This document shows positions 1 through 64,000 of a stretch of 64,000 nt of DNA, one piece after another. The notes below the pieces were generated by a model. The model did no database searches, had not been told where the DNA came from, and saw nothing but the letters and a program-made list of their open reading frames with translations. The position numbers were made by a program, and so were the translations under genes. The stretch is from Eledone cirrhosa (lineage: Eukaryota), in assembly GCA_964016885.1 (NCBI GenBank), contig OZ024741.1, forward strand, positions 379,316,001 through 379,380,000, in the 5' to 3' direction. Numbering within the stretch: position 1 is the stretch's first letter; every line of letters begins with the position of its first letter.

Positions 1-1749
1 ACAAGAGCATTCGGCTTGATATTCAATCTAAAAGTAATATCAGTACATATTTTGCATTAGGAAAATGCAGCGATGTTGGCGACATTTGATACAGGTGGTA
101 GAGAGGAAAGATGGTGGCTTTATACCCAATAGTTTGTTCAGATATTTGCAACACATTGGATACTAATAACGGTATTCAAGAGGCATGTCAGGAAGTTAAA
201 TACCAAAACAGATTAAATATACCGACCAAGTAAGCCAGAGTAAAATTTGAACCCAGAATGCAAGATCCGGGAAATATAATACAGGATATATAACCATGCT
301 CTCTACCAAGTTTTGCCAATCCTCGACCTCGGGCAGTTATTTGTTTTACGGACCCCAAAAGGATGTCAGGTAAATTAACCATAGAAGGATTTAAACACAG
401 AACACAGGGAAGAGCAAATTCAACAAGTTAATTTCTTCTTATTTCTTACTATATAGTAAAGTGAAATAAGTACGAAGTAATGGGAAGGCCTGTAACCAAT
501 CACTCTATTTGAGGAAACGCATCCAAATGTCTCTAAAATTATAACCTTCCAATTTAAAGGATGGGCTCCATTCGATAATTACATCCAATATCATGCTTGA
601 CACGACGATGACATGGTCATGGCATCAGCAGGATCAATATAATCAAAGTAACAGAAAAGGAATCACAGCTGGCCAAATCTAAACAGCGACTAACAACAGT
701 GTTCTCCCTGGTTCTCACTAGAGGTTAAATTGCAAACCATTGAAATGACGTTGAATTTCGAGACGTAAGAAATTACTATATTACATCTCAACATTTCAAT
801 ATTTCTGTATGACGTGTGATATGAGATCATAATCGTAATAAATAGGCCGATATAAGTTTAAACATATAGTTCTGGCCTCGTATTACAAATATAAATTATA
901 CGATATATTGATAATGTAAAACTGATAAAAATAGTCTGTATGAAATAAAAGAGACTTTTATAGGGACACAAACATATGTATTTACATATTTCTGACACAA
1001 TCGGATTTAAATAAAGCATGATGATATCATTGTTGCGATGCGTTATGTATGGAATGAGACACATTCTGTCTCGACGATGAGTGTCCTAGATGTTCGATCA
1101 AAAGAACAGCTTATTCATGAAATTAACGTGTAAGTGACTAAGTATTCTAAAGACACATGTAATGTTGATGTAAATACCAGATAAATTCAGTATGTCATTA
1201 TGTAAGTAGTTTAGCTGTTTCATTTGCAGTTGTAGTCCATTCTCGATAGAGCCTGTTCTGCTAGAGAATGGGTCGCTGGTGCCAGATAGCTAGAGGGCCA
1301 CCATACATGATGGCTAGTTGCAATATAAGCGGACCACTGCCGGTCTAATAATCAACTCTGGACCAACTGCGGTGAAATAATGGGGGAGATGGAGAAATTG
1401 GTGACACCTGAATCTCACAAGAAACCACTCATGAACCAGTGATGTAGCTATGTCGAGGCGAGTAAAGCCCGCCTCTAAAATGGCCTAGTTATCCCAGGTT
1501 TGAAACAATACCACATTGCTGACTGACGCAAATAAGACCGCTGAAACTGAAACTGCAATATGATGAGGAAAACAAAACAAGAATCTTCGCGCAGGGTATC
1601 AAGGGGCGCACTCAGGCTTTACGTTCAGGAGACTGTGCAAAAATTAGCTTGCAGTCTCCATTTTATCCTGTAAAACTGGTGATTGTCCTGCGAACTCGAC
1701 CGGGAGGGGTGGGATGGTTGCGCACGACTGCGTATCCCAAGACCACAAA

Positions 1750-2640
1750 GAGGTTCTAGAATGGAGGAAACATTGACAATTCGAACCTAGGACAGGACAA
1801 TCTTTACAGGTAAGGAGTAGGAATTGATGAAAGAGGCTAGATAGACTATGGGTTTCCTCAACAAAGACTCGGGGCTCAGATACTGTAGATTTGAATGGAG
1901 GTTTGAAATTCCGGAATTTAGCTGTGGCGCAAGAATTGTCTGCACAGGCGAGAGTGGGGATACACACATATACACGGCTGTCATATTGCGTTGTGGATTG
2001 TATCACATTAAGAGAGAGTATTTGCCGAAACCTTAGGCTGAGAGATATGCCTCTGTAAAAGGTGCTAATTTATGCACCAAACAAGCTCTCCGAATACAGG
2101 TCCTTCCTTGAAGAAATCACTTCAGCGTAAGATGTATTTAACACAGAGTCCTATACACTGATGGGATACTTCAATGAACATGTTTTCATTGACCACCTAG
2201 CATGTAGAGGAGTGATTGAAAGGAATGGCAACTCCGATCTAAATAAGAATGGAGAGGCCTCGGTAGACTTCTTTTCTCGTAATGTACTCTCTGTTAAGAA
2301 AACCTCTTTCCGACATAGAGACATCCATAAATATACATGGTATAAGGGGAATCAAGGGCAGAGATTAAATATTGATTATTGTCTCAGATCTCTTTGATTA
2401 TGGGCTGACGGTCGTATTAAGACATGGGCTAAGCAGTCAACTGATCACAGTCCAGTTATTTGCAACTACCTAACTCAAAATAATAAAAAGACGCACAAAA
2501 CCGGTCGGTCCATCAAGACCTACCGGATATTTTGGAAGCATCGGTGGATAAGGAAGTCAGGACTATCAATGCAGATACCATTGCATCCAAATTCAAGGAA
2601 CATACTGTGCAAACTGAGAACACTAGAAGGATGTGGAATT
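1750..2640 (+). pseudogene. Degenerate RTE-clade LINE, AP-endonuclease region
   Basis: ORF 2161-2397 reads G(Y)FNEHV..RGVIERNG..DLN.NG...DF......TSFRHRDIHKYTWY....R..IDY, matching the APE motif GDFNAHVG..GVIG..G..D.N.NG..LLDFC...TWx..IDY. An STDH-like motif follows at about 2440. The region has many stops and frameshifts. Confidence 0.7.
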
Positions 2641-3097
2641 TGTTCATCCTAGCAGTTTCTGCTTAATTTGTCCAATACTGCAGTTATGTAAAAAGCCATA
2701 AATAGAGATATTATGCTCTGGCTGATTCGTGTCGGCCGTGTTGCCTGGATCTCTGGAAAAGCAATTAAACAATGGCAGAGTAACGTTACTCGATAAAGGC
2801 GTAACTCGCATAGTCATTACAAGTCGTGCGACTACTTCTCCGAATTGAGAGATCACACCTCCTATACTATGGACATGAGTTTGGAATGTAATAGATCGCT
2901 GGAAAGTTTTTATGGGAAAATCCAACCGACAGGAGATCCAGTAGTAGACACCGAGCTAGATTGTTCGATAATATTTGTGAGTTTGTTGGTCTCAATTTGG
3001 GATTCAGCTTGACGGGTTGGTGATAGTTGGTTGTGTGATGACCCACTGGAAGGAGTGTCTCAGGACTCGACCTCCAGAACCATTACAGGAAATATGA

Positions 3098-3242
3098 ATG
3101 AAGAAGAAGAAGAAGAAGAAGAAGAAGAAGAAGAAGAAGAAGAAGAAGAAGAAGAAGAAGAAGAATATGATGATGATGATGATTGTGATGATGATGATGA
3201 TGATGATGACGACGAAGATGAAGACGACGACGATGATGATGT
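3098..3242 (+). repeat. (GAA)n-(GAT/GAC)n compound microsatellite
   Basis: Directly visible trinucleotide tracts. Confidence 0.95.
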
Positions 3243-4066
3243 GGGTGAATATGATGGTGATGAATTTTATTTTGTCTACTTAGATTCAATCATTATGCAT
3301 TGGTCGGGAAGAAGCTATGGTAAATATTTAAACATTGAACTCATTATTCTACTAATTTTCAACATGAATTTAAAATTCCATGAGTGATTTCTTTGCAAGG
3401 AAACTTTCGAAATATCTAGACAAAGTGTAGATTAAAATATAATTAAATAAAATCATTCTAGAAATTATTACCCAATTATACATATCAAATGTGTGACAAG
3501 CTTTAATTAAAAGCTAGACATATAGTTTATAGAAATTTCAGTCGATCAGTATATTTAATGTGCTATCAACAAATATACCAGCAAAATTTGAAGACGTTAG
3601 TGAAATATCTTTCGGAGTGTAATATAAATATCGATGCTAAACTCTTCATTACATATTTATACACACTTGTACACACTTACACGCACGCATATACCCCCCC
3701 CCCCAACACACATATGTATATATATATGTCTATCTATCTCTCACTATATATGTATATTTGAAATGGGAGTACGGTTCCATACCAAACAGAGGGTGTAGAC
3801 AAAATGTGGAATTGGATATAGCACGGAAAATATATTTAATGGATTTTTTTTCTTTTCTCCTATGATCCGACAAAGTGACATCATTGAAAATAGAAAAAAG
3901 AAGACATGATTAAAAAAAGGAGGAATATAATGTATATAAAATAAGTATAATATAACCGGTTTCGATGCATCGGCGTAATCTATATTTCAAGTGTTGTATA
4001 TTGCAAATAAGAAAAATTAAAAAGAATTAAACATTTAAAATGAAAAATGTAAGTGTTGAAGGTATG

Positions 4067-4140
<74 letters not shown>

Positions 4141-4181
4141 AAATGAAAATCCGAAGGTAAGGTAACATTCTAATCATTTAA

Positions 4182-4255
4182 TCACGACACATGTTTCACT
4201 AAGATATAGATCGATTGTGAAGCCATGATCGATTATCACTGAGCTCATCAGGTGA
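4182..4255 (-). ncRNA. Type I hammerhead ribozyme in pLTR (other copies: 8582-8655 minus; 9275-9348 plus with core mutated to CCGAUGA)
   Basis: Minus strand reads tcac-CTGATGA-(long stem II)-GAAA-catgtg-TC-gtga. Stem I is tcac/gtga and stem III is a near-palindrome. Confidence 0.8.
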
Positions 4256-5594
4256 AAATGAATTGTGTTCGAATTCTTGATATGAGGGAGAAAAAATAAC
4301 GATGTTCTCTCACAGTATTCATTCCCTCATATGGAGACACACGAGTCAGAAACACGGCGACTGCTATTAGCTTCAGTTGAGGTAATAAAAGTTTTCAGAT
4401 TTCTATCGCTGCAAAAGACGCTGGACATCAATCAAATATGTCGGGATACAGTCAGTCACAGTTAATGTGAGTGGGTACACACACATTCCACACCTACACA
4501 CACCGGCTCAGGGTCAAAGAAAGATATATACATATATATACACACATCAACACAGTATTAAACCTGTAGAGTTAGTGTGGGTGGGTACATACACACACTC
4601 ACACACACCGAAGCGATGTCCGAGAAAAACCAAATATAAGAAAACAAATATAATAAAACAAATATAAGAATGTACCAACACAGCACTCACCGAAAATTAG
4701 TTCACAAAGCAGCTGAAGCTATATTGGTCAAATCTCAATTTGACGATATAAATTGGAAATATTAGGTTAACCAACGCCACCACCCCCACACACACAAGCA
4801 CGTAAGTTCAGTTCAGTGTTCTGCTATACCTGTATAGATTGAATTGTAACATTTATGTCTTCAAATGTTTGTTATGGTATATACACATCCGAATCGTTCA
4901 AAGATGGGTATGTCCGGGTATATACACCACCATGTGAAGAGCAAGCAATAAGCTCATGTCGAACTCCTTGTGTACCGCTGTCCCATTGAGAATCCGAGTC
5001 ACCAAATCCGTGCGGGCAAGCAACCGCATGTAGGCCAGTAAAGGGCGCCGTGTAGGGTTGGGTATTGGGTAAATGCTTCCGCAAGTGCGATTTCCCGTCA
5101 TGTGGGCCAATAAGCCTTTAAGATAGTTGTTTGAGTGGTGGAGGTGTGTTATCCAACTCAGAAGGTGAAGTAAAACAACACAGGATAGTAAAATCCAAAG
5201 GATGTGTGTAGGCCCATTAATGGTGTGTCAGTATTATTGGTCAATCCGTAACAGTGAGTCCTCCATGGTTAGATGATCACGGATCAAAATCTGGGGTTGT
5301 GTTCAGTCGGTAGGAACATGACAGTCGTAATTGTGTCTAAAGGAAACGGGTACTGTGTGTAGAGTTATGCATAGAAAGCGTAATCGGTCCTAACTAAGTG
5401 TGTAATCAATCTAAATATCTACTAGCTAGGTATTCGAAAAAAGAGCACTCCGTTGTGAGAACTCCGTGGAAACAGGCCGAGTATCGTTTGTAAGTGCGCA
5501 AACAATCTTAGCCGTCTGACTACCTAAGTGTGTGACTATATGTTTATTGAGAGAACTCTATGGCTAATGTAGAGAGGGTGGAGTTAGTGGTAGG

Positions 5595-8347
5595 TTACCT
5601 TCCAAAAATCCTGCGGAAGGTTTTCGAGGTTCTATGTTGGCAGTTGCTGAAAAAATCTGCTCTCCTATTAATTAATAGGGGGCCGCCTCTAATAATATTA
5701 AAAGTTTCAACTATACATAAATTGCAGACGCCAGTGCTGCCGTTATAAGGTTGCGCTGAGCAAACTATGGACCAGGATAAGGAGTGCTCTATATTCTGAT
5801 GTTTAAGCATCCAGACTATTTCCGAAAGTGCCGTGCTATTTTTTTAATCTAATCTATTAAAGGTATGGCGGTGATTATACCATATATCCTTAAATTACGT
5901 GGCATTTTCCCCAACATACCTAAAGGTTCTATCAGGAGTGGAGACCTTACAGTCGTAGACTATGTTTTTGGTAAGGCATTTCCTAGCCATGGGGCAGGTG
6001 GCGGTGCATCTGCAGTTACATTTTTTGCTATCGACTTGGGCAGTTCCAGATGGATCACACTATCTTTGGGTTCGGGTCTCAGTTCCAGTCTGCTCTATGG
6101 GGAAATTCCCTGTGGTTGGGGAGACCCGACTCGCCTGACGTGTATGAGTCAGTTCCTCAATAGAGCTGCCATTGTTTCTGCTAAGCCTAATTCCATCTTG
6201 GGCTGTCCTATGTCTACTATAATTCATCTTAGCTATATTCTGAGCTATGTTACTAGTTGTGGAGTAGGAAAGCTTGATGGTATTTCTATTGAATATTTTA
6301 TAATATCTGTGCGATCTAGGGAAGCATTTGTCTAAGGCCCTAAAGAAAGATTAGCTATACTAGTGGTCAGGCCAGTGGAGTAAGGGAGATTATACCACAG
6401 GCCCTTTCTGGTCCGATACCTCTTGTTCCTACTAATTATATTAGAATTAACTGTCTCCCTATTAGTTTCTGGTCTATGTAACTGGAAATTGCATGTGGGT
6501 CGGCAGTGTCCCGGAGTGTCACGATTGTGTTCGGAATCGTCCCAATTCCCCAGGGCGGTGTACCCCCCGTCCGGCCATTGGGATTACCCTCGAAAGCCAG
6601 GGTTGTATCCACTATGCGTCTGCTACACCTGTCCCTATTCCTCTTACTCGACCCTCGTTCCATACTGCGTTCAACGGTAGTTTTATCGGTTCCACAATTA
6701 AGGTTACTATTAGAGTTTCCGCTGGCGTTACGTTGCTCAGACCCAGTGTTAGTACCTGGGTGGTTGTTTCTATTGGTACCAACAGCATTGCGACTAGGCG
6801 GCAGTACAACATGAAGACTATATAAATCCTCCCTCGTATCACGCCTGCTGTTAACTAGAGTGTCACTATTTAAGCCTAAGCTATCGCAGGCAATGTTGCT
6901 TCTACTATTTAATGGACGTTTGAATGAGATTCTCTCGCTATGCCCCGCGCGTTCCCAGGGCGCTATTATCGTAATTCGAGATCTTATTAATGGTATCTTC
7001 ATTGGAAGATAGTCCTGAAATTCTACTAGAGACGCTTTTGGTAATACCGTTAGTGACTATTCTAGGGTGGTTCGATTTTGCGTTGACATAGTTTAGATTC
7101 TCGTTGGGTTTGTGGTAAGGTTGGAAGAGTCCTGAATTGAGGTTAAGTGTAACATCTAGAAAATTAACTATCTTTAAATTCTCTTCAAATACTATACTTA
7201 CGTATATGTTCTTGAAGAATTTGCTAAGTTTGTTCCTCAGCCTCTCTACCATACTATTATTATGGAACGACACAGTAAACAAAACGTCGTCACGGTAAGC
7301 GCCGCCTCAGAGGTGGGGCATTTCCGCTCCGAAACAGTCACGGAGTTAAAGGCCCACCAGATCCGTCACCTGGGCCGAGTCCTTGGATCCAATGTTGATG
7401 TCGAAATTGTCTGACCAATACTTCCTGGTCCACAGGTCACTGTTGAATTCAATTAAGGTTTTCCTAGCTAGGAGAATAATGCTATTTTCCTCGGATGTAA
7501 GGTCAGTGTTTAAGCTAGCAAAGTTAAGGGCCCTACCTAGAAGAGTTGGAGAGATTGAAGAGAAGGAATTAGAGTTATCGAACTGTATAAACTTAGTGCT
7601 ATTCTTACTCTGCGATTTCTCAAACCAGTTAATTACCTCACTAGTTCCTGGCCACAACTTCAGCTTCGATCTCCTAACTAGAGTGGGGATTATTTTATCA
7701 AGGATGTTTTTAATAACGATTCCTATGTCCGACTTCGAAGGGGCTATCAGCCTGACAGGTCTTAATGATTCAAATTCCTTCAGCAAAATCCTCGGGGTTC
7801 TAGGATGGAAGGGTTCGGTTTATTCTTCAATACCCAATTTAATCATGACGCTATTGGCATCCGTGTTAATTAAATCCAGGTTGGCCCGTTTAGATTTTCT
7901 GTAGCTTTTCCTAAGTTCTCTAGTTATCAAATCATCATAAGTTACTCTACCCATATCGTACAAGTTGTTAGTCTTATCTGCGTGCACCAAAATGCCAGTC
8001 GAGTTCTTTAATTTTACTAGATCACCATTCAGTCGTCTCAGGTAGCTTTTTCTCCTGAGTGGTTTTTTCCTAAATTTAAGGTTGGACATTATGTTAGATA
8101 TTTCAGTCTCAAATTCTTCCAAGTATTATTTGTGTGGTGGATTTCTTCTGGATATGAATATTTCCTCGATGCCGCGCGTTCCCTCCCTGTGGTGGTTTGT
8201 TGGTGTTCCTCTGTCGAAGTGGAAGGCTTTCCAACGCATTCTACGGACAAAGGAATCCGATTTACCTATGGCCAACCTTGTGAATTGTTTTATGTTGGGC
8301 AAAGGGATGTCCTTAAGTGAAGAGTTCACCGAGAATTTCTCCACCAT
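5595..8347 (-). pseudogene. Naiad-type PLE polyprotein (RT + GIY-YIG endonuclease), disrupted
   Basis: Motifs in order: SLKDIPLP..RRMRWKA, HADKTNNLY, VRLIAPSKSDIG, GSKDSAQVTDLVGL, YRDD (about 7290), VNFLDVTLNL, SNHP, WYN.PY..IFNRNTIKLSYS (about 6400-6260), CNCRCTATCP..KC..KNIVY..YVG, CNLC..E. Several stops and frameshifts. Confidence 0.88.
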
Positions 8348-9617
8348 ATTCCTTGCTTAACAGCATTAAGTGCTCAACAAAAATAGGAGCGGTAAGTTGT
8401 TATAAAGTAAGGTGCATTATTGGTTGTGTAAAATGGTCCGATAATTTTATGTTAGCAATATTAAGTTTTCCAAGCTTTTGTATATCTCCAATTCCATTCA
8501 AGGGAGCAGCTAGTTGATGTAAAACGGATTATAAGTATCAAAATGAAAATCCGAAGGCAAGGTAAAATTCCAATCATTTAATCATGACACATGTTTCAAT
8601 AAGAGATAGATCGATTGTGAAGCCATGATCGATTATCACTGATCTCATCAGGTGAAAATGAATTGTCTTCAAATTCTTGATATGAGGGAGAAAAAATAAC
8701 GATGTTCTCTCACAGAATTCATTCCCTCATAGAGACACACCAGTCAGAAACACAGCGATTGCTTTTAGCTTCAGTTGCGGTCATAAAAGTTTTCAGATTT
8801 CTATCGCTGCAAAAGACGCTGGACATCAATCACCATTTCGGTGAGTGCTGTGTTGGTACATTCTTATATTTGTTTTATTATATTTGTTTTCTTATATTTG
8901 GTTTTTCTCGGACATCGCTTCGTTGTGTGTGAGAGTCTGTATGTACCCACCCACACTAACTCGACAGGTTTAATACTGTGTTGATGTGTGTATATATATG
9001 TATATATTTTTCTTTGGCCCCGAGCCTGTTTATGTGGATGTGGAATGTGTGTACTGACTCACATTAACTGTGACTGACTGTATCCCTACATATTAGATTG
9101 ATATCCAGCGTCTTTTGCAGCGATAGAAATCTGAAAACGTTAATGATCTCAACTGAAGCTAATAGCAGTCGCCGTGTTTCTGACTGGTGTGTCTCCATAT
9201 GAGGGGATGAATTCTGGGAGAAAAAATAGTCATTTTTTTCTCTCTCATATCAAGAATTGGAAGACAATTCATTTTCATCCGATGAGCTCAGTGATAATCG
9301 ATCATGGCTTCACAATCGATCTATCTCTTATTGAAACATGTGTCGTGATTAAATGATTGGAATTTTAACTTCCCTTCGGATTTTCATTTTGATATTTATA
9401 GTCCGTTTTACATCATCTACCTGTTCCCTTGAATGGAATTGGAGATATACAAAAGCGTGGAGAACTTAATATTGCTAACATTAAGTTATTGGACCTTATT
9501 ACACAACCAATAATGCACATTACTTTATATATATATATATTATAAAGAAAATAACGGGAGGCTGACTGGTGTAAATCCTTGAAAAGTTTATTATACTATG
9601 ATCATTTCAATGACCGG

Positions 9618-12603
9618 GTGACCTACATTCCGCGGGCTCACATACATTCTCTGTGCGTGATTTCGCTCAGCTCAGCCAATCAGCGCCAAGGGAAGAGGAT
9701 GTATCCCTACGCGTTCTGAGGGAGAAATAGCCCCCGAAGATTTGAGGAAACACACTTGCAGCTCGACCACGCTAAGGTAAAACACCACTTGTTCTTTTGC
9801 TCCGTAAGCACAAACAATATGTAACGACACAACAATTTTACTACGGACCTGGCCAAACGCCTCAGCCAGTCGACCGTATTTTCTCTTGTAATCTTAAGTG
9901 AATTATTTCATTATTCTTGGCATGCCAACTTAATTCACTTCTTAACCTCTGCTAATAAATTATGTAAAAACAAGCTAAATCGTTGTCGATATTCCTATCA
10001 TATCTTTCTACCAAAGATGGTTCCTCGTGGCAACATCACAACAACTCTAAATCTAACTCACTGCTAAATTGGTGACAACTCTGCTAAATTGGTGACCCTC
10101 GGCGATTAAGTATGAAAACGCAGCCTATTTGAATTCGCCATTCGTTTTAATGGCAATGTGGAGTGGCTTAACATTTGGAATGTTAGAATCGGGTAGCTAG
10201 ACTCACTTAGCGTAAGTCCATAAAATTCATAATATTCCATTTGCTGAAGCACGCGACCTGCACAATATTTCTGTCATAACTTTCATGGTAACACTAGTAA
10301 CTCACGCAAACAGACGAATACAAAAATACAACACAAAAGAAAGAGTTTTTTTGACGACTAACAAAACATTTCTCTTTTGGATTGAAAATTATGTGATGTC
10401 TTCTCTCCGGTTGAGGTGGTTTGGTATATTTCAATTGGTTGATAAAATGAGTACGGTGACCACCGACTAAGAACAACTTGTCTTGCAAGCATAGTTTGAT
10501 AAAAACAAAAAAAAACAAAATAAAAAGGATTTCTCTGGATGTGGAATTTTGCTTTCGGCGTTGTGTTGAAATTACAAATGGAGACTCAGAAATTTTGTTT
10601 TCCCGCGTACAGCTTGTCTTCTCCAATCCCAGCCGTCTGATTGGCTGCTTAGTGCCACATGACGGCTTCTTCATCACAGACGCATTTTCAATCGGCCATC
10701 TTGGGATTTTATTACCAAATAATTTTCATAGAAAATCATTTTTTTTATTATTCAAATTTTATTTGGAATATATATAAAAAAAAACATTAGCAGTATTTCT
10801 AAAACTTTTCGCCACGAGGAAATTTCAATACGGCTACCACCAAGTACTAGCCAGCAGCAGCAACACATGGTTAACTATTAACCAACACCAGGGAACGGCT
10901 TCTAACTTTACCGAGGCAACCACCATACCTTCTGTCTCGTTACCACAAGGACTCAATAAATTAAGACAGTAGTTTTCTCACCATTATGGCGTCAGACGTG
11001 GCTGCCATATTGGTGACTCTAGGTTCTTCAACGCTGGACTTCTACTCTACAGAAGATTCATTGTGACTTTGCTTTAACAGCAACAACAATTCTACTAGCT
11101 CCCTAGTAAGAGCGTTCCCAAAGAAAAAAGAAGCGAACTTTTTGTTAAAAGAAAAGAAACAATTCTTTCTTTCTTCCTTTTTTTTCAGGCACTTATTTTG
11201 GACATTTATTTTTATTTAAACTGTATTATATGAAAATTCATTTCTCTCTATCATTGTATATGTGACCGCACGCACACATTTTCTTTGCTGTATTACATGC
11301 CTGCATATATATACACACACCAACATGTTGTTGTCTATGGTATGTGATCTTCAAGCGTCGTAATATTCTGCGAGATCCCTTTTCAACTTCTGGAGGTACC
11401 AAAACATGCTATCGAGACTTGCAGCTTAATTCACCTGCACCGCAACACGAGATGCTAATTGCAGCCGAACTCAAACAGTTTCGCATCTCGTTGCACATTC
11501 ATCGTCCATAACAACCTCTATCGTTTTATCTTACCCAATTCACCGGGAAAACAACAAATAGAACTGGACTTGTCAGCATTTCCACCACTCCTGTGGATTT
11601 GCCCGAATTATGGAACTGCAACCCACCTACAGATTCAACTTGCTTTTTTTCTTATCAAAGCAACCAGCCATTTGTTCTGGCTCCCTAGCCCATGCGGCAA
11701 TACATCTGGGAGTCCAACATTTTCTCGCCTACCCATCATCTTCTTGCCAGCACTGGTAAACTACCATAATAACTTCATCCACAGCTACTGGTACAACACT
11801 TACCATTAACATTTAATGCAAGAACAGCAACTTCGCCCATGTCAGACTTTATCCGTTTTCTGTTAGACCTTTGGTGGTCATGTATAAACTAGAAAACGGC
11901 TAGTCATTTGACAACGGCTCAACACGGCCTGTAGCGCCTCATTTTTTTTCTTGTATGCATCTATCTGCTCAATTATTTTTTCACTGATGTGCTCTTTCAG
12001 CATTTGTTCTTGCTGATTCAATAATCTGTATCGACTACCATCTAGAAGGGTGGATGTAAACTGTACCTTGTGGGTCCTTGGCTTCATCGTTAACGATTTT
12101 CGGCTAAAAATCTGCTCGGAGGTGATGTAGTGACCTACTTTCCGCGGGCTCTCATACATTCTTTGTGCGTGATTTGGCTCAGCTCAGCCAATCAGCGCCA
12201 GGGGAAGAGGATGTACCCCTACGCGTTCTGAGGGAGAAATAGCCCGCGAAGATTTGAGGAAACACACTTGCAGCTCGACCACGCTAAGGTAAAACACCAC
12301 TTGTTCTTTTGCTCCGTAAGCACAAACATTATGTAACAACAGAATCATTTTACTACGGACCTGGCCAAACGCCTCAGCCAGTCGACCGTATTTTCTCTTG
12401 TAATCTTAATTGAATTATTTTATTATTCTTGGCATGCCAACTTAATTCACTTCTTAACCTTTGCTAATAAATTATGTAAAAACAAGCTAAAGTCGTTGTC
12501 GATATTTCTATCATATCTTTCTACCAAAGTTGGTTCCTCGTGGCAACATCACAACAAATCTAAATATAACTCACTGCTAAATCGGTGACAACAACTCTGC
12601 TAA
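9618..12603 (+). mobile_element. Non-autonomous or deleted LTR retrotransposon (Gypsy-like), about 3 kb
   Basis: Direct repeats of about 475 bp at 9618-10088 and 12126-12603. The 3' LTR begins TGTAG after a purine-rich stretch. A PBS-like TGGTGACCC follows the 5' LTR. No intact gag or pol. Confidence 0.75.
10090..10107 (+). other. Putative primer-binding site (tRNA-Trp-like)
   Basis: TGGTGACCCTCGGCGATT directly after the 5' LTR resembles the complement of the eukaryotic tRNA-Trp 3' end (TGGTGACCCCGACG...). Confidence 0.55.
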
Positions 12604-12824
12604 AATATCATCAGGTATTCGAAATGTAACATAGTATAATAAACCTTTCAAGGATTTACACCAGTCAGCCTCCTGTTATTTTATTTATAATAAATAACTC
12701 CGTATTAGCACAACCAACTACACAAAATAAGACGGGTGAACTGCATTACATTGAGTACTCTCCATAATATTACATCAAGATTGACTGTACGGATTGACAA
12801 ATTCTCTCCAGTGGTGAACCAACA

Positions 12825-12862
<38 letters not shown>

Positions 12863-12872
12863 GGTTTGTTGA

Positions 12873-13066
12873 TTTGTAGATTAGAGCAAACATCACGGGC
12901 GCTCTATCTCAAAATTATTTTTGAAAAGCATTAGAAAAGCGCAACCGGTAAAAACCTAAAACTAAAACTGAATACTAACCAATACTTATTACTAATTTTT
13001 GCTTATTCCTAATTAAACTATTTTTCACTGGGAACAATTTTTCAGCATTTTCTTTCCCTTTTCCCA

Positions 13067-13068
<2 letters not shown>
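12873..13068 (+). mobile_element. Neptune-family pLTR fragment with variant HHR (12917-12954)
   Basis: Matches 40635-40828. Motif reads ttt-TTGAAAA-gc..gc-GCAA-ccgg-TA-aaa. Confidence 0.75.
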
Positions 13069-13099
<31 letters not shown>

Positions 13100-13100
<1 letters not shown>

Positions 13101-13263
13101 CCCAAGGCTCTGTTGCCATCAACACTATAAACACAGACCTGGCATATCTAAGAACTGACTAACTACCTGATGTGATTATAGCCATTCAATGGCTATCATC
13201 GAAATATATATAGCAGTAAATAAAGTATTATGAGTTCATGCAATTGACTTATGTTTCGTCACT
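13100..13263 (+). mobile_element. Short HHR-bearing element (near-identical copy 19171-19335; related copy 28255-28607)
   Basis: Consensus ctgc-CTGA(T/A)GA-stem II (agcca..tggct)-GAAA-tatata-TA-gcag at 13163-13216 (core CTGATGT), 19235-19288 and 28396-28448. All are embedded in (TA)n/(TG)n. Confidence 0.75.
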
Positions 13264-13280
13264 ATATATATATATATATA

Positions 13281-13851
13281 CGTTATTCCGGGTTGAATCG
13301 GAGGTAAGCACAGTAAGTAAGGTACTCAATACATAGCACAGTATAACACTTTTAATATAGATGAGATTCTACAGGACTTGGACTGTTTCATTCTTGAGAA
13401 ATCATCAGGAATCTGGGTATCAAAAAATGAATATTGCATTTATAGGCCTCTTCAGATGGTAGTTGTGGGTAGGGGGTGGAATGGGTAGACGTCATTGATT
13501 GATAGAAAAGGGAATTCATTAAAAGCTAATTCTTTAAAGCTATAATTTATATTTAGAGTAACAATGGCAGAAATAATTCTATAAACAAGTTCAGATTGGG
13601 GTGCAAGTCCTTATTTTGAAGTTTCTCTTAAGTTAACAATGCCTATATTTCAGGTGTCTATAAGATCGTTGTGGATCAGTCATGGTTGAATGAATTCCCT
13701 TTTCTGTCAACCAATGACATCTACCCATCCCACCCCCTACCCTCTGAAGAGGCCTATAAATACCATATTTATTTTTTGATACCCAGATTCCTGATGATTT
13801 CTAAAGGTTGAAACAGTTCTAAAACTGTAGAATCTCACCTATATTAAAACT
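13281..13851. mobile_element. Foldback made only of two pLTRs of the 42744-46699 Naiad family
   Basis: The left arm is the reverse complement of 46300-46699 and the right arm matches about 46450-46631. HHRs at 13364-13414 (-) and 13785-13835 (+). Confidence 0.85.
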
Positions 13852-13978
13852 ATATATATATATATCATTTGTTGATTGCTTTATATCAGTTATAAAAATA
13901 TTTGCTTGTTGTAATAGAACTTCTACACATATATATATATATATATGTATGTATGTATATATATATATATATATATAT

Positions 13979-14641
13979 AATCTAGGAGCAGTTTAGGTAT
14001 GATACATTTTATTACTAATTATATCTAAATGTTTCTTCTCTCTTCATAATGTATTTTTAACTCTGATACTGGTTCAGTCTAATTCAACCGGATTGGTCTG
14101 TCCCAGTCATTCATTGAGCAACATCGGTAAGGTTGACACCATTAACTCACGGTTGGGTGTGGATGCATTCATGTATATGTGTGTGTCCGCATGTATCTGT
14201 GTGTTTCTAAATATATTGTTCATAACTCCCTCTGGTCGAGTAATCTTTGAAGTGTGGTGACTGGTGGAAAGTTGCCATTACTCATACTTCTCCCCTCCTT
14301 CACCACCTCTTCTACGGCTTCGATATAAATACCCCCTCCGCCTCCGTGGTATTTTCTTCGGGGTTATAAGAGGCTTAGCTCTGTTTCTCGACCGTTATAT
14401 CGCGTGACTATCTCCCCCTCCGCCTTTTGGGATTCTTTCTCACGTCGTGTAGACGCGTTCTTGAAGCTAGTAAAATGAGGTATCCTCTTGATAAGTCGGC
14501 AGACCTCGCAAAGACTCTATATCTTTATGATGTATTGTTTTTGTTTATGCCACGAAACTACGTAGTCGAGGAATCTAGGAGCAGTTTAGGTATGATACAT
14601 TTTATTACTAATTATATCTAAATGTTTCTTCTCTCTTCATA

Positions 14642-14643
<2 letters not shown>
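13979..14643 (+). mobile_element. Non-coding HHR element with terminal direct repeat (period 593 bp), retrozyme-like
   Basis: 13979-14050 is identical to 14572-14643. HHR at 14483-14572 reads tcctc-TTGATAA-stem II-GAAA-ctacgtag-TC-gagga. Confidence 0.75.
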
Positions 14644-14672
<29 letters not shown>

Positions 14673-14675
14673 CAA

Positions 14676-14741
<66 letters not shown>

Positions 14742-14742
<1 letters not shown>

Positions 14743-15154
14743 AGAAGTTAGATTTAAATTGTCGGGATATTACATAGAAATAATTTTCTCTGTTTTTTTC
14801 TACGATTTTCTCCGAAAAAGCTATAAGTTTATGAAAATTACTGTCTTAAAATAAAAAGTCCTTTATTGTATGTATGTATATGTATGCATGTGTATGTATA
14901 TATATATATATATTTATATGTATATATATCTGTGTGTGCGTATGTATATATATGAATATATTCTTTTAACAATATATACATATTTTTATAATGTATGGTA
15001 CCTTTGAAATATGTATAATGAAATAAATATAGTTTTATAAATATAGTTTCCATTTGTTAATATACCGTATTTTTACTACAATAATTTGTTGAGTGCAATA
15101 TATCAGTTATAAAACTATTTGCTTGTTGTATCCCAACAATTTAAATAGAACTTT

Positions 15155-15158
<4 letters not shown>
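14742..15158. repeat. Rearranged fragment of an unclassified TA-associated repeat (also 13866-13930, 16811-17720, 54781-54962)
   Basis: 15000-15158 is the reverse complement of 16811-16970, and 14770-14870 is the reverse complement of 17620-17720. Confidence 0.7.
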
Positions 15159-15234
<76 letters not shown>

Positions 15235-15244
15235 ATATGTATAT

Positions 15245-15367
<123 letters not shown>

Positions 15368-15420
15368 ATATATATATATATATATATGTATATACATACA
15401 TATATATATATATATATATA

Positions 15421-16675
15421 AAGAATTTATATCTAGTAACATTTATATACATACAGATGCACATCAATGCTAGCAAATATATAGGTTTTGTCTTAGTAAC
15501 ATTGTGATTCAATGCATGGGGTTGCAGAACAATAATATGAGAGACGTAAGATAAGAAAATTATAAAATTATAAAAAAATTATAAAATTGACTTACTTACT
15601 AAAATATCAGTTCCACCTAATTAGTTTCTGGAATGGAGTAAATATATTTTCCGAAGAACATATAAAAAGCCTTCCGTCGTCAGGAAAGTCTCTTTTCATG
15701 TAAGTTTCCAGGCATAGCGAGGACTCTGGAAACTTATTAAAAAAATAATTCAGTGGAGAGGAAATAGCGAAGCGTGGACTGAAATCCCAGCCATTGAGAA
15801 AATCACTGCCTCTACGTTTGTAGCAACTTCTAAAAGAATCAATCACGTGACATCGAGGTCAATCAGTGGAAAGCGAGTTGTTAATAAGACAGCGGCCTGC
15901 CTACTACTATAGCAGCAGTCATGGCCAATATTGCTCGACAAATGAATTGGAGATAATTATAAAGAATTTATATCTAGTAACATTTATATACATACAGATG
16001 CACATCAATGCTAGCAAATATATAGGTTTTGTCTTAGTAACATTGTGGTTCAATGCATGGGGTGCATAACAATAATATGAGAGACGTAAGATGAGAAAAT
16101 TATAAAATTATAAAAAAATTATAAAATTGACTTACTTACTAAAATATCACTTCCAACTAATTAGTTTCTGGAATAGAGTAAATATATTTTCCGAAGAACA
16201 TATAGAAAAGCATTCCGTCGTCACGAAAGTCTCTTTTCATGTAAGTTTCCAGGCATCGCGAGGACTCTGGAAACTTATTAAAAAAATAATTCAGTGGAGA
16301 GGAAATAGCGAAGCGTGGACTGAAATCCCAGCCATTGAGAAAATCACTGCCTCTACGTCTGTGGCAAATTCAAAAAGAATCAATCACGTGACATTGAATT
16401 TGCCACAGACATAGAGGCAGATTTTCTCAATGGCTGGGATTTCAGTCCACGCTTCGCTATTTCCTCTCCACTGAATTATTTTTTTAATAAGTTTCCAGAG
16501 TCCCCGCTATGCCTGGAAACTTACATGAAAAGAGACTTTCCTGACTATGGAATGCTTTTTTATATGTTCTTCGGAAAATATGTTTACTCCATTCCAGAAA
16601 CTAATAAGTTGGAAGTGATATTTTAGTAAGTCAATTTTATAATTTTTTTATAATTTTATAATTTTCTATCTTACG

Positions 16676-16683
<8 letters not shown>
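15421..16683 (-). mobile_element. Tandem (period 541 bp) plus inverted non-coding HHR element, retrozyme-like
   Basis: 15421-15855 is repeated at 15962-16395, and 16403-16683 is an inverted copy. HHRs at 15610-15688 (-), 16150-16229 (-) and 16536-16616 (+) give consensus ctttc-CTGACGA-cggaatg..cattcca-GAAA-ctaattag-TT-ggaag. Confidence 0.8.
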
Positions 16684-16707
<24 letters not shown>

Positions 16708-16774
16708 TTATTTAGAAAACTGCTCTATATTATATTTTATCTGATTTTATCTGTATATATATATATATATATAT

Positions 16775-16810
<36 letters not shown>

Positions 16811-18482
16811 GTAGAAGATCTATTTAAATTGTTGGGATACAACAAGCAAATATTTTTATAACTGATATAAAGCTCTCAACAAATTATTGGAGTAAAATTA
16901 CGATATATTAACAAATGGAACCTATATTTATAAAACAATATTTATTCCATTATACATATTTCAAGGGCACCAAGTTAAATTATGGTGTGCTTTAATCAGA
17001 TAAAATATAATATAGAGCAGTTTTCTAAATATATATTTACATACCCTTAAAGAATGGGACCATTTCTGTTGGAAGCTCCCGGATAGTGGGGTTATAAATT
17101 TATTTATACGATTATGCAAATTAGTGTCGGATATTTTAAAATCACAGTAGATTTAAATAAGCCGTTGGGTTATGGAGAAAGAAAAAGAGAAAAAAGAGCA
17201 AACTCTAAGAGGATAATAAGAAAAATAAGAAAAAGAGAGAGAGAAGAAAAAAAGATAACAGTAATGAGAAAGAGAAGGAGAAAGCTCTAAGTGATAGGTT
17301 GTTGTATTAGCTTAACTTTTGAGATGAAGTGAAAGAATAAATATTTAATGGTTGAGTAAAGAAGAGTAAATAAGCGTGAATGGAAAATACATAAATAATA
17401 GGAGAATTTTAACCGTTGTTTAAATATGATTAAATGTTTAGTTTCTCAATTAAATTATTGAGATCTATACATTAAAAATTGAGATCTATATATTATTAAA
17501 AAATCTATACATTATTAAAAGATTATATTCATATATATACATACGTACACACAGATATATATACATATAAATAGATATATATATATATATACCTACACAT
17601 ACATACATATACATACATACAATAAAGGACTTTTTATTTTAAGACATAGGAATTTTCATAAACTTATAGATTTTTCGGAGAAAATAGTAGAAAAAACGGA
17701 GAAAATCGCTTCTATGTAATAGCGAAACAGCGTGAAGGAAATTAAGTTATTTATTTATATTAAATATTACAAATGTTAAGATATTAAAGGAAATGTTAGG
17801 TTATACAAACCTTATGTTATTATACAAACCTTATATTATTTAATAAATTTTATAAGTTTTATATCTAATAAATCCATCTGTTATGTAGTTGTGACTGTTA
17901 TTATATCAGTGTGTTTATCATGAACCTTAAGAAAATCCTTATAAACGAGTGCATTCGAATTGTATGAATATATATATACACACAATCCCCAAATAGATAC
18001 ACATAGACGTACTTACACATACAGATTGATATGCATCACATATACATATATACATACACACACACACCCACATATATATATATATATATTTACACACATA
18101 TATATCTATATATAGAGAGAGATAAAAATACAGTACATAGTATAATTGAAGTACATAATATATACAATATAAAATAGATTAAAATAAAATAAAATAAAAT
18201 AAAATAGAAAATAAAAATGAATTATATTACGATTTGGAAATATAATTATAAGCAATATAACTTTAAAACAATATAATTTTTAAAAAGTATTATAGAATAT
18301 TTCAAGATATAATTTTAAAATAAGAATATGTTTAAGAAATTCAGCATATAAATTAAAATTTTGTTTATATAATATTTAATTCTCAGTATGTTTAACTTAA
18401 TTTTATAGCCATAAGAAAAAGAAAGAGAAACTTTCAAAAAAAAGATTTTCCCCTTATAAGAGCTTTTAGTATGTTTCTCGAG

Positions 18483-18548
<66 letters not shown>

Positions 18549-18557
18549 TATATATAT

Positions 18558-18706
<149 letters not shown>

Positions 18707-18707
18707 A

Positions 18708-19153
18708 ATATATAATTGAATAAACAAGAGAGATGAACACTAATATAAACATACATGTGTTCGAATCGTAAGGACTATTTTTAGAAGTGAAAAGATCACT
18801 AATTTCTCAACAACTACTGAGGAGCAGAGAAACATGAAAATTTCACTTAAGTTGTTGCGAAACAGTCTCCACCACTGTCTAATTATTACCAAGCATTTTT
18901 TCCCAATATAGGTTTGTTATTTTTATTAATTTTTATTAATTTAGTATTTAAAGTTAAGGATAACAAACTATATTGCTGTGGTTAGTATTTGTTCACCTTA
19001 GCAAATTTAGTCCTTACGATTCGAACATATGTATGTTTATATTAGTGTGCATCTCTCTTGTTTATTCAATTATATTGTACGGCTCGGAAAAGTTTTTTCT
19101 TAGAGCTATTTAATTGTAAGGGACTACCCTGAGTTCTTTCCTCAATATCTCAA
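18708..19153 (+). mobile_element. PLE-type end fragment with short inversion and canonical HHR (18812-18884)
   Basis: 18711-18777 is an inverted repeat of 19009-19076. Motif reads aacta-CTGAGGA-gca..tgc-GAAA-cagt..actg-TC-taatt. Confidence 0.75.
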
Positions 19154-19344
19154 TATATATATAGATATATGTCCCAAGGCTCTGAAACCATCAACACTAT
19201 AAACACAGAGCTGGCATATATAACAACTGACTAACTGCCTGATGAGGTCATAGCAATTCAATGGCTATCATCGAAATATATATAGCTGTAAATAAAGGAT
19301 TATGAGTTCATGCAATTGACTTATGTTTCGTCACTATATATATA

Positions 19345-20062
19345 TTTATATAAGTATGTACACGTACATACATATATGTATACAGACGTAGAGTAGTATG
19401 TATATATATATACATACATGCACACATATATATCTGTACGTAAGGATTCAGCGAACATTTATTAGAATTCTCGGTGTGTTTGTAAACAAACATCCAGTAT
19501 TAAACCGTAGTGTCCAGCAACCATCGTTGCTCGTTTGTTCAACACCGACAAAGGAACGCTGTACTAGTTTCAAGCTTATTAGCTATCGTCAGCAACGTAT
19601 ACCTTGCTGCCAGATTGTTGAACGTATATAGTTACCTTATGCATGTTAACGGCTGAGTAGCCCAATTTGCATATCGAGTGGGTTAATCGACCGGGTACAC
19701 CGAAAACGATAAACGGAAAAAATGAAACGAAATTTAATTTCACACTCTTAGTACGGCTGTTACTTAAATATAAGTATGTACACGTACATACATATATGTA
19801 TACAGACGTAAAGTAGTATGTATATATATATACATACATGCACACATATATATATGTACGTATTGATTCACCGAACATGTATTATAATGCTCGGTGTGTT
19901 TGTAAACAAACATCCCGTATTAAGCCGTAGTGTCCAGCAACCTTATGCATGTTAATGGCTGTACATATGTATACATATATGTATGTACGTGTACATACTT
20001 ATATTTAAATAACAGCCTTACTAAGAGTGGGAAATGAAATTTCGTTTCATTTTTTCCGTTTA
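19345..20062 (-). mobile_element. 420-bp-unit non-coding HHR family (retrozyme-like), partial tandem plus inverted tail
   Basis: The sequence at 19351 recurs at 19771. Minimal HHR at 19557-19597 reads cgttg-CTGACGA-tagc..gctt-GAAA-ctag-TA-cagcg. 19965-20062 is inverted. Confidence 0.82.
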
Positions 20063-20081
20063 TATATTTATATTTATATGG

Positions 20082-20250
20082 AAATAATAATAAATGAGAA
20101 GACTGAAATCCAAAGAGGGCTCGATAAGGATAAATATATACCAAATATATCAGAACCATAGAGCAAACATTTATTAATGTTTCAGAAGATCCCGTTAAGA
20201 GTGAAAGCAGCGATTATTTGCTTAAACTTTAATGTGTTATTGTAATAAAT
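20082..20250. mobile_element. Short foldback of the CAGAAGA-core HHR family (other copies 46721-47080, 54283-54380, 63048-63270)
   Basis: HHR at 20179-20227 reads gttt-CAGAAGA-tccc..gagt-GAAA-gca..tgc-TT-aaac. The same motif is at 46833-46881 (-) and 63068-63116 (-). Confidence 0.72.
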
Positions 20251-20277
20251 ATATACACACACACATGCATAAGTGTA

Positions 20278-20383
<106 letters not shown>

Positions 20384-21189
20384 TGTGTGTGTGTGTGTGT
20401 GTGTGTCTGTGTGTGTGTGTGTGTGTGTGTCTGTGTCTGTGTCTGTGTATCGTTTTTGTACAACAATTTGCAAGAGAGGTAGTGAATGTGTGATTGACCT
20501 GACCATATATAATTCGCTTACGACCTTCACTCAATACAGAGCCAGAAAACCTGCTCCGTTCAGAGATAGCTTTATATCACAAATAATACCCTTGTAATGA
20601 TAGAGGTTATAATTCGATATCTTAATTTACATGCACTATGTGAGAGTAAATATAATATCTGGAATGTATTTTATAATAGGATGCTATACCACAGTGTCCG
20701 AAATACAGTTCAATATTTCTTTTACTTTTTGCCTGATCATTGAACAATGCAATTATGAGCGCTTTTTTAATACACAGTTATTTCTAGTTATATATTTCAA
20801 AGTAGCACGCATTGCATGACAATTGATTTTCATAACTTCTCTATTCATTTCATTCTCTCGGACATAGACATTTTATTGATGTGGTTTGTTACATAATCCA
20901 ATAACAACCACTTCACCAACTTATAGCATTAGCATATGCATCTTAACCGTTTGCATTTTTTTTCCTTTAGCAACACGTTATTCTCTCCTCATTAACTTTG
21001 TAAAATATGTGCTGTTGGTTCATTGAGTGCACTCCACTTCCGATTCGACTAATTAATTAACCGTTAACTTTCTTAAACTCTTTCCCGATTGCAATCGTCA
21101 GATTTAATCACAAGTTATTTTCTGAAGTATATGTTTCGTCTATAAATCTCTCTCATTGATATTCTTGTTGTATATTTCACTCTCCCTAT

Positions 21190-21700
21190 TTACATACAAT
21201 TTCCATTGATGAATGTGCGTCTCCGTATCTATACAATCTCTATTAAATATTCAATTTGTCACATCTATCTCCGTCTCTCTTTCTTTTTCCTTCTCTTCGC
21301 AATCTTATTTTTCAATCATTTACAATTATGTATTTTACTATTCAAGGACTGCCTTAATAAACCTGGCTCTTTTAGCTCTATCAATATCATGAAGAGCTCT
21401 GATGTCGCCAGTATAACAATCACCACGTCATGTCTGAGTGAATTCTCTGTCTTGCAGAAAACGTTTTTTAGTGTCGGTATACCAAATAAACACAGCGCTT
21501 TCTTTTTTTCTTATAAAACCGTCCTGAAACGTCATTAAGTTAACGATTTGTAATGTCTTCGGCAATATTGAATTCAAAGGTTCTTTGCTGTCGCGTTTAC
21601 CAGCGCAGATGCCTATATATAGGACACGACAATTAATTCAATGAACATGCGTCATCTACACGCATATTAGATAAATAACAAGCTAGACCAACCTGTCCAT
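21190..21700 (-). pseudogene. Possible fossil of an RLE-type (HERO/NeSL-like) LINE C-terminus
   Basis: The minus strand gives ..SLRHDVVIV.....FMILIEL.., resembling the LRPDIV..IIELTVP restriction-like endonuclease motif. Very degraded. Confidence 0.3.
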
Positions 21701-22647
21701 GAAGAGATACATGCGTTACATTCCCTTTGACAACGTCAGAGCGTTGGTCCTTATATAGCTCTAATACTTAGTAACATCTCACTACTTAACAGTACTAAAT
21801 ATGTCCAATCATAAATAATATATAGCAGAAATCCTCAAATTTGAAACTAATATTCACACCCGTCTAATCTCTTGTAAACACTTAATTCGATGGAACATAT
21901 ATGATATAGAAGCTTTGCATCATTTCCTCACTGAAACAATAAGCTTTCATGTCATGGCCAGAAAATAGTTCAGAAAATAATTCAACCATGATCAGTTCTT
22001 TCACATAATCACACAACTATGCCGCATCGATAGGGATTTGCAAAGATTAAATCACCGATAGCATTCACTTACTGTCAATTCTACCTCTTACCACCACTGT
22101 AATTACGAAGATTACAACTTTAAACAGTAAATGATGTAGCTCTCCAAAGATGTTTAGACCTATCTATTTTTCTCTTACCTATTCGCTGTCTCATTTCGCG
22201 CGGCATCAAGTGATGAATATTTCCTCCCGATTGGCGACACCAGATATTTTTAAATGTTCTGATTTCAACCCTGCATATGTTATATGGTAACTACCTCACA
22301 TTCCTGCTTGAGTATATTTACAATCGAACATACTATTTTTAGGTGTGCGAGTTTAAGCAATTGGCATTAAACTTTATCTCGTGTATGTAGAGGTAGCAAT
22401 ACAGAGGCTATTATTAAAATAAATTAAAACAGGATCACCACCGGCCTGGAACAGACCGGTGATGACACCATTTTCATTGGTGTTAAATAATATATATAGA
22501 GAGTATAGGACTACTGCTGGATAAGACGTCAGTCCTTCGTAAGTATAACCTCTACCTTTGTTCTAATACTAATTCTGAACGGAGGGTTCAGGTGTGACAT
22601 GAAATGAAATAGTTTAATCGCGAATCAAACTTACGACATTCATTATA

Positions 22648-22835
22648 AGGGCGGTGAATTGGCAGTATCGGTAGAGGGTCGGACATGCTTTCCAGCATAG
22701 TTACATCCCTTTACGATCTGAATTCAAACCCTGCCGAGGTTAACTTTGCCTTTCATCCTTACGGGGTCGATAAAATAAAGTTCCAGTCATGTACTGGGTA
22801 TTTGCTGGCCATGTGCCTAAAATAGAAACAATTAT
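22648..22835 (+). mobile_element. Octopus-type tRNA-derived SINE
   Basis: A-box-like TGGCAGTATCGG, B-box-like GAATTCAAACCC and central domain actttgcctttcatcct..ggggtcgataaaataaag..ccag. Three copies in the window. Confidence 0.8.
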
Positions 22836-23210
22836 GAGCAATATAGAGAGAGCAATGCATAATTTCCGATATATGTAGCCACCAAACTTATTCCAAGTAA
22901 TTAATTATATAATATAAAATAAAAACTGCTAGATAGCTTGATTTGGTATCTATCAAAATTCACGTAAATATGTTCCGTCACAATTCTGAATATTTACTCC
23001 AGAAAAAAACCTCTACATGGCTGTTTCCCCCATAACAATTAACTGTCAAATGTTTCTCAAACGAGAAATCCTTCTCAAACGACAACAAAGCGATTTAGGT
23101 GCATGTTATTAATGATATAGGGAGACACTAGATCATGGCTGCAGCACATAGCATCAAGGGTTTCTTAACCAGTTTTGCTGCTTGACTGTTGTGGTAACCA
23201 CAGTCAGTAA

Positions 23211-23280
<70 letters not shown>

Positions 23281-23286
<6 letters not shown>

Positions 23287-24528
23287 GTGAGTTTTTTTTT
23301 ACAAAATAAAAAATAACCGAGGTGTCCTACACGACTGAAAATATAAAGAAAAAAAGATGAAATCAAAAATGCAACTGGAGTCTTATTTTTTTTTAAAATA
23401 TACATATTTATTTGGTTCCTTTACCAGTTTCGCAGTTCTTCTGCTTTTCAAAAGGTGAGTTGAGATGGAGGATCTGTGGTTTTTCTCACATCTGGTTGGT
23501 CTCTGAATGTTACTTGTTTTATATGGAAAAAGTGACTCGAAATGCCAGGTTTTTCGAGAAGTAATTTGATTGGTTGGTCAATAATTATAATAAATTTCGC
23601 GCCAGTTCGCGTTACAATAGTTCTTCAATCAAGGGGGGGGGGGGGGGGTCACAGGTTGTTCTTTCATATATGAGTGTTTGAATTTCTATTTACTTGAAAA
23701 AAGGGGCTCACGAAGGCTTTTTTTTTAAATAAGCGTAATTTGATTGGTTATAACTGAAATTATGGCTGTCATGTCAAGAGAAATGGGATGGGAGAATTGT
23801 TCTGGTTCAGTGAATATGGTTAGTTCGCTGGGGTGTCAGAATTCAGATTTTCTATTGAATAAAGAAAGTAAAGATATGTATGTTTATTTGTGTGCCTGTG
23901 TGAGTGTGCATGTGTGTGTGTGTGTGTGTGTGTGTTGTGTGTGTGTGTTTGAATTTCTATTTACTTAAAAAAAGGTGGCTCACCAAGGCTTTTTTTTAAA
24001 TAAAGGTAATTTGATTGGTTATAAATAAAATTTGGCTGTCACGTGAACAAGTTTTCATTACATTTTCGCGCCCTTATTTGGAAATCTTTTCTGTAGCCTT
24101 TTTAGAGTATGTTATGACAAGCAAAAGATAGTGGTCAAGAGAAATGGGATGGGAGAATTGTTCTGGTTCATCGAATATGGTTAGTTCGCTGGGGTGTCAG
24201 ATTTCAGATTTTCTATCGAATAAAGAAAGTAAAGATATGTATGTTTATTTGTGTGCTTGTGTGTGTGTGTGTGTATTGGAAGATGATTCTATTAGTAGAA
24301 AAGGGGGAGGGAGATGTGTGTGTGTGTATATGGGTGTCATGTGTGTGTGTGTGCGAGTATGTTAAGATGGAGAGAATATATATATTTTGTGTGTATGTAT
24401 ATATGTGTGTAGGAAAGTGATTCTATTAGTAGAAATGGGGGGCAGTTGTGTATGTGGGTGTGGGGGTTGTTATGTGTGTGTATGGGTGTTATGTATGTGG
24501 GAGTATGGTTAGCATGTTAAGCTGAAGA

Positions 24529-24563
<35 letters not shown>

Positions 24564-26785
24564 GTGTGTGTGTGTGTAGGAAAATGATTCCTTTAGTAGG
24601 AATATTTTGGAATGAACATATTTTCCATACTTATTCGTATTTGTTCTGTTGTATTGTCAGTGCAAACGTATGTTAAGGTTTATTTAGTTCGGGTTTTTTA
24701 TTTTCTAAAGTAGAAGGTGTTATGTGTGTGTGTATGTCATATTATGGTGTTGACATAATGTATATTAAACCATATTTAATGCTGGTCTATATTTTTGAAT
24801 AAACATATTTTCCTTATTTATTCGTATTTGTTCTGTTGTATTGTTAGCGCAAAGGTAAAATGTGAGGACTTGGAATTTGGGTGTCTTATTACTTGCGCAA
24901 ATGTCTAGATGTGCGCTTAGTGGTATGTGTCTCGTGGTCGGATCTCGTAATTGTTGGCGATGAACTGTCGTTCTGTTTCTGAGTGTGAGTTTAGTTTCTC
25001 CTATATAAACTTCATTGCACCCTTTACATTTAATGGCATGAACTAGATTTTTTAATGTGCAAGTGAAGTGATTTTTTACAGTAAAATATTGTCCTAATTA
25101 AAATGTATACGTGTTGCCTTCAATGAGGTGAGTGCAGGTTCCACAATTAGAGCGACCACATTTTTTGATACTTGGTTGTGGGTTTGTAGTAAGTAATTTG
25201 GCATCGGAGAGTAATGTTTTCAGTGATTTCGGTTGTCTTTTGCTTTTGATTATTTTGTGTGTTTCAAGGGCTTTTTTCATTCTTGGGTTTTGTTTTAGTA
25301 GTGGGATGTTCTTGTGAATAGTGTTGTAAGCTTCCGCATTTCTTGGGTTGTGTGTTGAGATATATGATAGAATATTGGACGTACCTTGAATTTGTTTCTG
25401 TTTTCGTAATTCATCAATGCCTATTGCTTTAGCCCTTTCTATTCCATTATTTATTAGTAATAGTGTGTACTCTCGCTCGAGTAGAATTTCCTTTAATTCT
25501 TGAAGTCTTTTATTTCGCGTTTCATAATTGGAGACAATTGTGCAAATTCTTCTTGCTAGGTTAAAAGGAATGTTCGTCTTCGTGTGCTTTGGATGGTTGG
25601 AGGTGAATAGCAGATATTGTTTGGAATCTGTTGGTTTGTAGTGTATGTCTGTTTCGATATTTGTGTCTTTTTTTAAGTTTAAGTTATCCAGAAATAGGAG
25701 TTGTCGTTGGCTGTATTACATTGTGAATTGGATGTCGTTATTGATGCCGTTTATTAAGTTTTTGAAATCCTTCAGTTGGTCGAGTGTGTTGGACCAAAGA
25801 ATGAGACAATCATCCAAGTAGCGTTTCCAATTCACTGATAAATATTTGAGGAAGTTCAATCCGTATTTTGATTTGGACTGTTCATATATCTGGACTTCTA
25901 AGTATGCCATGACTAAGTTGGTATAAGTTGGAGTGGCTTTTGTACCCATCGCAGTCCCCGATATTTGCTTCTAAGTATTGCCATCGAAATCAAAAAAGTT
26001 GTTCTGTGAGATAAATTTTAATCCCTCGGTGATGAAGCTTTTTTCTATTCTGTTTAGGTATCTCATTGGGATATTTCTCTAGCCAGAATCCTATTGCTTC
26101 TAGTCCGTATTGGTGTGGGATCGTTGTGTAGAGATTCACTACATCGACAGACACAATAATAGTGTCGTTGTAGACATGTTTGGGGAGGTGGTTTAAGAGG
26201 TCCAGATCGTCTCTTACAAGGTTTGGTATGTGTTTGAGAATTGGTTTCAGTAGTATGTCTATAAAGTTGCTCAGTCTGTGTGTTTCACATTGTGGGCCCG
26301 CTACAATTGGTCTTAATTTTTCTCTATGGGAGTATTGTGTGTTCACGCAGGCTGACACGGATTGTTTACAGCATCGTTAATTATTTTACACTTGTGGATC
26401 TTCGGAAGTCCGTAAAGGTTGCTGGTTTTGTATTCAAAATTTGGTAAATAATCGCGTCCCTTTTTAGTTAAGTCTTCCTGGTATCGATAAATCAGTGTGT
26501 TTAATGTGGTCACTGTTTTTGATTGCTGGTAGTTTTTTACTCTTTCATAGTAATTAGTATTTTGTAAGAGAGAGAACATAGAATTTTTATATTTTTCTCA
26601 TCTCTAGCTTAAAGTAACATTCAGAGACCAACCAAATGGGAGAAAAACCACAGACCCTCCATCTCAACTCTACTTTTGAAAAGCTGAAGAACTGCGAAAC
26701 CGGTAAAGGAACCAAATAAATATATATATTTTTTTTAAAAATAAGACTCCAGTTGCATTTTCGATTTCATCTTTTTTTCTTTATA
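23281..26785 (-). mobile_element. Neptune-type PLE, 5'-truncated, with inverted pLTR at the truncation
   Basis: 23341-23515 is an inverted repeat of about 26610-26785. (TA)n flanks. U3-A8 HHRs at 23418-23455 (-) and 26672-26709 (+). Confidence 0.87.
24765..26580 (-). pseudogene. Neptune-type PLE RT + GIY-YIG ORF (partial, disrupted)
   Basis: LYGLPKIHK, LRPIVAGP, DVVNLYTTIPH, MGTKATPTYTNL, WKRYLDDC, YKPTDSKQYL, CGRSNCGTC zinc knuckle and a YIGET..L..R GIY-YIG motif. Confidence 0.87.
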
Positions 26786-26809
26786 TATATATATATATAT
26801 ATATATATT

Positions 26810-27935
26810 CTAAGACGGGTAAAATTCCCGAGATCCATGGACGAGTTCTCTCCAGCGGTCTCTGTCCTTCATTATCGATGCCATGTCCTGCGTCTCCAAC
26901 AGACCAGTGTCTGCCCTTAGGGCATCAACATACGTTAACCTTGGTCTTCCTCTTCTAGTGTGTCCATGTAGGGGCTCCCAAAGGAGCACTGCGTGCAATA
27001 TCAACTCTGGATGTCGATGAGCATCTCCAGCTAACCTCAGTCTCCTCTGTGTCACTTTTGACCTGCCTTTTGGGATGCTCCCATACACCCTCTGAGATGT
27101 TCATCCTCAGTGTATACTGATTAATGTTCAGAGCCATCCTCAGCATTCTCGTGTAGCACCCATCCACCATCTGAGTGAGTCTATTGGTCAGTGTCCAAGT
27201 CTCAGACCCATACAGCAGCACAGACTCCACTACAGCAATGAAAAGGTGGATTTTCAGGTATTTACGAACGTCCGATTCCCACACCGATCTCAAGCTGTGA
27301 CACGCCGCCCAGGCTTTGCTCTTCCTCTCAACCACATCTTCTTCCGCATTCCCAATCTTTGCTCCAAAATACAGGAAGCCCTCAACCAATTCTAGCGGCT
27401 TCCCGCCTAAATTAGTGATCCCCTCTGGCTTCTCAACATTCTCTACCAGATATTTTGTTTTAGTCTCATTCATTCATAGCCCCACACTCATCGTCAAAGT
27501 CTCACACTCGCGCCTCAAATCCTCTGCCTCCTTCACTGTATTTGTCACGAAACTAATGTCGTCGGCAAATTCAGCATCCGATACCTTTTTCGCCCTAACT
27601 CTCCTGCTCTGAGCCGGTGCTACAGTAAAGCCAGAGTCCTGGTGTTTCTCCAGTGCAAGGAGCATACAATAGTCAACTACAATGATAACAAGGTATGGAG
27701 CCAATGTATCTCCCTGGAGCACTCCAGCCAGTATCTCAAAGAACTCTGTGATCCCATCAGGTGTAATGACTTGGGCTTTGGTGTTGGTGTAGAGCAATGA
27801 TATCAGGTCCAGTATCTTCTTGGGGATTCCATAAGCCTGTGAGATCTTCATCAGGCAGTAAGGGTCCACAGAATCAAAGGCCTTCCTAAAGTCAATGAAA
27901 ACCATGACCGCAGGAAGGCACCACATTTCCCTCGT
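26810..27935 (-). pseudogene. 5'-truncated RTE-clade LINE reverse transcriptase
   Basis: VFIDFRKAFDSV, GVLQGDTLAPYL, FADDI, VESVLLYGSETWTL, RRLRLAG..RH, LLWEP.HG...RGRP. One internal stop and one frameshift. The 3' end abuts (TA)n. Confidence 0.88.
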
Positions 27936-27950
27936 TATATATATATATAT

Positions 27951-28220
27951 ATAACGAAGGAAATGTGGTAAGAACCAGGTGGACCATAACGGACCAAAGT
28001 ACTCAATACTTAGGGTAGTAGAGTGGGTAATAGGAACAAGTAGGACCCGGACGGCTGATCTCAAGCCGTTTCGACGGCTAATTCTGGACTCAATTAGCCG
28101 TCGAAACGGCTTGAGCTCAGCCGTCGGGGTCCTACTCGTTCCTATTACCCACTTTACTACCCTATGTATTGAGTACTTTTTGCGTTATGGCCCAACGAGT
28201 TCCTTACCACATTCCCTTCG

Positions 28221-28223
<3 letters not shown>
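27951..28223. mobile_element. About 270-bp palindromic (foldback) element centred on an HHR stem II; related copies 42383-42590 and 54975-55080
   Basis: Arms are reverse complements about the centre at 28087. Each arm has GAAA-cggc..gccg-TC-(g/c)ggg. Confidence 0.8.
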
Positions 28224-28259
<36 letters not shown>

Positions 28260-28796
28260 CCATTTCTCTTAGGAACTGGAATCATATGATTCCAGTTCCT
28301 AAGAGGAATAAAAACACTATCAGGAGCTGGAAATATCGATGGTTTGACGGATTAAAACACACTTCAACAACATGTCTTTCCCACACAAATTCGGACCGCC
28401 TGAAGAGGCCACAGCCAATGATGGCTGTCACCGAAATATATATAGCAGTATATCTATAATTTGTAATAAACGAAGCCAAATTTTCCATATTTGACATAAT
28501 TATTTTATATTAATCCGCAGTAAACAAACCAACCAGCGTACTTCGTCGAGTGCTCCAATTTGCATACTGAGGTGCCACTAAACAACCAACATATACTCAA
28601 AATGTGTATATATATATATATATATATAAAATTATAAAACTGAGTTTCGTGTGTATGTATTATGTATGTATGTATCCTACACACCTCCCTATAGTTTCTT
28701 ACCTTTACTCTCTCCATCGCACTTCCCTCTCACTATAATATATCATTTTCCCTCTCTATAATTTAACTACGTTACTCTCTCTGTCGCTCTTCACTA

Positions 28797-30420
<1,624 letters not shown>

Positions 30421-30435
30421 TTATATATATATATA

Positions 30436-31653
30436 TGAAAATAAAGATCCGAAGGCATGGTATAAATGTCCTATCATTTTAGTCACGACACATGTTTCAA
30501 TAAGAGATATATCGATCGTGTAGCCATGATCGATTATCACTGATCTCGTCAGGGGAAAATGAATTGTCTTCAAATCATTGATATGGGGGAGAAAATTAAC
30601 GATGTTCACTCACAGAATTTAGTCCCTCATATGAAGATCAAGCAGTCAGAACACAGCGACTGCTATCGTTTTCAGTTAGGGTCATAAAACTATTAATCTC
30701 TCAATAGCTGTAAAAGGCGCTGGACATCACATCTGTAGAATTACAGTCGGTCACAGTTAATGTGTGTGGGTACACACACACTCACACACACCGACGCGAG
30801 CTCAAAAAAAGATATATACACATACCAACATAGCATCAGATCTGTAGAACTATAGACAGTCACAGGTAGTGTGAGTGAGGACACACACACTCAAACACAC
30901 CGATGCAAGGTCAAAGAAAAAATATAAATATACCAACATAGTATGCACCGAAAGATAGTTTACAAAACAACAAATGTTAGACCAATATAAAATTTTTTTG
31001 TTTTGTAAACTAACTTTCGGTAAATACTATGATGGTATATTTATATTTTTTCTTTGACCTTGCGTCGGCGTGTGTGTGTACTCACTCACACTAACTGAGA
31101 CGTCTGTATTTGTACAGATTTGATGCTATGTTGGTATATGTATATATATCTTTTCTTTGAGCTCGCGTCGGTGTGTGTGAGTGTGTGTACCCACACACAT
31201 TAACTGTGACCGACTGTAATTCTACAGATTTGATGTCCAGCGCCTTTTACAGCTATTGAGAGATTAATAGTTTTATGACCCTAACCGAAGACGATAGCAG
31301 TCGCTATGTTCTGACTGCTTGATCTTCATATGAGGGACTAAATTCTGTGAGTGAACATCGTTAATTTTCTCCCCCATATCAAGGATTTGAAGACAATTCA
31401 TTTTCACCTGACGAGATCTGTGATAATCGATCATGGCTACACGATCTATCTGTCTCTTATTGAAACATGTGTCATGATTAACATGATTGGACATTTATAG
31501 CATGCCTTCGGATTTTATTTTGATACAAATACTCCGTTATACATCATCTAGCTGTTCCCATAAATGAAATTGGAGATATACAAAACCGTGGAGAACTTAA
31601 TATTGTTGACAAAATTTATTAAACCGTATGACACAACCAATAATACACCTTAC
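30436..31653. mobile_element. pLTR-only foldback related to the 4139-9528 Naiad family
   Basis: Arms are inverted about 30985 and homologous to 4139-4700 and 8400-8830. HHR at 31404-31477 (+) reads tcac-CTGACGA..GAAA-catgtg-TC-atga, with a minus-strand copy at about 30483-30556. Confidence 0.85.
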
Positions 31654-31674
31654 TATATATATATATATATATCC

Positions 31675-32200
31675 TAGCCGAATTGCCCGCGCCTTGCTGC
31701 TTTTCACACATTTTTTGGTAACAAAGTGATGATTGATTTTAAATCTTATATAATTTATGGACAAACCTCTGCATGTCAATAGTATTCAATGTAAAATGTA
31801 ATGCATGAAAAATTGGAAAACATTATTTTTTGTAACATCTTATTCTTATTCTTATTCTCACTTTGTTTCTTGTAAATAGATTTTTTTCAAAATATAAATT
31901 CAAAACTTTAATCCCCATTAGGGTGTCCTAATGTTATTGAAATCTGCTGAAATTTTGTGAATTGGCATCATATCCTGTCCTTTACGTATGTTTTAAATTT
32001 CGTATATATCGAAGGGAAAAACTTTCAGCGGGACTTTGTGCCCCCTGGGAACCCTTTGATTAAAATGAAATATACTTTTCCAAGTACCCTGTGCACTGTA
32101 GTTTCAGAATATATATGGTTATTGGGGTCAATACCCCAAACCATAGGAGTAGTTCGTGAACAAAAAACAAACAAATAGACAGGAATAGAACATTATATAT
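31675..32200 (-). mobile_element. Probable non-autonomous Helitron (Lep1/DINE-like architecture)
   Basis: One end is CTAGCCGAATTGCCCGCGCC, a GC-rich stretch next to CTAG. The other end has an (ACAA/AGAC) microsatellite and TTATATA. Confidence 0.45.
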
Positions 32201-33490
32201 ATATGGGATGTATCGCTGTGCATGCAGGTTTATCTCTGTATGTTGGTTCACAATATTTGGCTCATTAACTTCTCTCTGAAATTTGAAGCTAATTCCCACA
32301 CAGACTTCACTGCCGTTACATTTCATTTCCTTCATTCCAATTCACTAATTCTATGTGTTTTTATATCATGTGTCGATGGGTCGCATTAGATATTAGTTTT
32401 TGGTCATATGTGATAAATGTTCCTCATTTGAAGAGAGGCATCTGCCAAAGAACCTTTTATTTTCAGCAATGTTCAGTCGCCCTTTCGTATATTCACATTT
32501 CCTTCAGACCTCAAAGTTAATATATTCTACGTTTATATGATGATTGCTTTGCTATTGAGATTGACATCAACTGAGCCAAATAATTCATTTTGCAAGTGAC
32601 AATGGTGAGGTTCATATAATTGATATTTTCCTTAATAAAGTCTCTTAAAACGTTTCTTAATTGGAAAGCTTTTTACGATTCTCAAATTAAGTAATATTAT
32701 AGACAGCATAAAATGGTATACTAAATGAGGGAGAACTCCGGAATCTTACTGTACATTCTTTTAGCCTGCATCTAATGTGGAAACCGTATAATAATGCTGA
32801 ACATGAAGCATTTCTAAACTCAATTATTTTATTTAAACATAGAATAATAATTTAGAAATATAGAGAATTTTCTGAAGTACCAGGGCAGCTGTGTAAATGT
32901 CATGGTATTTTCACCGAATATTTTTGTTTTGAGACCGAATTCTTGTATGGTCACATATATTTATTTGTTTGTACGTCGATAAAGGACGTACCACTCTAGT
33001 GTGCTGAACTGGGAGAACAGCTAAGTTAGTGGATGAGATGCCATGTAGTCTGGCATTTTCTATTCCGATTCTACATCCCCCCCTTGGCTTCCCACAAAAT
33101 ATGAAATGAATCAGAACAATATGACATTACCCTAATTAACAGTGGACAGCATTAAAACATACAAGTTTATTCAACCTACAGGGAAACCAATACATACGCA
33201 TGGAACATTATCAATCTGAAGCAAGAATCAAATCCATGGATAAATTATAAACAACCACTAGGTATTAAAAATCAATACGAGATTTTAAATATCAGACATA
33301 TAATTGGTCATTTTCTTCCGAACGTCTTTTTATCTTTGGCTCCTACCTAACATATCACTTGCAATATTTCTCCTCATTGTATCCTATTTTATTCCACATT
33401 TGGAGAGGGATGGACTCATCCAGGTTTAAAAGTGTCCTAGATGTGCCGTATGTCTCCCTCAGGAGTTACATGACTGTGCCCTATATATAT

Positions 33491-33522
<32 letters not shown>

Positions 33523-35289
33523 GCGTGTGTGTGTGTGCGTGTGTGTTTGTGCGTGTGTGTGTATATAAATTTATATATATATAAATAGAAGTTTAATAAA
33601 ATCGAAGCTTTATCTATAGCCAAGCCAACGAGATATAATGAGGATATACGAAGCCAAGTACTACATGAGGAATCTCAGAGTAATAACATTCGTTCGATGG
33701 CATGCCAAACTGAAAACTCTGGCAGGTAGGCTGAGCCACGACACCGAAGTAACGAGAAAACGAACAGGTTAATAAAACAAACCTGGACCGTCTCGGAGGC
33801 AGATCATCGTTTCTCCGATAGGTTTCTATGAATACCACATCAACAATTTTACTTGCTCACGTATGTATGTTTTTGGTGTTTGAAGACCGAACTGAGGATT
33901 CATATTATCAACAGGTTTCCGTCCTGTGCCTTGACCCGGTGTGATATGTAGTAGTAAGCCACTGTAGTTAGCAGTGGCTCATGCCTCAACTATCACGTGC
34001 TTTTTCCCGCGGTTTTTTGGCGGGCAAATTCAAAATGTGGACAAGGGAATTGTGTTCCCTGCACAAAGCGAATAAGAAGCTCTCGACCAGGCGTTATGAA
34101 ACAAACATAAATAATTAATCAATCATTGCAATTGTCTAATTAAATTGATTAAGTAATTATTAGGCCTAATATATATATAAATGGAGTTAACGTGCTGCTG
34201 CTGTAGGTTTCCTCTCATTACCACACCAGAGGTCCGACAAGCTTTTGATTCTGAGAGATTAATCCGAAACATTAGACAAAATATAACTTTTTCCGTTCAT
34301 ACATGAAAGATATGTGTACTAATATATTTTACAATATTGATATTTCAGAAAACACAATTGAAAAGGTTCATTGTGGATCATAAGTGAAACAAACTGATAA
34401 TCTAAGATACTATAAATCCATTATTGAAGCAAAGGAACATAGTGACCCCACATTATATGACACAAGTAATACGTTCAAAAGCCACTCTTTGATTAATTGC
34501 CCCAAACAACAAACGTCTGTAAATTCCACATGTTCCTTTAGCCGCACATACGTTTCCGAAAACAAATACTATGATCGATTGAAGACAGAGAAATGGTTTG
34601 GAAATTTATGAAATTTAAAACAGAATATATTTTCGTATTTCAAATAATTAACGATATATCAAAGTAGCTCTTTGGTAAATGAATCATGTAATACTGATTG
34701 ATAGAAGAATACTTTGACTTGTAACTCGACTCAATGTAAAAACAAAGTAAAAAATACAAAGTTATTTAAATGCTATTATTAGAATACGGTAACATCTCAT
34801 TGTTAATTTAATATACTGTAAAGATCGGCATATCATTGATAAATTGCTGCATAACTTTATAGTAGACATATTTGCGGTAGCAGTAAATCCAAACTATATA
34901 CATAAAATCATTTATCATTAGAAGTTGAAGATATAATACACTTTGCATTATAGAACTAATTGAGGTAAGTTGTCAATATTTCAACAATATTATTAATCAT
35001 AGGTCGTATGCCTATAATGGTTTGAAGATAATGTTTTCAATAAAAGCTGCAGCTTTATTAATTTTCTTGATTTTTCTTCAGATTATTTTAATGGTGTATT
35101 GCTTAATAGTATGCACTCTGAACACTCGAGAATCAATGCTGGTCAGACATATATAAGACATCGTATGCTGCATGAATAAAGTAAAAGGGTCCCCAGCAAC
35201 AGGCGTGGCCAAGATTATTCGTTCTGCCTATTAAGATGAAGCTCTTACTGTCTGTATCTGCCAGCGATTGTTTAAATAATATCGATCAG

Positions 35290-35745
35290 GAAATGTGTCC
35301 CCTAGTAATATCGATCAGGAAATTCAATCAGGGTAAACAATAACTCTCAATGTCTACCTTTTACGGAATGTGATGGTATAAAAGCTCATACAACTTGCAC
35401 AAGAATTGACAGCAGTGTTGTTCAATACATGTCACAGGACTATTGTAAATCACCTGCATGAACGGGGAACGGTGCCTAAATTTGGCCACTTGGTGCCATA
35501 TAATGTGACTGTTACTCAACTCGATCAATAAGTTTCCCTTTGCTCTTCATTATAGAGTAGGCTTGTTAATGACACCTTTCTGGTCAGAATAATAACAAGT
35601 AATTAAACGTGAGTACGGTACTGTGATAGCTTAATGTAATGACAATGTTTATCCCCAAATTAAAAAGGGGTAACAACGCCCAAACCTAGAATACTCCCAG
35701 AAATATTTATGTTCTGTGTCTGGTGGAATATGAAGGAATTTCCAT
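35290..35745 (+). pseudogene. Mariner (DD34D) transposase fossil
   Basis: Translates as TIVNHLHERG..KFGHLVPYNV (WVPHEL-like), FLVRIITSN*T* (FL.RIITGDEKW-like) and PKPRI.P...MFCVWWNMK. Multiple stops. Confidence 0.75.
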
Positions 35746-38361
35746 ACAACCTAATATATTCTTCTTATGTTTTGGTGAGTATTTCAGCATTACAATGATA
35801 TATTAACTGTTTTAGAAGTTTGCCTTTTGTACGATTATTTTTAGTGTCTTGGCTAATAATGTATCCAAGTATCCTATAAGATGATCAGCTGATCAGCCCC
35901 TTCCGATTCATCGTGCATATTTCAGTAACCTTTTATGACAATCATAACTCTAAATATGTTTCATTACTTAGCATTTAATTTTAGCTGCAGATTTTAAACT
36001 CTCTAGTATTACAACATCACCTCGTTTTATATATATATTACGACATACAAAACTTAATGGGAAACTAGTTACGGGTTAAGTCTCTGAAAATGTAAGGGAG
36101 TTAATATTCCATGAACCTAATGAAAAAAAAAATGAATAGCAAAAAGCATATAAAGCATTCATTCCATTCATACCATTTGATCGATCTAAACATTTTGTTT
36201 AATTGTACCTTCCGTGATTAATTGTTTTCATTTATTATCCATGTAGATTTCACGAAGATGTTATAGAATCAATATATTTCCTGAACCAATAATTTTCTAT
36301 ACATTATATGCAGTGTAGAGATTAAAAATTGTATATACACAATCCGTTACACTGAGTATTAATATATTTATGAATCCATTTCGTTATTTATCTACTAAAC
36401 TACATGTGCTCATTCATAACAACAATACCAGAACATCTTCTGGTGTATTCTGTATGTGGAAGATCGGTAGAATTGTGGATTTCTTCGGGCTTTCTTTATC
36501 AAAATGTGTTTAATTTAAGATACCAGATTGTTAAACATGACAAATATTCAAAAAAAGCTGACCCCTTGCAGTAAAAGATTACAGCTAATTAAAAATAGAT
36601 TTTAGTCAGTTTGTTGGTTGGTTCCTTCGTGTTAGTTGGTTCCTTCGTATTATCTTATATATTAATTTTTACAATAACTTAAATGTCAGTTTCTATTTGA
36701 TTATGCTAGTCAATATTTTTTCTCTTAATATTACTTTGCGAATCAACCGAGTTTAATATCATTTAAAAAATAACAGATAAACTCCAGTAAGATATTAACA
36801 TATATATTTTAATATAAAATCATAGACGACCTTCTGATAGTACTTTTTAATACATTGGATTTAGATATAATAAGTATATTCGATTTTAACTTGAAATTAC
36901 ATATGCAAATTCCATTTCATATCAACTTTTCTCAAAAAGATAATGCATTTTGAGATGTTTTTCGGGTATAGTATCTCATGTAATTTATTTATACAGATGT
37001 ATATAATTTATGGCTATTTACTAATATTTAGGGAGACATGTATAAGTGCTGAACGTTAGCTTAAGGAGTGAACGATATTTTTTGTTTCTCGCTCCACTGG
37101 ACCGATCATACATAATATAGTTCTATCAGAGACACAGCACGCAATGGCCGTATTAATTTGGATCTTAGGACCACGTGAAGAAAAGATACGCTATACTGTA
37201 TATAATTGTTCATAATAAATGTGGTTTATGTTAGTATGTACACCTCATTATGTTTTTTTAAATAATTGTCTCATGTTATAGATATTGATTATGTGATGGT
37301 CTAAACCAACGTGATATGAGAAAAGAAGATTCAGTCCCTTTTCAAAATGATGTATCCAATAGACTCGCTAATGAAATGTTTTATGAAATGTTTTATGTCT
37401 CTGCATATGCTACCTCTCATGACTATACACTCAAGATATCATAAATCTACATTTTTCAGATTGAGATTAAAGTGCCTTTTGCCCCTTGACTATGTAGTTT
37501 TGTGAACTTCTGTGTAACTAAATTATTGAAAAAATATTAGCAGAATGGACATTCCTGGAAATTATCTTTTAATCAATTGTTATTGCATATAGCAGATTTA
37601 CTAAATATATTGAACAAACTAAAATGTCGCAAAAAGACATACATATCGTTCCCGAAGTAAAAAGTAAAACGATCTAAGAGTAGATATTAATATTATATAA
37701 AATGGAACTACGTAATATTTATATCAAAACTTTCATTTTTTAATTAAAATGTTTAATAATTAAAATTACTCATTTTGGGAAGAGAGCAGCACTCAGCTAA
37801 TGTAATTAATTATAAAGGCTTGAAGAGTTAATTAAAATTGTTCTAAATATTGAAATTGCTTATTTTTTGGTCATTATTTAATTAAAAATAAACAGCAGAA
37901 TTGCCCAACAGAAAAGGAAAATGAAGAAAACCTTTCTTCTATCTGCGGCAATAACTTTTGTCCTGAACTATAATAATCTGAAATAACTCATAATATGAAA
38001 AATCATCAACTTTCCTTTAATTTATTTATGAAAAGTTTAACTACCATTTGCGAACAATTTCCTTCTATGATACATTATCATTACTCATCTCTTGTGCATT
38101 GCTTCTCATTATTATGAATGAGCATCCTAGAGTTAATTAAAACACAAATGCTTTTCCGATATACATTTGTAGTATTAGAAAAAAACATCTCTGTAGAAAA
38201 CAGTAACATAAAAAATTAGATTGTGAAATGAATTCATCGTTTATAAATTGTATATATAGGCATATGTTGGTCAAGTATATTATCCGAAATATCCTTAATT
38301 TATCAATCTATTAATATGGCATATATTCGATACAGATTTTATGCAATAATATATATATATA

Positions 38362-38888
38362 TTGGTAAACGGTATAGCAAATGCTGACAAATTGTTCAAA
38401 GTGAAAAACAGTTTAATTACGAGTAAGTGAGAATTAGTCATTGTATTGGTTAGTATTCAGTTTTGGTTTTAAGTTTTACCGGTTGCGCATTTCTAATGCT
38501 CTTCAAAAATACTTTTGAGATAGAGCGTCCGTGATGTTTGCTCTGATCAGATTAGTTTTGGGAATTCTACCTGTTTTTATGTTAAAAAAGTGGCTCCAGC
38601 GTTATTAAAATAGGTTTTGCGCCAATTCGTGTTGCAAAAATTATTGTGGCCAAAACAATTTTGATTGGTCGGTAGAGGTCATGTGAATGTAAAAAATTGA
38701 TTTTGCGCCAAATGTAGGTTTGTGTCGGCTGACTGAGAAATGACTCTTTCACAACAAATATGTGTGTCTGTGTGTGTGTGTGTTTGTGTGTGTGTGTAGT
38801 AGTAGTAAAGTGTTCGTTGTTGTGATAATGGTTAGCAGGGATGTGTATGCGAACCGCAGCCTGTTGACAGTTCAAATGCCTATTAAGA

Positions 38889-38947
<59 letters not shown>

Positions 38948-39059
38948 CAGAGTAATTCTTGGTAGAGGAATGGTCAGTAGGAATGTGTCTGTAAGTGAGT
39001 GGGGGATATTTTAACATGTTAAAAATATTTTTCAGCTCTTGTCTTATACGGAGAAGTGT

Positions 39060-39121
<62 letters not shown>

Positions 39122-39150
39122 CTCTTTGTATGTTAATGTACGTGTGTGTA

Positions 39151-39188
<38 letters not shown>

Positions 39189-39322
39189 AGAATGTGTGTG
39201 TGTGTGGGTGGACCAGTATTATTTTCCTGGTAAAATGGTGTACATTATTCGATATTTTCAGTAAAATCGATTGTCTCAATAGAACATCAAAAACCTTAAT
39301 AATAAAAGGTGTGAAATGATAT

Positions 39323-39361
<39 letters not shown>

Positions 39362-40255
39362 CTGTTGCACCATAGAACATGTGTGTTTACGTATGTCGTG
39401 TTTATATGTGGGTAGAGATGTGTGCTGATGTAGGTATGTATGTTGACGTGTGTACGTTGTGGGTTCGTCTTAGGGAGAAGTGTTTAGACGGGGTCCGTAT
39501 TTGTTAATAAAGTAAGATTCCTTGCTGATGCGCTGGGTGTGGGTGGCATTATCTTTAAATTTGTAGAGTGGAAAGATTCTGAAGTTGGGATGATTTTGGA
39601 CGGCACAGGTATCAATGTATTCACTCAGTGGTATTTTCCTGTATTCCCGTATTTTAATTTGGGATCTATGCACAGTCATGCGTTGGCGGAGGCTGTGTTT
39701 GGTCTGGCCTATGTATTGTTCTCGACAACCTGAGCAAGTTAATACATATATTAGATTTCCGATGCACATGTGAAATTGTGTTTTACTATAAAACGTCGTC
39801 CTTCTTTGAAATAGAATTCCCAACCCTCAATTAGGTTGATGCAAATTCCACAGTTGGGTCTATCGCATTTTTTTACTGTGGCTTTCGTTGTTGTGGTTGG
39901 CAGTACTTTGTCATGTGTTAGGATGTTTTTCATTGACTTAGATTGTATTTTGCTCTTTATGATATCGTGTGTTCGTAGGATTTGGTTCATTCTATGATCC
40001 TTTTACAACACAGGAATATTCTGGAGGATGGTGTCAAAGGCCTCATTGTTGAGGTGGTTGTGTGTGGAGATGTATGGAAGAGCTTTTAGTTTCGGTTCAT
40101 TTACTTTAGGGTGTCTAAGGTCCTGTCTAAGGTACACATACACACTTCTCCGTATAAGACAAGAGCTGAAAAATATCTTTTAACATGTTAAAATATTCCC
40201 CACTCACTTACCAGACACATTCCTACTGACCATCCCTCTACCACGAATTACACTG

Positions 40256-40326
<71 letters not shown>

Positions 40327-40828
40327 TCTTAGTAGGCATTTGAACTGTCAACAGGCTGCGGTTCGCACACACATCCCTGCTAACCATTATCACAACAACG
40401 AACACATTATTACTACTACACACACACATATTTGTTGTGAAAGAGTCATTTCTCAGTCAGCCGACACAAACCTACATTTGGCGCAAAATCAATTTTTTAC
40501 ATTCACAAGACCTCTACCGACCAATCAAAATTGTTTTGACCACATGAATTTTTGCAACACAAATTGGCGCAAAACCTATTTTAATACCGCTGGAGTCACT
40601 TTTTTAACATAAAAACAGGTAGAATTCCCAATACTAATCAGATCAGAGCAAACATCACGGACGCTCTATCTCAAAATTATTTTTGAAAAGCATTAGAAAT
40701 GCGCAACCGGTCATATTTAAAACCAAAACTGAATACTAACCAATACAATTACTAATTCTCACTTATTCCTAATTAAACTATTTTTCACTGTGAACAATTT
40801 GTCATAATTTTCTATTCCATTTACCAAT
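38362..40828 (-). mobile_element. Neptune-type PLE 3' fragment (GIY-YIG region 39470-40130) with about 700-bp inverted terminal arms
   Basis: 38362-39065 is the reverse complement of 40134-40828. Motifs CDRPNCGIC and LIYVLTCSGCREQYIGQT..LRQRM..HR. Variant HHRs at 38474-38510 (-) and 40679-40716 (+). Confidence 0.88.
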
Positions 40829-40889
40829 ATATAATAACTTGTGTGTTACACCTCTATTCTTTCATATATATTTATATATATATATATAA

Positions 40890-41585
40890 ATTGAAAAAAT
40901 GAAATTTCATTTCTCACGCTAAGTACGGCTTATACTTGAATATAAGTATGTATACATACATACATATATGTATACAGGCGTACAGTAGTATGTATATACA
41001 TACATACATGCACACACACATATATATTTACGTATGAGTTTACCGAACATTTACTACAATGCGCGGTTTGTTTGTAAACAAACAGCCCAAATTGTTAGAC
41101 GTAGAGTGTTCGGCAACCATCGCTGCACTATTTCTCTAACGCTGACAAAGGAACGATAAACTAGTTTCTAGCGTATTAGCTATCATCAGCACCGTATACC
41201 TTCCTGTCAGTTGATTGAAAGTTTGAAAGTATATACTTTCCATATGCATATTAACAGCTGAGCAGCCTAATTTGCATATCGAGTGAGTTAGTCGGCCGGG
41301 CGTACCGAAAACGATAAATGAAATTTATTTTCTCACTCTAAGTACGGCTGATACTTGAATATAAGTATGTATATAGAGATGTACAGTATTATGTATATAC
41401 ATACATGCATGCACACATATATATATAGATATGTATATGTTCGTATGGGTTTACCGAACAATTATTATAATGCTCGGTTTATTTGTAAACAAACAGCCCG
41501 AATTATTAGACGTACAGTGTTCGGCAAACATCTTTGGCCTCTTGTTCAACACTGACAAACCTTTGTCAGTGTTGAACAAGAGGGC
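40890..41585 (-). mobile_element. Second partial tandem of the 420-bp HHR family, ending in a short hairpin
   Basis: The sequence at 40921 recurs at 41340 (period 419). HHR at 41154-41194. Palindrome at 41538-41585. Confidence 0.8.
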
Positions 41586-42115
41586 AAACCTCATGGGGTA
41601 GAAACATAATTTTGGTATGTTTATGTACATTTGTTCTTCTAACTTTGATGTTGTACCTAATTATGTACGGTTGGCTATATGTCTGATCAATTTCTACGGG
41701 CTATTAGAAATACTAGGTAAATTTTCTGTGACTGTTGATCTCGGATAAAATAGCTATCATTTATTTATTTATTGTTTCTTCATAGGTACATTTTAAACTT
41801 ATAGGCTCGTATAATTGATTTTTTATTTGGTTAATTATGCTGGAGGTGAAATAATTATTGGGAGGTGAAATACTGTATATATTTTATCAAATGATTCTAT
41901 GGACTTACTTTCTTATATATTGCTCTGATTGTTGATTATTTAATTAATTAATACGTCATTGAGCCACACCGTGAATAGTTGCCAAAAACACATTTATATA
42001 TATCTAGGGTTCTGTCTAGTTTATGTATATGCAAAATATATATTTTATATTTCGTTTCTGAATTTGTTTAGCAAGATTCTTTATCTGGCAACATGACCCT
42101 CCCAAAGTATAACAA

Positions 42116-42205
<90 letters not shown>

Positions 42206-42302
42206 TGGCTGCTAACTAGTTTTCGAGTACGGCCACTACTTTACATCCATGTAGGAGAACCCCTACCGATGCGCTGAACGTATGTGTATATACATACATA
42301 TA

Positions 42303-42386
<84 letters not shown>

Positions 42387-42585
42387 CAAAGGAATTGTGA
42401 TAAGGAACCAGATAGACCATAACGCACCAGAGTACACAATACTTAGTGTAGTAGAGCGGGAAATAGGAAAAAGTATGAACCCGGCCACAGAGGTCAGGCC
42501 GTTTCGACAGCTATTTCTGGATTGAAATAGCCGTCCAATAACCGTCGAAACGGATTGAGCTCTGTCGTCGGGGTCATACTTTTTG

Positions 42586-42655
<70 letters not shown>

Positions 42656-42682
42656 TTATATATAATATATATATATAATATA

Positions 42683-42746
<64 letters not shown>

Positions 42747-43203
42747 TTAATATAGATGAGATTCTACAGGACTAGAACTGTTTCATTCATTAGAAATCAT
42801 CAGGAATCTGGGTATCAACAAATAAAAATGGTATTTATAGGTCTCTACAAGTGGTAGGAGAGGGTGGGGAGTGGGATGGGTGTAGGTCATTGGTTGATAG
42901 AAAAGGGAATTCATTAAAAGCTAATTCTACAAAGCTATAGTTTATTTTTATTTATTTATGTTTTTAGAGTAACAAGGGCAGACATAATTCTATAAACAGG
43001 TTCCGGATGGCATACCATTCCTTGTCATTAAGTTTCTCTTAAGCAAACAGATGTCTATAAGATCAGTGGGGGGGTCAGTCATGGTCGATAGAATTAAAGA
43101 AAAGGGAGATTCTTTAAAAGCTAAAATCATTAAGGTTCTACTAAGTGACAAAGGTCTAGAGAATTCTGTAGACAGATTCAAAATACTGAGTGCATATCTT
43201 ACA

Positions 43204-44988
43204 TATCGTTTATGAGGTAGACCCACAGACCTACAATAAGCTGGCAAAAAATACCATCACGACCACCTACAAAAAGGTAATAGAGAGGGCACTGACTGAG
43301 ACAAACGCGGCCGGAAAAGAAATCGCCAAGTCCCTTAAATTACACGACCGAACCGAACCTTTAAGGGTAAAGACCCCGCACTTTACCCTGAATGACCATA
43401 AGGGAAATTTCTTCAACAAACCATCAGTCAGACTTATCAACCCCACTCGTTCTGACATCGGCTCTATCAGTAAGAAGATAATGGATAGAGTTCTACCATC
43501 ATTGCGGGCAGCCTCACCACTTCCACTCTGGAGTAGAACATCTGAGGCAATATCATGATTCCAAGAATTACCCGATAAACACCAAACTCGCTTCCTGCAA
43601 CTCGACATAGAAAACTACTATGCCTCTATCTCGGAGCCCCTCCTGAAGGACGCAATTAACTTTGCCAGGAATTTTACCACCATTACCGATGCTGAGCAAG
43701 TGGTTATCCGCCACGCTCGTAAGACCTTTCTATACCACGATGGATCTTACTGGATCAACAAGAAATCTCAGACCCCATTTGACGTTAGCATGGGGGCGAG
43801 TGACTCGGCTGAAATTAGCGACCTTGTGGGCCTGTACATCCTACATAACATGAAGAACCTCTTTACCGGCCTAACGGGAGGTTTATACCGAGACGACGGC
43901 CTCTTCGCCCTGCATAAGGTTAACCCCAGAACCACCGATGGGCTTCGGAAAAACTTAAGCTCTTTATTCTCTAATCTAGGATTTAGTATAACTATAGATT
44001 CTAATTTGACTAGGGCCAACTTCTTAGATGTCACTCTCGACCTAGATACTTCCCTCTATTACCCGTACCACAAAACTAACGAGTCCCTTAAGTATATTAA
44101 TGTTAATTCAAACCACCCCCAAAACATCACTGATAACCTTGTAAAAAGCGTCTCTATTAGAATATCTGGCCTCTCCGCCAACAAAGATATTTTTAATGCA
44201 TCTGCCTCCTACTACAATGACGCCCTCGCCCGTAGCGGATTTAAAGATAAGATAACTTACCTAGAAACCACCGCAAGATGCAGAGGAGGAATAGACATAG
44301 GCAGATCAGCTGGTACAACCCTCCCTTCAATAGAGAGGTATCTACTCCGATAGCTAGGATTTTCTTCACTTTACTGAAATTACACTTCCCCATACAACAT
44401 AGGTACTACACCATCTTTAATAAGAACACTATAAGACTGTCTTACTCCACCACACCTAACCTAGCTAGGAATATAGCCAACCACAATTCTAAATTAAATA
44501 AGCCAACCACCTCCGAAACCAATCCCCGGACTGGGGTTCTATGTAATTGCCTAAATAAGGAAGCATGCCCACTTGAAAACAAATGCCTCACAAATGACAT
44601 CGTATACAAATGCGATGTCATCTCAGGCACCGAGGATTGCAAAAAAACTTACATCGGCATGACCTCCAACAACTTTAAGACCCGTTGGTATGCCCATACC
44701 CACTCCTTCAGAAGACCGGATAAATCAAATCAGACAACACTCGCCTCCTACGTTTGGGACCTCATAAGGAACTCCACCCCCTTCACGCTTAAATGGAAAA
44801 TACTCCAGAAAGCGCGCTCTTACAACGGAGGACACATGGGCTGCGACCTTTGTATTTCAGAGAGCTACGAAATTTTATTCGCCAAGGGCCCGCTACTGAA
44901 CAAACTCTCTGAACACTGCCCGAACTGCATGCACAAGAACTTTGCAACTTTCAAACACTTTAAGCCAGTGTTAAAGCCCGATGGCTAA
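43204..44988 (+). pseudogene. Naiad-type RT + GIY-YIG ORF (one stop at 43556, one frameshift near 44270)
   Basis: VRLINPTRSDIG, MGASDSAEISDLVGLY, LYRDDG, NFLDVTLDL, SNHP, WYNPPFN, CNC....CPL..KC, YIGMT..FKTR, CDLC..E. Confidence 0.92.
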
Positions 44989-45418
44989 AAACGACCTCCC
45001 CCTATTGGCCCCTATACCTCCTCCCCACCATGCCCCCACCCTCCTCAACCTGAAATACGGCCACTATGGTTATGTGAGTACCTCTTTCGTATCTACATTT
45101 TTTTGCCTGTAGAGGTGTCTTTATGTGCCTGCGTATATGCGTATATTTATTGAGTACCTATTTATTTGTATGTGTATATATTTGTTTGTATGTGTGTATA
45201 TGTATGTGTATGTGTATATATATATATATATGTTTGTGTGTATATGTGTTTTATGTGTGTATATTTATGTATGTATGTGTATGTATAAATGTGTATATAT
45301 ATGTGTATATATATATGTATATATATATATATGTGTATATATGTGTATGTGTATGTATGTATGCATGTATGTGTATGTGTATGTATATATGTATGTTTAT
45401 ATATATATGTATATGTAT

Positions 45419-45466
<48 letters not shown>

Positions 45467-45475
45467 ATGTGTGTA

Positions 45476-45509
<34 letters not shown>

Positions 45510-45557
45510 GTTGTGTGGGCAGGTGCGTATATATATATATGTGTGTGTATATGTATG

Positions 45558-45611
<54 letters not shown>

Positions 45612-45616
45612 TATAT

Positions 45617-45663
<47 letters not shown>

Positions 45664-45920
45664 GTGTGTATATATATATATATATATGTGCGTGAGAGAG
45701 AGTCTGTATATATATTCGTGTGTGTGTGTGTATGTGTGTATGCGTGTGTATATATATATATATATATATGTGTATATGTGTATATATATGTATATATCTG
45801 TGTATATATATGTATATATATATATATGTATTTGTGTGTATTTGTATACACATGTATATTTGTGTTTGTATGTATGTGTGTGAGTGTATTTATATGTATG
45901 TGTGTGTGTATGTATTTATA

Positions 45921-45979
<59 letters not shown>

Positions 45980-46565
45980 GTGTATGTATATGTGTATGTA
46001 TATGAATATATTTATATATATGTGTGTGTGTGTTTATGTGTGTATATGTGTTTGTGTGTGTGTTTATGGTTGCGCGTGAGTGTGTGAGTGAGTATATTTT
46101 TTTGTGAAAATGTCTGTTGATTTTTGGCATATAGTTCATTAGTTTAAGAGAAGTTCGAAGATAATTGTAAGATATGCACTCAGTATTTTGAATCTGTCTA
46201 CAGAATTCTCTAGACCTTTGTCACTTAGTAGAACCTTAATGATTTTAGCTTTTAAAGAATCTCCCTTTTCTTTAATTCTATCGACCATGACTGACCCCCC
46301 CCCCCCACACTGATCTTATAGACATCTGTTTGCTTAAGAGAAACTTAATGACAAGGAATGGTATGCCATCCGGAACCTGTTTATAGAATTCTGTCTGCCC
46401 TTGTTACTCTAAAAACATAAATAAATAAAAATAAACTATAGCTTTGTAGAATTAGCTTTTAATGAATTCCCTTTCCTATCAACCATGACCTACATCCATC
46501 CCACTCCCCACCCTCTCCTACCACTTGTAGAGACCTATAAATACCATTTTTATTTGTTGATACCC

Positions 46566-46616
46566 AGATTCCTGATGATTTCTAATGAATGAAACAGTTC
46601 TAGTCCTGTAGAATCT
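46566..46616 (+). ncRNA. Canonical type I hammerhead ribozyme (inverted copy 42759-42809 minus)
   Basis: agattc-CTGATGA-tttctaatgaat-GAAA-cag(ttctagtc)ctg-TA-gaatct. All three stems pair and the cleavage triplet is GUA. Confidence 0.88.
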
Positions 46617-47072
46617 CATCTATATTAAAACGTTTATACTCTGCTATGTATTGAGTACCTTACTTACTGTGGTTACCTCCGATTCAACCCGGAATAACGT
46701 ATATATATATATATATATATAGTAATAATAATACATTTGAAGACTAAAATCCAAAGAGGGCTCGATAAGGATAAATATATATCAAATATATAAGAACCGT
46801 AGAGCAAATATTTATTAAAATAACAGATTCAAGTTTAAGCAAAGAATCGCTGCTTTCACCCTTAACGGGATCTTCTGAAACTAACAAAGTCAATCTGTAA
46901 ATGCAGAAGTGGATATTTCAAAAAACGTTGCAACCGGAAGAAGACAGGAAGACCACACTTTGATTCGTGAAAACATTCCCTGGAAAAGAACGGGAAAAAA
47001 CGAATATAATACGTCATTAATAGGAGCGGTGAAAGCAGTGATTATTTGCTTAAACTTTAATCTGTTATTTTA

Positions 47073-47129
<57 letters not shown>

Positions 47130-47132
<3 letters not shown>

Positions 47133-47638
47133 AAGATGAATATAAAATGAAAGTGCTTTCATAAAGGAATTTATTAGGTATTGACATATGTTTCTGTAAC
47201 AGACAGAATATCTATGTATCGCTACTTGCGTAATCATATAATGTTACCAAGTATTCGATAGTAAATGTATAATCAGTTGTCACTTCTTCAGAGATATTGG
47301 ATATAATTTATACTCGTTGAGCAAACCTACACGTACGCTGTTCATCTCTAACGTGACGATATATTATCACCACATTATTGATAACTTGAAATTTTATATA
47401 TATATATTTTTCATTCATATAATTTTTCATTCATATATATTTTTATTTGTTTGACCCGAATTTTCTTGGTCGTAATTTTGGCTGTGCGAATGATTGTTTA
47501 ATCATCGGCTCAGTGTGTTGATATTAAACGTTAGTTATAGCTCTGGTTTACCCGAACCATTGAGCACTTTGCCGCACATTTCGAAGATTGATTTTTCGTT
47601 ATTTCGTGGGCCGAAGTTCCGATTCTCGATAATTTATT

Positions 47639-47640
<2 letters not shown>
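47130..47640 (-). mobile_element. PLE-type end fragment with degenerate long-stem-II HHR (about 47169-47296)
   Basis: Minus strand reads CTGAAGA-agtgaca...tgttaca-GAAA-catatg-TC. Stem I is weak. (TA)n flanks. Confidence 0.45.
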
Positions 47641-47692
<52 letters not shown>

Positions 47693-49979
47693 TACATATA
47701 TATATTTATTTATACAGTTATGTATATATATATATATACATGTATATATATATATGTGTGTGTGAGTCTCTATGTGTGTGAATGCGTGTGCGTGTGCTCG
47801 TATGTGTGTGTGTGTTGGGTGTGTGTGTGTGTGTGCGTGTGTGTGTGTGTGTGTAAGTGAATACATATTTATGGCTACGGTTAATATATAACATATCCGA
47901 CTTTGTTCAAAAAATAATAATTCAGTGGTTCTGCAAAAATGGAGTGATAAATGAGATAATAAGGGAGAGGCAACGAAATAAAACTATTGAAGGAGTTGCC
48001 GAGCATGTTCGCATTCCAACGTAAATGAATATATATTATTATATATTACAAGTGATTTAATTTGTAATTTCATACATGAGCATATATTCTATACTAACGT
48101 ATTTATAATGAAGGCAATGATGATATCTAATTTAGTATAATAATACAAATATTATCGAGATATTACAGAAAATTAAATGGAGATTCAATATATTACTGTC
48201 AATTTATTTATCAATAACAGAAGGATAAATTGAAAAGTTTAACGGCGAAATTTAATATCAAAACGTAAAAGGATGTAATTTGATACAGTGCCCTATGGAT
48301 TGTGCCATCCATCATATTCTTGCCTTTATTATACGCTACAATCATGACTATATATATCTATACTTTTTAACTATTGTATTTAATTCCAATTTTTAAACAA
48401 TTTCATTTAAATTATCAATTGCAAAATTTAAAGTGTCGAAAAAAATATTCAAAATGATATTTGTATAGTGGCATTGATATCATCTTCAGTGAAATCAAAG
48501 CTCTACTCTCCGTGACATAATGTTAAACAATCACAAATATTATTGCATATATTTTCCACTCTATTCCGCCTTTTTATAAAATATTTTCTTTAAAATGTGT
48601 TCATTTAACTGTCATATACAGGAAAGCATGGATATGAAGTGACTTGCGTTTCTTCGTATTTTTTCGTTTCTTTTAGTTATTGTCAGAAGATGTTTAAAAA
48701 GATAGAAATTCATTGGAGATATCATGTCTAATTAAATTTTGTGACATTTCCCTCTGTGAAATACTTTGAAACCTAATCTCTGGAGAAGATTTCATCTTCC
48801 AAGAAATAACTGAAAGTTTTCTTTTTCATTCATTTTATTCCTTCTGTTTTTCGCATCTTAAATGAAGTTGTTGTAAAGTTTATTATGAATAAGATATCTC
48901 GCATATGCAAAATACTCTATCTTTTGTTTCATAGTTTCTTTAACGGCTTGGGTATCTTCTATGAGACTTGCAAGCATTCTCAACGTTTTTGTCGACTGAT
49001 AGCAGTATGGAAAATGCACAAGATAGATGCTGCTGTGGATAAGGAGTAGAAACAAGATAAGCGGGAATAGAAAAACGAATAGGGGAGAAAATTATTTGAC
49101 TAAAATTGTGAACTCATTCTATTTTGTATTATCATTTGCATTACTTTTCGAATAGTTAATATTCAAGTTTTAAATAAAAAAAACAAACAAACCCCGTATG
49201 CACATGCAAAAAGAATATATACAAATACGCATAACCATACACATAATCATACTCATACGCATAATCATACACATACACACATATATAAAATTACAAGCCT
49301 GCGTAGATGCCACTCATACACATGCCTATTTGAAATCTTATAAAATTAAATTGAAAAAAGAACTCATGTGTTTGATTGTGTAGATTGCTTCATCTGTGTA
49401 TTTATTGTGATATATTGTTTGGGGATCACAAAGATTGAATTCTGCCAAGATAGCAACAAGAAAACTGAAACATTATAAATAGAATGAAGAGGAGAAAGAA
49501 GGTGAAAATACAGAAAAATGGAAAAATAAAATAAACTAACACAACACAAAGTAGTATAGCTAACACAATATCTAAAAGAACTGGTCAATTATTGACTTCA
49601 AAAATACAAACTTGTGCTTTATCAGTCGTAATAACGCTTAATATATATTTGTTTTAAGGAAATAATACTGAAGTTATATGTATTATAATATTACGTGTAG
49701 GATTTGTGTTACTACAACCGGGAGATTTATTTTACCATAATGCCACACTTTACATACAAAACCCGAACAGCCCACGCGTCTAAAGAATGCTTCCACTCGT
49801 ATGTTAGATATCCATTTAAGCTGATGCCAATGGGTCTTAGTAGGAACGCCTGGTGTTGTTTAAACGAATATTGTGGCAAATGAGGATACCAAACCTGATT
49901 TTGCTTGAATATATGTCATTTATATAATATATTCGTAAAACTTTATTATATCTTCATTCAGTTTTGAAAATAACGGTCT

Positions 49980-50450
49980 GCAAGGAAACACCATAGATTG
50001 TAAATACATTGGTACCCCTCCAAAAGGTTCTGCATTATGCCTAACATTATGTCCTGAAATGTCGTAATTACCTGATGGTTATTACTTTCCAAGTCATCAT
50101 ATGTTTACCACTATTTTCCAGTAGACGTAGACCTCATTTATGAGACAATAGAGAAAATGATAACGAGCGACCAAAAAGAAATCGCTGCTTGCCAGCCAGG
50201 GAATGATATTCCCAGCAAACATATCCTATATAATAACCATGGAGGATCTTCCTGCATGTGCAGCCACTTCATCTGACTGAAACCATAGATGTGTATAAAT
50301 ACCATGTTTTTCCAATTGATTAAAACGACGTTTTACAACATGAAATCAGAGAGTGATAGGCCACAATATTCAAAGCACGCTGGATCAATAGCAGCAACGC
50401 TAAAAAGAGAGTAACAAAGGAGAAGATTATGAAGTTGACAAAATATTCTG
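49980..50450 (-). pseudogene. Tc1/mariner-superfamily transposase fossil (DD37D/DD41D-like C-terminus)
   Basis: The minus strand gives LWFQSDEVAAHAG..SM....MFAGNII.W..SSD......FLY.L..EVY, resembling WFQQDGA.AH...F.GR.I..WP..SPDL..DFFLWG.LK..VY. Confidence 0.55.
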
Positions 50451-51384
50451 TTCAACTAATAGAAAAAGTTATCCATAAATCTATCCGCAAGATTACCGTA
50501 AAATAAATGTTAGGTACTATATATACATATAAATATATGTGTGTAGGGTGTGTGGCTGGCGTGTGTGTGTGTGTGTGAGTGCGCGCGTGTGTGTATGTGT
50601 GTATGTGTGTGTGTGTGTTTATGTTTATGTGTAAATGGCAAACAGAAATACTAAAGCAACATAACTATATAATGAAGAAATATATTATTAGTTTTACGCT
50701 TGATATAGTAGGAAAAGTGTCTTGATGTTTCGGACGCTAGTTCTAGACGACAAAGGAAGAATAAGAAATTAAAGAAGAAATATAAAGATTAATGAAACGA
50801 GCAGGGCGCAAAAGAAAAACAATTTTTAGAGAAAAATAACATGTCCTCTCATGTTACTATCGCTTGAAAAATTGTCGTTGCTGGCGTTTTGTGTATGATA
50901 TATATTTTTTGAAAAGGTGGTGGTCGAGCACAGATAAAAAAACGTTCTTTATGTAGAGTTGTACGTGTGCGCGTGTGTATAATATTGTTGGTTGGTATAA
51001 ACTGTTAGAGTGTAGGTTTCTGACCATAACACATCCATAGGAAATTAGGGTATATATATATGTATGTGTGTGTGTGTGTGTATGTGTGGGTGGGTGTGTG
51101 TGTGTGTGTGTGTGTGTGTGTCTGTGCATATATTTGTTATTTAACCTAATTGTATTTTCGTGGTTTTGGCGAATTATGTGGCTATGCCCCCTAGCCGCAG
51201 TTTTCAATTTGTTACGCTATCCAAGGTATGTCAATTACTCTAAGGTGCAACCTATCGATTTATTGATACATTCTTATTGACTGCTTTGTAAAAATCCTAA
51301 TTGTTATTTCGTGGATTTGGCCACCGCGGTAACTTCGATTTCACTAACTTTCCACTTGTGTATATATATATATATATATATATA

Positions 51385-52444
51385 TGTAGATAAATCTACC
51401 AAAAGTTTACGGTAGTGTCCAATCCGTATGAAGAACTCAATGTAATCCGGATATCATGAAAAGAAGAGATGCATTCAAAAATCACTTTCGGTGAAAGATA
51501 AACGGAAAACAGAGTCAAGATAAATTATTAAAAAAATAATGAATAAACAAAGAAACAGTTCCTTATATTAAACAAAAAAAGTTCATTAGTTTACAATCGT
51601 TTCTAGGACATATATGTGTTAGAATTGGTATGCATATTCAAAAGATCTATGTACAAAATTATACAAACTATCAGAGGGAATATACATACCTTCACATATA
51701 TATGCTGTCTTCAGAAATAATGATGCTTGTTTATTGATAATAACAACAATTCAATACAATAGGTCTGTTTGAGAAAAGATTTTGAATAGACCAATGAAAT
51801 AGAGAATGAGATACATAAAAATCTATCAAGAAAATACAGTTAGGTGTGTATATATGTATGTAAATACGCTCACAGATGTGCATAAATGTGTATGCTCATA
51901 TGTATACGTATAGTGAAAAAGTGTATGTAAATATAAAATTTAGGGCTAATGTATCTGTATGTCTGTAATCAACAGACGGAATAGATACATCATAAGTATA
52001 TGAATATTGAGGCGCTCACATAAATACGCCCACACACACTTACATTTAGATGGAAGTAAAAGAGGTAAGGGAGTATAGTAATTAAAGGAAAGTGTCAAAC
52101 TCGACATACTTATAAAAATGTATGAATAAATTAGAAATAAAAAAATGTTTATAGAAGGAAAAAATTCAAGAAAAGAAGACAAAAAAGACAAAAAAGGTGG
52201 GGGGTACATACATACACAGACACGCATGTCTCACAAAAGAAACATAAAAAAAACATAAAAGATAAAAGAGAGACATAAAATATACATGCTTATATACACA
52301 CGCACATTTACACACCCATACGTTCGATACGTACATACATACACACACACATACACATACTTACACTCACGCATATTGACCTGTTTGTATGCACACGCAT
52401 AAAAATAAGTAAAACATATACCCATACATATATATATACACACA

Positions 52445-52508
<64 letters not shown>

Positions 52509-52635
52509 TACCCATGTATATATACAACCACACACACACACACACTCAGACATACATATATATATAGACATACCCACACATATATACACAGTCAGACACA
52601 TATACACATATATACACATACATACACACATCTCT

Positions 52636-52690
<55 letters not shown>

Positions 52691-53097
52691 TACATATGTA
52701 TTTTTATACTCACATACATACACATTTACATACATACACACTTACATATACATACACACATCCACGCTTACATATACATATAATAATAGTGGGTGGGGGG
52801 GATTAAATTTATTAGTGGGAAATAGTAAATATATAGGTTTCAAGGAACATAGAATACTAACCTGCAGTTAAAGTTTTATATGTGTTTACTTAGTGGTATC
52901 AGTTTTAGAAATGGTATTTGTAAGAAGGAAAGCCAAATTATGTATTTTAATATAAGTAGAATATTAATTATAGGTTAACTAAAATAAAAATAGTTAACAT
53001 ATTAATTTCTAAGGTGTATACTAATTAGGTTTATAATATTTAAAGCGGAATTTTGAAGTTAAACAGTAGTAGAGTATTAATTATAGCTTAACTAAAT

Positions 53098-53136
<39 letters not shown>

Positions 53137-53262
53137 AGAGATGTGTGTATGTATGTGTATATATGTGTATATGTGTCTGACTGTGTATATATGTGTGGGT
53201 ATGTCTATATATATATGTATGTCTGAGTGTGTGTGTGTGTGTGTGGTTGTATATATACATGG

Positions 53263-53295
<33 letters not shown>

Positions 53296-54220
53296 GGTGT
53301 GTGTATATATATATGTATGGGTATATGTTTTACTTATTTTTATGCGTGTGCATACAAACAGGTCAACATGCGTGAGTGTAAGTATGTGTATGTGTGTGTA
53401 TGTATGTACGTATCGAACGTATGGATGTGTAAATGTGCGAGTGTATATAAGCATGTATATTTTTCTCTCTCTTTTATCTTTTATGTTTTTTTATGTTTCT
53501 TTTGTGAGACATGCGTGTCTGTGTATGTATGTACCCCCCCCCCCCCCTTTTTTGTCTTTTTTTGTCTTCTTTTCTTGAATTTTTTCCTTCTATAAAAATT
53601 TTTTTATTTCTAATTTATTGATACATTTTTATAAGTATGTCGAGATTGACACTTTCCTTTAATTACTATACTCCCTTACCTCTTTTACTTCCGCATCTAA
53701 ATGTAAGTGTGTGTGGGCGTGTTTATGTGAGCGCCTCAATATTCATATACTTATGATGTATCTATTCCGTCTGTTGATTACAGACATACAGATACATTAG
53801 CCCTAAATTTTATATTTACATACACTTTTTCACTATATGTATACATATGAGCATACACATTTATGCAAATCTGTGAGCGTATTTACATACATATATACAC
53901 ACCTAACTGTATTTTCTTGATAGATTCTTATGTATCTCATTCTCTATTTCATTGGTCTATTCAAAATCTGTTCCCAAACAGACCTATTGTATTGAATTGT
54001 TGTTATTATCAATAAACAAGCATCATTATTTCTGAAGACAGCATATATATGTGAATGTATGTATATTCCCTCTGATAGTTTGTATAATTTTGTACATAGA
54101 TCTTTTGAATATGCATACCAATTCTAACACATATATGTCCTAGAAACTATCGTAAAATAATGAACTTTTTTTGTATAACATAAGGAACTGTTTCTTTGTT
54201 TATTCATTATTTTTTTAATA

Positions 54221-54225
<5 letters not shown>
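51385..54225. mobile_element. Large non-coding foldback (arms about 51520-52680 and 53100-54225) with long-stem-II HHRs
   Basis: Arms are near-perfect reverse complements. HHR at 54025-54161 (+) reads attattt-CTGAAGA-...-GAAA-ctatcg-TA-aaataat, with a copy at 51585-51721 (-). Confidence 0.85.
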
Positions 54226-54286
<61 letters not shown>

Positions 54287-54376
54287 ATAATAACAAATGT
54301 GAAGATTAAAATCCAAAGAGGGCTCGATAAGGACAAATATATATTAAATATTTAAAAAACCGTATCTGTTATTTTA

Positions 54377-54440
<64 letters not shown>

Positions 54441-54653
54441 TAGAGTGAATTAAGATTAAAAAAACGATTTGTTACTCCTTCATTACGTTTATTGGTTGGT
54501 GACCCGCCTTTCTCCACTGATTAGCTCATGGTTCGATCAGTATCACTATAAAACACTCTGTCTAGATCTACACACTCGACACTGAAGTGAACCTAAACAT
54601 CGGGTTCTCACCCGGATGAACCTACAGAAACTCCAAATTACACTCCCTGAATG

Positions 54654-54692
<39 letters not shown>

Positions 54693-56371
54693 TTATATAT
54701 ATATATTTATATATATATATTCACATATATACATACATATATATATATATATATACATATATATAAATATATATATATATACGAAATTAACAAATGGAAA
54801 CTATATTTATAAAACCATATTTATTTCATTATACATATTTCAAGGACACCAAGTTAAATTGTGGTGTGATTTCATGAGGTAAAATATAATATAGATCAGT
54901 TTTATAAATAAATATTGACATACCCTTAAAGAATGCAACCATTGCTGTTGGAAGATCCCGGATAGATACGAGAGGCTAAACATTCTAATTTAGTCCAGAA
55001 ATAGCCGTCGAAATGGATTGAGCTCTGCCGTCGGTGTCATACTGTTTCCTATTTCCCACACTACTACCCTATGTATTGAGTATATATATATATATGTAAA
55101 TGTATAAGTGTATGTAATTTAGAAAGAATTTATGCCTATGTGTTTGTGTATTAATTTATGTAAAAGAAACTGATTGTTTCGTTCAGCATTCCATGTTTCT
55201 GATGGGTAATTTGTCCATTTTGTCTAAACACATGAAAATAAATGAATGCATGTGAATAACGATGTGTGCATTTCATTAAAAAAAAAACACACTCTATTGA
55301 CTCTCTAATAAAATTATTCTGTCGACAACCCTCATTTTTTATGTAAAGAAGCCGTAGAACGGCATATCCTTTTGAAACATGAAGTCAGTAGGTTTCAGCT
55401 ATTCATAGTTATTAGTTTAAGAAGGCGACGTAAGTCGATTTGTATGATTTATGAAGTAACAATAAAATGAGTGGATTTTTTTTGTTTGTTTTTTCATTTC
55501 AAGTGACAGAAATAACAAGCGCATGGACTTATTTCATAATGAGACTTTATGGTTAGTGTTAAAATTTTCGTCATTCTCAATTGGTGAAAATCCCTATATG
55601 TTGTAGCTTTTAAGCCTGAAGTAGAAACACCGTTCTGATTGTCTCTAGGTTCTTTTAGACACATTTCCATGATGAGATGTCTAACCCGAGTAATTAGAAG
55701 CGAATGAACTTTGCTGAAAGCACCTAAATGTCAACTAGAGATGTTTTCCTTGGGAAGAATTGAGTGGCTGCTGTCAAAATCGATAGGACATCAGGCAATG
55801 AAGTTCTTTAGATAAACACGCACATACAAACACACATAGCCACATTCACACACACCATAATATATATATATATATATATATAAACAACCACATGAATTGA
55901 AGCATGTATAGATAGATACGTTTATATAAAACACACTGACAAACATAAATACATACATACATTAACATATCATACATACATTCATACAGAACAGTTGACG
56001 AAGAAATTTCATGATAAAATAATAGGCTAGAAAATGGGGACTTAATACAAAGGACGTACGTTGATATTAGGTATTGGATTTTTTACCCGGTGTACACAAA
56101 TATTTAAATCGGTGTATGATTAAAACGTCAAAACAAAGGAGAGATTTACAACAAACTCATTAGTATAAATATTACATTCAGATGTTGTTTTTACTATAAT
56201 AATTACGTGTACAAAATCATGTTTGTCTGGAATCAACAACTAATCTCCAATAAAATTATCTCATCCCTTACCAAGTAGTTTAGATTTTGAAACGATATTA
56301 TATAGATAGAGACATAGGTTTAAGTCCGAGATTCAATGTAGAGTTATGGAAGTTTAAGCTGCACTAAAGAC

Positions 56372-56555
56372 ATTGGCAGTATCGGTGCAGGGTCGGATGC
56401 CATGCTTTAAAGCATAGAGTTACCGCCCTTTATGATCTGAGTTCAAATCATGCCGAGTTTAAATTTCCCTTTCATGTTTACGGGGTTGATAAAATAAAGT
56501 ACCAGTAATTCACTGGTTTAATTGTTGGCATTGTGCCAAAAGTAGAAACAATTAT
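56372..56555 (+). mobile_element. Octopus-type tRNA-derived SINE
   Basis: Homologous to 22648-22835. B-box GAGTTCAAATC. Confidence 0.8.
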
Positions 56556-57249
56556 TAAGACTACTGTCTTTGGTATAGGCTGAGTGGATCACACACGATG
56601 AAGTTACAAAATAACACTATTCTAGGAGACTTGTCAGCGTTCAACCTAACGAATATGTTTATGATTTACGTGGCATAAATGATGATAAAGGAAAGGATGG
56701 TTATGAACATGGTTGTAGTGGTATTTGCGTTGATGAGGTACGTTTTTTATACCCTGTGAAATAATAATTAGCATTGATAGGATTTTCATGGCATAGTTTT
56801 ATTTCATATATATCTTAACGTGTCCCTTTCTCTATCTCTCTCATTATATATAACTGTGTTTGTGTGTCTGTGTGTGTGATTTATTCCGTGAAAGTGCACA
56901 AAGAAATCCAATTACGTAAAACAAACAGTCGAAATTGCCACCTCGACAGTCACATTACAAGTTGGCAAATTCAAGCATGGGGATAAATAAAAATAGATGA
57001 AACACTATACAATGAAGAGAACGGAGGAGTCAGGCAAATAGAAACGCAGTAAAAGTCAGAATGCATCAAGCCTTTACACGAAATCACACACAAACGCACA
57101 CAGTCACACACACAAACGCATACAGTCACAAGCACAAATACACACACACAGACACATACGCAGACACAAACACAGACACACACACACGCACGCATACACA
57201 CGCACACATACACATACACACACACACACATATATATCTATATATATAT

Positions 57250-57930
57250 AAATTGAATAGAATGAAGCGAAATTTCATTTTTCACTCATAGTACGGTACT
57301 TACTTAAATGTCAGTATGTATGTATGTATACGTACATACATATATGTATACAGACGTACAGTAGTATGTATATATATACACACATGCACACATATATATA
57401 TATATATGCAGGTATCCGTTTACCGAACATTTATTATAATGCTCGGTTTGTTTGTTTGTAAACAAACAAACAGCCCCGATTACGCCGTACAGTGTTTAGG
57501 CAACCTCGTCACCTTTTTGTTCAACACTGACACTGAAACGGTGTACTAGTTTCCAACCCATTAGCATCGTCAGCATCGTATACCTTCCTGTCAGATGGTT
57601 GAACGTCTGAAAGTAAATACTTTCCTTATATACTTTAAGAAGTTCAACCATATGGCAGGAAGGTATACCATGCTGACGATAGCTAATAAGCTTGAAACTA
57701 TTACATCGTTCATGTGTCAGTGTTGAATAAAAAGGTGTCGCGGTTGCCTAAACACTGTACGACGTAATTCGGGCTGTTTATTTTGTTTACAAACAAATAA
57801 ACCGAGCATTATAATAAATGTTCGGTAAACCGATACGTGCATATACATGTGTGCATATGTGTATATATATACATACTACTGTACGTCTGTATACATATAT
57901 GTATGTACGTATACATACATACTTACATTT
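57250..57930. mobile_element. Foldback of the 420-bp HHR family
   Basis: Arms are inverted about 57630. HHRs at about 57539-57578 (-) and 57668-57708 (+). Confidence 0.82.
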
Positions 57931-57939
57931 ATATATATA

Positions 57940-58470
57940 TTGGTAAAAGGAAAAGTAAATGCTGACAAATTGTTCCCAGTGAAATATAGTTTAATAAGAA
58001 TAAGTAAAAATTAGTAATAAGTATTGGTTAGTATTCAGTTTTGCTTATAAGTTTTTACCGGTTGCGCATTTGTAATGTTTTTCAAAAATAATTTTGAGAT
58101 AGAGCGCCCGTGATGTTTGCTCTAATCTGATTAGTTTTGGAAATTCTACCTGTTTTACGTGAAAAAAGTGGCTCCAGATGTATTAAAACAAGGTTCGCGC
58201 CAATTCGTGTTGCAAAAATTATTGTGGTCAAAACAATTTTAATTGGTCGGTAGAGGTCATGTGAATGTTAAAAATTGATTTTGCGCCAAATGTAGGTTTG
58301 TCTCGGCTGATTGAGAAGTCACTGAAAAATAAGTATTTTAAGAAAAATATGTGTGTTTGTGTGTAGTAGTAAAGAGGTTCATTGTTGTGATAATGGTCAG
58401 TAGGGATGTGTGTGAATTGCAGTCATGTTAATAGGTCAACAGTTCAGGTGCCTATTAAGACAAGTGTGTG

Positions 58471-58505
<35 letters not shown>

Positions 58506-60530
58506 CAGAGTAATTCGTGGTAGAGGGATCGGACAGTAGGAATGTGTCTGTACGTGTGTGGGGGATATTTTAACATGTTAAAAGATATTTTTCAGCTCTT
58601 GTCTTATACGGTGAAGTGTGTGTGTGTGTGGTATATATATGTGTGTGTGTATATGTGTATGTGTGTGTGGGGGGGTACCAGTATTTTTGTGATACTGGTA
58701 AAAATGGTGTACATTATTCGATATTTTCGGTAAAAACGATTCTCTCAATAGAACATCAAAAACCTTAATAATAAAAGGTGTGGAATGATATATAGTATTG
58801 TCATAACACCAAGGTGTGAGTGAGTGTTCAGATTGTACGTACTGAAAGGGGAATCCATTAGGCCCTGCCGTATTAGAATACTTGTGTACAAATACGTATG
58901 TGGCCATTAGTGTGCGTATATGTATGTGTGTGTGTCGGCACGTTTATATCTATAGACATCAAAAGGTATGCAAATTTGTGTATATTTGTGTTGCACCATA
59001 GAACATGTGTGTTTACGTATGTCATTGTGTTTATATGTGGACAGAGATGTGTGTAGGATGTATGCTGATGTCGGTATGTATGTTGACTTATGTATGTCGT
59101 GGGTTCGTCTTAGGGAGAAGTGTTTAGACGGGGTCCGTATTTGTTAATAAAGTGAGATTCCTTGCGGATGCGATGGGTGTGAGTGGCATTATCTTTAAAT
59201 TTGTAGAGGGAAAAGATTCTGAAGTTGGGATGATTTTGGGCGGCACACGTGTTCACTCAGTGGTATTTTCCCGTATTCCCGTATTTTAATTTGGGATCTA
59301 TGGACAGTCATGCGTTGGCAGAGGCTGTTTTTGGTCTGGCCTATGTATTGTTCTCGACAACCTGAGCAAGTTAATACATATATTAGATTTTCTGATGCGC
59401 ATGTGAAATTGTGTTTTACTATAAAACGTTGTCCTTCTTTGACATATAATTCCGAACCCTCTATTAAGTTGATGCATATGCCACAGATGGCTCTATCGCA
59501 TTGTTTTACTGTGAGTTTCGTTGTGTGGTTGGCAGTGGTAGTTCTTTGGCATGTGTTAGGGTGTTTTTCATTGACTTAGATTGTCTTTTGCTCTTTATGA
59601 TATCGTGTGTTCGTAGGATTTGGTTCATTCTATGGTCCTTTTTTAACACAGGGATGTTCTGGAGGATGGTGTCAAAGGCCTCATTGTTGAGGGGGTTTTG
59701 TGTGGAAATGTATGGAAGAGCTTTTAGTTTCGGTTGATTTACTTTAGGGTGTCTAAGGTCTTGGGTACTGAGTTTTAGGGAACGTTGGATTCCTTTGTCA
59801 ATTAGTGATGCATGATAGTCCCTGCCTATGAGTGTGTCCTTTAGTTCTTGTAGCCGGAAGTAACAGGTGTTTTTATTGGAGACTACAACACAGATTCTCT
59901 TGGCTAAGTTGTAGGGAATATTAATTTTAACGTGTCTAGGGTGGCAAGAGTTGAAAGGAAGATATTGTTTGGAGTCTGTGGGCTTGTAGTATATGTCTGT
60001 TTCTATTTTTTTGTTATGAATCTTAATGAGGATGTCGAGGAAGGGGAGTTGTTGATGGCTGTATTCCATCGTGAAGTTAATATTCGTGTTTAGCCCATTT
60101 ATAAGGGTGTGAAATGCTTTAAGTTTCTCGATGTTTTCGTGCCAAAGGATGAAGCAGTCATCTAGATATCGCTTCCAGTTCCTTTCTATGTGTAAGTGGA
60201 GAGTGTTTCCAAATTTGTTTAGTACTTTAGTGTAGAGGATGATTTCCAGGTATCCCATGACTAGGTTGGCATAAGTGGGGGCTGTTTTCGTTCCCATAGC
60301 GCTCCCAGATTTCTGCCTGTACGATTTGTTATTGAAAACGAAGTAATTGTTCTCCAAGGTAAATTTGAGTACCTCTATCACGAATTCTTTTTTGATGCGT
60401 TGTGGGAGTTCATTGTGGTAATTATCCAGCCAGAATTGGATAGCTTCTATTCCTAGGTTGTGGGGTATGTTGGAGTATAGGTTGACTACATTGAACGTCA
60501 CTAGTGGGGTTTGTTCAGAAAGGGGCATAT
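57940..60530 (-). mobile_element. Neptune-type PLE, 5'-truncated (same family as 38362-40828); coding part 59110-60528
   Basis: 340-aa ORF with NLYSNIPH, SAMGTKTAPTYANL, WKRYLDDCF, LPFLDI, YKPTDSKQYL and SCHPRH, then a frameshifted GIY-YIG. pLTR with variant HHR at 58052-58090. Confidence 0.9.
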
Positions 60531-60879
60531 TAGGGATGTTTTGTTTACATTAAAAAAAAATTCAGTAAGCTGTAATTAGAATTACTTCCATGTGCTAATC
60601 TATATATTTCAATATATGCCCAATTACTTTTATATGTAATTATTTAATTATTAATTAATGTTATACAGTTAATATTATATAAATAAACTAATATCAACAG
60701 TTATGTCAATCTTTTTCTTACAGTTAGTACAACATATATGTTCTATATTATAATAGGGCCTAATCAATTCTTAAATTCTTTAGTATAGTTAGTAAATTAT
60801 AATTGCCATACACAAAGTTCAATCACGAGAAAAGTAAAGAGGGAGCTATACCCACCCTTCCAGTATATATGTCAGATCA

Positions 60880-62860
60880 TAGCATTTATTTGAGAATGAA
60901 TATTAAATGCGATGTATACAATCCATCATGAATTCATTTCTGTCATTAATTAGGGTAGGTGAGGACTGTATGATATAGAAAGCCTCTATGAGATTAAAAT
61001 TACAATTACATTTTTGTCTTGTAATTATAAGAGGTGGCTCTATGAATATCATTCCAATTAATTGTATATTTAATTCAAGTAATATAATTAGTTTGAGATG
61101 TCGAGTTCCTTATTTTTTTTATTTTTAAAAGTGTGATAAGAGAACGAAAGCTAGTCTTACATTTACAAGCAGTAAGGCCTACGTATGATTTTGTGCAATC
61201 ATATGTGGTCACTGTACATTTGTATATTACATTAAAAAGACAATAACCACGTAGTTGGCAGTGATCCGTAGCCCTACAATTACTATTCGTTTTCCAGGTA
61301 GGTGAATTAATGATAGGACAATTTAATTCACTAAGACCATTATTAGCTGGTCTAGTATGTTTAGAGGTATCTAAAGCATTAATATTATCCCTACAGTTTG
61401 AGTAATGTGTTCCGGAGTACACCATTCTTATCATTCACAGGTGTTCTAAATTAGGGATAATATTAATGCATTAGGTATCTAATGCATTAATATTATCCCT
61501 ACAGTTTGAGTAATGTGTGCCGGAGTACACCATTCTTATCATTCACAGGTGTTCTAAATTAGAAAATGTATTATGGTTACTCAAGACAATATAGCCTGCT
61601 ACGTTTGGAGTTGTAAAACAAGAAATTTTAAAATGTTCCTTATTATTTAATTCATTATATTTATGTTTCGACTGGAGGTTTTTCTTTGTAAAATGATAAC
61701 AAAATATTTTAGAAATATTAGAATCATGATATCTTGAGTAAGATGGATTATAACAGGAAATATTTCTCTTACGTCTTCTAGCTCACTTTTACTTATGTCT
61801 ACAGTCTAACATGTTATGTGGGTCAATTCCGTTGTTATCATTAATTTTATCAAATTTTAAACTACTAGTAACGTTATATATAGGTTGTGTCGTTACGAAT
61901 TTAGAAACATTATTAAACTTAATTCTGGCCGTGGATTGGCAGTATCGGTAGAGGGACAGACGCCATGCTTTGACGCATAGATTTAGGGCCCTTGCCATTC
62001 TGAGTTCAAATCCCGCCGAGGTTAACTTTGCCTTTTATCCTTACGGCGTCGATAAAATAATATACTTAGTAATGCACTGGATAATTGCTGACCGTGTGCC
62101 AAAAAGTAGAAACAATTTTTAAACTTTATTCTAAAATTAATGCTAGCTGTACGACGTAAGCCATCACCTTTATTAATTTTATATGCAGGGTATATGTCAA
62201 GTTTTGCAACTTTATTTCGTGGTACTGCATTTAGTTTGCTAGGTATATATGTACTAATTAGGGCACTATTTACAAATTGATTATTTTCGTTGCAGTTACT
62301 CTTACAATTATCTCGATTCTTAGATTTATAGGTTTTACTCAGTGTAAATATATTATTGTTACAGAGTTATCATATATTATTGGGGATATAAAATATTTTA
62401 TGAACGTATCCTGATTTAGATAATGACTCAATATAATATCCTGCAATATCATTGAACAATTCTTCAATAGTAGAAAATCTGGAAATTGTATATGAGTCAA
62501 TTTTTACAATAGAGTTAAGAATGGACGGAGGGTGATTAGAAAACTTACTTACATATAAATGAATCTCACCTTGCTTATGTTAACGAGGGTAAAACCATGT
62601 GGCTAACTCTAATGTTACACCTAAGAACGTAACTTTTTTATGATTAGATTCTATGGTAATAAAGAGACCATAGCGTTTAAAGAATTTCTATAGATGCCAA
62701 TTAAGATTTTCCATTCTACGAGGGTTATAATTATTAACCGTAAACAAAGCGTCATCTCTGTATACCAGTCCCCTGCAAGAATGTTTTTTCCTCATTTAAT
62801 TTCTAAAGGATATAAATCCCATCTAGATCATTAACCTTGTCAGAATCGCATTGCGTATCA
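60880..62860 (-). pseudogene. Old Naiad-type PLE fossil
   Basis: YRDDALF (about 62750), FNDIAGYYIESLSKSGY, RRRKRNISCYNPS (about 61750) and NCRATDHCQLRGYCL.NVIYKCTV....KSYVGLT. Confidence 0.8.
61927..62117 (+). mobile_element. Octopus-type SINE nested in the Naiad fossil
   Basis: Homologous to 22648-22835. Confidence 0.8.
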
Positions 62861-62997
62861 AAATTTTTTTTACCCTGTAGAATTAATTATTAATTTTAAT
62901 GCTTTTCAAAAATAATGTTGAGATAGAGCGTCCGTGATGTTTGCTCTGATCTATATATACGCATACATACACACGCATACATACATATATACATATA

Positions 62998-63050
<53 letters not shown>

Positions 63051-63364
63051 TAAAATAACAGATTAATGTTTAAGCAAAGAATCGCTGCTTTCACCCTTAA
63101 CGGGATCTTCTGAAACTAACAAGTCAATATGTGAACGCAGAAGTGAATATTTCAAAAAACGTTGCAACCGGAGGAAGACAGGAAGACGATACTTTGTTTG
63201 TGGAAACGTTCCCTGACAAAGAACGGGAAAAAACGAATATAATACGTCATTATTTGGAGCGGTGAAAAACAATTACGCGCAAAGACAAAACCATGTTTAT
63301 GGTATAAAAGAAGTTGTAGACTAATATTCTCTTAGGTAGTTCATAGAGACGTTATCTGGCAATG

Positions 63365-63640
63365 AACGTTTTTTCAACACTGACAAAGGAAAGCTGTACT
63401 AGTCTCAAGCTTATTAGCTATCGTCAGCAACGTATACCTTCCTGCCAGATGATTGAACGTCTGAAAGTGTATATTTCCTTGTGCATATTAACGGCTGAGT
63501 AGCCCAATTTGCATATTGAGTGGGTTAATCGGCCGGATGCACCGAAAACGATAAACGGAAAAAAATGAAACCATACTTATATTTAAGTAACAACCGTACT
63601 AAGAGTGGGAAATTAAATTTCGTTTCATTTTTTTCGTTTA
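63365..63640 (-). mobile_element. Fragment of the 420-bp HHR family with short inversion
   Basis: Matches 19535-19735. HHR at about 63393-63432, with GAAA mutated to GAGA. Confidence 0.78.
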
Positions 63641-63671
63641 TATATATACATCTATATATCTATATATATAT

Positions 63672-63710
<39 letters not shown>

Positions 63711-63714
<4 letters not shown>

Positions 63715-64000
63715 TCTGAATTTGTTTAGCAAGATTCTTTATCTGAAAATGTGTGTTGAAACCGATATTGTTATACTTTGGGAGGGTCATGTTGCCAATA
63801 AGAAACACACGCACCCATAGCTTTAACTCCAATTTATTATAAATAAAATTAAAAAATTTAAGAATTTATAAATTTCCGTTTGGTTGGTTGGTTCCACAAT
63901 CGAACGGTTGTTCATATATTGTCAAAGTTATTTCGTCACACATTATGTGACCTTTTCAGTGACTGGGGATTATTTCTTTGTTTTATGCCTCTCCTTTGTT
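63711..64000 (-). mobile_element. PLE-type end (related to 42051-42120) with degenerate HHR at 63921-63963
   Basis: Minus strand reads gtca-CTGAAAA-ggtcaca..tgtgac-GAAA-taac-TT-tgac. Confidence 0.5.

What the first reader, a model, noticed from the sequence alone, without database searches (positions are those of the whole stretch)
13979..14643. Third unit-length element (593 bp) whose 5' end starts about 5 nt after its own ribozyme cleavage site
Seen: a 72-bp identical terminal direct repeat. The left end begins at AATCTAGG, about 5 nt downstream of the predicted GUC cleavage site (14567) of the HHR at 14483-14572. That core is UUGAUAA, a U3-A8 variant. Inference: this is what insertion of an RNA whose 5' end was made by self-cleavage would look like, so the variant ribozyme was probably active in vivo.
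Basis: partly seen in the sequence, partly recalled or inferred. Interest (0 to 1): 0.75.

Follow-up and report, generated by a model that had tools for sequence, protein, structure and literature searches.

The report
Two-start hammerhead retrozyme copied by Penelope
This is one of thousands of copies of a young, non-coding jumping repeat carrying a predicted self-cutting RNA; its copies end at two fixed points but start almost anywhere, so it was likely written into TA repeats from an RNA circle by a Penelope-type enzyme, and its start near the predicted cut site is not proof of cutting.

Summary
In detail: an exact 72-bp direct repeat 593 bp apart, a type I hammerhead with a U3-A8 core, and a left end 5 nt past the predicted cut. 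The interpretation mostly fails. The element belongs to a young family (6,847 exact ribozyme cores genome-wide). Copies end at one of two fixed sites 163 nt apart, joined to (TA)n, while 5' ends lie all round the unit and arms run up to several laps. The 72-bp repeat is lap overlap, not a terminal repeat. In 173 arms the cut site was crossed 213 times; 6 stopped at +1..+15 (5.6 expected). Genome-wide there is a real twofold excess of 5' ends just past the site (37 against 17), peaking at a TA microhomology at +10, not at +1. Over half the insertions carry an inverted second arm; 47 of 47 resolvable pairs use one start site on each side, and both arms share private variants. A Penelope-like element in the same window follows the same rule. 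Verdict: a non-LTR retrozyme, likely copied from a circular RNA by Penelope machinery priming at both ends of a break. Expression, cleavage and the partner enzyme are untested.

The parts
13929..13979 (.). left (TA)n target tract; the 5' junction shares 1 nt (A13979) with the element
13979..14050 (+). 72-bp first copy of the direct repeat = start of a second lap round the unit (unit positions 593, 1-71); 5' end at +5 from the predicted cut
   Evidence: family comparison
13980..14572 (+). one full 593-nt unit (unit position 1 = 13980); no ORF over 48 codons from ATG on either strand; predicted circular fold z about -5
   Evidence: family units 590-598 nt
14050..14054 (+). start site A (unit 71-75): commonest 3' end of family copies, joined to (TA)n
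   Evidence: 1,941 exact junctions
14055..14217 (+). 163-nt stretch between the two start sites, the equivalent of the Penelope 'tail'
   Evidence: comparison
14212..14220 (+). start site B (unit 233-241): second fixed 3' end of family copies, joined to (TA)n
   Evidence: 660 exact junctions for one variant
14324..14329 (+). TATAAA box, a possible internal promoter element (untested)
   Evidence: motif match only
14478..14576 (+). predicted type I hammerhead: U3-A8 core 14488-14494, 59-nt stem II arm, palindromic stem III 14557-14566, predicted cut after C14567
   Evidence: invariant core in 211-213 aligned unit copies; 0 of 43 core and stem sites polymorphic against 51 of 550 elsewhere, p = 0.04
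14572..14643 (+). second copy of the 72-bp repeat = first-copied part of the element, ending at unit 71 (site A)
14642..14734 (.). right (TA)n target tract; no target-site duplication can be read

Best explanation
This is a 665-bp insertion (one 593-nt unit plus 72 nt) of a young non-LTR hammerhead retrozyme family in a (TA)n tract, likely reverse-transcribed from a circular RNA by a Penelope-like enzyme that started at a fixed internal site and ran slightly more than one lap. Shown: family size, two fixed 3' ends, scattered 5' ends, multi-lap arms, head-to-head pairs with one start site per side, shared private variants, invariant U3-A8 core. Inferred steps: (1) tandem copies are transcribed; (2) the hammerhead, perhaps as a dimer through its palindromic stem III, cuts out monomers; (3) monomers are ligated to circles in which stem I is predicted to be blocked; (4) a Penelope-like RT/GIY-YIG protein cuts (TA)n and primes at site A (unit 75) on one DNA end and at site B (unit 238) on the other; (5) each RT runs round the circle by strand displacement for a variable length; (6) the cDNA ends are joined to each other (head-to-head insertion) or to the target (single arm, as here) with short microhomology or filler.
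For: Fixed 3' ends in samples not chosen by their 3' end: 27 of 28 distinct main arms end at unit 75 or 238-240, the other at 80; 19 of 19 uncensored copies chosen by their 5' end stop at 71-75 or 237-241. 5' ends spread over the unit; 68 of 167 uncensored arms exceed one unit, 7 exceed two. 56 of 98 site-A insertions have an inverted arm upstream; of 65 head-to-head junctions 47 had both outer ends in the A or B class and all 47 were A+B (10 ran off the fetched DNA, 8 had another end or a third piece). Laps within an arm differ at 0.8% (113 arms) and the two arms of a pair at 0.8% (50 pairs), against 3.2% for arms of different pairs; 48 variants private to an insertion are present in every lap or arm of it. 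In 14 of 47 pairs both arms run past the other's start site. The Penelope-like element at window 4130-9540 has (TA)n at both ends, a hammerhead in its pLTR and an inverted arm with a tail of about 130 nt; in its family 9 of 9 pairs resolvable among 30 loci have the tail on one side only. Published: Penelope RT starts at two internal sites, cuts and extends both strands, and is predicted to be a dimer (PMC11167929); tail on one end of inverted insertions and (TA)n bias (PMC8557442; PMC3846280); retrozyme circles in animals (PMC7229834).
Against: No expression, circle or cleavage data. Hammerhead stem I is predicted only in isolation (probability 0.94-0.97 with up to 100 nt upstream and 12 downstream; 0.4 or less with more context), and near 0 in 14 of 14 other copies tested with 110 nt upstream, so cleavage is uncertain. 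No sequence similarity between the unit and the 3' ends of six Penelope-like elements of the window, and none of 19 non-family 5' flanks is a recurrent Penelope sequence, so the partner is not identified; the comparator family is older (about 8% from the window copy). Gene conversion could explain part of the lap and arm identity. In vitro, the anole element showed no difference in start site between strands and did not need its ribozyme. Eight of nine Xenopus retrozyme dimers did not cleave in vitro.
Confidence: 0.72

Rival explanations
1. One reading: the template was a linear RNA whose 5' end was made by self-cleavage, the RT ran off that end, and a few bases were trimmed on joining. For this copy it needs a dimer or longer RNA cut at the upstream site but not at the downstream one.
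For: Twofold excess of (TA)n-joined 5' ends at +1..+15 over -15..-1 (37 against 17, p = 0.009; background expected about 17); 9 of 49 listed loci start at +1 to +3.
Against: 9 of 49 at +1..+3 is what an even spread over 15 positions gives; the mode is the TA microhomology at +9/+10; +16..+30 is also raised (28); 213 crossings against 6 stops in the sample; 7 of 16 copies starting at +1..+15 stop on a second or third lap, against 71 of 219 arrivals, so no first-lap excess as linear monomers would give. RT pausing at the ribozyme or at the ligation junction explains the excess equally.
Confidence: 0.12
2. The template is an uncut linear read-through transcript of a tandem genomic copy; the ribozyme is a passenger and no circle is needed. 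Penelope machinery still primes at the two sites.
For: Predicted blocking of stem I in context; the anole element uses unprocessed RNA in vitro; tandem source copies with 2 to 5 units exist (listing).
Against: Lap differences do not recur across insertions apart from one gap-placement artefact at unit 109-112; 48 private variants are shared by all laps or arms of an insertion, 9 of them in one locus, which points to a single monomer copied repeatedly; the core and stems are free of polymorphism while the rest of the unit is not.
Confidence: 0.13
3. Head-to-head copies arise by fold-back self-priming (as proposed for rotifer Penelope elements) or by LINE-type twin priming on one linear RNA, and the tandem parts by DNA-level duplication.
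For: 5 of 47 inner junctions join positions within 15 nt of each other, 2 of them perfect palindromes (2.5 expected); fold-back model in PMC3846280.
Against: 42 of 47 junctions join unrelated positions, with 1-8 nt microhomology in 24 and filler in 17; only 1 A arm and 4 B arms stop near the partner's start site, which LINE-type twin priming (recalled, not from a call) would predict for most.
Confidence: 0.03

Closest known systems
Metazoan non-LTR retrozymes (Cervera and de la Pena 2020, PMC7229834: passages and parts 2 and 4 of 6 read; Li, Clavereau and Pollet 2026, 10.64898/2026.07.22.740005: parts 1-3 of 5 read)
   Same: Non-coding tandem units each with a type I hammerhead, thousands of copies, no LTR/PBS/PPT, strongly self-paired predicted circle, co-occurrence with Penelope-like elements; unit length within the 51-972 bp range given by Li et al.
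   Different: 593 nt is above the 170-400 nt of the expressed examples; U3-A8 core and a 59-nt stem II arm; ribozyme predicted blocked in the circle, unlike most metazoan examples; the parts read do not describe fixed start sites, (TA)n targeting or head-to-head pairs; expression and cleavage are not shown here.
EN+ Penelope-like elements: pLTR, tail and inverted copies (Craig et al. 2021, PMC8557442, passages; Arkhipova et al. 2013, PMC3846280, passages; Frangieh et al. 2024, PMC11167929, parts 1-2 of 4)
   Same: Two internal RT start sites, tail on one side only, 5'-truncated inverted copy upstream, partial tandems, (TA)n targets, no readable target-site duplication.
   Different: No ORF (non-autonomous); tail of 163 nt instead of 30-40; strict one-site-per-side pairing (47 of 47), whereas in vitro both strands used the same sites; both start sites end in AT-rich bases matching the target, whereas the anole site had no homology to the target.
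U3-A8 hammerhead core variants (Perreault et al. 2011, PMC3088659, passages)
   Same: Same compensatory pair, reported in nature and as active in vitro.
   Different: Here fixed in 6,847 copies of one mobile family, with 0 canonical C3-G8 and 6 C3-A8 copies found; activity in this scaffold untested.

Membership tests
non-LTR retrozyme | type I hammerhead in each repeat unit | tested here: met
   fold and core; conserved in all aligned units; no Rfam match
non-LTR retrozyme | tandem copies with two or more ribozymes | tested here: met
   multi-lap arms; cores spaced 587-597 bp apart in the listing; the window copy itself holds only one ribozyme
non-LTR retrozyme | no protein-coding capacity | tested here: met
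   longest ATG-ORF 48 codons, longest stop-free stretch 85 codons in the unit read as a circle
non-LTR retrozyme | no true LTRs | tested here: met
   the direct repeat varies from absent to several units among copies; PBS and PPT were not searched for separately
non-LTR retrozyme | expressed as linear and circular monomer RNA | not testable with these tools
   no RNA holder listed; indirect support from variants shared by laps
non-LTR retrozyme | self-cleavage | not testable with these tools
   needs an assay; folding predictions are mixed
Penelope-mobilised non-autonomous element | two RT start sites with the tail on one end of inverted insertions | tested here: met
   47 of 47 pairs; 9 of 9 in a Penelope-like family of the same genome
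Penelope-mobilised non-autonomous element | microsatellite (TA)n targeting | tested here: met
   173 of 183 arms with a visible 3' end are joined to TA-rich tracts (these loci were chosen by such junctions); 19 of 19 copies chosen by the 5' end
Penelope-mobilised non-autonomous element | sequence homology to the pLTR of an autonomous partner | tested here: inconclusive
   no similarity to six Penelope-like ends in the window or in 19 flanks; the rest of the genome was not searched
plant-type LTR retrozyme | type III hammerhead in fixed LTRs with 4-bp target duplications | tested here: not met
   type I fold, variable repeat length, (TA)n flanks
LINE/SINE-type insertion with twin priming | 3' end at the RNA end and sense arm stopping at the second priming site (definition recalled) | tested here: not met
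   1 of 47 A arms and 4 of 47 B arms stop near the partner site; both arms overrun it in 14

The most novel reading that the evidence does not exclude
One circular retrozyme RNA is copied by a Penelope dimer from two fixed start sites at once, one on each end of a double-strand break in (TA)n, each RT displacing the other's cDNA lap after lap. The tail and inverted pLTRs of Penelope elements would then be the general footprint of two-ended priming with asymmetric start sites, and the small excess of 5' ends just past the cut site on every lap would be the scar of the ribozyme-made junction.
Probability: 0.35. Interest if true: 0.75.

Novelty: new member of a known kind. Interest (0 to 1): 0.48.

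Why it matters
How Penelope-like elements form their tandem and inverted structures is called unresolved in the papers read, and mobilisation of animal retrozymes by them is proposed there from co-occurrence and pLTR similarity. This family gives thousands of young insertions (about 0.3-0.4% change per copy) with countable junctions: two start sites, one per side of the target, both arms from one template. That makes a specific model testable in the existing Penelope in vitro assay. The particular claim of the finding, that this copy's 5' end records self-cleavage, is weak, and other notes of this scan report the same architecture in other families of the genome, so the element is one example rather than unique.

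Tried and rejected
Rfam: no match at gathering score in the window, only microsatellite-driven miRNA hits at E up to 10. Sequencing runs: no RNA holder listed. Four of the six runs were laid; one holds a 621-nt contig that is a permuted full unit, but a tandem DNA repeat gives the same and the run kind is unknown, so it was not used. Partner search: no similarity of the unit to Penelope-like 3' ends in the window above shuffles; non-family 5' flanks are unrelated host or other repeats. Target-site duplication: unreadable in (TA)n. Idea that U3-A8 is decay of this copy: rejected. Idea that the 72-bp repeat is an LTR: rejected. RNA-editing lead: A>G 24 against T>C 21 among variants shared by laps (p = 0.03 given base composition), 10 against 8 among private ones (p = 0.10), 14 against 42 among single-lap variants: suggestive only. 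Two hairpin probabilities were asked for wrongly chosen pairs and were ignored. The primary paper on exchanges of the 3-8 pair was not held. Papers PMC7151607, PMC6155905 and PMC12910113 (passages) added nothing used. Look-ups of earlier findings near the window and by sequence were empty. Supplements were not read; the retrozyme life-cycle figure (S9 of PMC7229834) and the preprint's tables may bear on the novelty of the insertion model.

Full report
Observation. The window holds an exact 72-bp direct repeat, 13979-14050 and 14572-14643, offset 593, between two (TA)n tracts. A type I hammerhead can be folded at 14478-14576 with core UUGAUAA, a 59-nt stem II arm, a palindromic stem III and the predicted cut after C14567; the constrained fold is 1.1 kcal/mol above the minimum. 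The left end equals position +5 after the cut (+6 if the first A is target). Rfam does not recognise the motif. Below, unit position 1 = 13980, so +1 = unit 589.

The family. The genome (G000, 3.0 Gb) holds 6,847 exact copies of the core with flanks, 0 with the canonical C3-G8 pair and 6 with C3-A8. U3-A8 is therefore the family state, not decay. In 196 aligned segments the core is invariant in 211-213 unit copies, except 3 single changes; 0 of 43 core and stem positions are polymorphic at 5% or more against 51 of 550 elsewhere (p = 0.04). The U3-A8 pair is a known natural variant reported as active in vitro (PMC3088659, passages). Units measure 590-598 nt (68 laps) and have no ORF over 48 codons.

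3' ends are fixed. Among the 28 distinct best full-length matches, 18 end at unit 75, 9 at 238-240 and 1 at 80, all into (TA)n. Exact junction counts are 1,941 for site A and 660 for one variant of site B. Of 20 distinct copies picked by their 5' end, 19 had a visible 3' end and all 19 lay at 71-75 or 237-241. The window copy ends at 71.

5' ends are scattered: the test of the finding. I took the first 100 of 1,941 site-A places and the first 30 of 660 site-B places, all on contig C1, and mapped them. After removing duplicates, 173 arms had a TA-joined 3' end, 6 ran off the fetched DNA. Median length was 496 nt, 68 of 167 exceeded one unit and 7 exceeded two. The cut site was crossed 213 times. 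Stops at +1, +1..+5, +1..+15 and +1..+30 numbered 1, 1, 6 and 11 against 0.4, 1.9, 5.6 and 11.4 expected; arms under 30 nt were left out. The 72-bp repeat is simply the overlap of an arm that ran 665 nt from site A.

A small excess does exist. Genome-wide pattern counts of 5' ends joined to (TA)n, minus strand only because plus-strand rows are redundant, gave 17 for -15..-1, 37 for +1..+15 and 28 for +16..+30; 31-nt windows gave 63 round the cut and 26 at a control site, unit 410-441. About 17 per strand are expected from the mean stop rate. 37 against 17 has p = 0.009, 37 against 28 p = 0.32. Among the 49 distinct loci listed (counted by hand), 2 start at +1, 7 at +2, 15 at the TA microhomology at +9/+10 and only the window copy at +5; in the upstream window 12 of 30 loci likewise sit on a TA. 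Seven of 16 copies starting at +1..+15 are on lap two or three, against 71 of 219 arrivals, so the excess is not a first-lap run-off from linear monomers. Scaled to all classes it amounts to roughly 3% of passages (my estimate). A few cut templates, pausing at the ribozyme, or pausing at a ligation junction would each explain it. For this copy, cleavage as the cause of the 5' end is possible but no better than even.

Two arms, two start sites. 56 of 98 site-A insertions carry an inverted arm directly upstream. Of 65 head-to-head junctions, 47 had both outer ends in the A or B class and all 47 were A+B; 10 were cut off by the fetch and 8 had another end or a third piece. Independent choice would give about half A+A or B+B. 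Inner junctions mostly join unrelated positions (42 of 47 more than 15 nt apart), with 1-8 nt microhomology (24), blunt (6) or filler (17); only 1 A arm and 4 B arms stop near the partner's start, and in 14 pairs both arms overrun it. The two arms differ at 0.8% (50 pairs with 100 nt or more overlap), as do laps within an arm (113 arms), against 3.2% across pairs; lap differences do not recur between insertions except for a gap artefact. 48 variants private to an insertion stand in all its laps or arms. The simplest reading, an inference, is one monomer template copied repeatedly from two sites. Gene conversion is the main alternative for part of this identity.

The likely motor. The window holds several broken Penelope-like elements with weak GIY-YIG and RT matches, below Pfam's cut-offs. 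The one at 4130-9540 has a hammerhead in its pLTR, (TA)n at both ends and an inverted arm with a tail of about 130 nt. In 30 loci of that family picked by the tail arm, 9 showed the opposite end and all 9 stopped at the short site. Published work describes a 30-40-bp tail on one end of inverted Penelope insertions and (TA)n bias (PMC8557442, PMC3846280; passages), and shows in vitro that a Penelope protein cuts and extends both strands from two internal start sites, with no strand difference and no need for the ribozyme (PMC11167929, parts 1-2 of 4). The signature matches, but I found no sequence link to a partner.

Is the ribozyme active? Unknown. For: invariance, the compensatory core, a stem III palindrome that can pair between two copies (-12.9 kcal/mol), and the need for a way to make monomers. 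Against: stem I is predicted only with little flanking sequence, is near zero in the circle and near zero in nascent folds of 14 of 14 other copies. Blocking in the circle would suit a stable template; blocking in the nascent RNA would not. These models ignore tertiary contacts.

Known and new. The element fits animal non-LTR retrozymes (PMC7229834; preprint 10.64898/2026.07.22.740005), where Penelope mobilisation is proposed. Searches of the held library returned no paper whose listing or passages describe paired start sites in head-to-head retrozyme insertions; most subscription journals and all supplements were outside my view. Earlier notes of this scan report the same two-armed pattern for other families of this genome; I saw them after and they are not independent support.

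Verdict. Observation confirmed; interpretation partly supported at best. A new member of a known kind, whose value lies in junction statistics that make a two-ended Penelope priming model testable. Interest 0.48.

Noticed in passing
window 4068-9540: Broken Penelope-like element (minus strand; RT and C-terminal GIY-YIG fragments at about 5613-7963) with a hammerhead in the pLTR, a direct pLTR 4.4 kb away and an inverted arm with a tail of about 130 nt; resembles the Hydra clade by my reading, not tested by phylogeny.
   Followed up: partly
window 30346-31670: Head-to-head, ORF-free pair related to that pLTR (74-84% identity), again with the extension on one side only.
   Followed up: no
window 13160, 19239 and 28400: Three further hammerhead-like motifs (CUGAUGA or CUGAAGA cores, palindromic AT-rich stem III) just upstream of or near (TA)n; the 13160 copy has a broken core.
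   Followed up: no
window 24906-26376, 39566-40170, 59195-60549 (minus) and 43190-44988 (plus): More Penelope-like RT/GIY-YIG fragments of at least two types; the window is dense in them.
   Followed up: partly
window 13916-13929 and 14735-14757: The two flanks of the target microsatellite are inverted copies of the same short end (AACTTCTACACA), so the (TA)n tract lies between two ends of another repeat family that also abuts (TA)n.
   Followed up: no
unit position 173 (window 14152), loci L048, L059, L068, L074, L089, L118: Strongest 5'-end hot spot of the family (7 of 163 stops), several being 67-nt site-B arms, at the foot of a predicted hairpin; unexplained.
   Followed up: no
L141 unit 20, 25, 35; L048 unit 48; L120 unit 42: Five of the ten private A>G variants shared by laps fall in the hairpin just past the cut site, three in one insertion, as RNA editing would leave.
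   Followed up: partly
G000:C1:50595795-50600066: A two-armed insertion with five ribozyme cores on one strand and three on the other, the longest seen in the listing.
   Followed up: no
window 51520-54226, 38356-40833, 57314-57926, 15393-16813: Several more large inverted repeats, probably further head-to-head insertions of other families.
   Followed up: no
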